Shown here: piece by piece, positions 1-64,000 of the stretch
Layout of the letters: every line of letters begins with the position of its first letter
How positions within the stretch are numbered: the stretch's first letter is position 1
From: Theionarchaea archaeon
GTDB taxonomy: Archaea > Methanobacteriota_B > Thermococci > Methanofastidiosales > SZ-28-30
Assembly (NCBI GenBank): GCA_018992565.1
Contig: JACVGW010000003.1
Coordinates: 178-64,177, forward strand
Length of the DNA: 64,000 nt
Direction of reading: 5' to 3'
Notes under the pieces: generated by a model
What the model was told of the DNA's origin: nothing
Databases searched by the model: none
Seen by the model: the letters and a program-made list of their open reading frames with translations, nothing else
Position numbers and translations under genes: made by a program

Positions 1-71
1 GTATTGGAAGTTCTGAAAATTCTCCCACTCACAGTTGTGAAAAACCTCTCCTGGATTCTACTTTTGAAGCA

Positions 72-740
72 GTGACACTGCCTGGAGGACCTGGTCTCCT
101 GTTCAATGGTATGGCCTATTCTTCTGCAGGAGAATGTGATCAAGATGTACTGGGCCTCATGGAAATTTCAATTCCTGGTTCACCATGGAAGGTGTACACT
201 GAGACAGAATCCCGGAACCCCGTATTCCTGTACGTAGAAAAGGACGATGTTCTTGAGAAGTATTCCAGGAACAATGGGGGAAAGGTGCTTTTTCTGGAGA
301 TCAGGAAAAAGAGAGAAGCGACCCAGACCAGTGGGGGGAAGAGAGGAGGACATGAAGGAAGTCCTGTGACCTACGTGTATGATCCTGAGGATAGAGTTTT
401 GAGAGGGAACGTAGGATTCCCCCTGGATGAATTCCTGATGATGGTATGTGGATTCTTCCAGGAGAAAACTGGAGATCAGGAGGTCGGACAGGTCTGGTAT
501 CTCTATGGAATAACAGAGTTCCCCCGGACTATTTCTGATGTTGAAATCCTGGGTGTGGAAAGCGATGGTACAGTGCACCTTTTCATCTTCTGTGAACACC
601 TGGTGATTCCTGCGGGTGAGTCCCGGGAGGTGAACAGGTCATTCCAGGAGGTCATCATTGACTCTTCATACGTTGTAGTTATTACTGTTACAATAGAGAA
701 TTACGGGGTCATCGACCTCGAGAGTGTGGTTGCAGAATAG
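72..740 (+). CDS. hypothetical protein; the frame is open back to the window edge, so the gene may start upstream
   Basis: Long ORF with no in-frame stop between position 3 and 72; GTG/ATG start uncertain; no recognisable motif. Confidence 0.3.
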   Translation: MTLPGGPGLLFNGMAYSSAGECDQDVLGLMEISIPGSPWKVYTETESRNPVFLYVEKDDVLEKYSRNNGGKVLFLEIRKKREATQTSGGKRGGHEGSPVTYVYDPEDRVLRGNVGFPLDEFLMMVCGFFQEKTGDQEVGQVWYLYGITEFPRTISDVEILGVESDGTVHLFIFCEHLVIPAGESREVNRSFQEVIIDSSYVVVITVTIENYGVIDLESVVAE

Positions 741-902
741 CCGCTGGTGTGCTGATCCGGTACAACCCCCGGGGAACCCCCAATGAGAGAGAACAGAAGA
801 GACCACCTCTATGCATCGGGAGTGCTCTGCACCAACAACCCCGCTTTTTTCACGAATTGTTCTAACAGCAAGGTTTAAAAGTTCACGTTTCGACATTTTT
901 TC

Positions 903-1712
903 ATGAAAGTGGCAGCCGTGCTCCTGTGTATCGTGGTGGCATTCTGTGTGGGATCACTGGCATCCGTACTTGAAATGGAGCGACATAACAATCCACTGTC
1001 TGCCCCAGAAGAGGAGGTCTCATACCATGTTCAACTCAACAATGTGTTGCTGCCACTCATTCTCACTCTCTGGATTGTCATCATTCTCGTTTCCCTCACC
1101 AGTAGATCAAAAATAAAGAAGCAGCGGCTGGTGGATGACAGCGTGTCCTGGTTGTCGACACTTGGCCTCGCTCTGGGACTGAGTCTCTTGCTGTGTGTCA
1201 TGTACTTCACCTTCAGGGATCCCAGAACCCTGGAATCCCTCCTCCCGCTGAGAAGGCCCATGAATGCTGACACACTCTTCAGCGAACCGTTGATTATCAG
1301 GTCCCCGACAACCATGGAGAGAGGCATTTACTACATTGGCATCCTGATCCTGGTGTTACTGATAGTTCTTTTAATAGTGGCTTTCATTGCTTTTTCCATG
1401 AAGAGAGGGTATATGAGAACCTCTATTCTCCAGAAAATTGAGAGAGAAAGGAGAAAATCGTTTTCCTTTGACGGATCTCACAGGGAAATTGTGATCAACG
1501 CGTATGGAGCTTCCTGCGATCACCTGGAGACACGGGGATTCTCATTCGATAAGGCAAAGACTGCAACCGAGGTTAAAGAAGATCTGAAAGATTCCAACCT
1601 TGAACAGCTGACCTATTTGTTTGAGAAAGCCCGCTATTCACATCACACAGTCACCAAACAGGATTCTGATCAGGCCCTGGCTTATTACGGGAGGCTGAAA
1701 CATGAAGGTTGA
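903..1712 (+). CDS. membrane protein of a MoxR-associated operon (DUF4129-like position)
   Basis: N-terminal signal/TM and two further hydrophobic segments; lies immediately upstream of the MoxR/DUF58 genes with overlapping stop/start. Confidence 0.4.
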   Translation: MKVAAVLLCIVVAFCVGSLASVLEMERHNNPLSAPEEEVSYHVQLNNVLLPLILTLWIVIILVSLTSRSKIKKQRLVDDSVSWLSTLGLALGLSLLLCVMYFTFRDPRTLESLLPLRRPMNADTLFSEPLIIRSPTTMERGIYYIGILILVLLIVLLIVAFIAFSMKRGYMRTSILQKIERERRKSFSFDGSHREIVINAYGASCDHLETRGFSFDKAKTATEVKEDLKDSNLEQLTYLFEKARYSHHTVTKQDSDQALAYYGRLKHEG

Positions 1713-2088
1713 AAAGCTGTTTGATCTTGTGGGGAGTATCCTGCTGGCGACAGTCATCCTGTTTTTTGTCCTCCTGGTGATGTATTTTTCTTTAAAGGTT
1801 GCTTCAGCAGGAGTTGTGGTGTCTCTGATAGTACTTGCAGCAACCCTGTTCCTCTTGTGGTTCTACTGGAAGGATGTTTCTCCTGCAACCTCTCTCAGGC
1901 CAGGGACGAGGAAGGGACAGAAAGGAAGAATACAGGCTCTGACCAGGGTGATTGAGAGGGCCTCCAGAGGGTATGATGTTTCTCGAGAGCAGGTTGATAC
2001 ATTGATCACATATGTCACAGGAGAAGATATCCATGTTGAAGGAAAAGGAGAGCAGTACCTCAAGAACCTGGAAGAGGTGCTCACATGA
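1702..2088 (+). CDS. small membrane protein (two TM helices)
   Basis: Hydrophobic N-terminal half; start overlaps the upstream gene and stop overlaps the MoxR start (2085), suggesting operon coupling. Confidence 0.35.
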   Translation: MKVEKLFDLVGSILLATVILFFVLLVMYFSLKVASAGVVVSLIVLAATLFLLWFYWKDVSPATSLRPGTRKGQKGRIQALTRVIERASRGYDVSREQVDTLITYVTGEDIHVEGKGEQYLKNLEEVLT

Positions 2089-3026
2089 CAGTTGAGGAAG
2101 ATTGCGCCAGGATCATGGATGAGATCAGTACGGTTATCGTAGGAAAAAGAGATGTCATGGAACATATCTTATGTGCCATTTTGAGCCACGGGCACATCCT
2201 CTTTGAAGACTATCCGGGACTCGCCAAGACATTGATGGCGTACTGCTTTTCACAGGCTCTGGGTTGTGATTTCAAGAGAATCCAGTTTACTCCCGACCTT
2301 CTTCCAGCAGACATTACAGGTACCTACATCTACAACCAGTTGAACATGACCTTTGACCTCAGGAAAGGTCCCATTTTTACCAATGTCCTGCTGGCAGATG
2401 AGATTAACAGGGCACCGCCCAAGACGCAGTCTGCACTTCTGGAAGCCATGCAGGAACGGCAGGTTACCCTGGAAGGTGATACGTACAGGATGGCAGAACC
2501 CTTCATCGTTATGGCCACTCAGAATCCCATTGAATATGAAGGGACGTACCCTCTTCCAGAGGCCCAGCTGGATCGGTTTCTCATCAAAACGTCTGTGGGC
2601 TACCCCTCGAAAGAGCAGGAAATAGAAATCATTGAGCGTAGGAAAGAACGGAAAGAAGACGAAGTTCATGTAAAAAGAGTTGTTAACGCCAAAGAGATCA
2701 TGAAAATGCAGAGGGCATGTGAAGAGGTGTTCATTCATCATGATATACAGCAGTACATTGTCAGTCTCGTTCAGGCTACCAGAGAACATCCCGGCGTGGA
2801 GGTGGGTGCATCTCCGAGGGGATCTCTGGCCCTGTTCAAACTGGCCCGTGCCCGGGCAGCACTTCATGGGAGAGATTTTGTCCTGCCTGATGATATCAAA
2901 GATGTTGTCATGCCAGCACTGCGTCATCGCATCATTCTCAAACCAGAAATCTGGTATACCCGGGTGCATGAAGATACTATTCTGGCCCAGATACTTGAGA
3001 AAATTCCAGTGCCCAAGGTGGAGTGA
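2085..3026 (+). CDS. MoxR-family AAA+ ATPase
   Basis: Motif LLADEINRAPPKTQSALLEAMQERQVTLEG and the typical MoxR C-terminal region; length 313 aa. Confidence 0.85.
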   Translation: MTVEEDCARIMDEISTVIVGKRDVMEHILCAILSHGHILFEDYPGLAKTLMAYCFSQALGCDFKRIQFTPDLLPADITGTYIYNQLNMTFDLRKGPIFTNVLLADEINRAPPKTQSALLEAMQERQVTLEGDTYRMAEPFIVMATQNPIEYEGTYPLPEAQLDRFLIKTSVGYPSKEQEIEIIERRKERKEDEVHVKRVVNAKEIMKMQRACEEVFIHHDIQQYIVSLVQATREHPGVEVGASPRGSLALFKLARARAALHGRDFVLPDDIKDVVMPALRHRIILKPEIWYTRVHEDTILAQILEKIPVPKVE

Positions 3027-4279
3027 TACCAGCCATGTACTCCTCCAAGGTTTTCGCTATCCTGGGAATAGCCCTGCTCTTTTTCGTGTTGGGAATCCTG
3101 CTCAAACTGCCCCCTCTCCTCTTCATATCGCTCCCTTTCATGATGTATCTCATACTCTCCTCTGCAGGCTGCCCCAGGGCAGAATTCGTGGTGGAGAGGG
3201 GTGACCTTCCTGCCAGGATGCTTGCAGGCGATTCTACAGCAATCACGCTTTCAGTGAGACTCTCTCAGGGACGTGTTCCTCACCTCATGGAAATCAGAGA
3301 TACAGTGAACACAGGTCCTGACGCATACTTCATGGTGAGAGGAGAACCACTGCTCTCGCTCCAGTACAGAAGAGGTGTAAAGAGAGGATTCCTGGAGGTT
3401 GGTCCCACCACCCTCTGCCTGTCCAACTTCTCCCGCACAGTGTTCAGTATCGCAGAATGTCCTGACTCAGCCAGGGTGACTGTACTCCCCAGAGTGCACC
3501 CGGTGAGAGTCGGGATGTCCCCTCGATTTACCACATCATTTCATGGACCCATTCCTTCACACAAAGCAGGAGCAGGTGAGGAATTCTACGCCCTGAGGAA
3601 CTACCTTCCCGGAGATGGGTTCAGGACAGTAAACTGGAAGGCTACAGCCAGACGGGCAACTCTCATTTCCAATGAGTTCGAAGCAGAGAGGGTATCTGAG
3701 GCCATACTTGTCATAGACGCCAGCAACCATACAGGAATAGGAGAGGCAAAGAGCCTGCTGGACTATGAGCTGGATGTTGCAGCGTCCATAGCCCGGTTTC
3801 TTCTGGCCCAGGGGCACAGAGTGGGAGCTTTCATATACAGTGATTACTTCCACTGGATATCTCCTGGAACTACACATCGGCACTTTATCAAAATGCTGGA
3901 TGTCTTTGCTGCTATTTCCCCTGCAGGGTTCCACAGAACGCAGTATGCTGCAGCCTACGTTTCTGCCTATGCACGCGGTGGCTCCCAGGTTATCATTATA
4001 TCGTCATGTGAAGATCCTGGAGCACTGGATGCTGTGCTGGACCTGCGTGCTGCAGGACTCCAGGTCATGGTGCTCTCTCCTTCCCCTGAGAGCATCGAAT
4101 GGCAGGAAATCAGCCATACTCGCTACGCTGAAGCAGCTCGAGCCCTTCTGCAGAAAGAACGGAGATTGACCTTTTCGCAGCTGAATGCTCTGTGCAGGGC
4201 GGTGGACTGGGATGTATCCTGTCCTCTGGAAGATATCTTGAAGAAGGTGGAACCATGGCTCCGAAACAAGCCACGATAA
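3023..4279 (+). CDS. DUF58-domain protein (VWA-like MoxR partner)
   Basis: N-terminal TM helices, then the conserved DUF58/VWA-like segment LVIDASNHTG...GAFIYSDYFHWISPG; 4-nt overlap with the MoxR gene. Confidence 0.75.
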   Translation: MIPAMYSSKVFAILGIALLFFVLGILLKLPPLLFISLPFMMYLILSSAGCPRAEFVVERGDLPARMLAGDSTAITLSVRLSQGRVPHLMEIRDTVNTGPDAYFMVRGEPLLSLQYRRGVKRGFLEVGPTTLCLSNFSRTVFSIAECPDSARVTVLPRVHPVRVGMSPRFTTSFHGPIPSHKAGAGEEFYALRNYLPGDGFRTVNWKATARRATLISNEFEAERVSEAILVIDASNHTGIGEAKSLLDYELDVAASIARFLLAQGHRVGAFIYSDYFHWISPGTTHRHFIKMLDVFAAISPAGFHRTQYAAAYVSAYARGGSQVIIISSCEDPGALDAVLDLRAAGLQVMVLSPSPESIEWQEISHTRYAEAARALLQKERRLTFSQLNALCRAVDWDVSCPLEDILKKVEPWLRNKPR

Positions 4280-4764
4280 AGACTGTTATCTCCATCACTG
4301 CTTTGGGGATCAGCATACCGTTCTATGCCCAGAGCTCAATTCACGGGGCAGAGATACTCATGGCAGTCTGTCTGGCTGCGTTGATATGGGTGTACCTCCC
4401 ACTCTCCAGGGTTCTGGTGGTTGTATGGGGGGCATTGCTGGTAACGGATATGCTGCTTCTGAGAATGAGTACGTATGCACTTATTTTTGTGGTAGCCTTC
4501 CTCATTGTCCTGTATGAGCTCTGCGATTTCTTGAATTTTCATTCCGTGGAAACAGATGTGCAGGAAACACATGATGAGGTCATGACAGCTCATCTGAAGT
4601 ACATTGCACTGTTATTCTTTGGATGCAGCATTATCCCTGCCATGATCGCTTTGCTGGCCCAGGTTGTTGGATTGCAGATCGGGCAGGAAGCCGCCTTAAC
4701 CATACTGCTCTATGCAGGGATAGTCCTCACAGTGCTGGCACTTGTCAAGCTCATACCTACGTGA
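4252..4764 (+). CDS. polytopic membrane protein
   Basis: At least five hydrophobic helices; internal ATG at 4252 preferred over the 4192 start, which overlaps DUF58 extensively. Confidence 0.4.
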   Translation, partial: TMAPKQATIKTVISITALGISIPFYAQSSIHGAEILMAVCLAALIWVYLPLSRVLVVVWGALLVTDMLLLRMSTYALIFVVAFLIVLYELCDFLNFHSVETDVQETHDEVMTAHLKYIALLFFGCSIIPAMIALLAQVVGLQIGQEAALTILLYAGIVLTVLALVKLIPT

Positions 4765-6862
4765 TTCTCATTTCCCGGAATTGCCTCACCATTGCAGCTA
4801 TGGCCAGGATGAAAACTGCTGCCACCAGGAGAGGAATCACCAGGTCACCTGAGTCGTCCAGGAAACTCTTGGGCCGCCCCCAGAGTGTGACCATGGATCG
4901 AGATGAAGCATCGTACACCTGAACTACCAGAATGTCCCCGGGTTTCAGGTCTCTGTATCCTGCTCTATCCCAGGGTGAGATGAAGTTCTTGTAGAGGAAA
5001 GGGGTTCCATATTCCCCTGGATGTGTCGTGACTTCATTCAGAATGAAAGGTCCAGGGATATAAGCCGGGAAGAGATGAGCACTCTCCCCAGAATACCAGT
5101 ACATCATTGTGGTAGGGATTCCCACAGATTTCAAATCCATCATACTCTGATAGGTGTGACAGATGCATGCTTCCTCCGTTGGGGATTCCCAGTTCTTGGC
5201 ACTCACAAAAACAAAGAGTCTGTCGCGATCCTCACCATGTTCTTCAATAGTCTTCACCAGAGAAAGCCCGTTTTCCAGGTACTTCTCACGCAGGTAAGTG
5301 TCTTCCCACAGGTTCAGGAGGGTGACCCTCCTCTCTTCCAGGGTGAAGACATTGTGGGCTATGGCAAAAATAGCTGCATTTCCTCGCATCAAAGGTGAAG
5401 ACGTGGATTCCATTGCAGTTATAGTACCATCACGGTTGACCAGGTACTGGTACGGAATATCCAGGAGGTAGTAGAGCTCGTCCTCGCTCATCTCACGTAC
5501 GTTCACCATCAGGTCGGTATCCATAAAATAGTCAAGGAGGGTGACATACGTTGAAAATTCAAGGTCATTTACCCATTCATCCCCCGACAAAACAGTCAGA
5601 TCACTCTCGAAGAGGGTCCAGTCATAGAACCGCTCTCCGTAGATGTCAAGGGAGACCTTGATCAGAGACATATAGGGACTGAGGGTCTCGCAGGGGAAAG
5701 CCTGGACAGTCTGCCACAACAGGTGATACCGATATTTCTCAAATCGGTCCTCATAGACCAGCCCTTCACTGGCGAAGTGGGCAGCTTCAATGGCAGACTC
5801 ATATGTGTCTACAGGTGAAAACTCTGAAAGAACAGCGAGGAACCGAATAACTGATCCATTGTTCTCTGAAAAGTCTTGAAGGTACCCTCGTTCCTCCAGA
5901 TAGGAGGCAAATGCACTGTCAGCCAGAAAGAGATGCGCCACATTTTCCGTGAAGTACGCGTGGCTCTCCTCTACAGGACGAGGAAGCCTCTCAAAAAGAG
6001 CAAAGCCCAGCTGCTGATCCTCATTCACAATAGCACTGAGCGAAGACCATACGCGCCAGGACTCTGTGGTCAGCGGTTTCAGTTCAAGACATTCAAACAG
6101 GTGGGGGTCTTTGTCTATAAGGCGATTGACATAGTGAAGCTGGGCCACATCCGTATTCTCAATAGTCAGAAAGGACTCCAGGTCTGTCACCTCAGTGACC
6201 AGCTGGGGAGAATAGTCATACAGCAATCGCAATTCCTGGAGAGCTACAACTTCTTCATGAGTGAGAAAATCACAGAACCACGTCTTTCCTAAAACCGTAA
6301 GGGAATACTCCACAGGAGCCTCTGCCAGAATCTCCAGGACGGTGACTTCTTCGGCGGTGACAAATGTCTTGAACCACTCGCAGGACAGGACCTGTGAAGC
6401 CACATGCTCGCTCTTCACTGAAATCGCGTAAATGAGGTTGACTGACCTGAGTTCCTTTTCACTGAGAGTATCACCTGTCCACCAGCAACCCATAACACTC
6501 TCTGCCAGGGAAGGATCCAGCTCAGAGAGGTCCACCACAGTCTTCAGGAAAGCTGCTTCATTTTCGGAAACGTAGTCACTGATCCATGCTGCATGGATGA
6601 TCAGAGAAGCAGAAGCAGGGCTCCTGTCTGCCAGTGTACAGATATAGTCCACATACGTCACTTCTGGCGTGGTCCCTCTCCGGGCAGCCCACTTCACCCA
6701 GGGATACTCCTTGATAGCTGCATAGATCTCAGGGTGCTGTGCACAGAGGAACGAGGTATCCTCCTCTTCATGCTGCTGGATACATCCTGCCCAGAGAATA
6801 GCCAGGATAATACACAGTGAAATGTGTCTGACAGGGGGGTCATGACTGCGCATTGTGCTCAT
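4757..6862 (-). CDS. large signal-anchored/secreted protein with a C-terminal TM anchor; possible transglutaminase-like Cys/His core
   Basis: N-terminal hydrophobic segment and C-terminal TM (LVIPLLVAAVFILAIAAMV); segment WESPTEEACICHTYQSMMDL resembles a transglutaminase-like catalytic Cys region; convergent to the MoxR operon. Confidence 0.4.
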   Translation of the reverse strand: MSTMRSHDPPVRHISLCIILAILWAGCIQQHEEEDTSFLCAQHPEIYAAIKEYPWVKWAARRGTTPEVTYVDYICTLADRSPASASLIIHAAWISDYVSENEAAFLKTVVDLSELDPSLAESVMGCWWTGDTLSEKELRSVNLIYAISVKSEHVASQVLSCEWFKTFVTAEEVTVLEILAEAPVEYSLTVLGKTWFCDFLTHEEVVALQELRLLYDYSPQLVTEVTDLESFLTIENTDVAQLHYVNRLIDKDPHLFECLELKPLTTESWRVWSSLSAIVNEDQQLGFALFERLPRPVEESHAYFTENVAHLFLADSAFASYLEERGYLQDFSENNGSVIRFLAVLSEFSPVDTYESAIEAAHFASEGLVYEDRFEKYRYHLLWQTVQAFPCETLSPYMSLIKVSLDIYGERFYDWTLFESDLTVLSGDEWVNDLEFSTYVTLLDYFMDTDLMVNVREMSEDELYYLLDIPYQYLVNRDGTITAMESTSSPLMRGNAAIFAIAHNVFTLEERRVTLLNLWEDTYLREKYLENGLSLVKTIEEHGEDRDRLFVFVSAKNWESPTEEACICHTYQSMMDLKSVGIPTTMMYWYSGESAHLFPAYIPGPFILNEVTTHPGEYGTPFLYKNFISPWDRAGYRDLKPGDILVVQVYDASSRSMVTLWGRPKSFLDDSGDLVIPLLVAAVFILAIAAMVRQFREMRIT

Positions 6863-6865
6863 AGT

Positions 6866-7279
6866 TCATTTACTTGAATGCAATATAAACCCTATGACAA
6901 GCCCGAGAAAGAGAACCATCAGGAGCAGGATGGAATACACCATTGACCACCCCAGTGCACTGAACAGCACAGGCTCCAGGGCAGGGTTGATCCCCATGAA
7001 GGATGGTATGCTGTAAAGCAGGGCAGTGAGCACAAAGGTCACAAGGACTATTGCCAGGCAGACGAGAAAGGATTTCCTGATATCCTTTACGATGAGGACT
7101 GTCAGGTACCCCAGAATGAGACCTGATCCAAATAGGAACGACATATTGAAAGAGGGAAACGTAGTTATCCGCTCCAGCATCAAGAAAATGGTAAAGGAAG
7201 AAAGAATGAATGCAGCAAGGAGGATAAAGACAATGTGTTGTAGCACGCTTTTCTTGTCCTCAATGACCAGGGATATCAT
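6866..7279 (-). CDS. small polytopic membrane protein
   Basis: Four hydrophobic helices; adjacent to the upstream gene with no gap. Confidence 0.4.
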   Translation of the reverse strand: MISLVIEDKKSVLQHIVFILLAAFILSSFTIFLMLERITTFPSFNMSFLFGSGLILGYLTVLIVKDIRKSFLVCLAIVLVTFVLTALLYSIPSFMGINPALEPVLFSALGWSMVYSILLLMVLFLGLVIGFILHSSK

Positions 7280-7776
7280 TCCATCACCCAGTATTCAACT
7301 GTGCTGGTATTCAAACGGAGTCCTTTGAAGGGAAGTTCCAGGACTATTTCAAGCTCCATCATCCATATCATCTTACCGAACTCTCTGGCCTCGTAAACGT
7401 ATTCCATAGGATACTGGTGGATATCTCCCGAGAACTGGACAACAGTCTCGCCAGGAGGTAATGTCTGGGTGTGGTAGAGTGCGTCTGATTTTATGAACCG
7501 TCCATTAACGTACAGGAGATACCGAATCTGAAACGTTCTCAGGACCACAGACGAGGGATTGATACACTTGAGCCTCACAGTCAATTCTCCCTGGTTCCCT
7601 TTTTCCTTGAGTTCCAGGCCTATCAGTTCATACTCCATACCGTGTGAAGCCTCGGCGGCCTGAACGTACCGCACAAGCGTCGTATAGAGAAATCCTCCAC
7701 TGATCAGCGCCCAGAAAAGTAAAAGAAGGAGGATAGCATTCTCTCTCTTCATACTACCCCCTCTGGAAACACGCAA
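7276..7776 (-). CDS. secreted/anchored hypothetical protein
   Basis: N-terminal signal/TM (AILLLLLFWALISGGFLY); overlaps neighbouring genes by 4 nt. Confidence 0.4.
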   Translation of the reverse strand: MRVSRGGSMKRENAILLLLLFWALISGGFLYTTLVRYVQAAEASHGMEYELIGLELKEKGNQGELTVRLKCINPSSVVLRTFQIRYLLYVNGRFIKSDALYHTQTLPPGETVVQFSGDIHQYPMEYVYEAREFGKMIWMMELEIVLELPFKGLRLNTSTVEYWVME

Positions 7777-8722
7777 CCCAGTGACCGTTTTCCACCTCTG
7801 TCAGGACAGGATCCTGTTGAGTACATATTTCTTTTGCATATTCGCATCGTGGTGCAAATCGACACCCGGGAGGCGGATTGATGGGAGTAGGGACACGCCC
7901 CCGTAACTCTATCCGCTCTCTCTTCTCCTTGGGATCGGGCACAGGTACAGCAGATAGAAGTGCCTTGGTGTAGGGGTGGTAAGGATTTCCAATGAGCTCT
8001 TCTGTTTCTGCCAGTTCCACCATTTTTCCCACGTACATGATGGCAACCCTGTTGCACATGTACCTCGCCACTGCCAGATCATGTGTGACAAAAACCAGCG
8101 TCAGGTTGAACCGCTCCTTCAACTCCAGGAGAAGGTTCATAACCCCTGCTCTGATAGACACATCCAGCATGGACATGGGCTCGTCTGCCACAATAAACTC
8201 AGGGTTGATCACCAGTGCTCGTGCCACTGCGATCCTCTGCCTCTGTCCTCCGCTGAGTTCATGAGGAAATCGGAAGATGAAATCCTCAGGCGGGTTCAGG
8301 TCTACAGTCTTTAGCGCATTGGCCACCAGCTCTTCTCGTTCTTCAGGGGTTCCAATGTCCTGGATAATCAGAGGCTCTGCTATAGTATCCATTATAGAGA
8401 ACCGGGGGTTTAGAGATTCATAGGGGTCCTGGAATATCATCTGCACATTCTTCCTGAATTCCTTGAGGGCAGACCCTTTCAAGTACGCTATGTCCTCTCC
8501 TTTGAAGTAAATGTGTCCTTCAGTAGGGTCAATCAATCGGACCAGGAGCTTTCCACAGGTGGTCTTTCCACATCCGGATTCCCCCGCCAGACCGAAGCTC
8601 TCTCCTTTTTCTATCTGAAAAGAAACATCTTCTACTGCATGAACAAAGTTCTGCTGTTTCTGGAAGAGACCTCCCTTGAGGGCGAATAATTTTGTCAGGT
8701 TTTGAACATCTAGTAACGGCAT
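7754..8722 (-). CDS. oppF: oligopeptide/dipeptide ABC transporter ATP-binding protein (OppF/DppF type)
   Basis: Walker [10 protein letters not shown], signature LSGGQRQR, Walker B IVADEP, C-terminal Cys-rich oligopeptide-type extension. Confidence 0.85.
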   Translation of the reverse strand: MPLLDVQNLTKLFALKGGLFQKQQNFVHAVEDVSFQIEKGESFGLAGESGCGKTTCGKLLVRLIDPTEGHIYFKGEDIAYLKGSALKEFRKNVQMIFQDPYESLNPRFSIMDTIAEPLIIQDIGTPEEREELVANALKTVDLNPPEDFIFRFPHELSGGQRQRIAVARALVINPEFIVADEPMSMLDVSIRAGVMNLLLELKERFNLTLVFVTHDLAVARYMCNRVAIMYVGKMVELAETEELIGNPYHPYTKALLSAVPVPDPKEKRERIELRGRVPTPINPPPGCRFAPRCEYAKEICTQQDPVLTEVENGHWVACFQRG

Positions 8723-8726
8723 TGGA

Positions 8727-9695
8727 TCACCTCAATGATAATTCTCCCGCATAATGACATGCTGCGTAGTGCCTCTCCTTGAATTCCTTGAAGACGGGCA
8801 CTTCTTCCTTGCACAGTCTCTGGGCGTAGGGACAGCGGGTATGGAACCTACATCCTGTGGGTGGGTTGAGCAGGTTAGGCGGTTCTCCTGGAATGGGGGT
8901 CAGCTTCTTTAAAGGTCCTTTAATACTGGGGAACGAGGAGAGCAGCCCATGGGTATACGGATGAAGGGGAGATGCGAACAGTGTAACAGAATCTGCATAC
9001 TCCACCACATTCCCTGCATACATGACAGCTATTCGCTCGCAGGTTTCAGCAATCACCGAGATGTCATGAGAAATGTACATCATGGTCATGTTGAGCTTGG
9101 CCTGTATTTTCTTGATTTCCTTTATGATGCTATCCTGGACAATCACATCCAGGGCAGTAGTGGGTTCGTCCGCAATGATCATGTCGGGATCACATGCCAG
9201 GGCCATGGCGATGATGGCCCGCTGCTTCATTCCTCCACTGTACTCATGGGGAAAGTTCTCTGCTCGTTCTGGGGACATACCAACCAGCTCATACAGTCGA
9301 GCTACCCGCTCATGTGCTTCTTCTTTGGTAACATCCTCGTGGATCATGATGGCTTCCACAATCTGATCTCCCACCTTGTACACTGGGTTGAGAGCATTCA
9401 TGGCAGCCTGGAAAATCATGGATATTCCATTCCACCTGACAGCCCTCATCTCGTCTTCAGATTTGGGGACCAGATCTTCTCCTTTGAACAGAATCTCTCC
9501 ATCCAGTATGCGTCCATTGTCAGGAAGAAGCTTCAGTATAGAGATTCCTATGGACGTCTTTCCACATCCAGATTCGCCCACCAGTCCTACAGATTCTCCC
9601 TTCCCGATTTCAAGAGAAACTCCCTCTACCGCTTTCACATCTCCTTTTTTGGTAGAAAAGTACATTCTTAGGTTATTGACTTCGAGAATCTTCAC
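8727..9695 (-). CDS. oppD: oligopeptide ABC transporter ATP-binding protein (OppD/DppD type)
   Basis: Walker [10 protein letters not shown], signature YSGGMKQR, Walker B IIADEPTTALD, C-terminal CRFHTRC motif. Confidence 0.85.
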   Translation of the reverse strand: MKILEVNNLRMYFSTKKGDVKAVEGVSLEIGKGESVGLVGESGCGKTSIGISILKLLPDNGRILDGEILFKGEDLVPKSEDEMRAVRWNGISMIFQAAMNALNPVYKVGDQIVEAIMIHEDVTKEEAHERVARLYELVGMSPERAENFPHEYSGGMKQRAIIAMALACDPDMIIADEPTTALDVIVQDSIIKEIKKIQAKLNMTMMYISHDISVIAETCERIAVMYAGNVVEYADSVTLFASPLHPYTHGLLSSFPSIKGPLKKLTPIPGEPPNLLNPPTGCRFHTRCPYAQRLCKEEVPVFKEFKERHYAACHYAGELSLR

Positions 9696-9699
9696 CGGA

Positions 9700-10611
9700 T
9701 CACCTTTTTCTCAATCTCGGATTGACGATTTCATCCACTGCTCTTCCAATGAGGTAAAATGAAAGCGTCATCATTGTGATGCACAACCCAGGGGGAAGCA
9801 TCCAGTACCAGGTGAATGTGCTCCCTGTTGTCCTGCACCACTGGAGCATGATACCCCAGCTCACCCGTGTGGGATCTCCCAGTCCCAGGTAGGAAACACC
9901 TGCTTCAGTCAGGATTGCACCCAGGACCAGGAAGCTCATGTACAGGAAACTGAGGGGGAGTACATTTGGACCGATGTGACGGAAAATGATTCGTGCATCA
10001 GTAGCTCCCGCCACCCGGGCTGCTTCCACAAAGGGCCTCTGCTTCAGAGACAGTGTTTGAGAACGGATAACCCTTGATATGCCTCCCCATGAAAGCAGAG
10101 CAATAATGAGCACCAGAACCCAGATGCTCTGCTTACCCACCGCTGCTGATACGACAATAATCAGAGGCAGGAAAGGCAGGGTCAGCACAATATCCACCGT
10201 CCTCATGAGCAGTGTATCTGTTGCACCTCCATAGTATCCAGACACCAGCCCCACTGTGGTTCCAATGGCAACTGCTACCACAGCCGCAGTCAGGCCAATG
10301 AGAAACGCAATCTGGGCCCCTGACATGAGCTGAGATAGAATGTCCCTGCCCCAGAAGTCCGTTCCCAGAAGATGGGTTGTAGAAGGAGGAGACTTGGAGA
10401 CAATATAGGGGTCAAATCCAGTCATGGGGTGATAAATAGGATCTATGTGGGGCATCACAAACCCGAGAAGGGCAAACACAAGGAAGAAAATAAGGAACCC
10501 AATTCCCACCAGTCCAATCTTGTTCTCTTTGTACATTTCCCAGCTCTTTTTCCATTGCTGGATGCGTGCTTCCCACTTGGTTCTTGGTTTTTGTTCGTCC
10601 ATTCTAACCAC
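9700..10611 (-). CDS. oppC: oligopeptide ABC transporter permease (OppC/DppC type)
   Basis: BPD_transp_1-type permease with N-terminal extension and six TM helices. Confidence 0.85.
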   Translation of the reverse strand: MVRMDEQKPRTKWEARIQQWKKSWEMYKENKIGLVGIGFLIFFLVFALLGFVMPHIDPIYHPMTGFDPYIVSKSPPSTTHLLGTDFWGRDILSQLMSGAQIAFLIGLTAAVVAVAIGTTVGLVSGYYGGATDTLLMRTVDIVLTLPFLPLIIVVSAAVGKQSIWVLVLIIALLSWGGISRVIRSQTLSLKQRPFVEAARVAGATDARIIFRHIGPNVLPLSFLYMSFLVLGAILTEAGVSYLGLGDPTRVSWGIMLQWCRTTGSTFTWYWMLPPGLCITMMTLSFYLIGRAVDEIVNPRLRKR

Positions 10612-11589
10612 CTAGTACACAATTCTTGGATCTAAATAGGCATAGAGAATATCTGCCACCAGGTTTGCCACCAACACCATCAGGGCGATAAACAAGAACG
10701 AAGCCTGGGCCAGTGGATAATCAAAGGTCAGGGTTGCATCCACAATCAATTTACCCAACCCTGGGTACGAAAAGGTGGTTTCCGTGAGAACACCCCCTCC
10801 CACAGACCCGGCAACTGCAATGGCAAAAGCGGTCACCACGGGCAGCATGGCATTACGGGCAGCATGCCTGTCTCTGATTGTTTTCTCCGGTAACCCCTTT
10901 GCTCTGGCTGTCATGATATAGTCTTCTCGGAGCGTCTCCAGCATACTGGTACGCATCACCAGCATGCTCCCTGCAAAGAATGCCAGAGTCAAGACGGACA
11001 ACGGCAGTGCCACATGGTGCAAGACATCTAGCGCCTTGAGCCATATACTCGACGTGGGGTCTGACCAGACATCAGGGCCTTTCAGCCCTCCTAGCGGGAA
11101 TAAACCGAATTTATAGGAAAATATCCACAGCATGATGAGTCCCACCCAGAAAATCGGCATACAATAGAAGAACAGCCCAAAGAGTGTGGACCCAAACTCA
11201 AGCTTTCCTCCCCTCCTCCAGGCAATGATCTTGCCAAGTGTTATTCCCAGACTGTACGAAATGACATAAGACCCTGTCCACAAGAGAAGTGTTGCAGGGA
11301 GCTTCTCCATCACCAGATCGTAAACAGGCCGTGCATAGTAAAACGAACGCCCAAAATTCCCCCTGAAGAAATTCTTAAGATACAAAAGATATTGATACCA
11401 TATTGGCTTATCAAGACCAAACTGAGCTCGAATGATGGCTTTGTGCTCAGGTGTCATTCTGGTATCCAGCATGAAAGCAGTTGGATCTCCAGGCATCATT
11501 CTAAAGAGAATGAACATAATTGTCATAATAATTATCAGGGTTAAGAATATCTGTACTACCCTCTTTACGATGTACTTTTGCATGCTCAC
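10612..11589 (-). CDS. oppB: oligopeptide ABC transporter permease (OppB/DppB type)
   Basis: EAA-loop permease; motif MTARAKGL typical of OppB/DppB. Confidence 0.85.
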   Translation of the reverse strand: MSMQKYIVKRVVQIFLTLIIIMTIMFILFRMMPGDPTAFMLDTRMTPEHKAIIRAQFGLDKPIWYQYLLYLKNFFRGNFGRSFYYARPVYDLVMEKLPATLLLWTGSYVISYSLGITLGKIIAWRRGGKLEFGSTLFGLFFYCMPIFWVGLIMLWIFSYKFGLFPLGGLKGPDVWSDPTSSIWLKALDVLHHVALPLSVLTLAFFAGSMLVMRTSMLETLREDYIMTARAKGLPEKTIRDRHAARNAMLPVVTAFAIAVAGSVGGGVLTETTFSYPGLGKLIVDATLTFDYPLAQASFLFIALMVLVANLVADILYAYLDPRIVY

Positions 11590-11630
11590 GTTATCAACCT
11601 CCTCCTTTCAACTTTTTTGGTTCTGATTGC

Positions 11631-11657
11631 TGTCAAAAAAAATAAAGAAAAAAAGGG
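11631..11657 (-). terminator. oligo-T tract immediately after the oppA stop (candidate intra-operon archaeal terminator/attenuator)
   Basis: Minus-strand sequence CCCTTTTTTTCTTTATTTTTTTTGACA follows the oppA TAA; an SD (AGGAGGAGG) for oppB lies just after it. Confidence 0.4.
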
Positions 11658-13496
11658 TTAATTTCGCCTCTTGAGATAGAACGCGCTACCTCCAATCACT
11701 GCAAGCGCCACAAAGAGCGTTCCGAGACACGTTCCGCCTCCTTCTTCTTCCTCTTCTTCGGCTGCAGGTGTCTCCTCTGGAGCTGCAACAGGTTTGACGT
11801 ACATGATGGAGTCTGCAATTCCGTCAAGCTGATCAAACCAGCCAGAGAAGTGGTCGTTCCTGTAGGCTTCAACGGCCGCAGGAGCAAACAGTGGAATGTA
11901 CGGTACTTCATTCGCCAGGTACTCCTGCAGTTTGAACGCTGCCTGAATCTTCTCTTCCCGTGGTCCACAGGTGACCAGGTCATCAGCCAGTCTGTCAAAC
12001 TCGGGGTTGGAGTACTGAGGAATATTGTAACCATACTCCATGATCTGCGAGGAGTGGAAGAAGTCTCTCAGGTAGTCAGGATAGATGGTCAGAGACCAGC
12101 CCAGAACGAACATGTCGTAGTCACGCTCACCCATAGCCTTCTGGACAATAGTACCAAACGCAGTGGGTTGAGCAGCAACGGGTAGGCCAATCTGTTTCAG
12201 CCATTCCTGAATCAGCATACCGGACATAGCACGCAGTGGGTCGTAATCAGCAGGCGGTGTCAGGATAACAAATGGCTTGATGTACTCTCCCTTGTACTTA
12301 ATGCCTTCTCCAGGGACAACAGCTCCTTCTTCAACAGTGGGCTCCACATCCCAGGAGTAATTTCCTGTCTGCTTGAGGATATCCACTGCTTCCAGGACTC
12401 TGTCTGTCATGGGCTTGCCATAGCCCCACTTGGTGACTTCAGTGTTGTACCACTGACGGTTGCCTGGGGGCACAACAGAGTAGAGAGCTTCACCATAGTT
12501 CTGCAACACTCTCTCCTGGATGAAGTCCCTGTCAACAAGAGTTGCCACAGCCTGTCTGAAAGCCACATCGCTGAAGGGTTCTCTTGCACAGTTGAACGCC
12601 ATGTACCGCATTCCGTTTTCAGGATTGTTGGTTACAGTGACATTGGGATCTGCTAAGAGATCTGACACATATCCGGGCTGAATTGCCCACCATATGTAGT
12701 CAATCTCACCCTTTTTCAGTCCTAGAATAGCAGCATCGGTGGTATCATAAATCCTGTACACGATATAGTCATAGTACGGACCGTGAACCAATTGAGTCCC
12801 ATCATCATACACATGGGTGCGACCGAAGTCGAAGTAGTCGGGGTTCTTCTTACACTTGACATATGAACCTCTCTGCCATTCCATGAAGATGAGTGGCCCA
12901 CAGCTCACCATTTCACCAGGTTCTACTGGCTGGTATTCCTGCAGAGCCTTGGTGGGGCTCTCTGCAGCTCTAAACTCAGCGAGTTTGGGTTCCCAGATGT
13001 GACTGGGTATTGGCAAACTCATGAGAGTTCCTTCAATAAAGGTTACTCTACATTCAGAGAGCACAAAGTGCAGAGTGTAGTCATCAAGAGCCTCCACTGT
13101 GTCGACAAATTCCCAACTGGACAGGTAGCGGCCAATCTGGAACTCCTTGACCATGTTACCAAACAAGGCATAGTCGTGAGCAGTCAGTGGTTTTCCATCA
13201 GACCATGTTGCGTCGTTCCTGAGCTTAACGGTGTACTCAAGCTTGTCAGAGGAAACCTCCGGCACTTCAAGAGCCACATTGGGAACGATCTTGAAGTCAA
13301 TCGGTCTGTATGTTACCAATCCTTCGTAGAAATAGGTCAAAACATTCCAATCCCATACATCCTGGGCCTGGAAAGGATTCATTGTCTTTGGCTCGTCTTG
13401 CATTCCAACGTTGAATGTCACTCCGCCCTGCGAGTGTACCGGTGCCATGCTAGCTACCAAAATTGCTACAATAGCGACTATAAAGAGTCTTTTCAT
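11658..13496 (-). CDS. oppA: ABC transporter substrate-binding protein, family 5 (oligopeptide-binding), with a C-terminal Gly/Glu linker, Cys and TM anchor
   Basis: SBP_bac_5 architecture and signal peptide; C-terminus EEEEEEGGGTCLGTLFVALAVIGGSAFYLKRRN; good SD (AAAGGAGG) upstream. Confidence 0.8.
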   Translation of the reverse strand: MKRLFIVAIVAILVASMAPVHSQGGVTFNVGMQDEPKTMNPFQAQDVWDWNVLTYFYEGLVTYRPIDFKIVPNVALEVPEVSSDKLEYTVKLRNDATWSDGKPLTAHDYALFGNMVKEFQIGRYLSSWEFVDTVEALDDYTLHFVLSECRVTFIEGTLMSLPIPSHIWEPKLAEFRAAESPTKALQEYQPVEPGEMVSCGPLIFMEWQRGSYVKCKKNPDYFDFGRTHVYDDGTQLVHGPYYDYIVYRIYDTTDAAILGLKKGEIDYIWWAIQPGYVSDLLADPNVTVTNNPENGMRYMAFNCAREPFSDVAFRQAVATLVDRDFIQERVLQNYGEALYSVVPPGNRQWYNTEVTKWGYGKPMTDRVLEAVDILKQTGNYSWDVEPTVEEGAVVPGEGIKYKGEYIKPFVILTPPADYDPLRAMSGMLIQEWLKQIGLPVAAQPTAFGTIVQKAMGERDYDMFVLGWSLTIYPDYLRDFFHSSQIMEYGYNIPQYSNPEFDRLADDLVTCGPREEKIQAAFKLQEYLANEVPYIPLFAPAAVEAYRNDHFSGWFDQLDGIADSIMYVKPVAAPEETPAAEEEEEEGGGTCLGTLFVALAVIGGSAFYLKRRN

Positions 13497-13862
13497 ACAC
13501 GAACCTCCTTTTCTCTTTTGCCGATCGAGTCGGCTATTACTCCTAATAGCATCCTACTTATAAAGGTTTCTGTCAAGGGTCAAAGAGGTCCAGAAGGTAG
13601 CTAAGCAAACATAGAGGATACTCTTCCCTTTTTCTGTCATCCTGAGTCAAAAGTCAACAGAACCACCCTTTTCTGAGCACGACTGTGCACGTATTAATGT
13701 TTTCCCACCATACTCACATGGCGGCGATCCTCTGTCTGCTCATTGTGGCAGAACAAAAGAAAGAGTCCTTTGTCATCCATATCATTCTCTCATGAATCCA
13801 TCTTTACCAGAGACTGCCATCCTCTCCCCGTATTGAACTCCCTGCATAGAGATGAGAACCTA

Positions 13863-14012
13863 GACCAACAATGAGAATATCACGGCCACAACGAAGAGAA
13901 AGACCAGTACCAGAATGTAGGGGAGAAAAATCTGCCAAAGGGCAATAGTAAAGGCGATGACATCTTTCGTGTCGGCCTTGTACTCCAGGTTATTTTCCAT
14001 GTCTTCCATTAC
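13863..14012 (-). CDS. possible small membrane protein (49 aa)
   Basis: ATG-initiated ORF MEDMENNLEYKADTKDVIAFTIALWQIFLPYILVLVFLFVVAVIFSLLV directly downstream of the 486-aa gene; below the ORF-track length cutoff. Confidence 0.25.
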
Positions 14013-14018
14013 GTGCAC

Positions 14019-15479
14019 CTACTCCTCATCTGAATAGAGATTTAAAAAGGTTTCTTGTGCCGATTCTGCAAGAAGAGAGAAGTCATTCGCTATTTCAGGG
14101 GACGCCTTGCTGCAAACCTTGAGAGCAACAGCCAGCATGATGAACCCTCCTGCATAAAAGAACACATCATGTGATAGAACAGTGGGCACATTCTCTCTGA
14201 GAAGAACAATCAATATGACCAGCCTCACTATATTCCACGCTGAAATCATGCCGAATCCTGCAAGAGAGAGGAGTACTTTTTCCTTGAAGGACGTGGTAGT
14301 GGCAAAGATCATTCCCACAAGTACTGCAATGAAGAACAGAGAGAGACAGGATTTCTCTATGGAACAGCCCTCCAGAAAGACAAAATCACTCCCTGCCACA
14401 TATGTCGTATAGATTCCACATGCATCAAGAATCCCCTTTGTGATCAAAGCAACTGCCTTCCTGAGCAGAAAATAGTCTGAAATATAGTAGATGATCACAG
14501 AGACTATGGCTGCTTTAACCACGAATGCACTGATTTCGTTGGAGATGAAGAAAAAGTACAATTTTTCCAGCGCATTCTCTTTCCGAGGATATTCACGGGT
14601 CATCAGTTCGTCCAGGAATATGGGCAGCAAAAGAATAAGCGTCATGATGATCACCCAGAAGGGTATGATCACGTTACTTGGTTGACGGATATCACTGTAC
14701 TGCGCCCTCTTGTCCAGGTTCACTTCAAAGATTTCTCTGGTAGACATACCTGTTATGAAATATGTATTATCTTCTCCTGCTGCAATTGCTCTGGGAAGAC
14801 TGTCAGGAGCGTAGTACCATAGAGTGGTCGTCTTGGACCTTGGATTGATGTGGTATACCTTGCGCGAGGTCACTCCTGTAACGATGATCTGACCGTTCTT
14901 GTATGCAATGTCTCCTGCGAAAGGCGTGGGTGATTCAAGAGTCTCCAGGATTTCTCCTGAATCTGGATCATATCGATATAAGAAAGAATTGGGGTAAATG
15001 TTGGCATAGAGATCGGGATACTCTTCAAGCCCAAACACATCCAGAACCCACAGAGACTCACCGTCCCAGGCCAGCCCATAGGGAGTACTGTAGGGGGCCA
15101 CATATGACCCCTCGATGGTCCCGTCCATAGCCACTTTATAGATGGTCCTTCTGGCATAGTCAGCTACCCAGAAGTCCTCCCCATCAAACGTCAATCCAGC
15201 GGCCTCGAAGCAGGGCACCTCTATTGTCCGAATGACCTGCTTCGTGTTCAGATCGTATTCCAGGAGCGCCTTGTCAAGACCTGAGGATATCCAGAGAGAG
15301 CCCTCGAGATAGTACAGCCCATTGGTGGTGTAGGTAGGGCGCTCAAAGATTTCGTCATTCTTGTATCGATTGGGGACAAACTTTTGCCCTTTCCACTCCT
15401 GGTATTCCCTGTTGGCAAAGAGAGCAAATAAGAAAAAGAAGAAAACGGCCACGACCAGTTTCTTGTTGTCGCTTTTCAT
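14019..15479 (-). CDS. fusion of a glutaminyl-cyclase-like (plant/bacterial type) beta-propeller domain to a C-terminal polytopic membrane domain
   Basis: N-terminal signal anchor; segment YTTNGLYYLEGSLWISSGLDKALLEYDLNTKQVIRTI...GLTFDGEDFWVAD matches the glutamine cyclotransferase beta-propeller pattern; C-terminal ~230 aa contain about six TM helices. Confidence 0.45.
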   Translation of the reverse strand: MKSDNKKLVVAVFFFFLFALFANREYQEWKGQKFVPNRYKNDEIFERPTYTTNGLYYLEGSLWISSGLDKALLEYDLNTKQVIRTIEVPCFEAAGLTFDGEDFWVADYARRTIYKVAMDGTIEGSYVAPYSTPYGLAWDGESLWVLDVFGLEEYPDLYANIYPNSFLYRYDPDSGEILETLESPTPFAGDIAYKNGQIIVTGVTSRKVYHINPRSKTTTLWYYAPDSLPRAIAAGEDNTYFITGMSTREIFEVNLDKRAQYSDIRQPSNVIIPFWVIIMTLILLLPIFLDELMTREYPRKENALEKLYFFFISNEISAFVVKAAIVSVIIYYISDYFLLRKAVALITKGILDACGIYTTYVAGSDFVFLEGCSIEKSCLSLFFIAVLVGMIFATTTSFKEKVLLSLAGFGMISAWNIVRLVILIVLLRENVPTVLSHDVFFYAGGFIMLAVALKVCSKASPEIANDFSLLAESAQETFLNLYSDEE

Positions 15480-16478
15480 TTAGATCAATGGATAGTGACA
15501 GGCCACAAAATGGCCGTCTCCCATATCTCGCAGCTGAGGAATCTCTGTGGCACAATTTTCTTTGGCATATCGACAGCGGGGATGGAACCTGCACCCTTTA
15601 GGCGGATTGGCGGGCGTGGGCACATCGCCTGTAAGGATGATCCTCTTCCTCTTCCTCCGAGGATCTGCTATGGGGGCTGCTGAAAGAAGTGCTTCAGTAT
15701 AGGGATGGTACATCTTCTCGAAGATCTGCTCTTCCTTGCCCATCTCAACGACGACACCCACATACATCACAGCTACCCGATCACTGATGTGCCTGACGAT
15801 GCTCAGATCGTGAGTGATAAACAGCATGGTCAATCCTTCTTCCTTCTGGATGTCAGACAGCAAGTTGAGTATCTTTGATTGAACAGAGACATCCAGTGCA
15901 GAGGTGGGTTCATCTGCCACAATCAACTTGGGCTTGAGGGCAATAGCCCGGGCTATCCCAATTCGCTGTCTCTGTCCTCCAGAGAATTCGTGTGGGTACC
16001 GGTATATGTGGAAGGGCGCCAACCCAACTTCACTCATGAGACGCAGAATGACCTTCTTCTTCTCTCCTGACTTCAGTTCACCATGGATGTCGAAGGGTTC
16101 TCCGATAATATCGTACACTGTCATCCTTGGATCCAGTGATGAGTACGGGTCCTGGTATATCATCTGAGCTTCTTTCCTGAACTCCTTCAGTTCACTGGTC
16201 CCCAGCGTGCTGACGTCTTTTCCTTCAAAGAGGATTTCTCCTGCTGTTGGTTCGATAAGCCTCAAGATAGTCTTTCCCAGTGTCGTCTTTCCACATCCAG
16301 ATTCACCCACAATACCCAGGATCTCTTTAGGCAAGACATCGAAACTCACATTGTCGACTGCCCTGATATCTCCCACCTTTCGCCCGAAGAATCCTGCAGT
16401 AATGGGGAAGTACTTCTCCAGATTCTTAATCTCCATAATTGGGTTCATAGCTTGGTCCCCTCCCTTCTGTGCCAGCAT
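15480..16478 (-). CDS. oppF: oligopeptide ABC transporter ATP-binding protein (OppF type), second operon
   Basis: Walker [10 protein letters not shown], signature FSGGQRQR, Walker [13 protein letters not shown]-terminal CRFHPRC motif. Confidence 0.85.
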
Positions 16479-17425
16479 TCAACATAGTGATCACCAACCC
16501 ACTCTCCTTTTGGTTGTTCTTTTTCGCAGACCTCTGTTGAAAAGTCACACCGAGGGTGGAACCTGCAACCAGATGGAGGATAGATGAGATTCGGGACAAC
16601 ACCCTTGATAACACCCAGCTTCTGCTTCTTCTCTGTCACCCTGGGTACGGCCTCATGAAGTGCTATGGTATAGGGGTGAAGTGGAGCATGGAAAATGGTA
16701 TCAGCATCTCCATATTCAACCAGCCGTCCAGCGTACATCACTCCCACATGATCAGACATCTCAGCAATGACACCCAGGTTGTGGGTGATGAGCAAGACTG
16801 TTGTGCCCAGCTCTTTCCTGAGGTTGTTTATCATATCCAAAACCTGTGCTTGAACTGTCACGTCGAGGTTTGTGGTGGGCTCGTCTGCTATCAGCATCTT
16901 GGGATTACATGAGAGAGCCATTGCAATCATGACTCGCTGCTTCATTCCTCCACTGAACTGATGGGGGTAGTCCTCCACACGAGCCTCAGGGTCAGGAATT
17001 CCCACAAGATCCAGCATTTCTATGGCTTTTTGTCTGGCCTCTTTCTTATCAAGACCCTGGTGAAGTTCAATCACCTCTCTCAACTGGTTGTCCACCGTAA
17101 ATACAGGGTTAAGCGCACTCTGGGGATCCTGGAAAATCATCGATATGTCGTTTCCTCTGATCTGCCTCATATCGCTCTCAGAAAGAGCAAGGAGGTTCAC
17201 ACCTTCAAAGAGTATCTCTCCCTCGATTATTTTCCCAGGAGGATCAGGAACAAGTCTGAGAACGGAAAGGGCAGTGACTGTTTTTCCACAACCAGATTCA
17301 CCCACCAGTCCCAGCGTTTCTCCCTGTTCAATGTGAAGATCGATTCCTTCCAACGCTCTTACTATGCCATCCTCTGTGTAAAAGTAAGTTTTCAGTCCTT
17401 TAATTTCCAGTAGATTATCAGCCAA
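16445..17425 (-). CDS. oppD: oligopeptide ABC transporter ATP-binding protein (OppD type), second operon
   Basis: Walker [10 protein letters not shown], signature FSGGMKQR, Walker [12 protein letters not shown]. Confidence 0.85.
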
Positions 17426-17429
17426 AATA

Positions 17430-18368
17430 TCACCTTTTCAGTCGAGGATCCAGTGAATCTCTGATTCCATCACCCAGCAGGTTGAATCCCAAGACGGCGA
17501 TGAATATCATGATACCAGGTAGTACTGTAATCCACCAGGCTGTCCTCATGACATCTCTCCCTTCTGCGCATATTCGTCCCCAGGAAGGAATCACAGGATT
17601 TCCGAAGCCCAAGAATGCAACACCTGCTTCAGTCAGAATCGCAGCTGCCATACCGAAGGTTGCTGCTACAATGACAGGTGCAATTGCGTTGGGAAGCATA
17701 TGCCTCAAGATGATTCGGAGGTTGGATGCTCCCAATCCTCGTGCTGCTTCTGTAAACTGCCTTTCTCTGAGGGACAGAATTTCACTCCGTATTAGTCGGG
17801 CATACCCTGTCCAGTTGATGAAAGCGATGGCCAATCCAATCATGATCAGACCGCCTTCAGGATACAGAGTCACCAAAATTACAACTATTGGTATGAAGGG
17901 CAGTGCCAGGAAAATATCCACAAGTCTCATGAGGAATATGTCCAATACTCCTGCGTAGAAAGCAGAGATTGCTCCATAGAGGGTGCCAACTACTCCACCA
18001 ACGCCTACTGCAACAATCCCCACCAGGAGGGATCTCTCAGCACCGTACAGCAGGCGAGAATACAGACATCTTCCCAGAGCATCAGTGCCAAGTGGATATT
18101 GAGGGTTTTCACCTGGAGCAAGATAGCTGTTCATGAGCGAAACAGTATTAGGATCATTCGGTGAAATCTGCGGGGCCAAAACTGCCATGAGCACGACCAC
18201 CAGGAACACTGCCAATCCCACAATACCTGCTTTGTTTCTGATGAAGCGCCGGAGGGTGGTCATGAGTATTCCTGCACTTCGTTCGGCCTCGCGCAACTGC
18301 TGCTCCAGCTCTTTGTCCATTTCAGGTACTTCAGTAGTTTTCTTCTTCTTTTCTGCCATTGAAATCAC
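17430..18368 (-). CDS. oppC: oligopeptide ABC transporter permease (OppC type), second operon
   Basis: Permease with N-terminal extension; paralog of 9700..10611. Confidence 0.85.
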   Translation of the reverse strand: MISMAEKKKKTTEVPEMDKELEQQLREAERSAGILMTTLRRFIRNKAGIVGLAVFLVVVLMAVLAPQISPNDPNTVSLMNSYLAPGENPQYPLGTDALGRCLYSRLLYGAERSLLVGIVAVGVGGVVGTLYGAISAFYAGVLDIFLMRLVDIFLALPFIPIVVILVTLYPEGGLIMIGLAIAFINWTGYARLIRSEILSLRERQFTEAARGLGASNLRIILRHMLPNAIAPVIVAATFGMAAAILTEAGVAFLGFGNPVIPSWGRICAEGRDVMRTAWWITVLPGIMIFIAVLGFNLLGDGIRDSLDPRLKR

Positions 18369-18375
18369 CTATAGA

Positions 18376-19368
18376 CTAGAACTCCACTCTTGGATCAAGC
18401 CACTTGTAGGAAATGTCAATCAAGACATTGGCCACCAGAATAAGGGTTCCCAGTACCACAGTTATTCCTACAATAACGAAATAGTCCCTATGCTGAATTG
18501 CATAAACAAAGTACTTACCCAGGCCGGGCCATGAAAACACGGTTTCTGTTATAGGTGCTCCTCCCAGAGTAAGTGCAATCTGCATACCGGTAACAGTTAT
18601 TACCGGAAGCATTGCATTTCTCAATGCATGTTTGTAGACGACTACTCGTTCCTTGAGTCCTTTAGCCCTGGCTGTCATGATGTAGTCTTCGCGCAGGACA
18701 TTGAGCATTGACGATCGAACCAGCCGCGCATTATACGCAGTGGATGCGAGACCCAGAGTCAATGTGGGCAAAGCCAGATGTTTCAGGTAGTCCAGGTAGT
18801 ATGAGAAATCATGGGGAATGTCCCGTCCCAGAAACACTGTAGAATGGGCGCCTCCGCTGGGAAGCCATCCCAGTATCAGGGCGAACAAGAAGATGTTCAT
18901 CAACCCTAAGAAGAAGATCGGGAACGAAACACCCAGCAACGCTGCTGTCATCACCAGATTATCAGTTTTTGAATACTGCTTAACTGCAGAGACTATTCCC
19001 GCTGGTATAGCAACAGCTATTGAGAAAACCACAGCAAGCAACTGATATGACAGTGTGTTTACAACTCTGGCCCCGATTTCCTCGGAGACATCTCTCCCTG
19101 ATAGGAATGAAGACCCAAGATTCAAGGTTGCAAACTGTTTGAGCCAGTAGAAGTACTGGATATACCACGGTTGATCCAGGCCGTAGATCGATTTTATGTG
19201 TGCCACGTATGCAGGATCAGTGTCGGGCTGCAATGCCAACATGAGATCGACAGCATCCCCTGGCATCAGGTACATTAACATGAACACTATGAAAGAAATT
19301 CCCATCAGCATGGGAATAATCAGTATCACTCTCTTCAAGATGTATTCTCTCATTCCCATATCGCACAT
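18376..19368 (-). CDS. oppB: oligopeptide ABC transporter permease (OppB type), second operon
   Basis: MTARAKGL motif and six TM helices; paralog of 10612..11589. Confidence 0.85.
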   Translation of the reverse strand: MCDMGMREYILKRVILIIPMLMGISFIVFMLMYLMPGDAVDLMLALQPDTDPAYVAHIKSIYGLDQPWYIQYFYWLKQFATLNLGSSFLSGRDVSEEIGARVVNTLSYQLLAVVFSIAVAIPAGIVSAVKQYSKTDNLVMTAALLGVSFPIFFLGLMNIFLFALILGWLPSGGAHSTVFLGRDIPHDFSYYLDYLKHLALPTLTLGLASTAYNARLVRSSMLNVLREDYIMTARAKGLKERVVVYKHALRNAMLPVITVTGMQIALTLGGAPITETVFSWPGLGKYFVYAIQHRDYFVIVGITVVLGTLILVANVLIDISYKWLDPRVEF

Positions 19369-19445
19369 CCTCCTTTGTTTTGTCTAAAGAAAGTCTCCTC
19401 ATGTCGGGGCTGTTCTTCTTGTCCTCAGTCGTTTTAACTCTCCCT

Positions 19446-19471
19446 TCAAAAAAGGGAAAAAGGGAAAAAAT
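19446..19471 (-). terminator. oligo-T tract after the SBP gene stop (candidate terminator between the SBP and permease genes)
   Basis: Plus strand CAAAAAAGGGAAAAAGGGAAAAAATT, read as T tracts on the coding (minus) strand, 6 nt downstream of the stop at 19477. Confidence 0.4.
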
Positions 19472-19476
19472 TGATC

Positions 19477-21393
19477 TTAGTCCTTTTTCTTTACCATGTA
19501 ACCAATGGCAAGTCCGACGATCAGGGCAACTATTCCAATCACAATGAGTGTCGTTGTAGACGTGCCGGCTCCTGCTTCTCCGCCTTCCACAGTCACTTCC
19601 TTCTCTATGATGTAGAAGCGGTATCCTGCCATGTCCATAAGTTCTCGTGCCTTAGCCAGGTCATATGAATCTGGGGCAACGTTGGTGTTGAACGCCCATG
19701 AGGGAACAGCAACAGGATTCCTTCCGGGTACACCATAGCCACCCAACAGGTTATCAACAATTCCCTGTCTGTCAATACAGTGGGAGATAGCCTGTCTCAC
19801 ATACTTGTTGGCCAGGTATGGGTTGCGGCAGTTGAAGTGCAGGTGCTGGTATCCGAACTGCTCTGACGTCCACAGCTTGACTCCGGGAGTAGCCTCGAGC
19901 TCCTCACCAATGATTGTCAAGTTGTAATAGGTGTCCACAATGTCTGCTTCGCCAGTTTCCAGGGCAACACGGGCTGCCTCTCTCTCAGGTATCAGCTTCA
20001 GTACCAGGAAGTCGCATCCAGCATCTGGGAGACCGTACTTGGCACCCCAGTAGTCGGCATTCTTCTTCAGCTTCCAATACTGATCGGCTTCCCAGGAGTC
20101 AAAGACGAAGGGTCCAGAACCAATAACGGTCTCTCCCCTGTTAACATCAGACTCCATCCAGCCAGTGGCAGCTTCTGCTCCCGTTATGGGGATACTACCG
20201 TAGACGTGCTTTGGCAGAATGTTCACATCACAGTTTCTCAGCCACGCAGCGTGGGGCATTCCCACGAATACTCTCAGCGTGTACTTGTCAATGATCTCTG
20301 ATCCACCATACACATCTCTGAATGTCCCGTATCCCTGGAATGCAGTATCCGGGCTGACACAGGCGTCAAAGGACCACTTGATGTCTTCACTGGTCATTTC
20401 TACGCCATCGTGGAACATGATACCTTCTTTTATCTTGATGTCAAAGTACTCCGGGAATACGACGGGTTCAGCAAGTTTGGAACTCACATTGCACTTCTTG
20501 ACATCAGGTGCAAGAGCTTCAATTGAGGCATCATCCAGCATGCTGGGTGCAAAGACAATGGTAGGCCCTTCTGTTGCAGAGTCAGCCAGTACTGGTGACT
20601 GGTTCAGATTCTCATCGTTCTGCCATAGTGTCTGGAATATTTGCTGGTTGCAGTAGTACCCATACACTGAGTTCCATCTCCATACCAGCATACCCTCGAC
20701 AGCTGCAGGCGTAGCGTATACAATGGTGTCCTTTCCTGGAATTGACCAGGACGCGGCATCATAATTCTGTGTCCACAGTAATCCACTGAACCCATCCAAT
20801 GTGTCCACTGAAGCCCACATGTTGAGTGGAATGTATACAACACAGTAGGGCTTCTCGTCTGCAACAATCTCCTGCCATCTCCACAGGTAATCCTTTCTGG
20901 TTTCCTGATTCAGTTCGACTCGTGCTTTAGCCAGCATCTCGTCGGACTCAGGGCAGTACCAGAATGTAACGTTGTTACCAATTGGTGTCATAGCAGAAGA
21001 GTGGAATATGTCGAATGGGTCAGGGTCTACACCCACAGACCAGCCGAACGAAGAAATATCGAATCCATCTTCAGAATAGGCTTTTCCATAGTAGTTGTTG
21101 AACTCTCTGTTGATCAGGTCACCGAATTCCAGCAACTTGAAGTCAGCCTGAATGCCAATCTTGGGCATCTCAAGGTTAACAGCCTGAGTATACTGCTCTC
21201 TCACTTTGTTACCAATGGGTGCAATTTGCGTAATCGTAAAGAACGGTGGATACTTTGAATAATCCTCAGTAAAAGGCACTTTTGTGATCTGCTGTTCCTG
21301 AGCAATCGCTGTTGTCCCGAATAAAGACAGTACCAAAGAAGTCAAGAGAACAATCGACAGCACCATTGAGACTTTTCTTGTTTTTACATTCAT
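19477..21393 (-). CDS. ABC transporter substrate-binding protein (peptide-binding, family 5) with a C-terminal Gly/Thr linker and TM anchor; close paralog of 32312..34213
   Basis: Start moved to MNVKTRK (ATG 21393) with GGAGG 10 nt upstream; signal peptide; about 80% amino-acid identity to the 32312 gene by eye; C-terminus GGEAGAGTSTTTLIVIGIVALIVGLAIGYMVKKKD. Confidence 0.8.
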   Translation of the reverse strand: MNVKTRKVSMVLSIVLLTSLVLSLFGTTAIAQEQQITKVPFTEDYSKYPPFFTITQIAPIGNKVREQYTQAVNLEMPKIGIQADFKLLEFGDLINREFNNYYGKAYSEDGFDISSFGWSVGVDPDPFDIFHSSAMTPIGNNVTFWYCPESDEMLAKARVELNQETRKDYLWRWQEIVADEKPYCVVYIPLNMWASVDTLDGFSGLLWTQNYDAASWSIPGKDTIVYATPAAVEGMLVWRWNSVYGYYCNQQIFQTLWQNDENLNQSPVLADSATEGPTIVFAPSMLDDASIEALAPDVKKCNVSSKLAEPVVFPEYFDIKIKEGIMFHDGVEMTSEDIKWSFDACVSPDTAFQGYGTFRDVYGGSEIIDKYTLRVFVGMPHAAWLRNCDVNILPKHVYGSIPITGAEAATGWMESDVNRGETVIGSGPFVFDSWEADQYWKLKKNADYWGAKYGLPDAGCDFLVLKLIPEREAARVALETGEADIVDTYYNLTIIGEELEATPGVKLWTSEQFGYQHLHFNCRNPYLANKYVRQAISHCIDRQGIVDNLLGGYGVPGRNPVAVPSWAFNTNVAPDSYDLAKARELMDMAGYRFYIIEKEVTVEGGEAGAGTSTTTLIVIGIVALIVGLAIGYMVKKKD

Positions 21394-21402
21394 ATGTTTT
21401 CT

Positions 21403-21422
21403 ACCTCCTTTGATCGGTATTG
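21403..21422. repeat. exact 20-bp direct repeat ACCTCCTTTGATCGGTATTG (copy 1, overlaps the RBS of the 19477 gene)
   Basis: Identical 20-mer at 32227..32246 in the same orientation on the plus strand, although the adjacent paralogous genes are inverted. Confidence 0.7.
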
Positions 21423-21464
21423 TATCCAACTACAGTGAAAGACTTATAAACCTTTCGGTTTCAG

Positions 21465-21476
21465 TAGTATATACTA
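21465..21476. promoter_or_regulatory. perfect 12-bp palindrome TAGTATATACTA in the AT-rich promoter region of the SBP gene (candidate operator, AGTA-N2-TACT)
   Basis: Seen directly; a TATA-like TTTATAA box (21443-21452, gene sense) lies nearby. Confidence 0.35.
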
Positions 21477-21643
21477 TATTAAGTCGTAGCTAAAGCAAAT
21501 AGTGGCATACTACACTACATAGTAGGTATTATCTTAAATAGTAAATTGAGAACTCTGAATTAGCTGCTTCTTGCTCTGGCATGGTGGAAATGAGCTTCTG
21601 CGAACATTCAAAAAAAGAAATACCAAAAAAACGAAAATCAAAT

Positions 21644-21832
21644 TCAGATCACGATGACAATTCCCATCTTCTCCAGAAAGAAATATATACAGATTAACAA
21701 GACTGCAATCAGTCCCAAAACAAACAATAGATTCATTTTTTCCTTTGAAATCCTGTAATCTCTGACAAAAATCCCCATAAGTAGCACATCACATACAATG
21801 GCCACCAACAGCAGCAGAGCTTGTACATTCAT
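21644..21832 (-). CDS. possible small membrane protein (62 aa, two TM helices)
   Basis: Hydrophobic ORF in an otherwise AT-rich intergenic region; weak support. Confidence 0.25.
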   Translation of the reverse strand: MNVQALLLLVAIVCDVLLMGIFVRDYRISKEKMNLLFVLGLIAVLLICIYFFLEKMGIVIVI

Positions 21833-21997
21833 GTAATTCCTCCTTTTTGAACATCATTTTACGAGTCTGCAGATGCAGCATCGTGGTTTCACTCCATTCA
21901 CATAAATACTTTTGGATTGTCTCAACGACCCACTATCTGATGAACAGCTCATGGCAATCTTTATAAAGAGATGATAACCAACTCCTATGGTGATCCC

Positions 21998-22429
21998 ATG
22001 AAACAGATTATGGCTGTACTATGTTGTCTTCTGGTGCTTGGCTGCACCATTGGTGTAAATCTTGACACGCCCGAAAATGCAGTGAGAACATGGATTCGAT
22101 CCTATAACGATCGAGATGTTGAAGGTATATATATTACACTCTCAAAAGCATACATTATGGCTAATGGTGGTGAGGAGCGAATAAAAGATAACATTAAAAC
22201 CATGTTGGAGGAAGCAGAAGAATCAGAGACAACCTTTGCAGTGAAAGGTATTGGAATGCTCGCCTTATCAGCAGAACAGCCAGGATTGCCATCAGACAGA
22301 ACCATATATCTGGCAAGAATGGATAAGGAGTATACGGCGCAGGGCGAGAAGGTGGTTGAAGAGGTCTTTTTCAATTTTGCAATTGTGAAAGAAGACGGTA
22401 AATACAAGATCGAAGACTTCTGGGACTGA
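21998..22429 (+). CDS. putative lipoprotein (143 aa)
   Basis: Start moved to MKQIMAV; signal peptide with lipobox-like VLGC; no catalytic motifs. Confidence 0.4.
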   Translation: MKQIMAVLCCLLVLGCTIGVNLDTPENAVRTWIRSYNDRDVEGIYITLSKAYIMANGGEERIKDNIKTMLEEAEESETTFAVKGIGMLALSAEQPGLPSDRTIYLARMDKEYTAQGEKVVEEVFFNFAIVKEDGKYKIEDFWD

Positions 22430-22854
22430 GAAGGAAATAGATCTACCACACGTGGTATTCTTTCCTCGCCATCCTTTCGTATTCTAAATGATGTACTATA
22501 TAGTGTAAGTATGGCTGTGGGATTGAGCAGCTACGGTCTTATAATGTGCCTGCCATGAAAACATGTGCCCCTTCTCCTGCCACATATTCTGGTGCACACT
22601 GCACTACCTCTGTTGTTATTTCTGGGAAGCACCTGGTATGGGTATTTAGAGAGGGTTGTTATGAGGAAAGGATGCACAAGATGCCCTCTTCGTCCCCGTA
22701 TCTCTGGAATTCCTTGTTCTACTGACGAGAGTCAGCAATTTACCACTCGTTTCTTTTGTCAGGCTGCAGTACGTTCCTTCTCCTGGTAATCAGGCTGGGT
22801 TTCTCACAGTGTATAAACACTCCTATCACTTTATGCTTCAAATGGAGTATTTAA

Positions 22855-22902
22855 ATGGTAAATTGTATACCATACCGTCAGAGGAGAAACCTTTAAAAGG
22901 TT
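22855..22902. promoter_or_regulatory. two inverted repeats upstream of the BlaI-like gene: ATGGTA-N7-TACCAT and AACCTTT-A-AAAGGTT, the latter overlapping a TTTAAAA TATA-like box
   Basis: Seen directly at 22855-22873 and 22888-22902; within 17-65 nt of the ATG at 22919. Confidence 0.3.
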
Positions 22903-22918
22903 ACCACGACAGGTAGTA

Positions 22919-23308
22919 GTGATGAACATTAAAAGACTTGGTCCTCTTGAACGAACTATAATGGAAGTCTTCTGGGAGAAGAAGAAAGCTGATGCACGGG
23001 AGGTCTATTCGGAACTCAACAGGGAAAAACAGATTGCATACACTACCATCAACACTACGCTCACGAGACTTCACAAGAAGAAACTACTCAACAGGAAGCT
23101 GGTGAAGGGAAGAGGAGGATACCGCTATGTGTACACGATTGCCAAGTCAAAACCAAAGTACATAGATCAGGTCATTCGCTCTACCATAGATGATCTCCTG
23201 ATGCGGTTCGGAAATCGGACTATCAATTACTTCTCAGAAAGTCTGAATTTAGATGAAGAAGATGTGGAGAAACTAAGGGCTCGTCTCAAGGAGTTGTCTC
23301 ATGAATGA
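22919..23308 (+). CDS. BlaI/MecI/CopY-family winged-helix transcriptional repressor
   Basis: N-terminal penicillinase-repressor fold signature LERTIMEVFWEKKKADAREVYSELNREKQIAYTTINTTLTRLHKKKLL; stop overlaps the downstream gene. Confidence 0.7.
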   Translation: MMNIKRLGPLERTIMEVFWEKKKADAREVYSELNREKQIAYTTINTTLTRLHKKKLLNRKLVKGRGGYRYVYTIAKSKPKYIDQVIRSTIDDLLMRFGNRTINYFSESLNLDEEDVEKLRARLKELSHE

Positions 23309-24638
23309 GTGGCAAAATCTTGCGCTTGCAGTTACCTTGATTGTGGTGGCACAGTTCACCAATGAAGGCATCATAGCCCTACTGAAGGTGAGGAATGCCA
23401 CCACCCGATTCCGAATAAGGCTTATTTCTCTGCTCTCCTGTTTCTTCATATTCTTGTTTGTTCCCTTCAAGATGGTTGAACTGACTATCTTGTCAGGAGA
23501 GATTCCTGCTGGCAATGCCAGCTCTTCCCAGATTGACAACTGGGTCGCTCGATCTGCCACCATGACGTCAACATATTCTGGATTTGCCCGGGCAAGTGTG
23601 GTTTTGCTGGTGGCTGCAGTTGTTTGCTTCGTGGTGATGCTGCTCTTCAGCAAGCAGATAGTAGCCAGGGTGTTTGAATGCGAGCCAGCAACAGATTCAC
23701 GACTTCTGACTGTGGTGAACAACGTCTCCTCCGAACTGGGAGTCTCCATCAAGCAGGTGATGGTGTGCAAGAAGAAATGTGATGCCTTTGTCTACGGGTA
23801 CCCTCCGTTTCTTGCAGTAGGAAAAGACCTCCTTGATGTTGTGAATGACAGTGAACTGCGGATAATCATACGACATGAGTTGTACCACATTAAAGGGAGA
23901 GACACACTCCTGAAGCCAGTTCTCGCCGCTCTGTGCATTATTTTCCTGTACAACCCCATGAGTTGGTTCCTGTATAATAGAGTGTTCACTGACAGAGAGT
24001 GTTGCGCTGATCAGGCGTCGATAACCTGCACTCAAGACACCCGGACATTTCTTTCCCTGCTCCTCAAATTCCACAGCCTCGCATGTGGAGCGCCATGTTC
24101 TCTCGCCGTTCATTGGATTGGAGCCACCAACAGGATTGACTCTCTTCTCTCTGCTGAAAAGAGTCGGAAAATCCCTGTTTTCCTGTGTCTGTTCTTCACG
24201 TTCTCTTCACTCTTTGTAGGAGGCACTCAGCTCTTCGGGAACCAGTATGTGGAAATCAACAGCTCCACACCTCTTGATCCCGAAGCCTATGGTCCGCAGG
24301 CTGATTTTTCGGGCTATTTCTATGATATTCCTGTGGCAGAATGGTACAACAAAACAATATCAGAAACTGAAGTGAGTATTCCCTTGCAGGAAAGAGATCT
24401 CAGAAAACTCCTGTCTGCAGATGAGCTTTCCAGAGGGGAGATTACCATTAGGATGGCCACACTGCCGCTGGGAAGGAGACCTCAATTTTTCGGGAGAAAT
24501 GACATTGTAGATGGCAACTGCAACCTCATCATTGAATTAGAAGACGGCAGGTTATTCGTTTCCATACGACAGAGCAGTGGCCCTGGATTCACTCAGAAAG
24601 AAGCCGTTCTCAATGGAGGACCTGCCACCCCACTGTAA
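23301..24638 (+). CDS. BlaR1/MecR1-like M56 membrane metalloprotease (signal-transducing antirepressor type)
   Basis: N-terminal TM helices; zinc motif IIRHELYHIKGRD (HExxH) characteristic of the M56/M48 family; gene order BlaI then BlaR1 with overlap. Confidence 0.6.
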   Translation: MNEWQNLALAVTLIVVAQFTNEGIIALLKVRNATTRFRIRLISLLSCFFIFLFVPFKMVELTILSGEIPAGNASSSQIDNWVARSATMTSTYSGFARASVVLLVAAVVCFVVMLLFSKQIVARVFECEPATDSRLLTVVNNVSSELGVSIKQVMVCKKKCDAFVYGYPPFLAVGKDLLDVVNDSELRIIIRHELYHIKGRDTLLKPVLAALCIIFLYNPMSWFLYNRVFTDRECCADQASITCTQDTRTFLSLLLKFHSLACGAPCSLAVHWIGATNRIDSLLSAEKSRKIPVFLCLFFTFSSLFVGGTQLFGNQYVEINSSTPLDPEAYGPQADFSGYFYDIPVAEWYNKTISETEVSIPLQERDLRKLLSADELSRGEITIRMATLPLGRRPQFFGRNDIVDGNCNLIIELEDGRLFVSIRQSSGPGFTQKEAVLNGGPATPL

Positions 24639-24799
24639 GGGTGGCCCCATGCCTGAAAGGTACACACACCTCATACTCCAGCTTGTGATCTGAACATTCT
24701 GGATGTGGGGCTACAGTCAGTCAATGTGGAGAGTGGATACTCTCTCTTATGGACTTTTCAATACAAAAGCATTTATGTAGAATCATGTGAGAGGACGCA

Positions 24800-26503
24800 A
24801 TGATCAGTGTTGAAGATCTCTCCTTTCAGTACAGCACACGTGAATCACTGGTGCTGAGGAATGTTAACCTGGTTGTCCCTCAGGGAGCCTACATTGCACT
24901 TGTTGGCCCTTCTGGTTCAGGAAAGAGCACTCTCTGTTTTACCATGAATGGAATCATACCTCACTCTATTGGAGGTCACCTGTCAGGGAAGGTACGTGTT
25001 GACAGCCTGGATACACGAGAACACCAGGTACACGAGCTTGCTGAAAAAGTGGGTATTGTTCTTCAAAATCCCGAATCTCAGTTATTTGCCATGAGTGTGG
25101 AGGAGGAACTGGCTTTTGGTCCTGAGAACCTGGGGCTGCCTCGAGAAGAAATAGTGGCCCGTATCGATGAGGCCCTCCGCATCATAGGGATAACGGATAG
25201 GGAGCGATTCCCCTTTTCTCTGTCCGGAGGAGAAAAACAGAAACTTGCCATTGCTTCTATTTTGACCATGAACCCCTCCCACCTCGTCCTGGATGAACCA
25301 ACATCTCAACTGGATCCAAGAGGAAGACAGAGTGTCTACCATGTCCTGGACGGCCTCCACGCTGGCGGGATGTCCATCATCCTTATTGAACACAATACAG
25401 AACACATTGCAGAACATGCCCAGCAGGTGCTGGTGGTAAAAGACGGCACTGTTGTGGCCTCCGGATCACCCGGGGATGTCCTTTCCCGCGTGGAAGAGAT
25501 GGAAGCTCTGGGAATACAGGTCCCTGAGGTTGCTGAACTGACCTATGAACTCTGCAAGAGAGGAGTCATAGAGAGAGTAGCAGTCACACTCGAAGATGCT
25601 GTATCCCTGCTTGAAAATTTAACCTTAAACAGGAAACGTCCCCCAAGCATGAGAGAGAAGTCAGGGTTCCTGAACCAGGAGACGTCACAGCCCTGCAGTG
25701 CAGCACCTGCCATTGAGGTGAGAGCCCTGTCCTTCCAGTACGACGATGTCCCTGTCCTCAACAATGTCTCCCTCACCATTGGACGGGGGGAGATTACAGC
25801 CATTATAGGACAGAATGGATCAGGAAAGACGACACTGGTGAAGCACTTCAATGGACTGCTGCGCCCCCATAGAGGAGAAATCTCTGTATTTGGAGAACCT
25901 ATTAAAGACAAGAGCGTTGCCCAGCTGGCCCAGAAGGTAGGATATGTATTTCAGAACCCTGATCATCAGATCTTTGCAGACAGTGTATTCGAAGAAGTAG
26001 AATTTGGCCCCAAAAACCTGCATGTGCATCCAGAAGAGAGACAGGAACGTGTGTCTGACGTCCTGAGGCAGACTGGCCTCCTCAAATACAAGGACACACA
26101 TCCTGCCAGCCTGTCAGGGGGAGAAAAACAGCGGCTCGTCATAGCATCTGTCCTGGTGATGAACCCTCACATTCTTGTATTGGACGAACCCACCACCGGC
26201 CTGGATCTCACGAGCTCCCGCTCAATTATTGAACTGGTTAAAGCCCTTCACCAGCAGAGTCGCACCGTGGTCCTGGTGACTCACGACATGAAGCTGGTAG
26301 CAGAAATGGCCAACCGAATACTCATTTTGAAAGAAGGGACAGTGGCTGCCGAGGGGAGTCCTCATGAGATCTTTTCAAACCAGGACCTGCTTTCTGACAA
26401 CTTCCTTGAAGCGCCCCAGATTACCAGACTCAGTAATCGCCTTGGATATGGAACATGCCTCAGTGTGGGAGAGTTGCTGCAGAACATGGAGGGTGGTCCA
26501 TGA
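24800..26503 (+). CDS. ECF/cobalt-type ABC transporter ATPase, duplicated (EcfA-EcfA' fusion)
   Basis: Two ABC cassettes with Walker A GPSGSGKST and GQNGSGKTT, signatures LSGGEKQK and LSGGEKQR, and the CbiO-type C-terminal helices. Confidence 0.8.
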   Translation: MISVEDLSFQYSTRESLVLRNVNLVVPQGAYIALVGPSGSGKSTLCFTMNGIIPHSIGGHLSGKVRVDSLDTREHQVHELAEKVGIVLQNPESQLFAMSVEEELAFGPENLGLPREEIVARIDEALRIIGITDRERFPFSLSGGEKQKLAIASILTMNPSHLVLDEPTSQLDPRGRQSVYHVLDGLHAGGMSIILIEHNTEHIAEHAQQVLVVKDGTVVASGSPGDVLSRVEEMEALGIQVPEVAELTYELCKRGVIERVAVTLEDAVSLLENLTLNRKRPPSMREKSGFLNQETSQPCSAAPAIEVRALSFQYDDVPVLNNVSLTIGRGEITAIIGQNGSGKTTLVKHFNGLLRPHRGEISVFGEPIKDKSVAQLAQKVGYVFQNPDHQIFADSVFEEVEFGPKNLHVHPEERQERVSDVLRQTGLLKYKDTHPASLSGGEKQRLVIASVLVMNPHILVLDEPTTGLDLTSSRSIIELVKALHQQSRTVVLVTHDMKLVAEMANRILILKEGTVAAEGSPHEIFSNQDLLSDNFLEAPQITRLSNRLGYGTCLSVGELLQNMEGGP

Positions 26504-27291
26504 TTCAGCAGACCATGTTTATCAGGAAAAGATCCTTTCTCCACTCCCTGGACCCGAGGACAAAGCTCTTCGTATCCATTAGCCTGTTTCTTGTGGGTAT
26601 TATGTTCAGTGACTACAGGGTTTTGACAGTTCTCTTTGTGCTTGAGATAATTGTCCTCAGACTTGTAGCCAGGATCCCTTTTGCGAAGCTGTTCCCCTAT
26701 CTGAAGTTGATTCTCCCTCTTGTGGTGATGGCACTTGTGATATGGCCCCTCTTCCAGAGAACAGGGACAGTCCTTGTATCATACTGGAAGATCATTATCA
26801 CGGAAGAGGGAATCCGGATGGGTATCGCCATGTCCTTCAGATTGCTGTCCCTGATCGTTGCCACATACCTGCTCCTGATGACCACTGAACAGAGAGATCT
26901 GGTTCTCGCTCTTGTTACCTCCGGGCTGCGGTACGACTTTGGATTGATGCTGGCAATTGCCCTGAGCAAGGTTCCTGCCCTGGCAGGGATTGCCATGACC
27001 ATTATGGACGCACAGAAGGCACGGGGACTGGAACTGGAAAAGGGCAATATTGTAGAAAAAGTGAGAAAGTATATACCTATATTAATTCCATTAATCATAT
27101 CGGCCATACGGCTGGCTGAAGCATTGTCCATTGCCATCGATTCCCGAGCATTTGGCAGAGGTAACCGCACGTATTTGAGAGAGCTTCACTTCACAGTGAA
27201 AGATGCGCTGGTCACTGGCATGACTGTGGTGATACTATCAGCATGTGTAGGAATACGCGCTGCAGGATTTGGTGTTATGGAATTGCCATAG
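26500..27291 (+). CDS. ECF transporter transmembrane (T) component, CbiQ/EcfT family
   Basis: Start MIQQTMF overlaps the upstream stop (ATGA); polytopic; conserved EcfT C-terminal ARG...IDSRAFGR-like motif. Confidence 0.7.
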   Translation: MIQQTMFIRKRSFLHSLDPRTKLFVSISLFLVGIMFSDYRVLTVLFVLEIIVLRLVARIPFAKLFPYLKLILPLVVMALVIWPLFQRTGTVLVSYWKIIITEEGIRMGIAMSFRLLSLIVATYLLLMTTEQRDLVLALVTSGLRYDFGLMLAIALSKVPALAGIAMTIMDAQKARGLELEKGNIVEKVRKYIPILIPLIISAIRLAEALSIAIDSRAFGRGNRTYLRELHFTVKDALVTGMTVVILSACVGIRAAGFGVMELP

Positions 27292-28085
27292 TGGCTGTGG
27301 CTTCCATACTGATATCTGCTACATTCAAGAACCCTGTAGAGGGATGGGCTGTCCTCATGGAAACTGATGATTTCCCTGAAGGATATACTGACCTTCCCAT
27401 GGGATTCGTGAATGTTGAAAGAATGGAGGAGCTGCTCCAGTACCATGGGTGGCAGGAATCGCACATTCTAGAAAGGAGAGACAATATTACGGCAGATACA
27501 GTGAGAGAAGGTATTGAGTTCCTGCAGGGAGCAGACCACAATGATATTGCTCTATTCTATATTTGTTCTCACGGGGGATACGTGAGATACGATCTTCAAT
27601 GGAATACCCTCATGCCTCCGCTCTGGGAGACTGTCACCAGTGAGAAGAGGATACTGATCATAGATTCATGTTATGCAGGTTCCTTTCTGCCAGAGAGTGA
27701 GAGTCCCTACGTGGGGATTGGCTCAGTCTCAGCAGAAGAGCTCGGGTGGGCAGGGCTACCAGAGGAGAACCTGCCCATTACAGGGTTTGTGTTTACCTAC
27801 TACTTCTGTGAGTCTACCCGGGGAATACCAATTGAGGAGGGATTTGAGAAGGCCGTTCCCCAGGTGAAGCAGTATATGCAGGAAATAGTATATCCAGCTT
27901 TCAAGGATCTCTATCCTCCCGAGTACTACAACCTGTACGATCCTCATCCAGTGTTGCAGGATTCCTATCCGGGGGGACTTTCGCTAGAAGTTGATGATGG
28001 CAGGACGTCTCTGTCTTACCTGCTGGCTGTCCTGATACTTTTTGTCCTGGGACTGGACATCGCCCTCAGGAAGACAACCAGGTGA
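27243..28085 (+). CDS. membrane-anchored C13 (legumain/GPI8/caspase-like) cysteine peptidase
   Basis: Catalytic His region FYICSHGG and Cys region LIIDSCYAGSF in the correct order and spacing; N-terminal signal anchor and C-terminal TM (LLAVLILFVLGL). Confidence 0.55.
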   Translation: MCRNTRCRIWCYGIAIVAVASILISATFKNPVEGWAVLMETDDFPEGYTDLPMGFVNVERMEELLQYHGWQESHILERRDNITADTVREGIEFLQGADHNDIALFYICSHGGYVRYDLQWNTLMPPLWETVTSEKRILIIDSCYAGSFLPESESPYVGIGSVSAEELGWAGLPEENLPITGFVFTYYFCESTRGIPIEEGFEKAVPQVKQYMQEIVYPAFKDLYPPEYYNLYDPHPVLQDSYPGGLSLEVDDGRTSLSYLLAVLILFVLGLDIALRKTTR

Positions 28086-28201
28086 TACCACTGGAAAATG
28101 TGTGATGAATCGGGCTCTACACAGAGTATGAGAGTCTCTCACTCTTTGTTTCTCTGCGTACCGGCCAAAAGCTTTATATTTCAGCAAAGGCAATTCCTCG
28201 T

Positions 28202-29245
28202 GTGGAATCAACAACTGATATTCTGGAGAAACTTATAGAGGAAGAACAGAAAATACGACAGAAAGCAGAAGAATTGGGACTCCGTGTCGGAAAAGGACCT
28301 CCAGAAGAAGTTAAAAAACCTTTCAGGGCTAAGGAAGGAATCCCCAGAACAGAACTCACTGAAAGAGAGATGGCCCGGCTGTTGGCGGAAACAAGAGATA
28401 TCCTTGATATTTATAACACAGATTATGTTGCCGAACACTTTGATGAGGCAAATAATCTGTATCACTCGCTGAAGGACAAACCATTCTCTCCTGATTCTCT
28501 CATTGGATCACGAATTGTGCAGAACATTCAGGAACTGAAAGAGAGAATTGATGCGGTCGGAGAACAGGAGTCGCCGACAAAGCCGCTTGAGGAATTGCTT
28601 TCTGATGCAAAGAGGGTTCTCGATTCTCTGGACTCACTGGACTCAATTCAGGCGAAAAGACGGTACGCTGACCTGTTGAAGAGACAGCAGGAAATGCCAA
28701 GGAATGTGGATGAGCCACTGGAAGTCGAAATTGATGAGTACCTGGTGGAAATTGGAAAAAGAATCCAGAGATCAGAAAAAAAGACATCGGAAGAGATTGG
28801 AGAAGAACTTCTGGAAGAGATCAGCACCTTGATTGGCTCCGGTACCTTTAATCCCGATGGATACAACAGAATTGCAAAAAAATTCCAGGAGATAGCAGAT
28901 GATCTTCCTGAAGACCTCAAATTGAAAATAAGAGACCGCATACGCGAATCCTATGCCAAGATGAAGGACCTCGAACAGAAAGAACACGTTGAAGAACGCG
29001 TACGGGAGGTACGTGCCAAGAAGTTCTACTGGGATTCCTTTGCTCAGGAAGTGGAACAATTGAAAGCCGACCTGGAGCGGGCATCACCTGGGGAGTTCTT
29101 CAGGCTCTATGACATCTATGATCAGCTGCTGGACTCTCTGGAACATGCAGATCTGTCTGATGTTCATGCTGCCCAGATTGACCGCGTAAAATCAATGGTA
29201 GATCAGTGTTACTACATGCTTGAAGAACTGAGATCGCGAGCGTAG
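28202..29245 (+). CDS. acidic coiled-coil protein, hypothetical
   Basis: Highly charged (E/K/R/D-rich) with predicted long helices; no enzymatic motif. Confidence 0.4.
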   Translation: MESTTDILEKLIEEEQKIRQKAEELGLRVGKGPPEEVKKPFRAKEGIPRTELTEREMARLLAETRDILDIYNTDYVAEHFDEANNLYHSLKDKPFSPDSLIGSRIVQNIQELKERIDAVGEQESPTKPLEELLSDAKRVLDSLDSLDSIQAKRRYADLLKRQQEMPRNVDEPLEVEIDEYLVEIGKRIQRSEKKTSEEIGEELLEEISTLIGSGTFNPDGYNRIAKKFQEIADDLPEDLKLKIRDRIRESYAKMKDLEQKEHVEERVREVRAKKFYWDSFAQEVEQLKADLERASPGEFFRLYDIYDQLLDSLEHADLSDVHAAQIDRVKSMVDQCYYMLEELRSRA

Positions 29246-29249
29246 CGTC

Positions 29250-30041
29250 TTACTTGGGTAGTCTTCCCAGTTCCACCACTCCTTTGGAAACGATGCGCTG
29301 GACTGTTGTTCTGGATCCGATCTTCAGGCTGCCATCACACATGACTTTCTGAAGGACGCTGTCAGATCCCACGTAGATATCTCCTTTACAGTACACATCT
29401 TCTTTCACTTCGCAGAAGTTCCCTATTTCCAGCTGGACTTCTATGTTAACGGGCGAATTAATGATATTTCTGTCTCCTAGAGAAGCATCCTTGCCTTTGA
29501 TGGAACCCTTGAACTCGCACTCTGCCTTGCTCTTCACTGTTGAAGCCACGACATCACCATATACCATATTCTTGTCGCCGAGGTGTACTTCTTCTCCTGC
29601 CTCGATATTCCCTTTTATAATGACTCCATCTCCCAGGTGAATGCTGCGGCTTGTTTTCAGCCCTCCGGTAAGAACTAGATCATCAGAGAGGCTGATGTCT
29701 GAGTCTCTAGCCACAATGGCAAAGGTTTTCAGGGAAATCTCATCCTTCTTCTGCTGTATTACCTGCTGAAGTTCGGAGATTTCAAGGTTTTTCTCTTCAA
29801 TCATCTGTTTTAGCTGCCGCTCCGTCTCCGTAAAATTCTCCACCTTATCCAAGAGAGCCTGGTTATCCTCAGTGAGCCTCTCGGCTACTTCTCTCAGCTT
29901 GGATACTCCGCCGTATTCCTTTCTGTACGTCTCCAGCTCTCTGGTGAGACGGGAATTTTCATCCCGCAACTCGGTGGCCATCCGTCTTAGAGATTCTATG
30001 ACCTCATCTTTTCCTTTATCAAAGAGCCCCATGCTGTTCAA
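29250..30041 (-). CDS. bactofilin-like (DUF583/CcmA-type beta-helix) polymer-forming protein with an N-terminal coiled coil
   Basis: C-terminal half shows repeated Gly-punctuated segments (LTGGLKTSRSIHLGDGVIIKGNIEAGEEVHLGDKNMVYGDVVAS...GSIKGKDASLGDRNIIN) typical of the bactofilin beta-helix; N-terminal ~100 aa are heptad-like. Confidence 0.45.
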   Translation of the reverse strand: MNSMGLFDKGKDEVIESLRRMATELRDENSRLTRELETYRKEYGGVSKLREVAERLTEDNQALLDKVENFTETERQLKQMIEEKNLEISELQQVIQQKKDEISLKTFAIVARDSDISLSDDLVLTGGLKTSRSIHLGDGVIIKGNIEAGEEVHLGDKNMVYGDVVASTVKSKAECEFKGSIKGKDASLGDRNIINSPVNIEVQLEIGNFCEVKEDVYCKGDIYVGSDSVLQKVMCDGSLKIGSRTTVQRIVSKGVVELGRLPK

Positions 30042-30190
30042 CCTCCATTCTTTTTCTCAATACCATATATATAGCTTTTTCCATTGCCATTGTCAGGCTG
30101 GTGAAGACCACTTTTGTTGCCAGGTTAGGCTCTCTTCCTCTCATGTGGGCAAGCAGGAATTTTCTCCTCACTTGAATGACAAAATTGAGC

Positions 30191-30652
30191 TCACACCGAG
30201 GAATTCTTCTTGACCAGCTCAAACAAGCACTGATTGGCCCCGGCAGCTTGACAGGAGGTCTCCCTGTACATGATGTCTTCCTCGTTGTAGTATCTGGAAA
30301 CCAGCCCCTCGAAAAATCCGGCAAGAAAGTGACACACAGGTTCATCACTTTTCTCATAGCCAGAAGCAATTGGGGAATCAATAACCTTGAATCGCATTTC
30401 TTCGGGATGAAAGGTGGCCTTGACAAAGCCAGTGGCCTCCAATTCCGCAAGAAGATCCTGGATGGTGGCACTTTCTTCCTCAGATTGCATAATCTCCATG
30501 TACCTGTCACCAAATTCTCTTCCTGCAGAATATAGAACCTTTGCCGCGGACGTGCCTATGGATGCCTCCAGTGTTTTCTGAATCTTCATGAAAATGCTGT
30601 TGAGCACCACCAATTTCCGCTTTTTTTCCACCGGCAGCAATTCTTTCATCAT
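30191..30652 (-). CDS. V4R-domain protein
   Basis: Conserved V4R region with Cys: PVCHFLAGFFEGLVSRYY...TSCQAAGANQCLFEL. Confidence 0.55.
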   Translation of the reverse strand: MMKELLPVEKKRKLVVLNSIFMKIQKTLEASIGTSAAKVLYSAGREFGDRYMEIMQSEEESATIQDLLAELEATGFVKATFHPEEMRFKVIDSPIASGYEKSDEPVCHFLAGFFEGLVSRYYNEEDIMYRETSCQAAGANQCLFELVKKNSSV

Positions 30653-30775
30653 ACCTCATTTCCATCGAGACTTATAAAGGTATAGTAGACGAGCAGAGGA
30701 GCAGTACGCACTCCTTCCTGCTGGCAATTCGAACCCTGCTGTCTCCCGCGCCTGTCATCGCGCCGGGAAGGCACT

Positions 30776-31570
30776 TTATGAGCCAAACCAACTATCCAAC
30801 CGTCTCTGTCCAGGTTGGGCTTTCTCGTAGGGAATATTCAGCAGGTCTTTCAGCATTCTGGCATTGGTGATTGCCTGTCCCCGGGGGTGGTTGTTGAACT
30901 GGAGATACAGTGTCTCAGTTGACAGGCGCATGTTCTGGACTTTGGGTACCCATTCCTTCAATTCCTCTTCTGTGTACTGGTAATCATACCAGTGGGAGGG
31001 GTTTCTCCCGTGCCATCTCACATATCCAAGATCTGATGTAACCCGCACAATAGGTTCCATCTTCACAGAATCTGTAACAACAAAGGCAGTGTGGCTGTCT
31101 CTGAGAAAAGAGTCGTCTGTCTTTGAATCCCACGAGGTATGACGGAATTCTACAGCAAACCGCACATTGTCAGGCAGAAAGTCCAGAAACTTCTTCAGGT
31201 TGTCTTCGTACTCTGTGGAGAACTTTGGAGGCAACTGTATGAGAAAACAGCCCAATTTTCCCGAGTCAATTAAGGGGAACATCAGAGAATAGAATTCCTT
31301 GAATACTGGTTCTGCGTTTTTGAGAAATCTCTTGTGGGTAATTTCTCTGGGAATCTTTGCTGTGAATCTGAAATCATCAGGTACCTTCTTGTTCCAGGAC
31401 AAGACGGCATACTTATTGGGAAGAGCATAAAAGGTTGAATTGATTTCTACCAGGTTGAATTCTCTTGCGTAGAACTCCAGCATCTTTCCCTTCTTGATAC
31501 CTTCGGGATAGAAGGGGCCAATCCAATCATCGTAGCTCCAGCCACTGGTTCCTATAAACAGAGTTCCCAT
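30776..31570 (-). CDS. DUF72 (YecE-like) family protein
   Basis: N-terminus FIGTSGWSYDDWIGPFYPEG and overall length match DUF72. Confidence 0.7.
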   Translation of the reverse strand: MGTLFIGTSGWSYDDWIGPFYPEGIKKGKMLEFYAREFNLVEINSTFYALPNKYAVLSWNKKVPDDFRFTAKIPREITHKRFLKNAEPVFKEFYSLMFPLIDSGKLGCFLIQLPPKFSTEYEDNLKKFLDFLPDNVRFAVEFRHTSWDSKTDDSFLRDSHTAFVVTDSVKMEPIVRVTSDLGYVRWHGRNPSHWYDYQYTEEELKEWVPKVQNMRLSTETLYLQFNNHPRGQAITNARMLKDLLNIPYEKAQPGQRRLDSWFGS

Positions 31571-32129
31571 AATATGGATTTACCTGCAGGGAGAAAAATG
31601 TTGCGGTAGATGTACCACCCTGAGTTTCCATGACCTCACTTACTGTGGTCATTGCCCCTGGAATTGAGATCTCTCACTTCGCACCAGCACACCTCCTTTG
31701 TGTCATGGCACCCGGTCAATAACGATTCACAGACACAATAAGATACTGGTGGTTCATCGCGAAGAAAGAGCAGAGCAGCGGAGAAGAGGAAACCAGAGGG
31801 GGGACTCTGTCTCTGGACTATAGTCAGAACCCTTCTGGTGCAGAATGGAACCCTCATCGCTTTAGAAAGAACCTGATCACTTCTTGTTCTTACGTGAATC
31901 CCAAAGAATGACGAGTGAAGAATGGGTTCAAATGTGTGAAATCTGAAGTGGGTGCGTGTCCATTTCTGGGTCAGATATCCCACAGAAAATTCGATATTCA
32001 GCCTAAGGACTCATCTCGCGAATAATTACTATCTAGCATTACCACTCCTGAACGATATATGCACTACTCTCCCTGTATAGATATTAGGTAGTAGCTCTAG
32101 AGGGAGTGATGATAATTCCAAGCGAAAGT

Positions 32130-32168
32130 TTTATAAAGTACAGTAACTACTAAGCCAGAGTAGTTACT
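32130..32168 (+). promoter_or_regulatory. TATA box (TTTATAAA, 32130-32137) followed 5 nt later by a perfect 10-bp inverted repeat AGTAACTACT-N7-AGTAGTTACT (32142-32168), a candidate operator overlapping the predicted TSS of the SBP gene
   Basis: Seen directly; AT-rich region; BRE-like AAAG upstream of the TATA; ~145-nt leader before the ATG at 32312. Confidence 0.4.
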
Positions 32169-32226
32169 ATTTTGAATAGTATCTACAACTGAGACAATCC
32201 CGGGCCGTTCACTGGATGAAGATGTC

Positions 32227-32246
32227 ACCTCCTTTGATCGGTATTG
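32227..32246. repeat. exact 20-bp direct repeat ACCTCCTTTGATCGGTATTG (copy 2); its CCTCCTTTG is complementary to the SD CAAAGGAGG at 32292-32300
   Basis: Identical to 21403..21422; can pair with the downstream SD (9-bp stem, ~45-nt loop) in the leader of the 32312 gene. Confidence 0.7.
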
Positions 32247-32311
32247 CACATTCGATCCGACATCACATCTGGTGGATGGCAAGGGAAATGGAGACCAAAG
32301 GAGGATTAAAA

Positions 32312-34213
32312 ATGAATACAAGAAAAATTTCGGCAATCCTGTCAGTTGTGCTCGTTGCTTCTCTCGTAATATCCCTTTTCGGAACTACCACCGTCGCTCA
32401 GGAGGAGACGATGACGCAGGTACCTTTCACCGAAGACTATTCAAAGTACCAGCCATTCTTCACCATTACGCAGATTGCACCCATTGGTAACAAAGTGAGA
32501 GAGCAGTACACCCAGGCTGTCAATCTTGATATGCCCAAGATTGGCATTCAGGCTGACTTCAAGTTGCTGGAGTTCGGTGACCTGATCAACAGAGAGTTCA
32601 ACAACTACTACGGAAGCACATTTGCGGAGGACGGATTCGACATTTCTTCGTTCGGTTGGTCTGTGGGTGTAGACCCAGACCCATTCGACATATTCCACTC
32701 TTCTGCTATGACACCAATTGGTAACAACGTCACATTCTGGTACTGCCCTGAGTCCGACGAGATGCTGGCTAAAGCACGAGTCGAGGCAGATCAGGCAACC
32801 AGAAAGGATTACCTGTGGAGATGGCAGGAGATTATCGCTGACGAGAAGCCTTACTGCGTAGTATATGTGCCACTGCTCATATGGGGCTCAACGGACAAAT
32901 TGGAAGGATTTGACCCACTGCTATGGCTGCAGAACTATTCCTTGGAAACCTGGGAGATCCCAGGAAAGGACACCATTGTATATGGATCACCTGCAGCTGT
33001 GGAGGGTATGCTGCCCTGGAGATGGAACTCAGTGTATGGTCGTTATCTGCACTCACAGATATTTGAAAGCCTGTGGCTTGTAGATAGCAACCTTATGATA
33101 ACACCACGACTTGCTGACTCAGCAACAGCAGGGCCTACCATTGTCTTTGCCCCCAGCGCTATTGACGATGCCTCAATTGAAGCTCTTGGACCTGATGTCA
33201 AGGAGTGCAAGGTGAATGACAAGCTCGCTGAGCCTGTCGTCTTCCCCAAGTACTTTGACCTCAAGATCAGAGAAGGTATCATGTTCCACGATGGCGTGGA
33301 AATGACCAGTGAGGACGTCAAGTGGTCAATGGATGCTGTTATCAGCGCAGACACTGCATTCCAGGGATGGGGTACATTCAGAGACATATACGAAAGCTCA
33401 GAAATCCTTGACAAGTACACAGTAAGAGTATATGTTGGAATGCCTCATGCCGCATGGGTTCTGTACTGTAACCCAACTGTGCTGCCAAAGCACGTCTACG
33501 GTAGTATCCCCATAACGGGAGCAGAAGCTGCCACCAGCTGGATGGAATCTGACATCAACAGGGGAGAGAACGTTGTTGGTTCTGGACCCTTCATGTTTGA
33601 CTCCTGGGAAGCTGACCAGTTCTGGAAGATGAAGAAGACACCCAACTACTGGGGTACCAAGTACGACGTTCCTGACCCACAATTCGAATACTTCTTGATC
33701 AAGTTGATACCTGAGAGAGAAGCTGCCCGTGTAGCTCTGGAAACTGGTGAAATTGACATCATGGATACCTACTACCAGCTCGGTGCAATTGCTCAGGACC
33801 TGGAAGCTACTCCTGGCCTGAAGCTGTGGACCACAGAAGACTTCGGATACCAGCACCTGCACTTCAACTGCCGCAACCCATACCTGGCCAACAAGTATGT
33901 GAGACAGGCTATCTCCCACTGTATTGACAGACAGGGAATTGTTGATAACCTGTTGGGTGGCTATGGTGTACCCGGTGCTAACCCTGTTGCTGTTCCCTCA
34001 TGGGCGTTCAACACCAACATTGCCCCAGATTCATACGATCTGGTTAAGGCACGAGAGCTCATGGACATGGCAGGATACCGTTACTTCATCGTTGAGAAAA
34101 CAAGCGAAGCAGGTGGAGAAGAAGAGGCCGGAGGCGGACTCTGTCTTGGAACCCTGTTCATAGCCCTTATGGTTTTGGGCGGAAATCTGCTGTATCTCAA
34201 GAAGAGAAACTAA
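32312..34213 (+). CDS. ABC transporter substrate-binding protein (peptide-binding, family 5); orphan paralog of 19477..21393 with an OppA1-type C-terminal Cys-TM anchor
   Basis: Start moved to MNTRKISA (AAAGGAGG 9 nt upstream); signal peptide; long stretches identical to the 19477 gene product; C-terminus GGEEEAGGGLCLGTLFIALMVLGGNLLYLKKRN; no permease or ATPase genes adjacent. Confidence 0.8.
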   Translation: MNTRKISAILSVVLVASLVISLFGTTTVAQEETMTQVPFTEDYSKYQPFFTITQIAPIGNKVREQYTQAVNLDMPKIGIQADFKLLEFGDLINREFNNYYGSTFAEDGFDISSFGWSVGVDPDPFDIFHSSAMTPIGNNVTFWYCPESDEMLAKARVEADQATRKDYLWRWQEIIADEKPYCVVYVPLLIWGSTDKLEGFDPLLWLQNYSLETWEIPGKDTIVYGSPAAVEGMLPWRWNSVYGRYLHSQIFESLWLVDSNLMITPRLADSATAGPTIVFAPSAIDDASIEALGPDVKECKVNDKLAEPVVFPKYFDLKIREGIMFHDGVEMTSEDVKWSMDAVISADTAFQGWGTFRDIYESSEILDKYTVRVYVGMPHAAWVLYCNPTVLPKHVYGSIPITGAEAATSWMESDINRGENVVGSGPFMFDSWEADQFWKMKKTPNYWGTKYDVPDPQFEYFLIKLIPEREAARVALETGEIDIMDTYYQLGAIAQDLEATPGLKLWTTEDFGYQHLHFNCRNPYLANKYVRQAISHCIDRQGIVDNLLGGYGVPGANPVAVPSWAFNTNIAPDSYDLVKARELMDMAGYRYFIVEKTSEAGGEEEAGGGLCLGTLFIALMVLGGNLLYLKKRN

Positions 34214-34244
34214 TTTACTTTTCTCTTTTTTTCTTTGCTTTTCC
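34214..34244 (+). terminator. oligo-T terminator after the SBP gene
   Basis: TTTACTTTTCTCTTTTTTTCTTTGCTTTTCC immediately after the TAA. Confidence 0.45.
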
Positions 34245-34359
34245 ACGGTTTAGTCTCAGATTCTGTAACAACCTCAGATCTCAAGAATTCTAACTGTAAC
34301 TCAGTAGACCCTCTTTTCATGTCCACTCAGGGTTCCTGCTCAGATTTACTGTTGAGAAA

Positions 34360-35175
34360 TCATTCGCCAACTCTTCCTGCAATATGGATCACTCTCTGAG
34401 GGAAGGGTATAGTAATTCCTGCTTTTTCCAGCCCTACCTTCATTTTCCACAGCAATTCCATCTGTACCGTATACCAGACCTGCGAAGGGGCCCACACTCT
34501 CACATTCAGGCGGACACTGCTGTCCCCCAGATCGTCCACAAAAACAGTCGGGCGAGGATTGACAAGGACAAAAGGATGGTCTTCGAGTACCTTCCTGATT
34601 ACCCTGATTGCCTCCTCAGCATCATCCTCATAACCTATCCCTATAGAATATTCAAATCTCCGTGCAGGGTATGCCACATAGTTGGTAATATTCGATGAAA
34701 ACACCTTCTCATTCGGTATCCTCACGTACATACCATCATATGTCCTCACTACAGTAGATAGCACACGAATGTCCTTGACAACACCCGAGATGTCTCCCAC
34801 ACATACCTGGTCCCCAATCTTGACAGGTCTTTCAATAATCAAGAAGAGTCCAGAAATCAAATTTGACACAACACTCTGGCTGGCGAATCCCAGTACGACG
34901 CCCGCAACCCCTCCGGCAACCAGAAGTCCTGTGAGGTGAAGACCCAGCAGGGGGAGTCCAATGACAATGCCCACACTGATTATACCGTAATATACAAGTT
35001 TTTCCAGGAGGCTGAGCATATATTCAGCAACTTTGTCCTTCAAGGCTCTTCGTATATTGGTCCTCACTATCCGGGCAACCACCACTGAGACAGCAACTGT
35101 TGCCAGAAACACCACAATGTCGCGCAGGGTAACGTCTCCATAAAGAGAAAAAGACTGATCGATCATAGCCCCCAC
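34360..35175 (-). CDS. MscS-family small-conductance mechanosensitive channel
   Basis: Three N-terminal TM helices, then the MscS beta-domain motif ERPVKIGDQVCVGDISGVVKDIRVLSTVVRTYDGMYVRIPN. Confidence 0.75.
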   Translation of the reverse strand: MGAMIDQSFSLYGDVTLRDIVVFLATVAVSVVVARIVRTNIRRALKDKVAEYMLSLLEKLVYYGIISVGIVIGLPLLGLHLTGLLVAGGVAGVVLGFASQSVVSNLISGLFLIIERPVKIGDQVCVGDISGVVKDIRVLSTVVRTYDGMYVRIPNEKVFSSNITNYVAYPARRFEYSIGIGYEDDAEEAIRVIRKVLEDHPFVLVNPRPTVFVDDLGDSSVRLNVRVWAPSQVWYTVQMELLWKMKVGLEKAGITIPFPQRVIHIAGRVGE

Positions 35176-35900
35176 TCCATGAGAAATGATTCCCTCTCCA
35201 TGACTAACACTCCACCGTGGTTAAAAATTCTGGCCCCTTCCTTCATGCCCTCAAGGGGAGGTTCTCCCAGAAATGACGTCTCAGCAGTGCCATTACTGCG
35301 GATTTTCACCACAGCATTCACCATTGCCACCTCCCTGTAGAATATTCTCATGTAGTGTACATCGAATACAAGGTTCCGTATTTCTTTTTGCTGGGAAGCA
35401 GAGTTCTCAATTTCCAGGTTCGCCACGCCTTCATACAGCGGGCTGACCTGTGGAATGTGAGTGTGAATACCACTTTGCCACATCTTACAGATGACACCAT
35501 TATCGGGCTCTCCATACAGTGTGTACTTTGGTCTTGTCAGGGTGAAAAGATCTATGGGCTCTTCTTCCCTCTTTGTATTAATGAAAAACCCCTGGTTCGT
35601 GGATTCCTCAGGTTCAGGAAAAACACCAATCTCGATGGGAAAGGTCAGAAAAAGGGTAATGGTGCTCTTGGGTGCTACCAACACGGGACATGCCAGGTTA
35701 ATCAGCAGATAGTGCGTTACCTTTTCCGGCTGCGTCACCGGTTCAACTGGGTTCACCTGGAGGTTGAGAGGAGATGACATGATTTTCTTGAGTTCACTAT
35801 CAGACTTCCGATGATACACATATACTCCCTCATCCTGATATGTTTCAAGAGTAGTAGAACCGAGGATGACTGGCTTCCCGAATTGATAGGAACCGAACAT
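35163..35900 (-). CDS. hypothetical protein
   Basis: 245-aa ORF overlapping the MscS start; no recognisable motif. Confidence 0.35.
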   Translation of the reverse strand: MFGSYQFGKPVILGSTTLETYQDEGVYVYHRKSDSELKKIMSSPLNLQVNPVEPVTQPEKVTHYLLINLACPVLVAPKSTITLFLTFPIEIGVFPEPEESTNQGFFINTKREEEPIDLFTLTRPKYTLYGEPDNGVICKMWQSGIHTHIPQVSPLYEGVANLEIENSASQQKEIRNLVFDVHYMRIFYREVAMVNAVVKIRSNGTAETSFLGEPPLEGMKEGARIFNHGGVLVMERESFLMEWGL

Positions 35901-36072
35901 GTCCCCTTTTCTCTCTTACAGTTTATAAAGGTTACAGTGCGGCTGAGGACATCTGGAGTCCATTCAGTCACCAGGATAGTCCCATTCACGCTCGACACGT
36001 GTTCGGGCAGTATCTTCACAGGAAAGAAAGGCTTAAGAAGATTCTCACCTGTCAGAGTATGGAGGTGCACCT

Positions 36073-36471
36073 ATGATGGGAACAGTACCTGATTCGCTCC
36101 TGACTGCACTCCTGGAGACAATCCCCATAGAATTCTCAGTGCTGGACAGAGATGATAGAGTGCTGGCATGGAACCGCCATGATACACGGATCTTCAAGAG
36201 GCCTCCCAGCGTCGTGGGAAGGAATGTCCGTGATTGCCATCCAAAGAAGAGCCTGCATAAGGTTGAACAGATTCTGAAAGAAATGAAAGAAGGAACTCGA
36301 GACAGGGCCAGGTTCTGGATTGATCTGGAGAGGAATGGAAACCCCTCAAAAATCCTCATCGAATACTACGCTCTGAGGGATGCAGAGGGGACTTACCTGG
36401 GCTGCCTGGAAGCCAGTCAGGACATCACAAGCATGCGAGAGCTGGAAGGAGAAAGACGACTGCTGGATTAA
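36073..36471 (+). CDS. small PAS-like domain protein
   Basis: PAS-fold-like segment FSVLDRDDRVLAWNRHDTRIFKRPPSVVGRNVRDCHP; low confidence. Confidence 0.35.
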   Translation: MMGTVPDSLLTALLETIPIEFSVLDRDDRVLAWNRHDTRIFKRPPSVVGRNVRDCHPKKSLHKVEQILKEMKEGTRDRARFWIDLERNGNPSKILIEYYALRDAEGTYLGCLEASQDITSMRELEGERRLLD

Positions 36472-36531
36472 GGGTTGAGGAGTTTCTCATCTCTTCATCC
36501 CGTTCACCTTTGATGTGTATCTTTCTGATGG

Positions 36532-37509
36532 TCACAGGTCAATGTTGAAGAACATCCTCAAGAAAAACCCTATGACAAAGGTTATCCCCGCTATACCAAG
36601 ACTGATAAGAGCCATTTCCAGAAATCGCCTCTTAAAGGACACATCCTGCACCACAGACACGTAAAAAGTGAACACCACAATCACCATGACTGCATTAAAT
36701 AATGCAATTCCAAGGCAGACGTAGTACGCGTCAAAAAGCAGGTAGGGAAAAATCAAGAGCAAGACCGTCCCCACGTAGGCGATTCCAGTATATACAGAGG
36801 CTTTCACTGGATTCTGATCAATTCCCTCAGATTTGGTGGACAAGTACTCTGAGGCTGCCATTGACAGAGAGGCTGCAATTCCTGTTATCAGTCCCACCAT
36901 GGCAATGAGGCTTGTTCGCTGTAGCGTCAGAGTAAACCCAGCCAGGGCACCTAAGAGCTCCACCAGTGCATCATTGAGCCCCAGGACAATGGAACCCACA
37001 TACTTGAGCTTTTCCTCGTCCAGTAATGCTATCAGTTCGTGTTCATGGACATCCTCGTCTTTTTGAATCTCTTTGGCCTCAGGAATGGTATCTGAGACTC
37101 TCTCATATATGTGCTGCGCCTTTTCTTCCCCCTTCTCCATCAATTTGATTCCAAATGTCAATCCCAATATCCTGGAGAGTATATAGTAGTACGTGATTTT
37201 CAACCGCGAGGGTTCCATGTCTCTGCCAGTGTACTCCTTCCAGAACTTGTAGTGAGTTAATTCATCCCGGGAAATCCTCTGGAGTATCTCTTTGTTCTGA
37301 GGGTTTCTCATGGACCTTGCCAGTCTCTCATAGATACAGTGTTCTGTTATTTCGGTTCTCTGTGCTGTCAGTATGATCTCTCTGGTCCTCTTGTCCAGCG
37401 GTTGCCGTGACATGGTGTAAAATGGCCTTTCCCCATATTTAAGAGTTTGTCCCTTCCAGGCTACTTCTGGACTTACTTTTTCCACAAATAGAGGCTGCTT
37501 TTTCCGCAA
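36532..37509 (-). CDS. ferritin/rubrerythrin-like domain fused to a VIT1/CCC1-family Fe/Mn transporter domain
   Basis: N-terminal ferritin-like helices (ERLARSM...DELTHYKFW) and a C-terminal VIT1 membrane domain (LGLNDALVELLGALAGF and terminal TM helices). Confidence 0.6.
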   Translation of the reverse strand: MRKKQPLFVEKVSPEVAWKGQTLKYGERPFYTMSRQPLDKRTREIILTAQRTEITEHCIYERLARSMRNPQNKEILQRISRDELTHYKFWKEYTGRDMEPSRLKITYYYILSRILGLTFGIKLMEKGEEKAQHIYERVSDTIPEAKEIQKDEDVHEHELIALLDEEKLKYVGSIVLGLNDALVELLGALAGFTLTLQRTSLIAMVGLITGIAASLSMAASEYLSTKSEGIDQNPVKASVYTGIAYVGTVLLLIFPYLLFDAYYVCLGIALFNAVMVIVVFTFYVSVVQDVSFKRRFLEMALISLGIAGITFVIGFFLRMFFNIDL

Positions 37510-37558
37510 GATTTAAAAGGTTGAACCCTGATAAGATGAGAACAATGGAGGAGACGCC

Positions 37559-40021
37559 ATGATAAGAAAGAACTTTGTCGGTTGTCTTATTGTTCTCATG
37601 GTTACTGCAGCAGGTATCCCCTCTGCAGGTTGCCAATCCAGCTGGACAGTGATGATCTACATGGATGGGGATAACAACCTGGAATCTGCTGCTATTGATG
37701 ATGTGAATGAACTGGAGGCTACAGGGTCATCCTCAGAGGTGAATATTGTGGTACAGCTCGATCGGATTATTGACTGGGACAGTTCAAATGGCGACTGGAC
37801 CACCACGCGAAGGTACTACATCACCCACGACCCCAATGGATATGATGGTATCATCACCTCAACACTGCTTGCTGACCTCGGTGAGCTCAATATGGGCAAT
37901 CCTACCACTCTGGCCAATTTTGTCACCTGGGCGCGAACCAATTACCCTGCTGATAACTATCTCCTGGTACTGTGGGATCATGGAGACGGCTGGAAAACAC
38001 GGTTGACTCAGATTACTTCAAAGGGGAGAATCACCAGCGTGCAGAAGAGAGAGCCTCTCAAGGGAGTATGTCATGATGATACAGATGGCGATTACTTGAC
38101 CATGCCTGACTTGAGGACAGCACTGGATGCGTGCACAGGCGGAGGAGCGAATCCTCTTGATGTCATCGGGTTTGATGCGTGTTTGATGGCCATGCTGGAA
38201 GTGAATTATGAAGCTATGCCCTACTGCTCCTACATGGTGGGGTCAGAGGAATCTGTACCCTTTGATGGGTGGGACTATCTCACCACCTCGAACTGGCTGG
38301 TCGCCAATTTCAATTGCACGCCTGATCAGCTTGCTTCCCGGATTGTCACAGATTACATGAACTCCTACGGAGTCCTGGGGTTCGAAACCCACTCTGCAGT
38401 GGACCTGTCACTCACCTCGGCTCTTGCATCTGCTGTCAGTACCTTGGCTATTGACCTGACCAACGGACTGCCGGGGTATTTTTCAGAGATTCAGGCTGCC
38501 AGGGATCAGGTGGAGGTTTACATGGACTACGATTTTATTGATTTATACCATTTTGCTCAAGTACTGCAGAATGAAATTGCTGATTCTCACATCCAGAATG
38601 ATACCCAGAACGTGATGAATGCTGTCACTGCTGCCGTGATCCAGGAGGGCCATGGTGCTTCTAATCCCAATTCTCATGGTATCTCCATCTACTTCCCCTA
38701 TGGGTTCTGCAGCTATCTCTCCTCTTATTCAGCGATGACCAGCCTGGCTGCTCAGACAGCATGGGATGAGTTCCTGACAGCGTACTACACCACTGTCCCC
38801 CCACCCATCCACTCGGTGGCTGTCATTGATGATGATAATGGAGGATGCGGGAACCTCACCAATGTTGAATCCTACTACACAGATATCCTGGATGTTCTCA
38901 GCATTCCCTATGATTACTATAATGTTGCAATACATGGGACTCCCAGCCTGAGTTACCTGCAGTCTCATGCTCTGGTGATCTGGTTCACAGGCTCGGATTT
39001 TTCCTCTACCTTGTCCCCAGCAGACGAGAACGTCCTCATACAGTACCTGATAGGAGGAGGGAATCTCTTCTTTTCCAGCCAGGATTATGTATGGGATATC
39101 AAGAACGATGGGCGGTATCCCACCACGTTCCTGAGAACCTACTTGCATACAGTGGATGAAGGAGAAGATACTGGAGTGAACTACCTTACAGGAGAAGATG
39201 GTAATGAGGTAGGAGATGGTTTCTCCTCTATCCCCATGTGCTGGGCTCCTCCAGCTACCTGTGGATTCATGGACTATGCAGATAGGATTGATAAAGATGC
39301 TGCTTCAGAGTATGCTTTCCGCAATGAGGCAGCAGAATATGTGGCCCTGACCTGCTCGGGGACGTATGACGTGGTGTTCTTTGCCTTCAGGTTTGAGGGT
39401 ATTAGCTACGCAGATCGACTGCTCATTATGCAGCGAATCATAGATTTTCTGGGTCCTCTTCCCACGCTGGGCTCTCTTGGTGAGCTGTTCAGCACCAATA
39501 CATACTTGGTTTCAGGAGATACGGCATACCCCACTGATGTTTTGGGAGCCAGCAATATTGCTTTTGCTCTGGGGGTTGCAGGCGCTCTGGAGAATCCAGA
39601 AGGGAGAACTGATCTCACCCTGACTGCCTGGGAACATGCCAACGGCAACTTGATCCCGGTGGGAGGACCTGCGGTCAACCCCATAGCCACTGAGTTCGGT
39701 ACATACTTCGACATTACCTATACCTACCTGCCAGGGGTGAGTTTTGAGATCTCTGCAGATAGCCACTCCATATTCCTGGATCTGACCCACTACCCCCAGG
39801 AGGATATTGCACTGGTGTATGTGGGCCAGGAAAATGGTAGATATGTCCTCTTGGTGTGGGGGTATGGATGGCAGGGCACCTATGCTGCCTCTGTATTCCT
39901 GGAAGATACGACCAACTGGAGCCTGTACCAGGGATCACATATGATCATGGTGAGGTGGAATGACGGCAATTCTGATGGACTGGTCCAGGCTGGGGAAATC
40001 GTGGTGGAAGCACATGCATAA
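37559..40021 (+). CDS. large secreted/lipoprotein clostripain-family (C11) cysteine peptidase with extra C-terminal domains
   Basis: Signal peptide with lipobox-like AGC; motifs WTVMIYMDGDNNLE, LLVLWDHGDGW (catalytic His) and IGFDACLMAMLEV (catalytic Cys) in the order diagnostic of Peptidase_C11. Confidence 0.65.
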   Translation: MIRKNFVGCLIVLMVTAAGIPSAGCQSSWTVMIYMDGDNNLESAAIDDVNELEATGSSSEVNIVVQLDRIIDWDSSNGDWTTTRRYYITHDPNGYDGIITSTLLADLGELNMGNPTTLANFVTWARTNYPADNYLLVLWDHGDGWKTRLTQITSKGRITSVQKREPLKGVCHDDTDGDYLTMPDLRTALDACTGGGANPLDVIGFDACLMAMLEVNYEAMPYCSYMVGSEESVPFDGWDYLTTSNWLVANFNCTPDQLASRIVTDYMNSYGVLGFETHSAVDLSLTSALASAVSTLAIDLTNGLPGYFSEIQAARDQVEVYMDYDFIDLYHFAQVLQNEIADSHIQNDTQNVMNAVTAAVIQEGHGASNPNSHGISIYFPYGFCSYLSSYSAMTSLAAQTAWDEFLTAYYTTVPPPIHSVAVIDDDNGGCGNLTNVESYYTDILDVLSIPYDYYNVAIHGTPSLSYLQSHALVIWFTGSDFSSTLSPADENVLIQYLIGGGNLFFSSQDYVWDIKNDGRYPTTFLRTYLHTVDEGEDTGVNYLTGEDGNEVGDGFSSIPMCWAPPATCGFMDYADRIDKDAASEYAFRNEAAEYVALTCSGTYDVVFFAFRFEGISYADRLLIMQRIIDFLGPLPTLGSLGELFSTNTYLVSGDTAYPTDVLGASNIAFALGVAGALENPEGRTDLTLTAWEHANGNLIPVGGPAVNPIATEFGTYFDITYTYLPGVSFEISADSHSIFLDLTHYPQEDIALVYVGQENGRYVLLVWGYGWQGTYAASVFLEDTTNWSLYQGSHMIMVRWNDGNSDGLVQAGEIVVEAHA

Positions 40022-41045
40022 GAGGCGTGTCGCTTTCGTGGGGCTCTTGCTCCCGCTCCTGGTTGTCGCAACAGGGGTTCCCATCTCCTGCTGCATTTCA
40101 GACCCAACGGTGACAGTGATATACGACGTGAATGTGAACATGGAATTACTGAAACTCCTCAGTAAGGAAGGGTTTTCATACCAACTGGTGGAAGACATTG
40201 TTCCTTCTTTTGGTGCCACTGGCACACGGGAATTCGTCATGTACAGAGCCCACTACGGACTGGCCACCGCCATGGTAGCCTCTGACATGGTGGTTTTGAA
40301 GACTCACGAGGAGAAATATGACTGGGAAACCGGGGTAAAAACAGAACTCCTCTTTCTGCAAACAATTGGAGCTATAGGATACATGGATATAGAGACAATA
40401 TCCCGGGTGGCTTCCTGGGAGACTACCTCAGGCAAGAACCTGTTTCTCATTCCAGACGAGGTAGACACTGTCGTGTTCGGGGATAACCAGTATCCTGCAG
40501 GACAATCAGTGACAACAACCTACCTCTGTATCAAGAACAGGTGGCTTGCTGTGCCAGGAAATGGTCTCGTTTCTGTGGCGGGGAGTGTCCTCACCGTGAC
40601 ATTGCTGCGATGTGGAGGAGAAATCTCAGCAGACACCAGCAAATTGTCGCTCTTTGGTCCCTTCAGAGAAGTCGTCCTTGTGTGCAACTCCATAGATTTC
40701 GAGATGACTGGCAGAGAACTCAGGACTATCCTTACTGAAAAGGGATACAGGGTAAGAAGGATAGACCCTCAGGAATTTATGGTATACCGGTGGTTTTCGC
40801 CGAGAATCATCCTCCTGGGTGGTCATGAATCACCTGAGGGCATGGGAGACATTGTTGCCTCTCTGCTCACTCAGTCTGAGAAACAGATGATTGAGAATAC
40901 AGGCCCATACCTGTTTTCAATTGAGGGTAGAGATTTCAGGAAGCAGTCCATGGTCATCCTCGCTGGAAAAGACAGGGAAGGAACTCATGATATCACAATG
41001 GACAGAATTGATGATATTGTCATGTGGATTGAGGCGTACTCCTAG
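40014..41045 (+). CDS. N-terminally membrane-anchored hypothetical protein, translationally coupled to the C11 peptidase
   Basis: Start moved to MHKRRVAFVGLLLPLLVVATG, overlapping the peptidase stop by 8 nt; single TM then a soluble domain. Confidence 0.4.
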   Translation: MHKRRVAFVGLLLPLLVVATGVPISCCISDPTVTVIYDVNVNMELLKLLSKEGFSYQLVEDIVPSFGATGTREFVMYRAHYGLATAMVASDMVVLKTHEEKYDWETGVKTELLFLQTIGAIGYMDIETISRVASWETTSGKNLFLIPDEVDTVVFGDNQYPAGQSVTTTYLCIKNRWLAVPGNGLVSVAGSVLTVTLLRCGGEISADTSKLSLFGPFREVVLVCNSIDFEMTGRELRTILTEKGYRVRRIDPQEFMVYRWFSPRIILLGGHESPEGMGDIVASLLTQSEKQMIENTGPYLFSIEGRDFRKQSMVILAGKDREGTHDITMDRIDDIVMWIEAYS

Positions 41046-41350
41046 TACATACCATTTTTGAGCGCGGGTAACTCTCTTTCAGCACAGTCTCAAGTCCATA
41101 GCGCGAAATACACTACACTACAGTGAAGTCCAACCTTGCTGACGCCGAGGATTGGCTGATTTCCAGAATATCGCTGGACATATATACGCAGGAAGGATAA
41201 AAACCAATATTCTCAATCAGTATGCCACTCTTTTTCAAAATATTCGCAATTCATGCCCCTCATATTGTGTTATTTACAATTTCTTGCCCATATTACTCAA
41301 AAAGCTTTATAAGCCTGCATGGGCAGAAGAGGAAAAGAGGGAGACTTCTC

Positions 41351-42391
41351 ATGAAGAACCTTCATAGCCTCGTCTACAGCGTAGCAAGAGCCATGTACAG
41401 GCAGGACCCTTACAAGGTAACATATGCTGTGACCTACCAGTGTAACGCGCGGTGTAAAATCTGCAACATCTGGAAGAAATATGTACAGGTGCCACAGAAA
41501 AAAGCAGAAGAATTGACCTTACCTGAGATTGGTGCTATTTTTTCACAGTTTGATCTTTCATGGGTTTCACTCACAGGGGGAGAACCCTTTCTGCGGGATG
41601 ATCTTGTTGACATTGTATCAGCTATTGAAGAGTGTAGCCCTCATCTCAGCCTGTTGACTATTCCCACCAATGGATCCTTGCCTGAGACTGCACGCAGGGC
41701 TACAGAGTCAATTCTGGAAGAAACCCGCATCCAGAATGTTGTCGTCACAGTGAGTGTAGATGGAGATGAACTCCTGCATGACGAACTGAGAGGTGTGCCC
41801 GGCCTGTGGAAAAAGGCTCGTACCTTGTATCACATGCTTTCAAGCATGGAAAATGACAGATTCAGTGTTTTGCTGGAATTCACCGTCTCTAAACACAACG
41901 CAGGCTATCTGGACAGAGCTATCCGCTCCTTTGGCGCAGACTACTCACAGGTGGTGATCACGGCTGCCCATTCGTCCTACTTCTACCGAACCGAACTTCA
42001 CCATCTTCACAACTCGAGTTCTGCTCAGCAGGTGAGTCAGTTCAATGCTTCATGCCCACGATATGATCCTCGGAGCATTCTTTCTTTTCTCTATACCCGA
42101 TTACTTGAAAAATATCTGAAGGGGACTCCTGTTCCTCTTCACTGTGTCTCTGGACGTTCATCTTTCTTTTTGGATCCATATGGGGTCTTATATCCCTGCA
42201 TAACCATGGAAACACCTTTTGGCAGTCTCCGTGAGGATTCCTTACACAATCTCCTGAAGGGAGAACGCGCATCTGCTATTATCCACCGCATAAGGGATCA
42301 CAAATGTCCTGGATGCTGGACACCCTGTGAAGCATACCAGACAATAGTGGAGAACTTGCCCCGTGCAGTCATCGCAGCCTGCACCAGATAG
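41351..42391 (+). CDS. radical SAM enzyme with a SPASM/twitch-like Cys-rich C-terminus
   Basis: CxxxCxxC (YQCNARCKICNIW) near the N-terminus; C-terminal Cys cluster YPCI...CPGCWTPCEAY; start taken at MKNLHS; TATA-like AAAAGCTTTATAAG about 40 nt upstream. Confidence 0.65.
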   Translation: MKNLHSLVYSVARAMYRQDPYKVTYAVTYQCNARCKICNIWKKYVQVPQKKAEELTLPEIGAIFSQFDLSWVSLTGGEPFLRDDLVDIVSAIEECSPHLSLLTIPTNGSLPETARRATESILEETRIQNVVVTVSVDGDELLHDELRGVPGLWKKARTLYHMLSSMENDRFSVLLEFTVSKHNAGYLDRAIRSFGADYSQVVITAAHSSYFYRTELHHLHNSSSAQQVSQFNASCPRYDPRSILSFLYTRLLEKYLKGTPVPLHCVSGRSSFFLDPYGVLYPCITMETPFGSLREDSLHNLLKGERASAIIHRIRDHKCPGCWTPCEAYQTIVENLPRAVIAACTR

Positions 42392-42468
42392 AATGGTTCT
42401 TTGTTCTGGCAATGTACCTCACCATCTGCGGAGAGAACATATTTAAGCAATAGAATTGTTTCCATCAA

Positions 42469-42873
42469 ATGCTGAAAGGAATGCCTGCCCAGTTTATAAA
42501 ATTCTGCCTGGTAGGGAGCACCGGAGCTCTGATCCATCTGGGATTGCTCTATTTCCTCACTGAGTTCTGCAACGTGTGGTATATCCTCTCGGCCGCCCTC
42601 GGGTTCACTGCCGCTGTTTTGAACAATTTTGTGTGGAACAGAGTGTGGACCTTCAAGAGCAAGAGCCCCCGCATTCCCCAACAGCTCTTCCTGTTCTTCA
42701 TCGTAAACATTATTTCTCTCTGCATCAACCTATCCGTGCTGTTCCTGTTGACTGAATATGCAGGCATATGGTATGTAAAAGCACAGATCATAGCTATTCT
42801 TGTGGCAGTGAGTAACAACTTTCTCGGAAACAGGAGGTTCACCTTCTCGATGCTTATTCTCATCTCCTGGTAG
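42469..42873 (+). CDS. GtrA-family membrane protein
   Basis: Four TM helices with the GtrA signature FIKFCLVGSTGALIHLGLLYFL...NNFVWNRVWTFK. Confidence 0.65.
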   Translation: MLKGMPAQFIKFCLVGSTGALIHLGLLYFLTEFCNVWYILSAALGFTAAVLNNFVWNRVWTFKSKSPRIPQQLFLFFIVNIISLCINLSVLFLLTEYAGIWYVKAQIIAILVAVSNNFLGNRRFTFSMLILISW

Positions 42874-42973
42874 TCTTCTCAACTCCGATAACCTCGCCTC
42901 ATGCATGATCCATGCCCTCTGCCACCTGCTTACCAAACCTTAAAAGGGGAACTGCGTCTGTGTACCTGGTGAT

Positions 42974-43702
42974 TTGTTGGATGTTCCACGCTTCAAAATC
43001 GAGGACGTAGAGCTGCCCATTATGACATGCGGATCGGCTCCTTTCATAGGACTCGGATACTTCGGATTTTCAGCTTTCAACTACAGAGTGAAATTCTACA
43101 ATCATCCAGATAACATGGCAGACATATTTACCCACTTTGTCAGGCAGGGATGCAAGAGTGCACATGTGCTGTGTTACGACAATATCATGAAGGCAATCAG
43201 GATGGCTTATGAAGTGGAGAAGTTTCCCATCATGGCATCTCTGGTTTCCGCAAAATCCATTGCTTCGCAACTGAAAGCCCTCTCTCGCCTGGAGACAGTC
43301 CTGGTCTTTGTGGACCCTTTGCAGAGCGATGCCCTCAACGTGTCCACCCTTCAGAAAACCATCAAATCCATACGAGATGCAGGAATGGTACCGGGCCTGG
43401 CCACATACATACCTGGCAGCACCATCCCTGCAGTTGAAGATATTGGACTGGACATTGCTGCATATTTAGTTCCTGTGAATAAGCAGGGAAAATACATGCA
43501 GCCCACAAAAGAAAAGACACTTGCTGCCATAGCCAGCACAGACAAGAAAATCGTAGCGATGAAACCCCTGGCCATAGGGAAGATATCGCCCCGAGAAGGG
43601 TTCCCCTTCGTTCTGGAACACTGCCATGGATTCTGTGTGGGATTCACCAGCAAAGAACAGGTTGATGAGGCCTATCACGTTCTCAGTGAGATTACCCCCT
43701 AG
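42974..43702 (+). CDS. hypothetical protein
   Basis: 242-aa ORF with no recognisable motif. Confidence 0.35.
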   Translation: MLDVPRFKIEDVELPIMTCGSAPFIGLGYFGFSAFNYRVKFYNHPDNMADIFTHFVRQGCKSAHVLCYDNIMKAIRMAYEVEKFPIMASLVSAKSIASQLKALSRLETVLVFVDPLQSDALNVSTLQKTIKSIRDAGMVPGLATYIPGSTIPAVEDIGLDIAAYLVPVNKQGKYMQPTKEKTLAAIASTDKKIVAMKPLAIGKISPREGFPFVLEHCHGFCVGFTSKEQVDEAYHVLSEITP

Positions 43703-43735
43703 TTCTGGAGCATAAGAGAGGATCAATTGTCCAGA

Positions 43736-44716
43736 CTAGGACTGAGATGTGAGGAATGCATCAATGAGCGGTGTGCAGTCCAGAGCCTGTTCAGGATAGT
43801 CTCTGGTGAAGGTCTTGGAGGGAACAGTGTTTGTCACCAGCAGGTCCTTTCCCAGAATATCCACAAGTCGTCTCAAGTTATCCTCCCCAGTTATGAGAGG
43901 AAGTGCATGAGTTGCAGCAAAGGCGAATTGCGTGGCACCCTTTTCAAGGGTATGCTCCCTGGTTTTCAGCAGCGTGCCCCCGGTAAGAATAAGATCATCC
44001 ACAAAAGTAAGGCTCTTTCCTTCTACAGGGAAATCACCCATGAGTGTACTCTCTACTGAGCTGGTTCTCTTCTTCCCAAATCCGTCCAGTCCCAGTCGGA
44101 CCTGTGCTCCTTCATCAGGAGCGACAAGTTCTGACCCGGGAAATCTCTTCTTGATTTCCTCAAGCAGGTATGGTACCATGGACAGGTCAATAATTCTTCC
44201 ACTGGCTCTCAACGTAGTGAACCACTCCACATTCCAGGGGTGAGGATCAATTATACCCACTCGGGAAACGTAGTGCAGAAACACCTCAAGAGCACTTCGT
44301 GCTGAATTACATTCCCCTGTCCTCACTGCATGATCCTGCTTTCCCGAAGGCATACACGTGAGAAGGAGAAGTATCTCCCGGGGATTCTCAAGGGGAGAAT
44401 GTCTGTATTCCTTGTGGCCCACTTCCTCCACTGAATAGAGGTTTCTGAGCAGGTGCAGGATCTGGATTACCTCGAAAATTCTGTCCTGAGTGGTGAATTT
44501 TTCCTGTTCTAATTCGCCTGAATAGTTGCCTGACTGGATAACACACACCTTTTTCCCCTGAAGCTTTTCAATTTCCTCTATGCGCGTGTATAAGTCCCCA
44601 TTGTAAAAGAACCGTCTTCCATCGTAGTTCAGTCCTGAAGTGAATACCTGATACCCTCTCTTTTCAAGTGGCTCTTTCAGATGTTCAGCGCCAGAAGCCA
44701 GAATGAGGTTCCACAT
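43736..44716 (-). CDS. ribose-phosphate pyrophosphokinase-like phosphoribosyltransferase
   Basis: PRTase motif VDDLILTGGTL and upstream LVAPDEGAQVRLGLDGFGKKR resemble PRPP synthetase C-terminal-domain motifs. Confidence 0.45.
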   Translation of the reverse strand: MWNLILASGAEHLKEPLEKRGYQVFTSGLNYDGRRFFYNGDLYTRIEEIEKLQGKKVCVIQSGNYSGELEQEKFTTQDRIFEVIQILHLLRNLYSVEEVGHKEYRHSPLENPREILLLLTCMPSGKQDHAVRTGECNSARSALEVFLHYVSRVGIIDPHPWNVEWFTTLRASGRIIDLSMVPYLLEEIKKRFPGSELVAPDEGAQVRLGLDGFGKKRTSSVESTLMGDFPVEGKSLTFVDDLILTGGTLLKTREHTLEKGATQFAFAATHALPLITGEDNLRRLVDILGKDLLVTNTVPSKTFTRDYPEQALDCTPLIDAFLTSQS

Positions 44717-44720
44717 GTCC

Positions 44721-46682
44721 TCACCTCCTGAGTTCTACCAGGCCATGCTCTTCCAGGAATCCAAAATACCATTTCAGAAACTCAAGTGAGCTCTGCCCTA
44801 TCTCATAGGTGAGCAGTCTGTTTATTTCTGAGAGTGTCCTCTCACCATCACTCCAGTACACAGCCAGAGTTTCCAGAAGCCGGGACGCTTTGACACCTTC
44901 TTGTTTCTTCTCGAAAGCTCTCCGCTGTTCAAAAGACATGTCCAGAAGGACCTTTCGTGTTGAGATTGGCCCAGGATAGACTCTCACAGGTACCCAGGTG
45001 CATTCCTCCTGGTTCTCCTTTTCAGGGGCGCTCTCATACTGCTTCACTCTCTCTTTTTCTGCAGACACCACCTGCTTCAGCTCGTTCTCAAGGGGTTCTG
45101 TATCAATTTCTGCCAGCGTTTTGACAGAACGAATAGCATGGATTTCTCGATCCAGGAGATAGTCAAGCTGCCCCACATAGTCCCAGGTCGCATCTCGTTC
45201 TTTTTCTCCTTCTATTCCTCTTCCTTTTCCATCTTTTTGCTTTTTCTTATCAGTCCCATGCTTCTTGAGTTCTTCATCAGCCAGAATGGTGACAATCTCC
45301 CGTCCTTTTCGTATGATTCGTTCCTTTGCCTTTTCCATGACGATGAAAGCCAGCCATTGTGCTTCCTCTTCTCCTGCTGCAGCTATGAAATATGCATAGG
45401 TAGCTGTGAGAATACTGACTCTCTTCATTGAAGCAGGATCAATCTTGTCTATGGTATCCAGTGACGAATGATAGAACATGTCGGGCCACTGAATAATCAT
45501 GGGGCAGGGAACTCCCACTGTTGGATCCGACAATACCAGGTGATCACTCCCACCAGAAAAGGGTGTGACTGCATGTCTGAATGTGGCATACTTGGTACTG
45601 CCAGAGAAATTACCGATCTCATGGGTGAGCTTCTCAAATATGACTTCAGCCAGGTCATTCACAAAAGAAGGCATAGCATGAGGAGTCCTCTCCAGCAGCA
45701 GGGTGGAGTTGCACACCTCCTGGGTTTCCCCCACCATGTCCAGGTTAAGCGCTGCCACCATCCCGGGCAGGTCCTTCTCATGGGAGGCAAGGTACGCCAC
45801 TGTCCCGTGAATTTCAGGAACCAGAAGAAATCGGATGCTTCTCCTGGGGTTCTTCAGCTTGTTCTCGTCAATGAGATGCTTCAATGCCCTGGCAACCTCC
45901 ATGAGTGCCCCATCTCCAGAAGCATTGTCATTGGCACTGGGCTGAGGATGGCATAAATGAGCAACCACCAGGACCTCCTCATCTGACTCGCCGGGAATCA
46001 CTGCATCCACCACTTCCATTGCTCCCGGGTACAGTGAAGACTCAATCGTCATTCTCCCTTTCACGCTCTTGGTTTCTCTTACCATTTTTCTCAGGGCTTC
46101 TCCTTTTCGAGGTGAAAGTACAAACCCTGACGCTTTCTCTCCCCAGAAAGAGAAATAATGAACAGCATCAGGAACATCAATCCGGGTTCTCTCACTGATT
46201 TCCCGTATTCCAGAGGTTAGTATCCCTGCAGCCCCATAGTGCAGAGCCAAATCTTTGATCTTTTCCAAAGACAATGGGGAATGAATGATTTTTCCTTTAA
46301 TATTTTGGAAATCTTTTTCATCATCGCCGTCAATATGGACTATTTCCGCTTCAACAGCCACAGGATGGCTTCTCTGTATCAAAGAGACTTTTTCATCTCT
46401 GAAATCTGCCCATATTTTCCCTTCAATCTCCAGGACAGCAGAGTCAACCTTCCACTCGTCAGGAAGCAGGTATGACCAGTACATGGTCCTGCCATCAGCG
46501 GGAAACTCGCACACGTGGCAGTCGAGACCCCACTCTTTGAGTTGGTTGCAGCACCACAATGCAGCCTCTCTAAAATGGGGTGAAACCTGTATTCGGTGAA
46601 ATCTGGTAACCTCATGAGCCAGATTTTTTGCGTTCTGGCCTGATATCTCTTTTTCTACTGCGTGAAAGATGTAGTCAAACAT
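44721..46682 (-). CDS. M28-like zinc peptidase / aminopeptidase-like protein (DUF4910-type) with a C-terminal winged helix
   Basis: M28-style metal-ligand context VVAHLCHPQPSANDNASGDGALMEVARAL; N-terminus FHRIQVSPHFREAALWCCNQLKEWGL typical of DUF4910 proteins; C-terminal HTH-like tail. Confidence 0.45.
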   Translation of the reverse strand: MFDYIFHAVEKEISGQNAKNLAHEVTRFHRIQVSPHFREAALWCCNQLKEWGLDCHVCEFPADGRTMYWSYLLPDEWKVDSAVLEIEGKIWADFRDEKVSLIQRSHPVAVEAEIVHIDGDDEKDFQNIKGKIIHSPLSLEKIKDLALHYGAAGILTSGIREISERTRIDVPDAVHYFSFWGEKASGFVLSPRKGEALRKMVRETKSVKGRMTIESSLYPGAMEVVDAVIPGESDEEVLVVAHLCHPQPSANDNASGDGALMEVARALKHLIDENKLKNPRRSIRFLLVPEIHGTVAYLASHEKDLPGMVAALNLDMVGETQEVCNSTLLLERTPHAMPSFVNDLAEVIFEKLTHEIGNFSGSTKYATFRHAVTPFSGGSDHLVLSDPTVGVPCPMIIQWPDMFYHSSLDTIDKIDPASMKRVSILTATYAYFIAAAGEEEAQWLAFIVMEKAKERIIRKGREIVTILADEELKKHGTDKKKQKDGKGRGIEGEKERDATWDYVGQLDYLLDREIHAIRSVKTLAEIDTEPLENELKQVVSAEKERVKQYESAPEKENQEECTWVPVRVYPGPISTRKVLLDMSFEQRRAFEKKQEGVKASRLLETLAVYWSDGERTLSEINRLLTYEIGQSSLEFLKWYFGFLEEHGLVELRR

Positions 46683-46735
46683 GGACTGAGATGAGGACTA
46701 CGGCTTATAATTGTTATGGTTTAGAGGTCTGAAAA

Positions 46736-48094
46736 TCATCCTGCCACTTCGATTTCCTCAAAGGCGAGCTGCTCATACCGCTCCATGACTCTCTCATAAA
46801 ATCCCGGCAGAAACGTTCTTCCATCCTTTGCTGGACATCTGTTGTTGATAAGGTTGTGAGGGTTTCTGATTCCCCGCATTCGATTCGGTGATTCCTCCCA
46901 TATTGCCCTGAGAGGTGTCTCCAGCACATTGCCATAGACAGTCTCTTCATCGAATCGTCCTGGACATACCTGCACAATACCATTGGCTCTGATGTACAGA
47001 CCTACTGCAGCCTGGTTACATGGAGTACACCCCACATATGCTGCAATACCTTCTGTCTGGATTTCCTCGTGAGTCTGCACCCCTTTTTTCACATTGTACA
47101 CGTAAATCCTGGCGTATAACTCAACTAACCGGCTTTGCCATTCTTCTGCAGTCAACACTCTTTTCTGTCTCTCCAGCTGGCTGCATCCCTTTCCGCTGAC
47201 CATTGAAGGTGTCATAAAGATAGGAGTCCCCCGTTCCACAAAGAAGGCATAAATATGGAAAGATTCCTCAAGGTTTTCAGGGACGATAGGAGCATTAATC
47301 ATGCACAACCTGTCGGTCACACTATTCCTGTAGAAAGCAGATTCAAACAAATATTCCAGAGCTCTGTCTCTCAAAAGGGAATATTCCTGCAACCCTTTGA
47401 TATCCCCGTTTTCACTAACGGTGGTCACTAGACTATTCTGTCTTACATGGTCAAATGACTGGAAGGAAAACAGGAGCGACACTCCTTGATTTCCGGCAAG
47501 TTCATCTACCAGTGCCTCTGCGTCCATTCCCTGGTACTTCTGCGCCAGTTCATCACTCCCCAGAATGGCACCTTTGGTAAAAATGCAGAAATGGACTTTT
47601 CTCTCCGAATACATGTCGATGATTTCGAACAACTGTGGGTTCATCAGCAGCTCACCCGGGCCCAGGAACTTCACATATTCGAAATCATGACCTTCTGAAT
47701 CTGCTATCTCCCTGGCCTGGTCAATCACTCCAAAAGTCTCTTTGAGAGTCATCATTCGGTTAATTCTCTGCGTTCCTGATCCATCGAGTGCTGCTTTTCC
47801 ATCGAACCCCACTTTGTACTGGGAATAGACTGCACTCTCCTCATTGAAACAAAAAGGGCAGTTATGCAGACACAGTGCTCTTCTGTACAGAGAGGCCACA
47901 CATTCAGTCTCCTGTGGATCGTTGTGCCGTGCCACCACATCTTCTGGAATGTGTTCCAGATCCAGCATATAGAGCCCGGGAACTGCATCTGTCGTGTACA
48001 GTCCTTTTGCCGTATTTTTCCATCCATGCCTTACCTTTCCTGGAAAAACTGCCGGGAATCTCTTTTCCAGCATTTCCTTTGACATACACATCAC
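46736..48094 (-). CDS. radical SAM enzyme with a Cys-rich SPASM/twitch-like C-terminal region
   Basis: CxxxCxxC (ALCLHNCPFCFNE) and C-terminal CTPCNQAAVG...VCPGRF cluster. Confidence 0.6.
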   Translation of the reverse strand: MMCMSKEMLEKRFPAVFPGKVRHGWKNTAKGLYTTDAVPGLYMLDLEHIPEDVVARHNDPQETECVASLYRRALCLHNCPFCFNEESAVYSQYKVGFDGKAALDGSGTQRINRMMTLKETFGVIDQAREIADSEGHDFEYVKFLGPGELLMNPQLFEIIDMYSERKVHFCIFTKGAILGSDELAQKYQGMDAEALVDELAGNQGVSLLFSFQSFDHVRQNSLVTTVSENGDIKGLQEYSLLRDRALEYLFESAFYRNSVTDRLCMINAPIVPENLEESFHIYAFFVERGTPIFMTPSMVSGKGCSQLERQKRVLTAEEWQSRLVELYARIYVYNVKKGVQTHEEIQTEGIAAYVGCTPCNQAAVGLYIRANGIVQVCPGRFDEETVYGNVLETPLRAIWEESPNRMRGIRNPHNLINNRCPAKDGRTFLPGFYERVMERYEQLAFEEIEVAG

Positions 48095-48452
48095 ACTCCT
48101 TCTTTCGGTTTGAAGCAGTTTCTTAATGTATGCTATGGTTACTATATAAATCTTACTATTTCTACGTCAATGATGAATAACCTTAATAAAAAGGTAATAT
48201 ATCCTTTTTCAATCTCACTTTTTCACACAATAAGGTTGCATCCATTAATTCACAAAGAGGAGAAAAGAGAAAAAAGTCAGAAGAGCAGTGCGAAGAGACG
48301 CCAAGGCACTTCGGTCTCGATTCTATCCAATATAACAATGGGCAGTATGCAAAGACTATCGCACAGCTACGAAAGGCTCACAAATCCCTGGAGTCTTGAA
48401 AATCTGTGCTTCTTGGGAAGCAGAGGTCCATCTGATCTGGAGGTATCCTGTT

Positions 48453-50285
48453 TCATTCTTCTGTTTGCTGCAGAGCCTTTACAGAAACGATGGAAATGAA
48501 TCGTTCCCTCTCATGGTCGACATACAGCAGGTGCACGCTCTCCAATTGATATACAGCCTCGTCCAATTCGTAGACAGACATTCCAGTCATTTTCTCCAAC
48601 TGAGATCTGGGCGTAACGCTGTCACAGCACTTAAGAACGACAGTTTCCTGTTCAGTAAGCAGATACGTTTTGTTTCCGCTGAAACTGTTGGTTTCTTCAA
48701 TGAGAGATGTTCCGTCGCGGAATTCCAGCCAGATGTAGGAAATATCAGCTCTCTGATACTGTTCCAATAATTGGACAAATTCATCCCACAGCTGATGGTG
48801 TTCCAGAGTGCGAGCTCTGAATCCAAAAAAGTCCCATCTCTGATCCGGTGGAATGCTGTTAAGCCTCTCAATTTCCTCATATAGTATATTAACCACCCAC
48901 CTGGTCTTCAGTGCATCAGGAAGGGTTTCATTGTAGTATGGTGTCCCTTTGTACAGGCTGAGCTCAGAGGGAGTCAAATGATACCATGGCAGAAAGAATC
49001 GCAGATACATGAGATTCTCAATGCTCTCAATTACATCCTCTTCACGTTCCTGAGGAAGGTTTCGAATGACATTCGAGCCAGAAATATCCACCCCGTAGTC
49101 CCTTCCGAATTTGAAGGCCTGTATGTTCTCTGAAACTCGGTGCATCTTTCTCATGCCGTGCAGCAGTGGATCGCTCAGCGACTCAAATCCTATCTGGATA
49201 TGCATTCGTATCTTGCTCATCATCTCAACATAGTCCCGGGATAATGCAGTGGGAGAAATGGTTATCCACATGTGATATGGCTTTTTCCGTCTATCTACGC
49301 TTGCCAGCAATCCTTTGAGGAGCGCTCTGAAGTCAACATCACGTTTCCTTCCAAAGTCAGTATCAAGAAAAACAAACCGATGAGTGGCATGCCTCTGTGA
49401 TTGATATTCTATTTCATCGACAACTTCCTGCACTGGTCTTTCGTAGTAGGAATCCCCTCTGTTTACGCCGCAGAATTTGCATTTATTCCATTTACATGAC
49501 CGAACCCCCAGTATTGGAATCGCTGGGGAAATATCCAGTCCATACTGATCGACTCTTTCAAAGTAGTCTGTGTGGTCTGCCCATGGGAGAGCTTCCGGGC
49601 GGAAGTCGCCAACCTTTTTTGTGCAGGTCAAAACACCCTTCTTGCGGTAGACCAGCCGGGGAACCTCTGAGAGAGCTTCTACATCTTCCATTCGCTTCGC
49701 CAATTCTCCCAGGGGGACCTCACCTTCACCCCATATGGCAAAATCTACATTCCTCTGTACCTCCATGAAAGTCTGTGCATCCTCCAGAGTTGCCAGCCCT
49801 CCCACAACAACGCGGATATTGGGGTTCAAACGTTTCAGAGCGGACCAGATATAGCTGTTCAATATCCATTGATAGAAATTCACGGTGAAGCCAGCCATAT
49901 CTGCATCTGCCATGTCATCATTCTCAAGTGAATAATCCACAAAGGCTTTGAAGTCCTCCCCAATCCTGGTCATTTTCTCACGAATCGCATATGAAGTGAT
50001 GAGAGACTCAATCGTGGTGAGACCCTTCACATGTGGAGTCTCAAAGAAAAAACGGGATAAATAAATAGTCAAAACAGTTGGCGCTTCAAATATGTCAATG
50101 CATCTCTCTCGAAATCTCGAAAAAAGAGATGTCAAAGGGGTTATGATCTCGTCAGGAGGGAGGTACCAGTAAATATTCCTGACAGCAAGGTGCTGGGATG
50201 CTGTGCTCTTGAGGTATCCCAGAGCAGCATTCGGAATTTCCATGAGATATGGGAAATTCGCATGAAGATGGAGAGCTCGGACCAT
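48453..50285 (-). CDS. B12-binding-domain radical SAM enzyme (class-B-like)
   Basis: N-terminal Rossmann-like B12-binding region (VVVGGLATLEDAQTFMEVQRNVDFAIWGEGE); radical SAM Cys cluster SCKWNKCKFCGV (CX4CX2C spacing); 610 aa. Confidence 0.6.
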   Translation of the reverse strand: MVRALHLHANFPYLMEIPNAALGYLKSTASQHLAVRNIYWYLPPDEIITPLTSLFSRFRERCIDIFEAPTVLTIYLSRFFFETPHVKGLTTIESLITSYAIREKMTRIGEDFKAFVDYSLENDDMADADMAGFTVNFYQWILNSYIWSALKRLNPNIRVVVGGLATLEDAQTFMEVQRNVDFAIWGEGEVPLGELAKRMEDVEALSEVPRLVYRKKGVLTCTKKVGDFRPEALPWADHTDYFERVDQYGLDISPAIPILGVRSCKWNKCKFCGVNRGDSYYERPVQEVVDEIEYQSQRHATHRFVFLDTDFGRKRDVDFRALLKGLLASVDRRKKPYHMWITISPTALSRDYVEMMSKIRMHIQIGFESLSDPLLHGMRKMHRVSENIQAFKFGRDYGVDISGSNVIRNLPQEREEDVIESIENLMYLRFFLPWYHLTPSELSLYKGTPYYNETLPDALKTRWVVNILYEEIERLNSIPPDQRWDFFGFRARTLEHHQLWDEFVQLLEQYQRADISYIWLEFRDGTSLIEETNSFSGNKTYLLTEQETVVLKCCDSVTPRSQLEKMTGMSVYELDEAVYQLESVHLLYVDHERERFISIVSVKALQQTEE

Positions 50286-50631
50286 GCACTAAGGTTTATC
50301 CTGACTATATATAGGTTTGTAATTTTCCGGTTATTACAAAAGGGAGTAAGCACGTCTTTCCACAATCTTTTATCAGTGCTGCCTCTTCACACATCTAAAA
50401 TCTCTAAAATAAGATAAAATCGTTTTTTATAATGAAATCACTCTTGTGATAAGAATATCCATAGTTTGAGCTGAATTTCATAAGTAAAGAATAGATAAAG
50501 TTTCAAATTTAATATCTTTTTCAAGGAAAGTATATTTTCAAACTGCTTCTCGAATATAATTCTACATGGGGGGCTCAATCACTTGACATCCTGATCCCAC
50601 AAAGTCAGTTCAAATAGCGAAAAAGAAACGA

Positions 50632-50645
50632 AAAGCTTATAAGTA
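50632..50645 (+). promoter_or_regulatory. BRE/TATA-like promoter element AAAGCTTATAAGTA upstream of the small KF-repeat ORF
   Basis: Lies about 32-45 nt upstream of the ATG at 50677; near-identical AAAAGCTTTATAAG precedes the radical SAM gene at 41351. Confidence 0.35.
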
Positions 50646-50676
50646 TTATGGTTAAGTAATGAAAGAGGTGATTTGG

Positions 50677-50757
50677 ATGGTATTTAAGGCAGATGAAGTT
50701 GAAGAAACAGATTCCAAATACAAGTTCAAATTCAAGTTCAAGTTTAAATTCCACTAA
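50677..50757 (+). CDS. unannotated 26-aa small ORF MVFKADEVEETDSKYKFKFKFKFKFH (candidate RiPP-like precursor, or a small amphipathic peptide)
   Basis: ATG preceded by SD AGAGGTGA (5-nt spacing) and the TATA-like element; in-frame (AAGTTC)5-type hexanucleotide repeat encoding alternating Lys-Phe; TAA stop followed immediately by an oligo-T tract; sits between divergent radical-SAM and TldD/TldE operons. Confidence 0.35.
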   Translation: MVFKADEVEETDSKYKFKFKFKFKFH

Positions 50758-50766
50758 GCTGTCACG

Positions 50767-50788
50767 TTCTTTTTCTTTATCTTTTTCC
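50767..50788 (+). terminator. oligo-T tract (TTCTTTTTCTTTATCTTTTTCC) after the small ORF
   Basis: Archaeal-terminator-like T-rich run starting 10 nt after the stop codon; a second TATA-like box (TTATAAAAT) follows before the TldD gene. Confidence 0.35.
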
Positions 50789-50879
50789 AAGGTGATTTTC
50801 GTTATAAAATATCAGTAACTGTTCAGATGTACGTATCGCTCACCATGCCTTTTTATAGGGGTAACAATGAAAATACTGT

Positions 50880-52256
50880 ATGCTCGACATTCTGGAAAAA
50901 GGAGTAGCCACAGCAAGAGGGATGGCAGACTACATTGAACTCCGAGGTGAAGAACGTGTATTGACATATATAACGTATTCTGATGGGAGAATTGACAATG
51001 TGAGTAGCATCATCCATTCGGGTGTGGGATGCAGGGTGCTGTATGATGGAGCGTGGGGATTCAGCTGTGGTCGGATGGATGCTCTGGAACACCTGGTGAG
51101 AGATACGTGTTCTCTGGCCAGGGCAGCATCATATCACAGAAAGGAAAGAATAGAGCTGCAGGACATTAACCCACAGCAGGATGAAAGAGCTCTTACGTGC
51201 AGGACGCCTCCTCACCACGTTGCTCTTGAACGGAAAATCTCAAGGCTGAAAACCGTGCATGATCTCATAAGGGTGTATGACCCCCGAATTGGGGCAGTCT
51301 CTATCGACTATGAAGATTCACATGGGACAAAATGTCTGGTCACCAGTGAAGGTACAGCACTTACCCAAGAAACAAGCCATCTCTATAATCACTGCTGGGT
51401 AACAGGAAAGGAGAGTGGTGCACTGACAGCTGCCAGAGATATAACGGGATCAACGGAAGAAGGGTTTGAATTTTTTGAAAAAGAGTCAGAAGAAAGAATA
51501 GCTGAAAGGGTATGCAGTCGAGTCATTATGCAACTGAACGGGAGAATTGCCAGAAAGGGGACATTTCCCTGCGTTTTGGGTTCCAGGGTAGTGGGGATCC
51601 TTGCCCATGAAGCACTGGGGCATTTGGTAGAAGCTGATCTGACAGGAAGTTCACCCTTCAATAACAGGCTTGGAAAAAAAGTCAGTACAGATTCTGTGAA
51701 CGTGGTGGATGCACCCGTCAAGGGGACATTTGGCAGTACCTCGTACGATGATGAAGGTGTTCCAACTGGACCTGTGGATATCATCAAGAATGGAGTCCTG
51801 TGTGGGTTGTTGACTAACAGAGAGTACGCTTTCAAGACAGGAATTCCAGTATGTGGAGCTGCCAGAGCAGAAAGCTTCTTGTACCCTCCCCTCATCCGAA
51901 TGAGAAACACTTTTTTTGACTGTGGAGACCTTCACGAGGAAGAACTACTTGAGGGCATCAGATTTGGGTATTACTGCAAAGACTTTCGAGGAGGGGAGGC
52001 TGACCTGAGTTCCTGGTTCCAGATAGGTATCCAGGAAGCATTTGAAATAGTAAATGGTGAAATAGGTGATCCGGTAAAGGAGGTCTCCATCAGTGGGTTG
52101 GCCACAGAAGCTCTCCTGTCAATTGAAGGAATAGGTAACACTCTGGGATTTCTTGGAGGGTACTGTGGAAAAGGACAGCAGGCAGCAGTCTCAGCAGGTG
52201 GTCCACCCCTCAGATTCCCAGAGGGTGTCATCTTGTTTGGAGGGAGAATGCCATGA
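50880..52256 (+). CDS. tldD: TldD-family metalloprotease
   Basis: PmbA/TldD-family fold throughout; C-terminal GG...GG motifs; 458 aa; 4-nt overlap with the next gene. Confidence 0.75.
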   Translation: MLDILEKGVATARGMADYIELRGEERVLTYITYSDGRIDNVSSIIHSGVGCRVLYDGAWGFSCGRMDALEHLVRDTCSLARAASYHRKERIELQDINPQQDERALTCRTPPHHVALERKISRLKTVHDLIRVYDPRIGAVSIDYEDSHGTKCLVTSEGTALTQETSHLYNHCWVTGKESGALTAARDITGSTEEGFEFFEKESEERIAERVCSRVIMQLNGRIARKGTFPCVLGSRVVGILAHEALGHLVEADLTGSSPFNNRLGKKVSTDSVNVVDAPVKGTFGSTSYDDEGVPTGPVDIIKNGVLCGLLTNREYAFKTGIPVCGAARAESFLYPPLIRMRNTFFDCGDLHEEELLEGIRFGYYCKDFRGGEADLSSWFQIGIQEAFEIVNGEIGDPVKEVSISGLATEALLSIEGIGNTLGFLGGYCGKGQQAAVSAGGPPLRFPEGVILFGGRMP

Positions 52257-53581
52257 AAGACGTCTGTGAACATGCAGTTCTTGCGGGTGAAACATGCGGT
52301 GTAGACGAGATCGAGGCATTCTGGTCCCGTGATACTGTGATCACTGTTGAAGCAGAAATGGGTCAGATAAGCACGGCTTCAAAAGTATGTACTGAAGGAA
52401 TGCGCATACGGGTAGTAAAGGAGAAAGCTGTGGGTTCAGTATATAGCTACCGAATGGATAGAGACTCTGTTGAATGCGCAGTGAGAAGAGCAGCCAGCGC
52501 TGCCCGGGTGTCCTCGCGGGATGAGGACTGGCATTCATTACCCTCACCTGGAAGATATAGTCAGGTGTGCCTCTGGGATCTTTCAATAGCAAGGGCGGAC
52601 CTGGAGGACCTGGTGACTCCCGTTGCAGAGACATTCACGTCAATTCCTGATGGTGTTAGAGTGCACTTTGTGGGCAATGAGGTCGTGGTGAGAGAGCAGT
52701 GCTGTCTCAATACCAGTGGAATTGCCCATGAGGACAGGACAACGCTGCAGAGGTATGGTGTCATGGCAGTTGGGAAGATGCAGCAAAGGGTATCTCCTGC
52801 TTTCAGAGAGGTAGTCTTCTCCAGAAGCTTGGATGTTGCTGTTCACGAAAAAGCTGAAGTGCTCTGGAAGAAAATTGCTCTCTTCATGAATTCGGAATCT
52901 GCTTCTTCGGGTGCATTCTCCGTAGTTCTTTCTCCTCCAGCACTGCAGGAAATCCTGTATTACACCTTATTTAGAGCAATTTCAGGCGAAAACGTATCCA
53001 GGGGGAGATCACTCTTGAAGAGAAGAGAGGGGGAAAAAATAGCACATTCTGCCTTTTCATTGCGCGACAATGGAATCAGCCCCCGAGGAGCAAATTCCCA
53101 TGAGATGGATGATGAAGGTGTTCCCTGCCAGGACACGAATCTTGTTGAAGAAGGTATACTCCAGGGCTTCATCTGGAATGATTACTGGGCAAAGAGGGAG
53201 GGCTACACAAGCACAGGAAATGCTCATTACCAGACAAGAACCAGTGCACTCGCGGTCCAACCCACCACCATGGTAGTGACCCCAGGGGACCATGACGAAG
53301 CAGAGCTTCTTGATATTCAGGACGGATACTACATTCTGGACGTTCAGGGAGCCCATGCCTCTAACCCTGAATCGGGTGATTTCTCGGTCTTGTGTAATCC
53401 CGCTTTCAGAATCAGAAATGGAGAAATATCAGGTGGATGTACGGGCATGATGATGTCAGGCAACGTGTTTTCGCTGATGAAGAAAATTGATGCTATTGGA
53501 GGTGATGCCAAGGTATTACAAGCGGGAAGTTTCCCTTCAATACGATTCAACCAGGTGAACATTGCTGCAAAAAGAACATGA
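52253..53581 (+). CDS. TldE/PmbA-family protein, partner of TldD
   Basis: Second PmbA/TldD-family paralog directly coupled to TldD, the classic tldD-tldE pair. Confidence 0.7.
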   Translation: MKDVCEHAVLAGETCGVDEIEAFWSRDTVITVEAEMGQISTASKVCTEGMRIRVVKEKAVGSVYSYRMDRDSVECAVRRAASAARVSSRDEDWHSLPSPGRYSQVCLWDLSIARADLEDLVTPVAETFTSIPDGVRVHFVGNEVVVREQCCLNTSGIAHEDRTTLQRYGVMAVGKMQQRVSPAFREVVFSRSLDVAVHEKAEVLWKKIALFMNSESASSGAFSVVLSPPALQEILYYTLFRAISGENVSRGRSLLKRREGEKIAHSAFSLRDNGISPRGANSHEMDDEGVPCQDTNLVEEGILQGFIWNDYWAKREGYTSTGNAHYQTRTSALAVQPTTMVVTPGDHDEAELLDIQDGYYILDVQGAHASNPESGDFSVLCNPAFRIRNGEISGGCTGMMMSGNVFSLMKKIDAIGGDAKVLQAGSFPSIRFNQVNIAAKRT

Positions 53582-53603
53582 TCTTCAGGGATCAGTCTTA
53601 TCT

Positions 53604-54404
53604 TTAGATCAGCACTATCAGCCGTCCAATCCTCCCCACACTGAGTTGGATTATACCTCTGTATGAATCTGCGTATCCATTCTCCACCCGTATCTTGTCA
53701 CCAACTCCAATCCAGCCTATCTGCTGGTTCCAGAGCACCAGGACGACCCGGCCTGTCTCATCTTTGAGAGCAGCATTACTGACGCTGAGCGGCTCACCCC
53801 TTCGAGAGCGCACAGGACGAGGCTCAGATTTCTCTACAATTTCACCTTCAATTGTGACATTTTTCATACCCGCTCTCAAATCACTGACCTTTGCCAATTC
53901 ATGAGAAGCAGATGGATCACGTATCCATTGATACCATCGACCCCTCCAGTCAGGGTTGCCGAGATCCCAGCCTATTTGAGTGAATCCCAGCTTTTCATAG
54001 AAGCCGGAGGTCCTTGTGTTCCACTCGGGAGTCCCCAGAGTCCACACCTGTACATCGGGATACAGATCCCAGAGAATCTCACATGCGCGAGTTCCAATAC
54101 CATTTCTGTGATGGGAGGGGTCAACAAAAATGCGCTCCAGCACCTTATGGGTCTTCCCTGCTGATCCCACCATGATACCTCCCAGAAGCGCATCATTCAC
54201 TACGATCTTGAAGTAGTCCAGAAATCCCATGAATCGCACCTGTGCCTCTGGTGAATCATAGCCAGGAGGACCTCCCACTCCAGGGCCAGGGGCCCCTACC
54301 TCACAGTCTGTGTGGAATGCCTTCTTGCAGATATCTGCCAGGATCGGGGCATCTTCTTCCCGTGCAGGCTCCAGTCGGACTTCAGTGTCTATTTCCATAT
54401 TCAT
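53604..54404 (-). CDS. GNAT-family N-acetyltransferase fused to a C-terminal OB-fold-like domain
   Basis: GNAT motif ERIFVDPSHHRNGIGTRACE; C-terminal ~95 aa (TGRVVLVLWNQQIGWIGVGDKIRVENGYADSYRGIIQLSVGRIGRLIV) resemble an SSB/RPA-type OB fold. Confidence 0.5.
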   Translation of the reverse strand: MNMEIDTEVRLEPAREEDAPILADICKKAFHTDCEVGAPGPGVGGPPGYDSPEAQVRFMGFLDYFKIVVNDALLGGIMVGSAGKTHKVLERIFVDPSHHRNGIGTRACEILWDLYPDVQVWTLGTPEWNTRTSGFYEKLGFTQIGWDLGNPDWRGRWYQWIRDPSASHELAKVSDLRAGMKNVTIEGEIVEKSEPRPVRSRRGEPLSVSNAALKDETGRVVLVLWNQQIGWIGVGDKIRVENGYADSYRGIIQLSVGRIGRLIVLI

Positions 54405-54575
54405 CTACCTGTACAACAGTGGATTGTCCAGCCAGTCTTCCAGAGGAAATCTCCTATCACAATCTGCAGCGGTCTTCTCCATATCATGCTCCCCCTTACA
54501 GAAAAATCTTATAAACTTTGAGGTGCCCTCTCTTCTATTGATTTCTATACCCACAACCAGGATGTGGACGCTCCT

Positions 54576-55700
54576 TCACAGGGTTGCATCATGGGGTTCC
54601 TCACTCTTTTTTTTCTCACTGGCGAGATACAATGCCGCAAAAAACAACAACACAATAGAAGGAAAAAACGATGCATCAATACACATGAGGAAAATAGCCA
54701 GCACAATGGCATAATACGGAAGGTTACAGCGATCTTTCAGGGCCTTCCTGTACAGGGTATTCAACCCTGCTCCGAAGAATCCCATCCACCCCAGTTCAAG
54801 AATACCTCCATCAAAAATCATAGGGCCCATAATAGTAGACGTAATATTGCAGGGATAGCCAAATAAGTAAGGACCAATGACAGCGCTGGTGCTGAAATGC
54901 AGCCATATTCCTCCGTGCGTAATGCCCCACCATCCTGCTTTCTGTACAATAGAATTTATCACGCCAAACGTGAAAGCTGAACGATACAAGAGCAATTCCA
55001 ACGCATTGTATTTCCAGTCCTGATACGTTACGCCAAGATATCCCAGGGCAACAACCAACAGAAACAGGGGGATTGCTGAAAAGAAGATATGGCGAATGCG
55101 TATTTTTCCCAGCATATAGAGAGACACAAAGACCACCAGTATCAATTCCAGAACATAGACTCTGTAGGTGAACAGTGCCAGCAGGACCAGTGTGATAGCA
55201 AAGCAGAGTCCCACCTTTCTTACGTCCCATTCTCTGGCCATGAATGTCAGCCCCAGGAATATGAAAATGTACCCCGCAATGAACACGACATTGACATTTG
55301 CCTGTCTCAGTTCCGGATTGAGAGCAGGAATCCCTTTCAACACCAACTGAGATAGAATCAGGGCCACGCCCAGAGGTATGAACCACTTCTTGTTAGCGTG
55401 TTGAATTGCCATTAAGACTCCCACTGCCACAAAAGGCAGAATGAGGCCAGGGAGGTGATATTCCTGATATGCAAAGAACGTGGCCAGCACGAGTGTTATT
55501 GCATAGTACACTCTTCTGCTGTCTGGAAGGACCAGCTGGCATCCTGCCACAAAGCATGCGAGTCCCACGCCAAGGTACAGGAACGTCTGAGGATACAGGG
55601 AGAACCTATCAGAAACATAGGGGAAACTCAGTAGTCCAACACTCATATACCCTGCAAACCCAAGGACAAAAAGGTAGGGAGACACCAGCTTATACTGCAT
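54576..55700 (-). CDS. polytopic membrane protein (about 10 TM helices; possibly Wzy/O-antigen-polymerase-like)
   Basis: Hydrophobicity pattern only; no motif. Confidence 0.35.
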   Translation of the reverse strand: MQYKLVSPYLFVLGFAGYMSVGLLSFPYVSDRFSLYPQTFLYLGVGLACFVAGCQLVLPDSRRVYYAITLVLATFFAYQEYHLPGLILPFVAVGVLMAIQHANKKWFIPLGVALILSQLVLKGIPALNPELRQANVNVVFIAGYIFIFLGLTFMAREWDVRKVGLCFAITLVLLALFTYRVYVLELILVVFVSLYMLGKIRIRHIFFSAIPLFLLVVALGYLGVTYQDWKYNALELLLYRSAFTFGVINSIVQKAGWWGITHGGIWLHFSTSAVIGPYLFGYPCNITSTIMGPMIFDGGILELGWMGFFGAGLNTLYRKALKDRCNLPYYAIVLAIFLMCIDASFFPSIVLLFFAALYLASEKKKSEEPHDATL

Positions 55701-55730
55701 GCACCTTCACTGGGAGTATCTTTAAAATCT

Positions 55731-56804
55731 TTACGGCAGGAAGTCCTTGTGCTCGATCTTGTCCGGGAGGTACTCCTTGGCCACAAATTCCAAGCTCTTG
55801 TTGGCCAGGGCCTGCTGCTCAATCCTGACCCCCAGTTTCAGGCACAGCTCCAGTTCCTTCTGCCACTTCTTATGCTTGAACCATTCATAGGACTTCAATT
55901 CTTTTATTCGTGACTTGTCAGTGCTCTTTAATCTCTCTGTTACAGAATGCAGCCCGTATTGTTCAATATCCCTCATGGTCATACCCACAAACTTGGAATC
56001 AGGTACACTCAATCGCTTGGAGAGATATGCCAGGTTCATGGATCCCTGTTTTATGGTGGAGTAGATGTACCACCCATAGGGATCTCCATCAGTGAAGGCA
56101 ATGACAGGCAGGTTCCTTTCATAGTGCAACCGGTGTATCAATCGTCTGACGCCCCGGGGGGCCTGACCCTGGCAGGCGATGATGATTGCACCATTGTTCT
56201 GAGCGAATTTTTCCTCAATCAATCGGTCTGCCATAGCAGCAGTCTCCACCACCAGAATGTACTCAGCACTGACCTCAGGGAATTCAATGTCCTCCACTGT
56301 GCCAGGAACAGCCCATCCTCCTCTCCCCAATCTGCTGGCATTGAACTCATCGCCATCATCCCGGATTACAATATCACCATACATGTACCCACGCCTGTCT
56401 GCTGTCAGGTTGAGCTGCTCTCTCAGAAGGTCCAGGGAGACTTCAATATCCTCAGCAATGGCATTGCTCTCTGTCTGATCGTCAAAAGTGTTCTCTCTTG
56501 ATCCTGCAATACTGTGTTTTAAGGCATAGTATAGTTCACGAATACCGGCATGTTTTCCTTCCTCCACCAGCCTCCTGCAGTAACTGGCCACCAGTAGTGT
56601 CTGCATGAATTTTCTTGTATGAGCCACATTCATGTAGTACCTCTTGGAATGCTTATCTCCCAGTACCAGCATTCTGCTGCTCTCATCGAAACTGACATTA
56701 CCCAGTCCGCGCTGGGGGATTTTCATGTAGGGGCTTCTCCCCTTGTCAATCTGCTCATATACAGATAATCCGAATTGTTCCAGGTTCTCTTCGATTTCAT
56801 TCAT
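55731..56804 (-). CDS. top6A: DNA topoisomerase VI subunit A (Spo11-like)
   Basis: Winged helix with catalytic Tyr region ([11 protein letters not shown]) and Toprim DxD motif ([12 protein letters not shown]); immediately downstream of the subunit B gene. Confidence 0.85.
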
Positions 56805-56809
56805 GATAA

Positions 56810-58366
56810 TCAGCCTGCCTGTTCACCATATTTCTTTGCAATAACTGCATACAACTTCTCCTCAACAGGAGAGCTTTCTTTCTTCTTGATGAGCATGCTC
56901 AGAGCACGTGCAGTCTCCGGAGCGTATTTGCGAAGAGTATCCCGCTTTTTTCTCTTCTCGTGAGCCCGTCTCTTTCCTCTCAAGAAGCTCTTCAGGGACC
57001 TGCCCACATCCATGATCCCATTCCTGATTTCTGAGTAGATTTCCTCTTCCATGGCTATGGCCTGTTTTCCCGCAGATGTATATGGTATGTGCGTGGAGAC
57101 CAGGTTGATGAAGAGGGTGAGAGGTGTCTTATCCTCTTCTTTCACCCCATACCGCCTCCAGTCTATGGAGTTGACTGCTTCAGTAATGGCACAGCCACCC
57201 TGGTCAAAGATGAGGGGTGCGCTGTTGGCATAGCGGATAATGTCGATGCCGTTGGTGGAGTTGTGGTTCCCTCCGTATGCAACTCCCACTTCTACAATAA
57301 AGGGGATTCCCCCCTTGTAGGTAACTGCAGAGCGCGTGGTGGCATACACGAATTCGGGATTGATAGTGGTTTCCAGCCCTTTCCTCACGTTTTCATCTCC
57401 TATGGGGATCAGTCCTTCTGTGGGTGGTGCCATGAATTTCACCTGGCTGAAGGCCTGTACCAGCTCTTCTGCCTCCTTCCAGGTCAGCTTGCTGGGGTTC
57501 TTGCCCAGGGAAAAAGAAATCAATTTCTCTATGTCTCCCAGACGTGTCTTGCTTATACGGACAAAATCATTAAGAAGAAATGAGGAAGCAGTTCTCTTGT
57601 CTGTATATCTAGCCATCAGGAGCATGTCATGGGGAGAAATTCCCTGTGGGTGGGGCTTGATTTCCTTGGGTGACGTGGGGACCGTGGTAATGCTTCGCTC
57701 AAAGAGGAGTTTTGAGCCATCCGGCTCCACAAAGGTGATGTTGGCGTGAGGGTTTGAGATAGAGGTCATCCTCAAGTAATTGTACGGGCTGTATCGGGAT
57801 TTATTGTAGAGCACTTTCTTGGCCTCAACCAGCAGTTTAGTTCCTCTCCATTTCTCGTCATTCTTCCGTTTCTTCTTGTGGACAATCCTCCCGATATTAT
57901 GTTCCACATCAATCTGCACTTCGCATTTTACAACGTGCGAATCGCCTGTTGAGGTAATGACAACGGAGGGTTTTCCTGTGGTGACCTGAGAATACATGAC
58001 AGCACCAGAAATGCCAATTCCCTGCTGACCCCTGGACTGAATATTGCGGTGGGCCTTACTCCCCGCCAGCATACGTCCAAAGACCTCTGGTATATAATTC
58101 AGGGGGATACCTGAGGCATTGTCCTCAATGGCAACCCGGTAGTGCTCACTGCCAAGTTCCTCTATTTCCACCCTGATGTCAGGGAGAATTCGTGCATCTT
58201 CACACGCATCCAGTGCATTCGTTACTCCTTCGTGGATCAGAGTGGTCAAAGAGCGTATCTTACCTGTGTAGCCCAGCATGGCTGCATTTTTCCTGAAGAA
58301 TTCAGAAACGCTCTGCACCCTGAAATCCTTGAAGATATCATTAGCGTGACGGCTCTCCTGATTCAT
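56810..58366 (-). CDS. top6B: DNA topoisomerase VI subunit B (GHKL ATPase)
   Basis: Bergerat-fold motifs [19 protein letters not shown] and GQQGIGISG, plus a transducer domain. Confidence 0.85.
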
Positions 58367-58523
58367 GGATATACCTCATTTGTAGTAATTCCAATTTTTT
58401 CATGGTTTACGTAATATTCTGCTGTTTCATCTTTTCGATGAATCCTTATAAAATTTACGGTAGTGCAGCAGAAAAATGAAAATCACGTGCAAGGGGCCCT
58501 CTGGATACAGCAATACGATATAA

Positions 58524-58922
58524 TCACGCCTTCTTGTCAGGTGCTATGCCTTCTTTTTCCATGAGGTAGTAAATGGTTCTCCGTGGAATCTTTAATGTCC
58601 TCGAGATTTCAGTTATAGGAGTGCGTTCCCTCAGAAGCCTGGTAATCTCTCTGGTGTCCTGTTCTGTATACCGGGAAGGTCTTCCAACTGAGATATCCCC
58701 TTTCCGGAGGGAAACGCGGGCCCTCTCCAGATAGTCTCTCACTCGCTGGGACGTCTGGGCAAAAATACTGGGAGGTAAGATAATTATCCTGAGATTTTCC
58801 CCGTGCTCCAGGAGAGCCAGCAGTACATCCATTCCGAGAATCCGCGGGACATAGACTTCTCTCTCCGTGAATCCTTCCTTGATCTCAGTAATCAGTTCTT
58901 CCTTGTTCCTGGACTCGAACAC
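58524..58922 (-). CDS. small HTH-domain protein
   Basis: C-terminal helix-turn-helix-like ITEISRTLKIPRRTIYYLM; otherwise uncharacterised. Confidence 0.35.
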   Translation of the reverse strand: MFESRNKEELITEIKEGFTEREVYVPRILGMDVLLALLEHGENLRIIILPPSIFAQTSQRVRDYLERARVSLRKGDISVGRPSRYTEQDTREITRLLRERTPITEISRTLKIPRRTIYYLMEKEGIAPDKKA

Positions 58923-58928
58923 TTTAAT

Positions 58929-59675
58929 CTAGGATTCCCCCTTGACTGCTCTCACTATGGGAGAGAGTGCCTCTTCAATGTTCTCTGCTCTCTCTATGAG
59001 AGTGCCTGTCACCACAATATCAGCTCCTGCCCTCACCACGCGGGACGCCTGTTCCGGGGTGCGAATTCCTCCTCCCACCAGAATGGGAATGTCGACTACA
59101 GCCCGCACCATGGAGATCATACTGTCAGGTACGGGTTCAGAAGCCCCTGACCCTGCCTCCAGGTAGACCAGGTCCATACCCATGAACTGAGCAGCAAGAG
59201 CATAGGCAGCAGCTATCTTTGGTTTTCTCCGGGGTATTGGGTCAGCTTCAGCTATCCACCCCACGGTTTCCCCAGGTTCAACCACAAGGTACCCCATGGG
59301 TAAGGGTTCTAAATTGAACATCTTCACAGAATATGCTCCCAGGGCCTGAGCTTTTGTGATGAAATATGGGTTTCTGGAGTTCAGAATACTCATGAAGAAG
59401 ATGGCATCCGCATGGGGAGATACTGCAGACCAGTTGCCGGGAAAGATTATCACAGGCAGCGTGCTGCCTTTCTTGACGGCCTGGATGGTGAGATCATTAG
59501 CCTGCCCTACTGCAGACGTAGAACCCCCCACCATGATAGCATCGCATCCAGCTCGCTGGATTGCAGCAGCCACCCTGTCAATAGTGGATATATCCGCTCC
59601 ATCGGGGTCAATTAAAGCGAAATGAAGTTTTCCCGTGACAAGCTTTCCAGCAATGTAATCTGAGACCCTTCCCAT
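58929..59675 (-). CDS. geranylgeranylglyceryl phosphate synthase (PcrB/GGGPS family)
   Basis: TIM-barrel GGGPS motifs (FALIDPD, MVGGST, GGGIRTPEQA); start placed at the internal ATG (MGRV) so it does not overlap L40e. Confidence 0.75.
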   Translation of the reverse strand: MGRVSDYIAGKLVTGKLHFALIDPDGADISTIDRVAAAIQRAGCDAIMVGGSTSAVGQANDLTIQAVKKGSTLPVIIFPGNWSAVSPHADAIFFMSILNSRNPYFITKAQALGAYSVKMFNLEPLPMGYLVVEPGETVGWIAEADPIPRRKPKIAAAYALAAQFMGMDLVYLEAGSGASEPVPDSMISMVRAVVDIPILVGGGIRTPEQASRVVRAGADIVVTGTLIERAENIEEALSPIVRAVKGES

Positions 59676-59680
59676 AGCCT

Positions 59681-59824
59681 TCACGCTCTGCGTTCCTTTG
59701 CTTTAGGCCTGAGTTTATCATATCCGCACTTTCTGCATCGCTTTGCCCGCCAGGCATTTCTGGCATTGCACTTCATGCATATCCTCACATTGAACAGTCT
59801 TTTTTGAGCTTCAGGTGATTTCAA
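59681..59824 (-). CDS. rpl40e: 50S ribosomal protein L40e (zinc ribbon), missing from the ORF track
   Basis: Minus-strand translation ...[44 protein letters not shown] matches the archaeal L40e CxxC...CxxC signature; likely TTG or GTG start with a GGAGA SD upstream. Confidence 0.55.
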
Positions 59825-59828
59825 ATTC

Positions 59829-60356
59829 TCACTCTCCTAGGTAAGCTTGTTGAATACTGATGATTTCTTTGCTGGATTGAGCTTCAGCATAAGATTCAAG
59901 TAGTTCTTGGTTCAGATGCATAAAAGTCTTTCCCCACCTGAACTTCGAGAGGATATTTAAAGCTTTCGACTTCTCCTTCAGAATGTACAGTGCCGCAGCG
60001 AGGGCTTCTGCTGTAGATAGCTTGGTAGGCTTACCGAAATTCACAGGGTTGGCTGCTACAAGGTACGGAAGGGCTCTCCCGTGTCTGAACGTCCTGGTGA
60101 ACTGGCTCTTCTTGTTCCAGGAATAGTCCAGGGCTGTTATAGAAGGGTACCTGGCATCCTCTGGAGAGAGCGCTTTGATACTAAAAGGATCCAAGACAAG
60201 GGTGGAGGGTGGGATCTCACGGAACGAGTGGACAAGAGTGACGAGGTTGAATCTGGCAAGTCTCAGAGCAGTACATTTCTTTGGGTTACAGTGTCCAGCA
60301 TGATAAACATATACTCTCACAGGTCTACAGAGAGAAGGTACCTTTTTAAATCTCAC
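59829..60356 (-). CDS. tsr3: Tsr3-family (DUF367) rRNA aminocarboxypropyltransferase
   Basis: N-terminal [15 protein letters not shown] and [10 protein letters not shown] match the Tsr3 family; 175 aa. Confidence 0.55.
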
Positions 60357-60615
60357 CTTCTGCAGGTTAGAGAGAAGCAGTGTGATTGTGGGGGCTGAGG
60401 GAGGTCCCGAATACCTGTTCTATACTCTCAACATCTCATGGGAAGGGTTCTGGATTGTTCTCATGCCTCAATCCATCTGCATGATCGGTCCATACACCTG
60501 GACAGAAGACTTCCACCTCAGGCTAACCGCACGGGGGAGGACAAAAGAATTCGTTCTGGAGGTTGCGAAGCACTCCAATAACAACCTTTTTTAGCCCTCA
60601 AGAAGATGCTGCTGC

Positions 60616-61683
60616 ATGGTATGGCGCTACCTTGAAGTGAGAGAACGTGAGGTGCCCAGGTGCAACGCAATTCATGCTGTTCTTGCCAAGGGCATCAATC
60701 AAGGGATAACTCCCAACACCGTCTTTCTGGAAGAATGCCCTGGCTATGTCCTGTCTCTGGGAAGGAACCAGTGCCCTGAAGAAGAGATAAGTATTGACGC
60801 ATGCAGAGCCCTGAATGTGAAGATTGAGCGGAGGGACACTGGAGGAGGAGCAGGGCTCATGGTTCCCGGATCCACCTCATGGGGAGTCTGCGTTGATATT
60901 ACAGATCCTGTGGTCACTCACGACATGAACGAGAACATGAGACGGCTATCCCACGGAGTTGTGAGGGGTCTCCAGATTCTGGGACTGAATGCCTACTTCT
61001 CTGAGGTCAATGACATTGATGTTGACGGGAAGAAAATTGGAGGAATCACTGCTTTGATGAGAGGAAAAGCTCTCCTGATCTATGGTTCTGTGCTTTCAGA
61101 TTTTGATGTGGACAAGTGGACACGTATCTCAAGGAGTCCACCAGTTAAGTTGGAGAAAAAGGGAGTCTCTTCAATACGAAAGAGAGTCACGACTCTCACG
61201 CAGGAACTGGGAAGGAGTATATCTCCTTCAGACGTGAGAAAAGCTCTCATTAAAGGATATGAAGAAAGTCTCAATACGACTCTTCAGAAAAAAGGACTAT
61301 CACCTGCTGAACAGGAAATCTGGGAAGAAGAAATCAACCGGTTTTCCTCACCGGATTTCATTTTGAGACCACGACACCCATGTAGGCTGAGGCTGGGAAA
61401 ATATGTCCACCCTGCAGAAAAAGGGATCATCATTGTCTCTGTCTATCTGCTTGAAAATAAGATAGCCGATATTGGCATGTCTGGAGATTTCATGCAGATT
61501 TCTGATTTTGACTTTGACGAACTGGCAGGCTCATTATTTGGCCTCCCTGCAGAAAAAGAATATATTTATGAAAAAGTGATGGACTTCTTCCACACGAGAA
61601 ATGTGACTCTCTTGGGAGTCACGCCAGAAGACTTTGCCCATGCAATCATGGGTGCTGTATCATCGTTTCAAGAAGCTGGCTGA
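60616..61683 (+). CDS. lipoate-protein ligase A-family protein
   Basis: BPL/LPL catalytic-domain motif IERRDTGGGAGLM (compare RRxTGGGAVYHD of LplA) with conserved downstream Lys region; 355 aa. Confidence 0.55.
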   Translation: MVWRYLEVREREVPRCNAIHAVLAKGINQGITPNTVFLEECPGYVLSLGRNQCPEEEISIDACRALNVKIERRDTGGGAGLMVPGSTSWGVCVDITDPVVTHDMNENMRRLSHGVVRGLQILGLNAYFSEVNDIDVDGKKIGGITALMRGKALLIYGSVLSDFDVDKWTRISRSPPVKLEKKGVSSIRKRVTTLTQELGRSISPSDVRKALIKGYEESLNTTLQKKGLSPAEQEIWEEEINRFSSPDFILRPRHPCRLRLGKYVHPAEKGIIIVSVYLLENKIADIGMSGDFMQISDFDFDELAGSLFGLPAEKEYIYEKVMDFFHTRNVTLLGVTPEDFAHAIMGAVSSFQEAG

Positions 61684-62104
61684 CCAGGCGCGCAGCCTCA
61701 GGGACTGCGTTCTTCACGGGCTCAGTAGGTGATTCAGAAAAAGTATCTGTATCTGAGACTTCAATCCCCACCACGACAATGCGGGAAGGCATTTCTTCAG
61801 GAAACAGGACCTTTCCAAGGCGGATAGCTTCAGAAAACGATACATCATGACTGGAAGATGTGTGAAGTGCCCTCGGAACCTGCACTTCATTCAGGATAGA
61901 AACGGTCCCGGGGGGATCGCCGAGCTTCACAGCATCCACAATAATCACCACATCATATCCTCGAATATAATCAAGCAAGGAGAATCCACCCACAGAAGCC
62001 TCTACAATTTCAGCAGGCGCACCTTCCAGTTCCCTCGCCACAAGAATTCCCACAGCATCATCAGTCAAAATTGGATTTCCGATACCCATGACCAGTATCT
62101 TCAT
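61646..62104 (-). CDS. A31-family (hydrogenase-maturation-type) aspartic endopeptidase homolog
   Basis: N-terminal MKILVMGIGNPILTDDAVG matches the HycI/HyaD/FrhD-family signature; no hydrogenase genes are visible in the window, so the function is uncertain. Confidence 0.45.
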   Translation of the reverse strand: MKILVMGIGNPILTDDAVGILVARELEGAPAEIVEASVGGFSLLDYIRGYDVVIIVDAVKLGDPPGTVSILNEVQVPRALHTSSSHDVSFSEAIRLGKVLFPEEMPSRIVVVGIEVSDTDTFSESPTEPVKNAVPEAARLVSQLLETMIQHP

Positions 62105-62529
62105 TTTTTGTCCTTCTCTACTGCTCTGATTTCTGCTTCCAGCCAGTGACGTATTTCATCGTGATCTGACATCAAGCACCCCAGGTCGTCAAGGGAATCC
62201 GGCCTCACCAGAATAAGCCACCCCTCACCGTAAGGATCATCATGTACCGGAGAAGGGGCATCCAGGAGCGAGGCATTCATCTCCACGACCTCTGCAGAGA
62301 CAGGCATGAACATCTCCCCAACCCATTTCCCTGACTCCACTGTACCGAAGATTTCATCTTTTTCGAAGCGTTTTCCCTTCTGTGGAATATCCACGTATTC
62401 GATCTTTCCTGCGAGCTTCACTGCAAAATCTATGACACCTATCCTGAGAAGATCTCCCTCCTGACGCACCCATGCATACTCTTTTGAATAGAGCAGGTCA
62501 TCAGGCATGTCGTAGTCTCCAACCTTCAT
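62101..62529 (-). CDS. gcvH: glycine cleavage system H protein (lipoyl carrier)
   Basis: H-protein pattern DLLYSKEYAWV...GTVESGKWVGEMFMPVSAEVVEMN with lipoyl-Lys context ESGK; start placed at the internal ATG (MKVGDYD). Confidence 0.6.
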   Translation of the reverse strand: MKVGDYDMPDDLLYSKEYAWVRQEGDLLRIGVIDFAVKLAGKIEYVDIPQKGKRFEKDEIFGTVESGKWVGEMFMPVSAEVVEMNASLLDAPSPVHDDPYGEGWLILVRPDSLDDLGCLMSDHDEIRHWLEAEIRAVEKDKK

Positions 62530-63265
62530 GAAGCGATGTATGACACGATCTATAAAAAGATGCTGGTACCAGTAGAAGGGAGCCACTTGCTCATAGGTGA
62601 CTGCGGTCCTATCCGGAACCCAGCAATCGACAAGGGAATGCCTGTCATATGATCAGAACTTGTATAGCAGATACCCTTCTCTGTAGGGATGCTTCAAAAG
62701 AGACAATCCTCATAACCCATTTACCCTCATGATACTGTCCTCCAGATGTGAACGCCTGCATTCAGTGTACCACAGGAAGGACAATTCTGTAAGAAGAGGA
62801 AAATCAGCTATACAAAATTTTCACCAGGGTCTTATCTGGAAGGAATATCTCAAAAACACAGAATAGAAGGAAGACCAAATTACGCATTTAAGAAACCCAA
62901 AGATTTATAAAGCAAATGATTCCCATAGTAGATGATTGGGAGGGTAAATCCCCCAGAGGCTCAACAAACTATTGCCCCCATATTCTCCTTCTTAAACACG
63001 AGGCCTCTCAAGTGGAGAGCCCATATCCCAATCAATATACAGAGTCAAGTCAACAGATTCTCCAGAATCCTTTCATTCCAGCTCTTTTACGGCAAGAGGA
63101 TTGATTGATTCACCATATTGAATTCATTGTATGATCCAGAGAGGCATATGGACAGATCTCTTTACAGGACTTCTCTCCTTGACTATTCTACCTGGCTCCG
63201 TGGGGCTGCAATAAAAGAACCTGAGAACCGTAATCTATAAATATTGTTCTTTAAAAAGAGAAACC

Positions 63266-63970
63266 ATGATAAAGGTGAAAACAGGTGTTGCTGGATTGGA
63301 CAAAATGTTGAACGGTGGTCTCATTGCAGGACGACCCTATCTCGTTTCGGGTGTCCCCGGTGCAGGGAAGTCTATTTTCGGGATGCAGTTTCTCATGCAG
63401 GCTGTCCAGGAAGGGAAGAGTGGTGTCTACATCACCATGGAGGAGAGAAGGAGGGGACTGAAGCAGAATTTCGAAGTCTTTGGCTGGGATATTGACAAGG
63501 TCCGTGTTGTGGAAGCCACTCCTGAGCTGGGCAACAATATGTGGGAAATCAGAGCCGAAGCGTCCTTCATCAACATGACGCTTAACATGAACAACCTCAC
63601 TGACACTATCAAACAGCATCTGGTCTCAGGTGTTGATAGGATCGTGCTGGACTCTATAACTACGCTCAAGATGCTGTATCCCTCCGAAGTGGATGCCAGA
63701 AGGGAGATTCTGTCCATGATCCACTTTTTGACAGATACTGGCTGCACATCCTTGCTCCTGGCAGAGAAATGGGATGATGGAAGATCAATGGAAAGCTTCC
63801 TGGCTGAAGGATCAATCGAATTGCGAATTATCGAAGAAAAAGGGATAAAAAAGAGGGCCCTTGAGATCAAGAAAATGCGAGGGACTGATTTTGATGAGCA
63901 GTGGAGACCCATGAAAATCACCAATCGAGGCATCATCGTTTATGCGGACGAGGCGCTGTTCAAGCCGTGA
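63266..63970 (+). CDS. KaiC-like RecA-superfamily ATPase (single domain)
   Basis: Walker A GVPGAGKS in the KaiC/RadA-type N-terminal context (GVAGLDKMLNGGLIAGRPYLVSG); Walker B RIVLDS. Confidence 0.6.
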   Translation: MIKVKTGVAGLDKMLNGGLIAGRPYLVSGVPGAGKSIFGMQFLMQAVQEGKSGVYITMEERRRGLKQNFEVFGWDIDKVRVVEATPELGNNMWEIRAEASFINMTLNMNNLTDTIKQHLVSGVDRIVLDSITTLKMLYPSEVDARREILSMIHFLTDTGCTSLLLAEKWDDGRSMESFLAEGSIELRIIEEKGIKKRALEIKKMRGTDFDEQWRPMKITNRGIIVYADEALFKP

Positions 63971-64000
63971 TACCATGTTTGAAGTGGCCATTTCTTTGAA

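Follow-up and report, generated by a model that had tools for sequence, protein, structure and literature searches.

A cysteine-containing C-terminal tail on secreted proteins of Theionarchaea as a candidate lineage-specific sorting signal

Why should two distant binding proteins of one archaeon end in nearly the same short tail? The question is raised by the 64,000-nucleotide stretch of Theionarchaea DNA that was analysed here (the window), in which the original prediction had pointed to a Cys-containing module at the C termini of two ABC transporter substrate-binding proteins (SBPs). The first carrier, an OppA-like SBP_bac_5 protein of 612 residues (positions 11658 to 13496, minus strand; 'ABC transporter substrate-binding protein [Theionarchaea archaeon]' at NCBI), starts with the signal peptide MKRLFIVAIVAILVASMAPVHSQ and ends in EEEEEEGGGTCLGTLFVALAVIGGSAFYLKRRN. 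Downstream of its gene lie two permease and two ATPase genes of a peptide ABC transporter (7754 to 11589, minus strand), assigned from their open reading frames and the Pfam families of orthologous genes. The second carrier, an orphan SBP_bac_5 protein (32216 to 34213, plus strand), ends in GGEEEAGGGLCLGTLFIALMVLGGNLLYLKKRN; translation probably begins at the Met of MNTRKISAIL, close to position 32312.

Both tails were found at the predicted positions. From the Cys codon to the stop codon, the module spans 11658 to 11729 in the OppA-like gene (minus strand; CLGTLFVALAVIGGSAFYLKRRN) and 34142 to 34213 in the orphan gene (plus strand; CLGTLFIALMVLGGNLLYLKKRN), with a length of 23 residues in either case. 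A signature G-x-C-L-G-T passes directly into a hydrophobic helix of ~15-18 residues with a central (G/A)-G, which is followed by K/R-K/R-R-x. The tails have 16 of their 23 residues in common, compared to an identity of 24% between the mature domains. The description of the two proteins as otherwise unrelated goes too far: both belong to the SBP_bac_5 family, although they are distant and, apparently, circularly permuted with respect to one another.

Since the two genes are located 20 kb apart in one genome and short hydrophobic tails can be alike by composition, the likeness might be biologically meaningless, arising from chance or from a recent gene conversion. A degenerate DNA pattern of the motif matched two sites in the 64 kb, exactly the two tails, and none in 100 dinucleotide-preserving shuffles of the window; by chance, zero matches are expected in the window. 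Over the 23 codons, the tails differ by 10 synonymous and 7 non-synonymous changes, and the synonymous differences argue against a recent conversion. Together with the 51 distinct versions of the tail that were gathered, on unrelated proteins and from many samples and assemblies, these observations refute an origin by chance or conversion, to which we assign next to no probability.

The tail is not confined to the two binding proteins. It is borne by secreted proteins of at least six unrelated kinds, in agreement with the predicted tripartite, modular C-terminal signal. It was found on three SBP_bac_5 subfamilies, on a Peptidase_C25 protein encoded on the window's contig ~5 kb past the window end, on DUF7901/DUF11 adhesin-like proteins, a propeller/Ig-like protein, a transglutaminase-core (Transglut_core)/TPR protein and small unknown proteins. 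Each full-length carrier begins with an N-terminal signal peptide, including OppA, the orphan SBP, the C25 peptidase and the proteins L017, L022, P0133 and P0136, and all tails terminate at the stop codon. For most non-SBP carriers the origin from Theionarchaea is putative; their contigs have a GC content of 39-46%, compared to 47.7% for the window. Among 1.84 billion representative proteins, a tail search yielded only 11 matches at E<0.001, which suggests that the family is either small or poorly sampled. In species-representative genomes, which apparently include few Theionarchaea, a strict DNA pattern, too narrow for counting carriers per genome, found only the orthologues of both genes, on one Theionarchaea MAG contig. 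A word-indexed search of 5.8 billion proteins with a two-sequence, 45-residue tail alignment returned nothing, the source proteins included, the profile being too weak.

The Cys is kept in all 27 tails that were derived by homology, and C, L, G and T are all kept in 26 of them, with C-S-G-A as the odd one out. Among the 51 distinct tails, 45 have the exact length of 23 residues and G14 is almost invariant; as the DNA pattern constrains the tails found with it to C-[L/F]-G-T, G14 and 23 residues, these statistics are partly circular. Positions 20-22 are K/R. A backward lipobox of the N-terminal type was considered for the Cys and rejected, the preceding residue being T, L, G, I, P or M and not the required small residue. 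The tail is joined to the mature domain of the OppA-like protein by an acidic, Pro- and Gly-containing linker (11730 to 11790, minus strand; AAPEETPAAEEEEEEGGGT), which varies in length and sequence among close orthologues (P0002-P0013), while the tail remains unchanged among orthologues of more than 90% identity. Between the window and the L031 orthologue, the tail shows 10 synonymous codon changes against 4 non-synonymous ones, whereas the linker, compared without gaps, shows 3 and 15, respectively. The orphan SBP orthologue in L008 also retains the tail (CLGTMFIALMVLGGNLLYLKKKE). Synonymous changes outnumber replacements in the tail while the adjoining linker is free to vary, as had been anticipated from selection on the motif; judged from the sequences, this supports a tripartite and modular signal at the C terminus on which purifying selection acts.

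A close paralogue of the orphan SBP (19477 to 21429, minus strand; GTSTTTLIVIGIVALIVGLAIGYMVKKKD), the first gene of an operon that ends in an archaeosortase-like gene, is 75% identical to it up to the linker. As predicted, it has a different tail, which is conserved, ends in GAGTSTTTLIVIGIVALIVGLAIGYMVKKKD and contains no Cys; only the helix and the basic part of this tail match the LPXTG_anchor model. The DNA homology between the two genes breaks off at the linker, and from GGAGGCGGA onward the orphan SBP aligns with the OppA tail and not with its paralogue, which indicates a module swap.

None of the NCBIfam models of C-terminal sorting signals matched the CLGT tail at cutoff. To our knowledge, PGF-CTERM/ArtA is the only C-terminal sorting signal that has been studied experimentally in archaea, and the exosortase/archaeosortase signals PGF, PEF, PEP and VPXXXP contain a Pro and no invariant Cys. 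The PGF-CTERM/ArtA system of Haloferax volcanii and other Euryarchaeota, in which a C-terminal lipid anchor is attached once the helix is removed (PMC6098224), has the tripartite C-terminal architecture in common with the CLGT tail, but its signals lack the invariant Cys. The designation 'PGF-CTERM-like' of the original prediction is not borne out by the sequence, which has no Pro and no P-G-F, and the PGF-CTERM model gave no match to CLGT tails at E≤10.

CGP-CTERM, in contrast, is borne by orthologues of the window's OppA at the same position as the CLGT tail. In the archaeal orthologues that come closest outside Theionarchaea (46-47% identity; P0028, P0029, P0031 and P0032), the tails consist of I/L-C-G-P, a helix and RRR. 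Like the CLGT tail, CGP-CTERM is archaeal, forms the extreme C terminus of many secreted proteins, peptide-binding proteins among them, and is composed of an invariant Cys, a Gly soon after it, a short abutting helix and a basic cluster. The two differ in their signatures (C-G-P versus C-L-G-T without a Pro), in length (~20 versus 23 residues) and in the preceding linker, which is Thr/Ser-rich in front of CGP-CTERM and acidic and Gly/Pro-rich in front of the CLGT tail, and the latter is further distinguished by the conserved (G/A)-G in the middle of the helix and the K/R-K/R-R-N ending. The CGP-CTERM model TIGR04288 (cutoff 21 bits) accordingly had no match at E≤10 in ten CLGT tails or whole proteins, while the P0032 tail as a positive control scored 26.5 bits. 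The lineages differ as well, with CGP-CTERM found in Thermococcales, where the archaeomyxosortase MrtA (NF040590) is its predicted enzyme, and the CLGT tail in Theionarchaea.

The class of Cys-containing signals was defined in 2023, with CGP-CTERM as its only archaeal member, reported to be exclusive to Thermococcales. It was described by Haft as having an invariant Cys that abuts the helix without a spacer, conserved residues within the helix and a cluster of basic residues (bioRxiv 10.1101/2023.06.07.544157), and the CLGT tail has all of these features. The exact motif is undescribed, as had been stated, while the class of signal was already known. An invariant Cys that abuts the helix characterises the MYXO/JDVT/Synerg/CGP-CTERM class, whose assigned enzymes are CPBP (Rce1-like) proteases and not archaeosortases (bioRxiv 10.1101/2023.06.07.544157; PMC11980579). 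All four described Cys-containing signals are paired with CPBP proteases (bioRxiv 10.1101/2023.06.07.544157), and Cys-dependent cleavage by such a protease was demonstrated for one of them, MYXO-CTERM/MrtX (PMC11980579). This system of Myxococcota serves as the experimental anchor for the mechanism that we propose for the CLGT tail. It is likewise tripartite with an invariant Cys, and both the Cys-dependent cleavage by an intramembrane protease and the predicted lipidation are taken from it (PMC11980579); it differs in being bacterial, longer and often provided with a second Cys, and its proteins go on via type II secretion to an outer membrane, which archaea do not have. A further resemblance exists to the CAAX box and its protease Rce1, including archaeal MmRce1, where a CPBP-family enzyme cleaves directly after a lipidated Cys. 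In both cases aliphatic residues come after the Cys (CLGT compared to CLVS, the ending of the MmRce1 test substrate), but the CAAX box is cytosolic and forms the very end of the protein, whereas in the CLGT tail the Cys would lie outside the cytoplasm, with a transmembrane helix after it.

The modularity of the tail, the selection on it, the tail swap between paralogues of 75% identity, the positional equivalence to CGP-CTERM, the class features described by Haft and the resemblance to the CAAX box lead us to interpret the tail ('CLGT-CTERM'), with moderate confidence, as a lineage-specific, tripartite, Cys-bearing C-terminal sorting signal of Theionarchaea and a cousin of CGP-CTERM. The carriers would be exported via Sec through their N-terminal signal peptides, and the hydrophobic segment and the K/R cluster would retain the C terminus within the membrane and place the Cys at its outer face. 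By analogy with MYXO-CTERM/MrtX and CAAX/Rce1, the Cys side chain would then be lipid-modified and an intramembrane endopeptidase would cut just after the Cys and discard the helix, so that the protein would remain on the cell surface by its C-terminal lipid. For binding proteins this could provide a mobile tether beside their own transporter, with the same tag used on secreted proteases and adhesin-like proteins. Given these precedents, lipid modification of the Cys and removal of the helix by an intramembrane protease are probable; that the Cys could be a lipidation or processing site had been proposed and agrees with current thinking on the Cys-containing class. As the enzyme we favour, on the same analogy, a CPBP/MrtA-like protease, with the archaeosortase-family protein encoded at 14019 to 15479 as the alternative candidate.

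No gene for a CPBP protease (PF02517) was found in the window, in the 10 kb adjoining it at each end or in the remaining loci that were fetched, which together represent a small part of a genome. A regular expression for the CPBP motifs (EExxxR…FxxxH…HxxxN/D in multi-helix open reading frames) gave no candidate in 302 kb of fetched DNA, and a Pfam search with the window's unassigned membrane proteins gave no PF02517. Neither a CPBP gene nor a second archaeosortase was seen in the 10 kb past either end of the window or near four further carriers. The archaeosortase-family protein is the only sorting-type enzyme found nearby, which points to a different chemistry and counts against a CPBP protease.

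This protein of 486 residues (14019 to 15479, minus strand), a candidate processing enzyme, carries a membrane anchor at its N terminus, followed by an extracytoplasmic β-propeller (~residues 30-265) and, at the C terminus, by a membrane domain of several helices, of which a structure model shows five to six. It scores 31.4 bits against TIGR04178 as a whole and 33.6 bits with the C-terminal domain alone, at a cutoff of 23. The named subfamilies ArtE, XrtX, XrtY, XrtH, XrtF and heimdallarchaeosortase reached at best 17-26 bits against cutoffs of 86-170, and the other named archaeosortase/exosortase subfamilies, including ArtA to ArtD, did not match. It represents a previously unclassified archaeosortase subfamily, which differs from ArtA also by the additional β-propeller. 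Eleven full-length homologues were obtained (51-100% identity), of which three have precomputed PF09721 matches; C378, N416/R419 and H437 are invariant among them, and a catalytic role of these residues is assumed by analogy with ArtA (PMC6098224). A Foldseek search of the PDB with the model of the C-terminal domain (pLDDT 67) gave nothing better than E ~0.9. The start of the gene abuts or overlaps the last ATPase gene of the upstream operon in every case, and in the window it abuts the stop of that gene; there, this operon comprises two permease and two ATPase genes of a second peptide ABC transporter (15480 to 19368, minus strand; Pfam families of orthologues). Directly after the archaeosortase-like gene lies that of a conserved single-helix mini-protein of 49 residues (13860 to 14009, minus strand; DVIAFTIALWQIFLPYILV), and a mini-protein of 49-80 residues follows every homologue examined. 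A carrier of the motif thus has an archaeosortase gene of family level as a neighbour, but this gene is not ArtA and its constant partner is an SBP without the Cys. With the motif on at least six kinds of protein and this gene present, the findings are the opposite of those named as speaking against the original prediction, a motif restricted to two proteins in a genome free of archaeosortase-like genes.

Could this enzyme itself recognise and remove the CLGT tail, transferring a lipid to the new C terminus in the manner of ArtA, with the Cys as part of the recognition motif or as a second modification site? Its gene lies on the strand of the OppA carrier, ~0.5 kb upstream of it, and this order is kept where the enzyme is 54-100% identical (window, L001-L007, L031 and L040), probably also in P0141/P0010 and P0146/P0011, pairs whose contigs agree in length. 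The protein lies above the TIGR04178 cutoff, has the invariant Cys, Arg and His, and its subfamily (~12 clusters in 5.8 billion proteins) is as narrowly distributed as the tail. The gene is, however, constantly linked to the operon upstream of it, in which the SBP ends in the Cys-less tail, and not to a carrier of the Cys tail, which speaks against the proposed archaeosortase signal. In the L030 and L032/L033 lineages no CLGT gene follows the archaeosortase-like gene, none of the other carriers examined has such a gene nearby, and the Pro-containing archaeosortase signals that we know of lack an invariant Cys, while the described Cys signals pair with CPBP proteases. We therefore consider processing by the archaeosortase doubtful. 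Tentatively, the enzyme beside the CLGT tail may process it with the propeller as an extracytoplasmic substrate dock and the 49-residue mini-protein as a subunit. If so, an exosortase/archaeosortase-type enzyme and not a CPBP protease would for the first time be acting on a Cys-containing C-terminal signal, and Theionarchaea would run Cys-less and Cys-bearing tails through one new sorting machine within a peptide-uptake locus.

The tail might also not be processed at all and serve as a permanent transmembrane anchor, the conserved residues mediating packing of the helix with a membrane partner or the Cys having a structural or redox role. Archaeal binding proteins commonly have C-terminal helix anchors after flexible linkers; in the oligopeptide-class binding proteins of Sulfolobus, which have a signal peptide, a flexible linker joins the binding domain to a hydrophobic segment at the C terminus. 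The hydrophobic stretch of ~18 residues could span the membrane, and the Cys-less paralogue as well as a 701-residue neighbour (4757 to 6862) likewise end in a helix and basic residues. But the Sulfolobus proteins have neither a signature motif nor a Cys, and their tail is not common to unrelated families. The occurrence of the CLGT tail on proteases, adhesin-like and transglutaminase-like proteins argues against a membrane partner specific to one transporter. A four-residue signature, a Cys at the membrane edge, a fixed length of 23 residues and the helix-breaking (G/A)-G are features of a cleaved signal, and the plain-anchor tail of the 701-residue neighbour is not conserved between lineages. 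A permanent anchor is accordingly unlikely in our view.

C-terminal sorting signals decide which proteins remain on the archaeal cell surface. A Cys-containing sorting signal in Theionarchaea would bring the Cys class into an uncultured sediment lineage, where its signature is distinct. As current annotation models miss this signature, dozens of surface proteins, among them peptide-binding proteins, proteases and adhesin-like proteins, are annotated without an anchor. That the type of tail follows the lineage and not the protein family is the pattern expected if signal and enzyme co-evolve. The unclassified archaeosortase subfamily beside a carrier makes the enzyme class for Cys tails testable, with two candidate genes and a tag of 23 residues. 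In practical terms, this would yield a new annotation HMM and a compact tag for archaeal surface display.

Scans of the window for tRNA genes and Rfam families gave no matches.

In agreement with the original prediction, two proteins encoded in the window share one C-terminal layout, a G-x-C-L-G-T motif followed by a helix and a K/R cluster, which we term the CLGT tail (CLGT-CTERM). The 612-residue OppA-like binding protein (11658..13496, minus strand) ends in …EEEEEEGGGTCLGTLFVALAVIGGSAFYLKRRN and the second, orphan binding protein (32216..34213, plus strand) in …GGEEEAGGGLCLGTLFIALMVLGGNLLYLKKRN. Searched for with a degenerate DNA pattern, the motif occurs in the window at these two genes only, and in 0 of 100 shuffled sequences. 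The tails are identical at 16 of 23 residues, while the mature domains, with 24% identity, are as distant as anticipated. Divergence at synonymous sites had also been claimed, and the 23 tail codons indeed show 10 synonymous and 7 non-synonymous differences, which excludes recent gene conversion of the tails. The carriers are not, as had been stated, otherwise unrelated, since both are SBP_bac_5 proteins.

The expected difference from the close paralogue of the second binding protein (19477..21429, minus strand) was borne out: this protein is 75% identical yet ends in …GTSTTTLIVIGIVALIVGLAIGYMVKKKD, without a cysteine. DNA homology between the two genes ends at the linker, beyond which the second binding protein aligns with the OppA tail; this switch indicates that the tail behaves as a swappable module. 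Relative to the OppA-like protein, both paralogues appear to be circularly permuted: OppA residues 433-542 align with residues 106-222 of the paralogues, OppA residues 88-335 with residues 347-584, and the Pfam SBP_bac_5 match is limited to the C-terminal half of each (profile positions 19-278). On a Theionarchaea MAG contig (L008, JACVGT010000019.1), an intact orthologue of the orphan binding protein is accompanied by another ORF, whose end EEEAGGGFCLGTLFIALMKTNHLFRRE seems to be a copy of this tail altered by a frameshift or truncation.

An identical OppA protein occurs in MAGs that NCBI lists as Theionarchaea archaeon (also 'Candidatus Methanofastidiosia'; NCBI taxonomy places Theionarchaea within Methanobacteriota) and in several sediment metagenome assemblies. 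Among OppA orthologues more than 90% identical, the linker varies in length and sequence, and the tail C-LGTLFV[AV]LAVIGGS[AT][VF]YLKRRN is constant. Compared with a 75% identical orthologue (locus L031), the tail of the window OppA has 10 synonymous and 4 non-synonymous codon changes, and the 20 linker codons beside it 3 synonymous and 15 non-synonymous (ungapped, an inflated figure). Homologues of 39-89% identity retrieved by a full-length homology search contributed 27 different archaeal tails, several from proteins named Theionarchaea; 26 read G/x-x-C-L-G-T and one C-S-G-A. Bacterial homologues (48-52% identity) have no tail.

Nor is the motif confined to these two proteins: in total, 51 distinct tails were collected, some on proteins other than binding proteins. 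Scanning metagenomes with a degenerate pattern located 21 loci: one is a chance match, and at the others the tail terminates long ORFs, whose products include 640-residue proteins with DUF7901 and DUF11 domains, a 606-residue propeller/Ig-like protein, part of a binding protein carrying WEKA repeats and an unknown fragment. A search of 1.84 billion representative proteins with a profile built from 19 tails returned 11 matches at E<0.001 (one a repeat artefact), with a 192-residue secreted protein, a 533-residue transglutaminase-core/TPR protein and two further unknown proteins among the carriers. A looser regular-expression scan of all fetched DNA added a 263-residue ORF (C-terminal end …CGCLGTVFVCAIVFLGAAAKQK) and, on the same contig ~5 kb beyond the right end of the window, a 782-residue secreted Peptidase_C25 (gingipain-like) protein with two Big_7 domains (L037 14175-16523, minus strand), whose CLGT tail is shorter, at 21 residues (C-terminal end …NSTSCLGTTLVSLLILLGATVKLRR). 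The lineage of most carriers that are not binding proteins is provisional; every full-length carrier has a signal peptide. The distance from Cys to the end is exactly 23 residues in 45 of the 51 tails, and these 45 have Gly at position 14 (44/45), Gly or Ala at position 13 (43/45) and K/R at positions 20-22; tails from the DNA pattern were preselected for C-[L/F]-G-T, G14 and the 23-residue length, the unbiased sets being the homology-derived, profile-derived and loose-regex ones. Very probably, the CLGT tail serves secreted proteins as a common, modular sorting or anchoring signal under selection, of relevance to archaeal cell-surface research and annotation.

The motif had been thought undescribed, and its signature, length and lineage are absent from NCBIfam and the literature searched. 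On the CLGT tails, every NCBIfam C-terminal sorting model (June 2026 release) stayed below its cutoff, with Loki-CTERM (13.3 bits; cutoff 19.9) and PEP-CTERM (11.9 bits; cutoff 16) scoring highest. Of the proposed likeness to archaeosortase/exosortase signals, the tripartite type stands, but not the PGF-like match. MYXO-, JDVT-, Synerg- and CGP-CTERM are tripartite signals with an invariant Cys, and comparative genomics links each to an intramembrane endopeptidase of the CPBP family (Rce1-like, PF02517), which for CGP-CTERM is MrtA (NF040590); the chemistry proposed for the class is lipid attachment to the Cys and then a cut just distal to it (Haft, bioRxiv 10.1101/2023.06.07.544157). MrtX has since been demonstrated to cleave MYXO-CTERM in a Cys-dependent manner in Myxococcus, and this cleavage was also reconstituted in E. 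coli (PMC11980579). At the sequence level, the CLGT tail shows all features of this Cys-containing class, which is already known. C-L-G-T also resembles a CAAX box, and the test substrate of archaeal MmRce1 ended CLVS.

The closest archaeal OppA homologues outside Theionarchaea (P0028, P0029, P0031 and P0032; 46-47% identity) have a C terminus made up of I/L-C-G-P, a helix and a basic cluster. Their C-G-P tails come after a short linker, which itself follows the final domain motif shared with OppA, GWF..L.GI..SI.YLKP; on its own, the tail of P0032 reaches 26.5 bits with CGP_CTERM TIGR04288 (cutoff 21). Judged by these ends, members of one protein family bear CLGT in Theionarchaea and CGP-CTERM in a different set of lineages, so the tail type tracks lineage, not protein. 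These bona fide CGP-CTERM tails lie on metagenome proteins, one (P0028) named Hydrothermarchaeales; CGP-CTERM has been described as exclusive to Thermococcales (Haft, bioRxiv 10.1101/2023.06.07.544157).

By analogy with the class, it is moderately likely that processing of the CLGT tail modifies the Cys and removes the helix, and a plain, unprocessed anchor appears improbable. Among candidate enzymes a CPBP-type protease is favoured, though tentatively, and no CPBP gene occurs in the ~84 kb of this genome read. Co-occurrence with an archaeosortase was a check proposed with the original prediction, and the window does contain such a gene: a 486-residue archaeosortase/exosortase-family ORF (14019..15479, minus strand) lies between two peptide-transporter operons, and its C-terminal 200 residues score 31-34 bits on the signature model TIGR04178 (cutoff 23). 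It invariably closes a peptide ABC-transporter operon as the final large gene; in every context examined, its start abuts or overlaps the last-ATPase stop in the operon whose first gene encodes the Cys-less binding protein, and a conserved one-helix mini-protein of 49-80 residues (in the window 13860-14009, minus strand) always follows directly. In lineages with an enzyme 54-100% identical, the CLGT-bearing OppA gene is next, 0.4-0.5 kb downstream (window, L001-L007, L031, L040); it does not follow in two more divergent lineages (L030, L032/L033), and no archaeosortase-like gene of this kind was found near the other CLGT carriers examined. Linkage to the Cys-less binding protein is hence constant, that to a CLGT carrier frequent but not constant. 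Proximity to the OppA carrier makes this enzyme a real candidate for processing the CLGT tail. Its partner in the operon is the Cys-less protein, though, and to our knowledge the archaeosortase signals that have been named lack an invariant Cys; overall, this role is rather unlikely. Another enzyme would account for the remaining probability.

Pfam recognizes only a β-propeller-like N-terminal part in the 486-residue protein, which falls far below every cutoff of the named exosortase/archaeosortase subfamily models. Only about a dozen full-length homologue clusters exist among 5.8 billion proteins, several homologues being labelled 'exosortase/archaeosortase family protein' by JGI and three having PF09721 matches. 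C378 (in K-[S/A]-C-L), W415-N416-x-x-R419-L420 and H437 (then D or N) do not vary among homologues at 51-100% identity. The AlphaFold model (pLDDT 76) comprises a signal-anchor helix, the propeller and a helical membrane domain; PDB comparison of the archaeosortase-like C-terminal domain model gave no match better than E of about 0.9. The protein belongs to a previously unclassified archaeosortase subfamily, fused to an extracytoplasmic β-propeller, that has no named model. The Cys-less tail (19477-19580, minus strand), with orthologous tails in L030-L033, keeps the pattern …G-[ST]-T-T-T-L-[AI]-[IV]-[IV]-G-I-[VI]-A-L-I-[VI]-G-L-[AG]-I-G-Y…K-K and scores 20-22 bits on LPXTG_anchor (cutoff 15.9) through its helix and basic part only, with no LPXTG motif. 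It could be a dedicated substrate of the archaeosortase-like enzyme of its operon.

Further peptidase-family genes in the window encode a clostripain-family (C11) protein that has a signal peptide and an S-layer-like C-terminal domain (37559-40021, plus strand), a caspase-like (C14) membrane protein beside an ECF/CbiQ-type transporter (27243-28085, plus strand) and an M28 peptidase (44721-46682, minus strand). Together with the two peptide transporters, these three genes fit a peptide-scavenging lifestyle. The window also encodes a BlaR1-like M56/M48 membrane peptidase (23301-24638, plus strand), whose gene adjoins a Penicillinase_R-type repressor gene in the related loci L001, L031, L039 and L040. 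An eight-helix membrane protein (54576-55700, minus strand) matches PF01901 (putative O-antigen polymerase) with E=4e-32 and an oligosaccharide repeat-unit polymerase model below cutoff, and may have a role in surface glycan assembly.

Follow-up and report, generated by a model that had tools for sequence, protein, structure and literature searches.

The window, by which we mean the whole 64,000-nucleotide stretch of theionarchaeal DNA that was analysed, carries two related genes for substrate-binding proteins (SBPs), one at the head of an ABC transporter operon (SBP-A) and one standing alone (SBP-B). The features around the two genes are given below, in window coordinates. Both transcription start sites (TSSs) are predicted from the position of the TATA box.

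19477–21393, minus strand: SBP-A (Pfam SBP_bac_5), at the head of the second opp-type ABC operon and followed by oppB/C/D/F; proposed antisense target.
21403–21422, minus strand: A-type leader 20-mer CAAUACCGAUCAAAGGAGGU, predicted to extend from the start of the SBP-A mRNA up to and including its Shine-Dalgarno (SD) sequence.
21423–32226: enclosed block of genes; conserved synteny, not an island.
21443–21458, minus strand: BRE/TATA of SBP-A, CCGAAAGG TTTATAAG, the same element in all A- and B-type copies.
21460–21545: cluster of palindromic TAGTA/TACTAC motifs, candidate operator upstream of the TATA box of SBP-A and shared by every A-type promoter.
31742–31870, plus strand: what is left, at the 3' end, of a tandem SBP copy (B1) that was deleted; blastn 73% over 103 nt, blastx E 0.003.
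32123–32137, plus strand: BRE/TATA of SBP-B, CGAAAG TTTTATAAA, predicting a TSS at ~32160 and a 5' leader of ~150 nt.
32143–32187: palindrome GTAACTACT-N7-AGTAGTTAC plus TAGTATCTAC, candidate operator in repressor position over the predicted SBP-B TSS.
32198–32286, plus strand: SBP-B leader hairpin, 89 nt, −41.8 kcal/mol (predicted fold).
32227–32246, plus strand: B-type 20-mer, made of an anti-SD part (m1–9) and a specific extension (m10–20); exact complement of the SBP-A leader.
32296–32304, plus strand: SBP-B's own SD, CAAAGGAGG; next base A, not U; predicted free.
32312–34213, plus strand: SBP-B, orphan paralog flanked by DUF72 and MscS, without permease or ATPase genes of its own.

SBP-A and SBP-B are divergently transcribed, inverted paralogs with 76% amino acid identity over 634 residues. 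The first-pass annotation had described them as close paralogs facing away from each other, and comparison of 19.4–21.5 kb with 32.2–34.3 kb bears this out, returning an inverted duplicate with 81% nucleotide identity (19601–21415 against 34098–32293). The near-identity assigned to the N-terminal ~80 residues exists, but lies at about residues 36–180; the first ~35 residues, the signal peptide, are less similar. A BRE/TATA element of the form CGAAAnnnTTATAWA is common to all SBP copies. The comparison supports the view that SBP-B arose from SBP-A by an inverted duplication that took in the promoter: the opp operon's SBP gene would have been copied along with its promoter, and the copy set down in inverted orientation between DUF72 and MscS.

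At the inner side of each gene lies the sequence ACCTCCTTTGATCGGTATTG, which occurs exactly twice when both strands of the window are searched, at 21403–21422 and 32227–32246, and both times on the plus strand, as first annotated. No further match with up to three mismatches was found on either strand of the window, and two or more matches arose in 0 of 100 shuffles. Read on the minus strand, the first copy is CAATACCGATCAAAGGAGGT, followed by nine nucleotides and then the SBP-A ATG. Since only these nine nucleotides separate it from the start codon, this copy holds the SBP-A Shine-Dalgarno, in agreement with its earlier designation as a ribosome-binding site. The predicted SBP-A mRNA leader is short (~27–30 nt), OppB has an SD of its own, and there is a T-rich tract after the stop codon of SBP-A. 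The second copy is antisense and ends 65 nt 5' of the SBP-B ATG, again as described before. Why should a gene and its inverted duplicate carry the same 20-mer in the same orientation? Could this mark a recombination junction, or is it one RNA element seen from two sides?

On the side of SBP-A, the sequence CGRUCAAAGGAGGUAGA is kept in seven A-type leaders from at least five lineages. The conserved CGRUC of these leaders could have another cause. Among orphan leaders the motif matches at 20/20 positions in L016, at 18/20 in L008/L009, which come from an unrelated locus, and at 15/20 in L013/L014. In a sister MAG (~80–86% nucleotide identity) the 20-mer at SBP-A is exact, and both tandem B copies are preceded by an 18/20 match. 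Within the motif, a 14-nt core, ACCUCCUUUGRUCG, is nearly invariant, and the nine anti-SD bases in it are exposed. Five of six orphan leaders carry the core unchanged and the sixth, magB1, has two mismatches; the complement of the core is intact in six of seven A-type leaders (L010 has one A-to-G change), and 293 kb of loci contain no further occurrence. The extension of 6 nt is lineage-specific and only partly kept. Invariant columns of the leader alignment concentrate in the motif, and the 20-mer element is kept across lineages with ~70–75% gene identity, in which the flanking leader is not alignable. The orphan leaders represent four independent lineages only, and both partners are known in only two genomes. 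L008 derives from MAG HXS41; this MAG and L017, a locus 99.9–100% identical to the window, encode the same SBP-A protein.

In all orphan copies, the reverse complement of the 20-mer lies inside an 86–104-nt hairpin of a ~150-nt leader. The predicted SBP-B hairpin combines a long basal helix with a middle helix of 6 bp; an internal loop of 9 nt, ACCUCCUUU, a short P2 helix (GAUCGG/UCGAUC) and an apical loop complete it. It folds with a z score of −4.48 on the sense strand versus −1.52 on the antisense strand, a sense-strand specificity that is due to G.U pairs; four divergent hairpins fold at z −4.1 to −4.7. Equivalent hairpins occur in magB1, L008 and L013, and basal-stem sequences such as CCGUUCACUGGAUG, CCCUUGUAUGCCCCC and UUGUUGGACGAGAAU are unrelated to one another. 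Five compensatory pairs are found within the window clade. The anti-SD bases m1–9 are predicted to be unpaired with a probability of 0.99 in the window clade, as against 0.72 for L008 and 0.45 for L013; bases m10–14 (GRUCG) are constant, and their intramolecular partner varies. Rfam 15 gave no match at or above its gathering score in the whole window, and only chance-level matches (E ~0.6) at 32100–32330. We conclude that the 20-mer is probably a selected, functional RNA element seen from two sides and not a junction scar, because it is kept in relatives in both contexts, precedes a third paralog elsewhere, at the unrelated locus L008, and sits in a hairpin with compensatory stem changes.

What might such an element do? 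Since the 20-mer complements the ribosome-binding start of the mRNA made from the original gene, the SBP copies may silence one another. In the reading we favour, and which we consider plausible if somewhat short of probable, an antisense leader built into the orphan SBP mRNA blocks translation of SBP-A. The internal loop of the hairpin would present the nine anti-SD bases ACCUCCUUU, these would nucleate on the SD of the SBP-A mRNA, and pairing would spread via the short P2 helix into the apical loop to give 14–20 bp, occluding the SBP-A ribosome-binding site. The permease and ATPase genes would retain their own SDs, and the expressed orphan SBP would replace SBP-A on a shared translocator. 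We infer, besides the TSSs, that the two leaders could meet in vivo, that regulation would run from the orphan to the operon gene with a negative sign, and that the permease would be shared.

The calculated energies are consistent with such pairing. Duplexes of the hairpin with A-type translation-initiation regions (TIRs) reach −26 to −39 kcal/mol, as against −17 to −22 with the TIR of the orphan itself and −14 ± 3 with shuffled TIRs. Opening of the motif costs 5–9 kcal/mol, which leaves a net energy of −16 to −30 kcal/mol if topology is ignored; nested cofolding nets only 0 to −7.6 kcal/mol, because the basal stem must open. Complementarity is 20/20 in the window and 14–20 bp in other cognate pairs, and it ends at about −29 from the SBP-A ATG, at the TATA-predicted TSS. 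The orphan SDs all read GGAGGA and the A-type SDs GGAGGU, and the first base of the motif, an A, fits the A-type. The two substitutions seen among the A-type complements and the five intact orphan cores each replace A by G and leave a G.U pair in place, and the m1 change in magB1 keeps a wobble. Changes that break pairing are m18 and m20 in magB2 and m15 in L008, all outside the core, and m9 in magB1, inside it. Orphan copies come without permease genes. Nine of the 14 core bases are generic anti-SD and also match the SDs of SBP-B, oppB and the SBP of the first opp operon; specificity rests on five conserved and six lineage-specific bases.

The promoters carry a second layer of possible control. 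The TAGTA/TACTAC cluster at 21460–21545 is the sole cluster of at least five motifs in 150 nt across the whole window. In L016 and magB2, the arms of the SBP-B palindrome are kept and its spacer is variable, and equivalent motifs are present in magB1, L008 and L013. With the candidate operator upstream of the TATA box in A but covering the predicted TSS in B, the two genes may also be under reciprocal control at the level of transcription. For TrmBL1/Tgr, the position of one palindromic operator (the Thermococcales glycolytic motif) relative to BRE/TATA, upstream or downstream depending on the gene, leads to opposite regulation. The placement of the TAGTA/TACTAC clusters in A versus B mirrors this, although the motif sequence differs and the likeness concerns the promoters, not the 20-mer. 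The two layers could together form an archaeal mRNA–mRNA switch between paralogs, in which the orphan leader hairpin silences the operon SBP and, with the oppositely placed operator, swaps the SBP of the translocator. This wider proposal is conjectural, and we hold it more loosely than translational block alone.

Known systems show parts of this design. In IS10, RNA-OUT, a long and stable stem-loop, uses its loop region to pair with the 5' end and Shine-Dalgarno of the target mRNA, RNA-IN; exposed bases start the contact, pairing spreads, and the ribosome is blocked. Here, too, a target 5' end with its SD would meet a stem-loop RNA, with pairing starting from exposed bases. RNA-OUT, however, comes from the opposite strand of the same locus, whereas the present element is the sense leader of a paralog 10.8 kb away (and of one at another locus), in an archaeon, with the seed in an internal loop. 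The archaeal sRNA162 of Methanosarcina mazei reportedly binds a trans-encoded mRNA at its ribosome-binding region and has a cis target too. It is described as targeting cis- and trans-encoded mRNAs via two distinct domains (PMC3510493). It is a separate small RNA gene, whereas our putative regulator would be an mRNA 5' leader, with regulator and target being paralogs. In Listeria, the SreA/SreB riboswitches act in trans, and contact between hly and prsA2 is said to couple expression positively. This last mRNA–mRNA interaction (PMC8722363) is bacterial and, unlike the present case, is not known to involve paralogs or an anti-SD. Common to the Listeria systems and ours is that the leader of one mRNA pairs with another mRNA, coupling functionally linked genes. 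GcvB controls oppA/dppA in enterobacteria. In Haloferax, sRNA132 acts on a phosphate ABC operon (PMC6560208). Both offer post-transcriptional RNA control of a binding-protein gene of an ABC importer, but as dedicated sRNAs with other seeds and without a paralog-swap logic.

Could the leader instead act on its own message? The anti-SD might pair with the SD of SBP-B itself, as a thermometer-like or factor-dependent sequestor, leaving the complementarity to SBP-A as a by-product of ancestry. Indeed CCUCCUUUG can pair with CAAAGGAGG (32296–32304) over 9 bp in the window, 7–9 bp are possible in magB1, magB2 and L016, and a C-to-U change in the SD region of magB2 keeps a G.U pair. The distant operon-type leader L003 has GCCUCC ~50 nt upstream of GGAGGC, and an intramolecular contact needs less complementarity. 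However, the SD is predicted mostly free: in the nested ensemble, its pairing probability with the upstream anti-SD is ~0 for SBP-B, and 0.00–0.02 for pairing of the leaders with their own SDs, such a loop–SD contact being a pseudoknot and outside the scope of nested folding scores. The energy with the own TIR (−17 to −22 kcal/mol) is near the shuffled background, only 5–6 contiguous bp are possible in L008 and L013, m10–14 have no conserved complement near the own SD, and the first base of the motif fits GGAGGU of A, not GGAGGA of B. We regard this cis-acting alternative as unlikely, though still a serious contender.

Action at the level of DNA is improbable. Identical duplex DNA is present at both loci, so that one regulator could bind the same 14–20-bp site in both promoters irrespective of orientation, and both sites lie downstream of TATA boxes, within reach of an archaeal repressor. 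Yet the 20-mer is not palindromic, the B copy lies ~65–85 nt past the predicted TSS, and a separate and far more operator-like element, the TAGTA/TACTAC palindrome cluster, exists in both promoters. The compensatory hairpin stems and the G.U pairs around the B copy argue that it acts as RNA and not as a DNA site.

Even less likely is a neutral relic, an old inverted micro-duplication drifting since, with its identity due to chance. The paralogs are young enough (81% nucleotide identity) for short identical runs to be common in the genes, which form a mosaic with an exact run of 134 nt. Those runs are, however, colinear and attributable to gene conversion, which cannot act on the oppositely oriented copy of the 20-mer, and neither persistence of the 20-mer at ~70–75% gene identity beside an unalignable leader nor compensatory stem change fits neutral drift. 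At gene nt 335–480 and 1540–1675, SBP-A and SBP-B of the window share 97% identity, compared with 87–94% between orthologs; at nt 570–660 they share only 59%. As within-genome paralogs are more alike than orthologs in two tracts, the pattern indicates that SBP-A and SBP-B exchange sequence by gene conversion.

What varies among relatives is the number of orphan SBP copies, with zero, one or two between DUF72 and MscS, and a third orphan, 'SBP-C' (L008), at another locus in the same species. MAG HXS52 has an intact B1 (two tandem B copies) and L016 a larger B1 remnant; the window remnant matches the 3' end of a MAG SBP gene by blastn and the C-terminus of the L008 SBP by blastx. Indels, which had been raised as a possibility at the junctions, are present near both, as a 2-kb insertion in the sister MAG at 21917/21953 and as the tandem extra copy or remnant at 31.7 kb; none falls at the 20-mers themselves.

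The 10.8 kb between the SBP genes is ordinary conserved gene order. It comprises a 152-aa ORF, BlaI, BlaR1, an ECF ATPase and CbiQ, a caspase-like protein, a 347-aa ORF, a FapA/bactofilin-like protein, V4R, DUF72 and the SBP remnant. Pfam upheld the initial calls of BlaI (Penicillinase_R), BlaR1 (M56), a double ABC ATPase with CbiQ T-component, V4R and DUF72, but not the C13 peptidase, for which only a weak caspase-like C14 match was seen (E 4e-5), or the bactofilin, which falls under Pfam cut-offs (FapA 9e-7, Bactofilin 4e-4). The segment had been called accessory-like. Instead, at least five lineages, at nucleotide identities as low as ~70%, have the BlaI/BlaR1-ECF-V4R-DUF72 block next to the opp operon of SBP-A, and the composition of the block is normal (GC 0.44–0.51 inside versus 0.47–0.50 outside, lower only in the intergenic part at 21–23 kb). 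An inverted arrangement was not seen in this small sampling, MAG HXS52 having the same orientation.

A short exact direct repeat around ~11 kb of mixed-function genes recalls a genomic island, and the repeats do lie at the inner sides of 1.8-kb inverted repeats, with gene conversion between paralogs, indels near both ends and an inverted local duplication that probably made the original antisense copy; but att sites, a target duplication or a template-switch junction around an accessory or invertible segment are the least credible explanation of all, since order and orientation are kept in at least five lineages, the motif also occurs at an unrelated locus and before each tandem copy, the indels avoid the 20-mers, composition is normal, and no integrase, recombinase or transposase came up in or beside the segment when every ORF between 21971 and 35900 was scanned against Pfam, in line with the earlier reading. 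Of the inverted duplication or recombination footprint first suggested, the inverted duplicate and gene conversion stand, and the 20-mer as a junction scar and an accessory block do not. L010 has the block without SBP-B and the second 20-mer, which rules out that the repeat arose as the block's att site or target duplication. The block genes have the same order and orientation at the SBP-A operon in MAG HXS52, L010/L011 and L020; most of them do in L018, where the DUF72-side end is different, and the block also lies beside SBP-A in L012 and L017. The junction of DUF72 (minus strand) with SBP-B (plus strand) is alike in L013, L014 and L016.

Why do two paralogous genes that face away from each other carry the same 20 nucleotides on the same strand? 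SBP-A is the substrate-binding protein encoded by the first gene of the second opp-type ABC operon, and SBP-B is its orphan paralog between the DUF72 and MscS genes. Their description as close inverted paralogs in the first-pass annotation is borne out: the proteins are 76% identical, and the nucleotide alignment it had called for gives 81% DNA identity (19601-21415 versus 34098-32293). The relevant features are:

19357-19380 region: SD of OppB itself, AAAGGAGG
19448-19470, minus strand: T-rich tract TTTTTTCCCTTTTTCCCTTTTTT, directly after the SBP-A stop codon
19477-21393, minus strand: SBP-A gene
21403-21422, plus strand: first copy of the exact 20-mer ACCTCCTTTGATCGGTATTG
31742-31870, plus strand: 3' end left over from a lost B1 copy; L016 keeps a larger remnant
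32123-32137: BRE/TATA of SBP-B, about 90 nt ahead of the motif
32227-32246, plus strand: second copy of the 20-mer
32312-34213, plus strand: SBP-B gene

Two exact copies of the 20-mer are present, as reported, and the window holds no further copy with up to 3 mismatches on either strand; two 20-mer matches occur in 0 of 100 shuffled controls. The first copy indeed occupies the SBP-A ribosome-binding site, where the minus strand reads CAATACCGATCAAAGGAGGT, then 9 nt, then the start codon. The second is antisense to SBP-B and ends 65 nt ahead of its start; SBP-B has a separate SD of its own (32296-32304). Could the second copy serve a small minus-strand ORF as its SD? This was rejected, since a start codon at workable distance is absent in the window, in L008, in L013 and before magB1, the first of two orphans in the sister MAG HXS52. 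A relic of a divergent gene was likewise rejected, because within the leader of every tandem copy, and of the unlinked L008 copy, the motif is always antisense.

The motif is likely to be a selected RNA element, not the scar of a junction. We compared the window with L017 (JACVGP010000022.1, a Theionarchaea MAG contig; 99.9-100% identity), ENA contig L012 (99.7%), MAG HXS52 (L001/L002; about 80-86% nucleotide identity), L016 (85%), L013/L014 (about 73-75%), and the group L010/L011, L015, L018 and L020, in which L010 shows about 67-75% and some members are labelled Methanofastidiosia. Further comparators were L023 and, more distant, L003, L006 and L019. A metagenome scan added only one relative, and a search of the Theionarchaea literature returned nothing on this locus. 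All leaders of operon-borne SBP genes (A-type) share one layout, namely BRE/TATA, about 20 nt, motif, 9 nt and ATG, and CGRUCAAAGGAGGUAGA is kept in those of the window, HXS52, L010, L015, L018, L020 and L023. Judged from the TATA at 21443-21450, the SBP-A transcription start should lie at about -27 +/- 3, at the first bases of the 20-mer. The reverse complement of the motif is found in every orphan leader, matching at 20/20 positions in SBP-B and L016, at 18/20 before magB1, magB2 and the L008/L009 gene (SBP-C), and at 15/20 in L013/14. Its 14-nt core, ACCUCCUUUGRUCG, is intact in 5/6 orphan leaders (magB1 has two mismatches) and its complement is present in 7/7 A-type leaders, L010 differing by one A-to-G change; the core has no other occurrence in the window and comparison loci, which total about 293 kb.

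SBP-C lies at an unrelated locus of MAG HXS41, with a weak wHTH protein on one side and an MFS transporter on the other. This MAG and L017 encode the same SBP-A protein, and L017 nearly equals the window, so by sequence the window species very probably has one A-type leader and two orphans bearing the antisense. The upstream neighbour of SBP-C (319 aa, L008 8476-9435) has a weak winged-helix (HTH_24) match; downstream, the MFS transporter gene is accompanied by a PAS histidine kinase/response regulator pair.

With the orphan BRE/TATA about 90 nt ahead, the motif should be transcribed inside a 5' leader of ~150 nt. Every orphan leader is predicted to form a hairpin of 86-104 nt around the motif (-30 to -48 kcal/mol), with z-scores of -4.1 to -4.7 in four divergent lineages. 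The basal helices comprise 14-17 bp, and their sequences are unrelated when the window clade, magB1, L008 and L013 are compared. For the window clade alone, RNAalifold supports 32 pairs, and compensatory double changes are seen at 5. G.U pairs occur in the window hairpin and the opposite strand folds poorly (z -1.5), so the sense RNA appears to be the structured species. In the predicted fold the nine anti-SD bases (m1-9 of the motif in orphan orientation) lie in an internal loop, and their probability of being unpaired is 0.99 for the window clade, 0.72 for L008 and 0.45 for L013; m10-14 form a short helix and m15-20 the apical loop. Rfam families give no match to the element. Covariance model R1, built from four window-clade hairpins, detects zero further copies, finds L008 weakly (19 bits) and misses L013, as primary sequence dominates the model. 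A MAFFT alignment of the six hairpins is blind to structure for L008 and L013, and the support comes from the per-lineage z-scores and the covariation within the clade. The repeat appears to mark a leader element, conserved and structured, that had not been described before and belongs to an archaeal class without cultured members.

In-frame upstream ATGs without SD occur in the window (32216), L001 (7708), L013 (1222) and L016 (1309), and through them ORF finders and public calls lengthen the orphan SBPs so that they reach into the hairpin of the leader (665 aa versus 633 aa here; JGI 642-644 aa). We rejected the ATG at 32216 as a start or uORF: it lacks an SD and is not conserved, and gene callers choose differing upstream ATGs in relatives.

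What could the exposed anti-SD bind? RNAduplex predicts -26 to -39 kcal/mol for orphan hairpins with A-type initiation regions, -17 to -22 kcal/mol with the orphan's own initiation region and -14 +/- 3 kcal/mol for shuffled controls. Opening the motif costs 5-9 kcal/mol and leaves a net -16 to -30 kcal/mol. Nested cofolding arrives at a net of just 0 to -7.6 kcal/mol, because the basal stem cannot stay while the loop pairs, and RNAcofold does not include closed-loop pairing, so that its net energies are a lower bound. Three further features favour SBP-A. The SD is GGAGGA in all orphans and GGAGGU in A-type leaders, the first motif base being A. Bases m10-14 are constant despite an intramolecular partner that varies by lineage. 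The two substitutions found in the A-type complement (the A-leader position in L010) and in the five intact cores (m11 in L008 and L013) are both A-to-G and retain G.U pairing between the sense RNAs. In magB1 the two changes differ in effect, an A-to-G at m1 leaving a wobble and m9 being unpaired within the core; this break and those outside the core (magB2 m18 and m20, L008 m15) count against pairing with SBP-A, as does the fit of the anti-SD to other SDs. For orphans of the window clade the window-type A leader is a better partner than that of the L020 type; for L013 the order is slightly reversed. The best-supported reading, at somewhat less than even confidence, is that each orphan leader contains an inbuilt antisense RNA directed at the leader of SBP-A, enabling a swap of binding proteins on a shared translocator. 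The antisense would cover the SBP-A leader while permease expression could persist, and the orphan binding protein would take the place of SBP-A on the common translocator. OppB has its own SD and is preceded by the T-rich tract, a possible partial terminator; the permease could still be made with the SBP-A SD blocked. The listed OppB ATG (19368) touches this SD, which makes the in-frame ATG at 19359 the probable true start.

A cis-acting anti-SD element is a less likely reading. The probability predicted for pairing between the anti-SD and the SD of its own orphan gene is about 0, and the own-region duplexes are weaker than those with A-type regions. For a DNA operator we see little probability. 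Invariant columns of the six-leader alignment are concentrated in the core block, and a neutral relic is very improbable.

IS10 RNA-OUT/RNA-IN, M. mazei sRNA162 (PMC3510493) and Listeria mRNA-mRNA (PMC8722363) or riboswitch-in-trans cases are among the closest mechanisms. Unlike in those systems, the antisense here would be part of a paralog's own sense leader and is repeated in several orphan copies, and the host is an uncultured archaeal class. From the sequence logic of the element, the RNAs of the duplicated genes are predicted to interact directly. Should this hold, the cell would have a compact means of exchanging an ABC importer's specificity module, with no duplication of membrane components, and an archaeal mRNA leader would act as an antisense regulator, a rare case.

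The original notion of an island or recombination footprint has almost no probability left. In the block between the two copies (21423-32226), Pfam confirms BlaI, BlaR1, V4R and DUF72, resolves the ECF transporter into a double ABC ATPase with CbiQ, and finds no integrase. The proposed C13 peptidase has a weak caspase-like (C14) match only, and the bactofilin only a weak FapA/bactofilin-like one. An accessory character is contradicted by MAG HXS52, L010 and L020, which keep order and orientation upstream of the SBP-A opp operon: hypothetical ORF, BlaI, BlaR1, ECF ATPase, CbiQ, caspase-like gene, ~347-aa ORF, FapA-like gene, V4R, DUF72. L018 shares most block genes and differs at the DUF72-side end; block GC equals that of the flanks. 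In L010 an MscS-family gene directly follows DUF72, and SBP-B and the second motif are absent, so the block is older than the second repeat, which excludes its insertion between two 20-mers. By the same locus and by synteny, the 20-mers were also rejected as att sites of the 10.8-kb block or as its target duplication. From these comparisons the block is a conserved gene order and the finding as originally framed an ordinary one.

The variable part is the orphan SBP between DUF72 and MscS, with no copy in L010, one in the window, L013/14 and L016, and two in tandem (B1, B2) in MAG HXS52. Window positions 31607-31997, which contain the 3' remnant of the deleted copy, have no counterpart in the sister MAG. 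The 115-aa ORF at 31636-31983 (minus strand) runs opposite to this remnant, lacks a Pfam match and is probably spurious. About 40 nt upstream of the remnant lies a partial third motif, CACCTCCTTTG (11 nt, plus strand, 31689-31700); it could be left over from the lost copy's leader, and the sequence around it aligns to no leader. An indel hotspot lies just upstream of the SBP-A promoter, at 21917/21953. Here HXS52 has a 2-kb insertion (L002 7463-9471) with a 324-aa ORF without Pfam match, which is unrelated to the wHTH-like protein that precedes SBP-C in L008, and L015 (1861-3602) has ABC-2 permease and ATPase genes.

Every A-type promoter has a cluster of TAGTA/TACTAC palindromes on the upstream side of BRE/TATA, and in the window the SBP-A promoter holds the sole such cluster (21460-21545). 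In orphans the palindromes lie directly downstream of TATA, across the predicted transcription start (window 32143-32187). Palindromes of this kind, for example GTAACTACT-N7-AGTAGTTAC, form a candidate shared operator with opposite outcomes, and equivalent sites occur in L001, L008, L010, L013, L015, L018 and L020. Position-dependent archaeal regulators exist, and by analogy a single factor could control A and B oppositely through these palindromes. A short ATCCTC...GAGGAT inverted repeat between TATA and predicted start is present in the A-type promoters of L010, L015, L020 and L023 and absent from that of the window.

Of the proposed recombination footprint, conversion between the paralogs survives within the genes, and the 20-mers as junction scar probably do not. 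The A/B alignment is a mosaic of 100%-identical runs, the longest of 134 nt, beside stretches of 55-65%. At gene nt 335-480 and 1540-1675 the window copies are 97% identical, above the ortholog identity of either (87-94%); at nt 570-660 they reach 59%, versus 85-88% between orthologs. On this pattern the mosaic is gene conversion between inverted paralogs, and the locus illustrates how it homogenises parts of such a pair while other patches stay divergent. Spared patches such as nt 570-660 may set ligand specificity. Gene conversion does not explain the 20-mer, whose orientation is opposite to the gene homology and whose flanks are non-homologous.

Both SBPs look circularly permuted relative to the canonical OppA/DppA family. 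Residues 52-205 align to 360-505 of B. subtilis AppA (1xoc) and residues 296-592 to AppA 58-345, and the Pfam SBP_bac_5 match is limited to aa ~315-590 (HMM 19-278 of 368). The proteins have a signal peptide and, in an alignment judged by eye, a hydrophobic C-terminal tail resembling a membrane anchor.

Follow-up and report, generated by a model that had tools for sequence, protein, structure and literature searches.

A conserved Lys-Phe repeat mini-gene beside two radical SAM enzymes and TldD/TldE encodes a putative RiPP-type precursor in Theionarchaea

What does a previously unannotated 26-codon ORF with a Lys-Phe repeat encode between a B12-binding radical SAM gene and tldD-tldE of a Theionarchaea archaeon? 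The initial annotation of this stretch of DNA (64,000 nucleotides, hereafter the window) read it as the precursor of a RiPP, an interpretation that our analysis partly supports. The ORF, termed the KF mini-gene, is a genuine coding gene under protein-level purifying selection, not a microsatellite, and it clusters with four enzyme genes. Its peptide is a probable precursor of a new archaeal RiPP-type modified peptide, as judged from sequence.

The KF mini-gene and its expression signals

The KF mini-gene reads ATG GTA TTT AAG GCA GAT GAA GTT GAA GAA ACA GAT TCC AAA TAC AAG TTC AAA TTC AAG TTC AAG TTT AAA TTC CAC TAA and translates to MVFKADEVEETDSKYKFKFKFKFKFH. The charge calculated from the sequence is -3 for the leader and +5 for the core. 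The BRE/TATA element, the Shine-Dalgarno sequence and the T-rich tract previously ascribed to this ORF are all present in the sequence (Table 1). The intergenic region, given earlier as 390 bp, spans 594 bp in total (50286-50879), 390 bp being the distance from the B12-radical SAM (B12-rSAM) gene to the ORF. Likewise, the in-frame Lys/aromatic alternation holds, but the (AAGTTC)n hexanucleotide repeat said to spell it is imperfect in DNA, where AAG/AAA and TTC/TTT alternate, whereas the peptide repeat is perfect. Tandem Repeats Finder detects a period-6 array at this position. The pattern AARTTY x3 occurs in the 64-kb window in the KF ORF alone, where four overlapping matches compare with an expectation of 0.01 in shuffled sequence, and a scan of all six frames found no second (K/R-aromatic) run of at least three units.

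Table 1. Coordinates of the KF mini-gene, its signals and the neighbouring genes in the window
Feature	Position	Strand	Remarks
BRE/TATA promoter of the KF mini-gene, CGAAAAGCTTATAAG	50629..50643	+	archaeal; consensus CGAAAAnnTTTATAA, ~33 nt from ATG, constant across 5/5 loci
Shine-Dalgarno sequence of the KF mini-gene, AGAGGTGA	50664..50671	+	5 nt before ATG; GAGGTG invariant in 5/5 loci
KF mini-gene	50677..50757	+	acidic leader, residues 1-14, MVFKADEVEETDSK; core YKFKFKFKFKFH; kept in L019, L021, L024, L028
Oligo-T tracts	50767..50787	+	archaeal terminator-like; begin 10 nt past KF stop; T-runs downstream of stop in 5/5 loci
tldD TATA box, TTTTTATAGG	50850..50859	+	21-30 nt before tldD ATG; invariant block in four aligned loci
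TldD metalloprotease subunit	50880..52256	+	HEALGH at residue 243; three PmbA_TldD Pfam domains all match
TldE/PmbA-like partner subunit	52253..53581	+	no HExxxH; 4-nt overlap with tldD
Box of the B12-rSAM gene, TATATATA	50306..50313	-	~21-28 nt upstream of its ATG; invariant in four aligned loci
B12-binding radical SAM enzyme, 610 aa	48453..50285	-	Pfam B12-binding and Radical_SAM; CX4CX2C at C264/C269/C272; C-terminal winged-helix domain (~495-610)
rSAM2, radical SAM of SPASM/twitch type, 449-452 aa	46736..48094	-	CLHNCPFC (CX3CX2C); Pfam SPASM match
Radical SAM + SPASM (third rSAM)	41222/41351-42391	+	outside conserved set
M28/DUF4910 peptidase	44721-46682	-	outside conserved set

Conservation of the KF gene

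We compared five loci, namely the window and four further loci of divergent, uncultured Theionarchaea (L019, L021, L024 and L028), whose neighbouring enzymes are 61-86% identical. The KF gene is present at each of them and encodes a peptide of 26-28 residues with a 14-residue leader. The leader follows the consensus M-[VI]-F-x-A-[DE]-E-[VI]-E-E-T-x-S-K, and the core (Y/F)K(FK)n F(H/Y) has five to six Lys-aromatic dipeptides. The ATG is invariant, 5-7 nt from GAGGTG, and the stop codon, be it TAA, TAG or TGA, keeps its place in the alignment. Variable columns number 4, 6 and 20 at the three codon positions, i.e. mostly third, with a pN of 0.01-0.13 versus a pS of 0.46-1.3. The Lys and Phe codons of the repeat vary synonymously with the encoded peptide constant, and the sole length change, between five and six dipeptides, is an in-frame 6 nt. 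None of the observations named in the initial annotation as speaking against its reading was encountered: frame, start and stop are conserved, and ten near-identical strain contigs show no polymorphism of repeat length. The promoter-ORF-terminator block is the best-conserved stretch of the spacer, the rest of which aligns poorly; from the KF stop to tldD the distance ranges from 122 to 463 nt.

The conserved gene cluster

The conserved set consists of five genes only, KF, TldD, TldE, B12-rSAM and rSAM2, which are contiguous in all five loci with DNA available. The cluster is intact in L021 and L024, where the flanks differ, and in L028, where the B12-rSAM gene lies on the opposite side of the KF-TldD-TldE block. 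Throughout, this rearrangement included, tldD is the next gene downstream of KF and shares its strand. The search for homologous loci proposed earlier thus found the ORF syntenic, in five of five cases, with TldD/E, the B12-rSAM and one of the two SPASM-type rSAMs. The accompanying claim of a neighbourhood enriched in peptide-tailoring enzymes was overstated, given the distribution of the third rSAM and the M28/DUF4910 peptidase. Together with a PRPP-synthase-like gene, they accompany KF in the window and the 80%-identical L019 only and are absent from L021 and L024; the L028 contig stops inside rSAM2. No conserved transporter or immunity gene accompanies the KF module. As the KF loci all belong to one archaeal lineage, part of the synteny could be inherited.

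The radical SAM enzymes and TldD/TldE

Profile searches against maturase families agreed with the RiPP assignment of the B12-rSAM in part. Its top NCBIfam match is TIGR03975 (RiPP maturation radical SAM C-methyltransferase; 140.6 bits, E 6e-41), short of the cut-off of 281.85, though over the full length (profile 94-600 of 606). The family is found in Theionarchaea/Methanofastidiosia only. A model of the C-terminal domain (pLDDT 89) has three strands, three helices and a hairpin; it matches generic winged-helix folds only, and comparison gave no significant relationship to PqqD/RRE. The paralogues of this enzyme adjoin PqqD, C39 peptidases and additional rSAMs, and also other mini-ORFs with the same Shine-Dalgarno and oligo-T signals. 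Which type of mini-ORF is present depends on the B12-rSAM clade, one family being MEIVVEELEEISPKHPCDPAWDACMPGYSWL and a second, MFVELLEPK...GDC..GGYAVFAP, occurring in two genomes, with three copies in one. From such paralogues in RiPP-like clusters, the wider B12-rSAM family looks RiPP-associated.

The rSAM2 protein, with a Pfam SPASM score of 25.9 versus a cut-off of 21.5, is 72-86% identical among the KF loci. Structural similarity search with its AF2 model (pLDDT 92) gave anSME, ChlB-ChlA and SuiB as top PDB matches, with TM-scores of only about 0.5. These neighbours act on peptides or proteins, ChlB having the peptide ChlA bound. Among curated maturase families rSAM2 has no match, its only NCBIfam matches being ≤28 bits. 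Homologues of 55-63% identity occur in DPANN archaea, which make up most of the family; their neighbour there is a tandem-HTH gene, and the surroundings are of housekeeping type and lack KF, TldD/E and B12-rSAM, which points to a non-KF substrate in those organisms.

TldD scores 333 bits against NF040952, below its cut-off of 635. The invariant TATA box before tldD implies that tldD has its own promoter. The TldD/E of the KF loci is the general orthologue of Theionarchaea/Methanofastidiosia (57-66% identical across >50 clusters), is 48-51% identical to Thor-, Bathy- and Hodarchaeota proteins, and in the DG-70-1 lineage occurs with neither a KF gene nor these rSAMs. Its adjacency to KF could therefore reflect a retained insertion site and not a dedicated protease. 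Both rSAM2 and TldD/E, proposed at the outset as RiPP partners, do adjoin KF at all five loci, but the one belongs to a family with KF-less housekeeping contexts and the other is an ordinary orthologue of its lineage.

Putative maturation and alternative explanations

Since the KF gene always lies beside two radical SAM enzymes and TldD/TldE, it most likely encodes a modified-peptide precursor. We hold it moderately probable that the peptide is modified by B12-rSAM and rSAM2 and trimmed by TldD/E; the steps below, like the chemistry and the product's biological role, are what we infer. The KF peptide would be produced from its own strong promoter on a short, separately terminated transcript. 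The divergently encoded B12-rSAM, which may dock the leader via its C-terminal winged-helix domain, would modify the repeated core iteratively, either by C-methylation, the reaction of the curated family closest to it, or by an aromatic cross-link. rSAM2 may also act on the core, probably forming a side-chain cross-link. TldD/TldE would then cleave off the unmodified leader, the modified core resisting digestion as in microcin B17 maturation.

Alternatively, KF might be a functional small peptide left unmodified, e.g. a cationic amphipathic β-strand that is membrane-active, nucleic-acid-binding or self-assembling, with the acidic N-terminus neutralising it until trimmed by TldD/E or another protease and the rSAMs serving other substrates. 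We regard this as rather unlikely, even though KF is plainly a genuine, conserved gene, keeps its place upstream of tldD even in L028, and has a fitting charge design; moreover, rSAM2 homologues are widespread where no KF gene is present, and synthetic KFKFKF peptides are known as self-assembling or adhesive β-strand peptides. Against it, both rSAM genes stay contiguous with KF in all five loci despite differing flanks and rearranged order, and the B12-rSAM family pairs clade-specifically with different mini-ORFs. The DG-70-1 orthologue of TldD/E without KF further indicates that KF does not serve TldD/E as an accessory in general.

That same orthologue, which does without the ORF, also disfavours a cis-regulatory upstream ORF, in which ribosome stalling at Lys/Phe codons would tune oligo-T read-through into tldD-tldE and the peptide would be functionless. 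Such an element would explain the position directly upstream of tldD on its strand, the intervening oligo-T terminator and the strong codon bias, with solely Lys/Phe codons over 10-12 positions. It is nevertheless very improbable: an invariant TATA box of its own precedes tldD, the spacing to tldD is variable and its sequence unalignable, the linkage of the rSAM genes is left unexplained, and the leader amino acids are kept with synonymous changes, which a pure stalling ORF would not require. There is next to no chance that the ORF is a frame opened by accident over a non-coding AAGTTC microsatellite, or that the true product is an antisense (Asn-Leu)n frame. The period-6 array fits this, antisense ORFs, too, run through the repeat without a stop, and one antisense frame has the same wobble positions, so that third-position variation alone cannot exclude it. 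However, those ORFs start at TTG within the repeat, lack a Shine-Dalgarno sequence and end differently (29, 31 and 53 aa), whereas ATG, Shine-Dalgarno sequence, promoter, terminator and stop position are kept in the sense orientation only. These sense-only signals, a perfect peptide over an imperfect DNA repeat and a non-repetitive leader that is equally conserved effectively refute it; one stop site with three different codons and the uniform repeat length among strains argue likewise.

Comparison with known systems

TIGR03975 takes in enzymes beside proteusin/NHLP-type precursors. Among curated families it matches our B12-rSAM best, and iterative modification of repeated core residues would suit a (KF)n peptide. 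The enzyme differs in its below-cut-off score and its CX4CX2C cluster-binding motif, and the precursor in being short, without a long NHLP/Nif11-type leader.

Precursors with repeated motifs modified by rSAM/SPASM enzymes include those of streptide (SuiB), triceptides, ryptides and darobactin. Poly-cyclopropylglycine RiPPs likewise derive from rSAM/SPASM-modified precursors with TVGG repeats (PMC9062424, PMC10878394). The KF locus resembles these systems in its small precursor, with a tandem short-motif core of aromatic and/or basic residues, in the adjoining SPASM/twitch radical SAM gene, and in the structural neighbours of rSAM2, among them SuiB and ChlB-ChlA. It differs in that rSAM2 lies outside curated maturase families, has modest TM-scores and belongs to a mainly DPANN family without such precursors.

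The modifications of microcin B17 are heterocycles installed by a cyclodehydratase complex, not by radical SAM enzymes. Both systems combine a heterodimeric TldD/TldE with a short precursor, whose unmodified leader is digested while the modified core survives, as proposed here; E. coli TldD/E, however, is a protease with a housekeeping role whose genes do not lie with the mcb genes (PMC5810440), whereas here TldD/E adjoins the precursor gene.

The biphenomycin-type pbs/bpm clusters bring together a B12-rSAM that installs a cross-link, a leader protease of the TldD type and the aromatic-basic-aromatic motif FRF (PMC12257519). Their cross-link requires an ortho-hydroxylated Phe (PMC12257519), and no MNIO (DUF692), partner protein, arginase or cupin, as in pbs-type clusters, was found among ten ORFs in a Pfam scan of 39.9-54.4 kb. 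Moreover, the KF system is archaeal, has 5-6 copies of its motif, and carries a TldD/TldE pair, the general orthologue of its lineage, in place of a stand-alone TldD. Nevertheless, the two share a short precursor with aromatic-basic-aromatic motifs, FRF in pbs and repeated FKF in the KF peptide. Alike in enzyme class, each also has a B12-dependent radical SAM enzyme, which acts on the peptide in pbs and putatively does so in the KF system, and an HExxxH metalloprotease of TldD type, a candidate for leader removal. By analogy, the pbs clusters offer a precedent for the combination seen in the KF module.

The KF mini-gene and its expression signals

The window derives from an uncultured member of the Theionarchaea. 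The initial annotation placed a 26-codon ORF between the divergent B12-binding radical SAM gene (B12-rSAM) and tldD, and the ORF reads as described there, with an acidic leader of charge −3 and a Lys-Phe repeat core of charge +5 (KF ORF; see table). The spacer between the two flanking genes is 594 bp long; the 390 bp originally assigned to it are the portion upstream of the ORF. Within the window, the degenerate pattern AARTTY ×3 matches the KF site only, with 0.01 matches expected from shuffles. Each of the tldD and B12-rSAM genes has an invariant TATA box just 21-30 nt before its ATG, which suggests that their mRNAs are leaderless. Unlike these two genes, the KF gene has a short 5′ UTR with a strong Shine-Dalgarno (SD) sequence, and we infer that it forms a separate, strongly promoted and terminated transcription unit. 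A search against Rfam revealed no known RNA family in 50200-50950, and the scan for sigma-70 promoters and intrinsic terminators, being of bacterial type, is uninformative for an archaeal host.

Features of the KF locus and of related loci (positions refer to the window unless a locus is given)
Feature	Position	Strand	Remarks
BRE/TATA-like element CGAAAAGCTTATAAG	50629-50643	+	Upstream of KF ORF
Shine-Dalgarno AGAGGTGA	50664-50671	+	5 nt before KF ATG
KF ORF	50677-50757	+	Translation MVFKADEVEETDSKYKFKFKFKFKFH
T-runs	50767-50787	+	After KF stop
TATA box of B12-rSAM	50306-50313		
TATA box of tldD	50850-50859		
B12-rSAM	48453-50285	-	B12-binding domain and radical SAM, 610 aa (Pfam, NCBIfam)
rSAM2	46736-48094	-	CLHNCPFC (CX3CX2C); SPASM match above Pfam threshold
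TldD	50880-52256	+	HEALGH at residue 243; PmbA_TldD domains (Pfam)
TldE	52253-53581	+	Without HExxxH; PmbA_TldD domains (Pfam)
M28/DUF4910 peptidase	44721-46682	-	Pfam
Weak ribose-phosphate-diphosphokinase-like protein	43736-44716	-	
Third rSAM	41222-42391	+	Radical SAM/SPASM protein, generic matches only
Block conserved with L019 only	37559-42391		
GtrA-like gene	42469-42873		Adjoins the block
Hypothetical protein, 242 aa	42974-43702		Adjoins the block
GNAT-OB-fold protein, 266 aa	53604-54404	-	
Second mini-gene	L019:10812-10898	+	Encodes MKLNVKKVENVATTAVADPWKESKVQCL
Remnant of second mini-gene	about 48255-48345	-	3′ end and terminator only
KF peptide of L019	L019		MVFTAEEIEETNSKYKFKFKFKFKFH; B12-rSAM 79% identical to window
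KF peptide of L021	L021		MIFTAEEVEETTSKFKFKFKFKFKFKFY; B12-rSAM 61% identical to window
KF peptide of L024	L024		MVFTAEEVEETTSKFKFKFKFKFKFKFY; B12-rSAM 62% identical to window
KF peptide of L028	L028		MEYNVEEVEETTSKFKFKFKFKFKFKFH; B12-rSAM 63% identical to window
Mini-ORFs by B12-rSAM paralogues, un- or barely annotated	L040:6248-6340, 9964-10053, 10530-10622	-	SD, oligo-T
Mini-ORF by B12-rSAM paralogue	L011:2597-2689	-	SD, oligo-T
Mini-ORF by B12-rSAM paralogue	L022:9681-9776	-	SD, oligo-T
Mini-ORFs by B12-rSAM paralogue	L041:9948-10070 and 4179-4343	+	SD, oligo-T
Mini-ORF by B12-rSAM paralogue	L025, start 7100	-	SD, oligo-T

Conservation and coding status of the KF ORF

Related loci were fetched by homology to the B12 enzyme, and the KF peptide family is traceable through its neighbour genes only. 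Four further, mutually divergent Theionarchaea loci (L019, L021, L024 and L028) contain the same ORF. Its start, frame and stop are conserved, and it is syntenic with B12-rSAM, TldD/TldE and the SPASM/twitch radical SAM gene rSAM2 in all five loci, as the initial proposal of a RiPP-like system would have it. The five ORFs of 26-28 aa share a leader M[VI]Fx A[DE]E[VI]EETxSK and a core (K-aromatic)5-6, thus providing the short precursor gene with conserved leader and core that is generic to RiPP clusters. In each locus the ATG is invariant and preceded by GAGGTG at 5-7 nt and by the BRE/TATA element CGAAAAnnTTTATAA at ~33 nt, whereas the stop is one aligned codon written TAA, TAA, TAA, TAG and TGA, directly followed by oligo-T runs.

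The variable columns among the five sequences number 4/6/20 at codon positions 1/2/3, and 0/1/9 in the K/F core alone, with pairwise pN of 0.01-0.13 versus pS of 0.46-1.3. The codons AAG and AAA for Lys and TTC and TTT for Phe interchange, yet the encoded peptide stays perfect; this codon drift with a constant peptide indicates selection on the protein and not on the DNA repeat. Repeat number varies among the KF loci by one KF unit, that is 6 nt in frame. A length-polymorphic microsatellite, which the initial annotation had named as a possible refutation, does not fit the ten strain-level contigs, which show no length polymorphism and only three spacer substitutions, one of them inside the KF ORF and synonymous. 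When aligned over its whole length, the spacer is conserved far better in the promoter-ORF-terminator block than anywhere else; its sole other conserved islands are the TATA boxes of tldD and of the B12 gene. Judged by this pattern of sequence conservation, the KF mini-ORF is a gene. It is not called by annotation in any related locus fetched, and the peptide (searched by phmmer as a 32-aa extended ORF) has no match among 1.84 billion representative proteins.

Five genes stay together in divergent loci

Comparison of gene content by tblastn of the window proteins against the related loci showed that exactly five genes are common to all KF loci: KF, TldD, TldE, B12-rSAM and rSAM2, the latter four with identities to the window of 64-78%, 56-71%, 61-79% and 72-86%, respectively. 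As in RiPP clusters generally, where modifying enzymes co-localise with the precursor, B12-rSAM and rSAM2 adjoin KF in 5/5 loci. The flanks of L021 and L024 are unrelated to those of the window and include genes for HSP20, CDC48 and HTH proteins. L028 has the arrangement B12-rSAM> <TldE <TldD <KF rSAM2>, such that the B12 gene lies on the opposite side of the KF-TldD-TldE block and the five genes are still contiguous. That the five genes stay contiguous although flanks are exchanged and the order is rearranged is what argues most strongly for their being functionally linked.

The wider enrichment in peptide-tailoring enzymes originally noted for this neighbourhood proved overstated: the M28/DUF4910 peptidase and the third rSAM/SPASM gene accompany KF solely in the window and its close relative L019, and the PRPP-synthase-like, GtrA-like and hypothetical genes are likewise limited to these two. 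Among the genes conserved with KF there is neither a transporter nor an immunity gene.

Between B12-rSAM and rSAM2, L019 carries a second mini-gene that has a TATA box of its own, the SD GGAGGTGA and an oligo-T tail. A deletion of ~115 bp has removed the promoter, SD and 5′ half of this gene from the window; L021 lacks the gene, and in L024 it is only weakly alignable. It was therefore rejected as a second precursor gene of the module. The block shared with L019 only consists of an 820-aa Peptidase_C11 plus S-layer C-terminal protein, an overlapping 361-aa hypothetical protein and the third rSAM/SPASM protein; it possibly forms a unit for cell-surface maturation that has no relation to the KF module. 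Downstream of TldE, a protein with an N-terminal GNAT acetyltransferase domain and a C-terminal SSB/RPA-like OB fold is kept in L019 at 82% identity.

The radical SAM enzymes and TldD/TldE

The architecture of B12-rSAM is that of a class B (cobalamin-binding) radical SAM enzyme, with a B12-binding domain at the N-terminus and a radical SAM core that has a three-Cys motif. All 23 family members match Pfam B12-binding with E-values no higher than 1, the best being 1.5e-06, and all 23 match Radical_SAM; for B12-binding, the protein of the window reaches 23.4 bits, under the gathering score of 32.1. Residues C264, C269 and C272 are invariant in 23 homologues. The cluster motif at residues 264-272 is CX4CX2C (C-KWNK-C-KF-C), compared to the canonical CX3CX2C. 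The best NCBIfam match is TIGR03975, “RiPP maturation radical SAM C-methyltransferase” (E 6e-41), which spans the full length of the enzyme (profile positions 94-600 of 606) at 140.6 bits, below the curated membership cut-off of 281.85. In the predicted structure, the C-terminal ~115 residues form three strands, three helices and a hairpin (pLDDT 89), a modelled topology that may be that of a RiPP recognition element. The family (119 hits) is confined to Theionarchaea/Methanofastidiosia, and the 610-aa protein occurs unchanged on 21 public contigs, including GCA_018992855.1 and GCA_018992705.1, both labelled Theionarchaea. Scanning the genome_contigs and metagenome_contigs collections with the B12-rSAM alignment yielded 2 and about 8 true relatives, respectively; the remaining matches, distant rSAMs of Asgard archaea and Desulfocapsaceae, were set aside.

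The assignment of rSAM2 to the SPASM/twitch type was borne out by its CX3CX2C motif and C-terminal Cys-rich auxiliary-cluster region, with a Pfam SPASM score of 25.9 against a cut-off of 21.5. With C356, C374 and C417 as its invariant C-terminal Cys residues, the enzyme seems closer to a twitch-like type with one auxiliary cluster than to a complete SPASM type with seven Cys. Its model (pLDDT 92) best matches anSME, the ChlB-ChlA peptide complex, DesII and SuiB in the PDB (E 1e-7 to 1e-5, TM about 0.5), which places rSAM2 in the SPASM/twitch group, where most top matches act on peptides or proteins. In NCBIfam, rSAM2 has two matches, both ≤28 bits, and no named family, and the third rSAM has many, all ≤54 bits against cut-offs of 170-725; neither reaches the cut-off of a named RiPP maturase (PapB, WgkB, StsB, MftC, HxsC and others). 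The distribution of the rSAM2 family extends well beyond that of the KF module, with homologues 55-63% identical in Nano-, Pace-, Woese- and Micrarchaeota and 33-35% in Patescibacteria, an unusual conservation across distant lineages. Among the rSAM2-family loci inspected beyond the window (L042, L045, L046 and L048), three independent DPANN-type loci have rSAM2 divergently paired with a tandem-HTH gene among housekeeping genes, and none of these three has a KF ORF, TldD/E or B12-rSAM nearby. The HTH partner, of roughly 300-330 aa with two AsnC-type HTH domains, was rejected as a module gene, the window having no homologue.

TldD and TldE are two adjacent genes of the PmbA_TldD fold with HExxxH in TldD only, as is typical of the heterodimeric metalloprotease and in agreement with the protease pair originally assigned; TldD scores 333 against the NF040952 equivalog cut-off of 635. 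Their orthologues are 57-66% identical in >50 clusters of Theionarchaea/Methanofastidiosia and 48-51% identical in Thor-, Bathy- and Hodarchaeota. The DG-70-1 orthologue, at 65%, resembles that of the window no less than its counterparts in L021, L024 and L028 do, and its locus has an unrelated gene 44 bp away, with no KF ORF and neither rSAM. This locus and the spread of homologues reject a dedicated, cluster-specific leader protease or specialised TldD/E paralogue. Locus L047 combines a 56%-identical B12-rSAM with only a 31%-identical TldD paralogue and has no KF gene.

Paralogous B12-rSAMs adjoin other mini-ORFs

Paralogues of B12-rSAM occupy RiPP-like settings. One of them, 52% identical and located in L041 (GCA_018992705.1, given as the MAG of the window itself), has a PqqD-domain protein and three more rSAM genes as neighbours, and the surroundings of another comprise two C39-type peptidases, a PqqD protein, an rSAM and glycosyltransferases. 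Which mini-ORF adjoins the enzyme depends on the B12-rSAM clade, and all of these ORFs have GAGGTG as SD and are followed by oligo-T: MEIVVEELEEISPKHPCDPAWDACMPGYSWL upstream of the enzyme and divergent from it in the 53% clade (L022, L026), MFVELLEPK..D.D..VPGDC..GGYAVF(AP) in three copies in L040 (48%) and one in L011 (47%), and MEVVRLNKKMWTDATVEPLDFNPGPAVICGCGGGCCYGRW in L041. The MFVELLEPK copies each come after a hydantoinase_A-like gene, and a Cys/Gly-rich mini-ORF ...GPAVICGCGGGCCYGRW is also among those beside the paralogous enzymes. A short acidic start ..EE[VIL]EE..[SP]K common to two of the families is suggestive but drawn from few sequences. Altogether, these ORFs suggest a wider set of putative peptide precursors in Theionarchaea.

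Proposed mechanism and alternative explanations

We consider it fairly probable that the KF peptide follows a RiPP-type route. The separate KF transcription unit would yield a precursor with an acidic leader and a basic core, B12-rSAM and probably rSAM2 would modify the repeated Lys/Phe units, and TldD/E would trim the unmodified leader. In the microcin B17 system, TldD/E digests unstructured peptides and spares modified cores (PMC5810440).

It is doubtful that the product is instead an unmodified cationic amphipathic peptide whose rSAM neighbours act on other substrates. A regulatory upstream ORF for tldDE is very unlikely, as tldD has its own promoter, the ORF-to-tldD spacing varies from 122 to 463 nt and the KF leader is conserved at the amino-acid level. 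A non-coding repeat or antisense product is barely credible: the antisense (NL)n frame uses the same wobble positions, such that codon-position bias alone cannot separate it, but this frame has no ATG, SD or promoter and its ends are not conserved.

Beyond the RiPP-type route itself, an unlikely extension is that the (KF)n gene founds a new archaeal class of radical-SAM peptides. Each Lys-Phe/Phe-Lys-Phe unit would be methylated or cross-linked by B12-rSAM and rSAM2, after which TldD/E would have one of two effects: the release of a cationic peptide bearing many modifications or, as the module has no conserved exporter, cleavage of the precursor into multiple copies of one small Lys-Phe-derived molecule. 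The B12-rSAM family, specific to Theionarchaea and accompanied by a different mini-ORF in each clade, would more broadly represent an unexplored archaeal RiPP superfamily, and a small Lys-Phe-derived product would be a peptide-derived metabolite or cofactor, as are PQQ or mycofactocin.

The KF gene is real, unannotated and unusual: invisible to gene callers, yet among the best conserved elements of the locus. Candidate rSAM peptide clusters are common, however, and for two of the four genes that accompany KF a housekeeping role is plausible. Few archaeal ribosomal peptide natural products are known, and we are aware of no characterised one that radical SAM enzymes make. Full-text literature searches turned up no treatment of RiPPs from Theionarchaea; the KFKFKF peptides that they did yield are synthetic and self-assembling, none of them natural. 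If modified, the peptide would define a small set, comprising itself, a single protease and the two radical SAM enzymes, that could reveal new Lys/Phe-repeat chemistry and the role of a lineage-specific B12-radical-SAM family; even unmodified, it would add to the known small proteins a conserved one of unusual alternating cationic/aromatic design.

Biphenomycin-type clusters, in which a B12-rSAM forms a biaryl cross-link across FRF, are a precedent for an aromatic-basic-aromatic motif, a B12-rSAM and a TldD-type protease occurring together (PMC12257519). However, these pbs clusters, in which an MNIO with a partner protein accompanies the B12-rSAM, require that hydroxylase, and the KF locus lacks it: no MNIO (DUF692) match was found in the ten ORFs Pfam-scanned between 39.9 and 54.4 kb, nor any such call in the related loci. 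Membership in any named RiPP family is not supported, and the description that suits the KF locus best is that of a putative RiPP-type cluster with radical SAM enzymes, in which an archaeal lineage contributes a new class of precursor.
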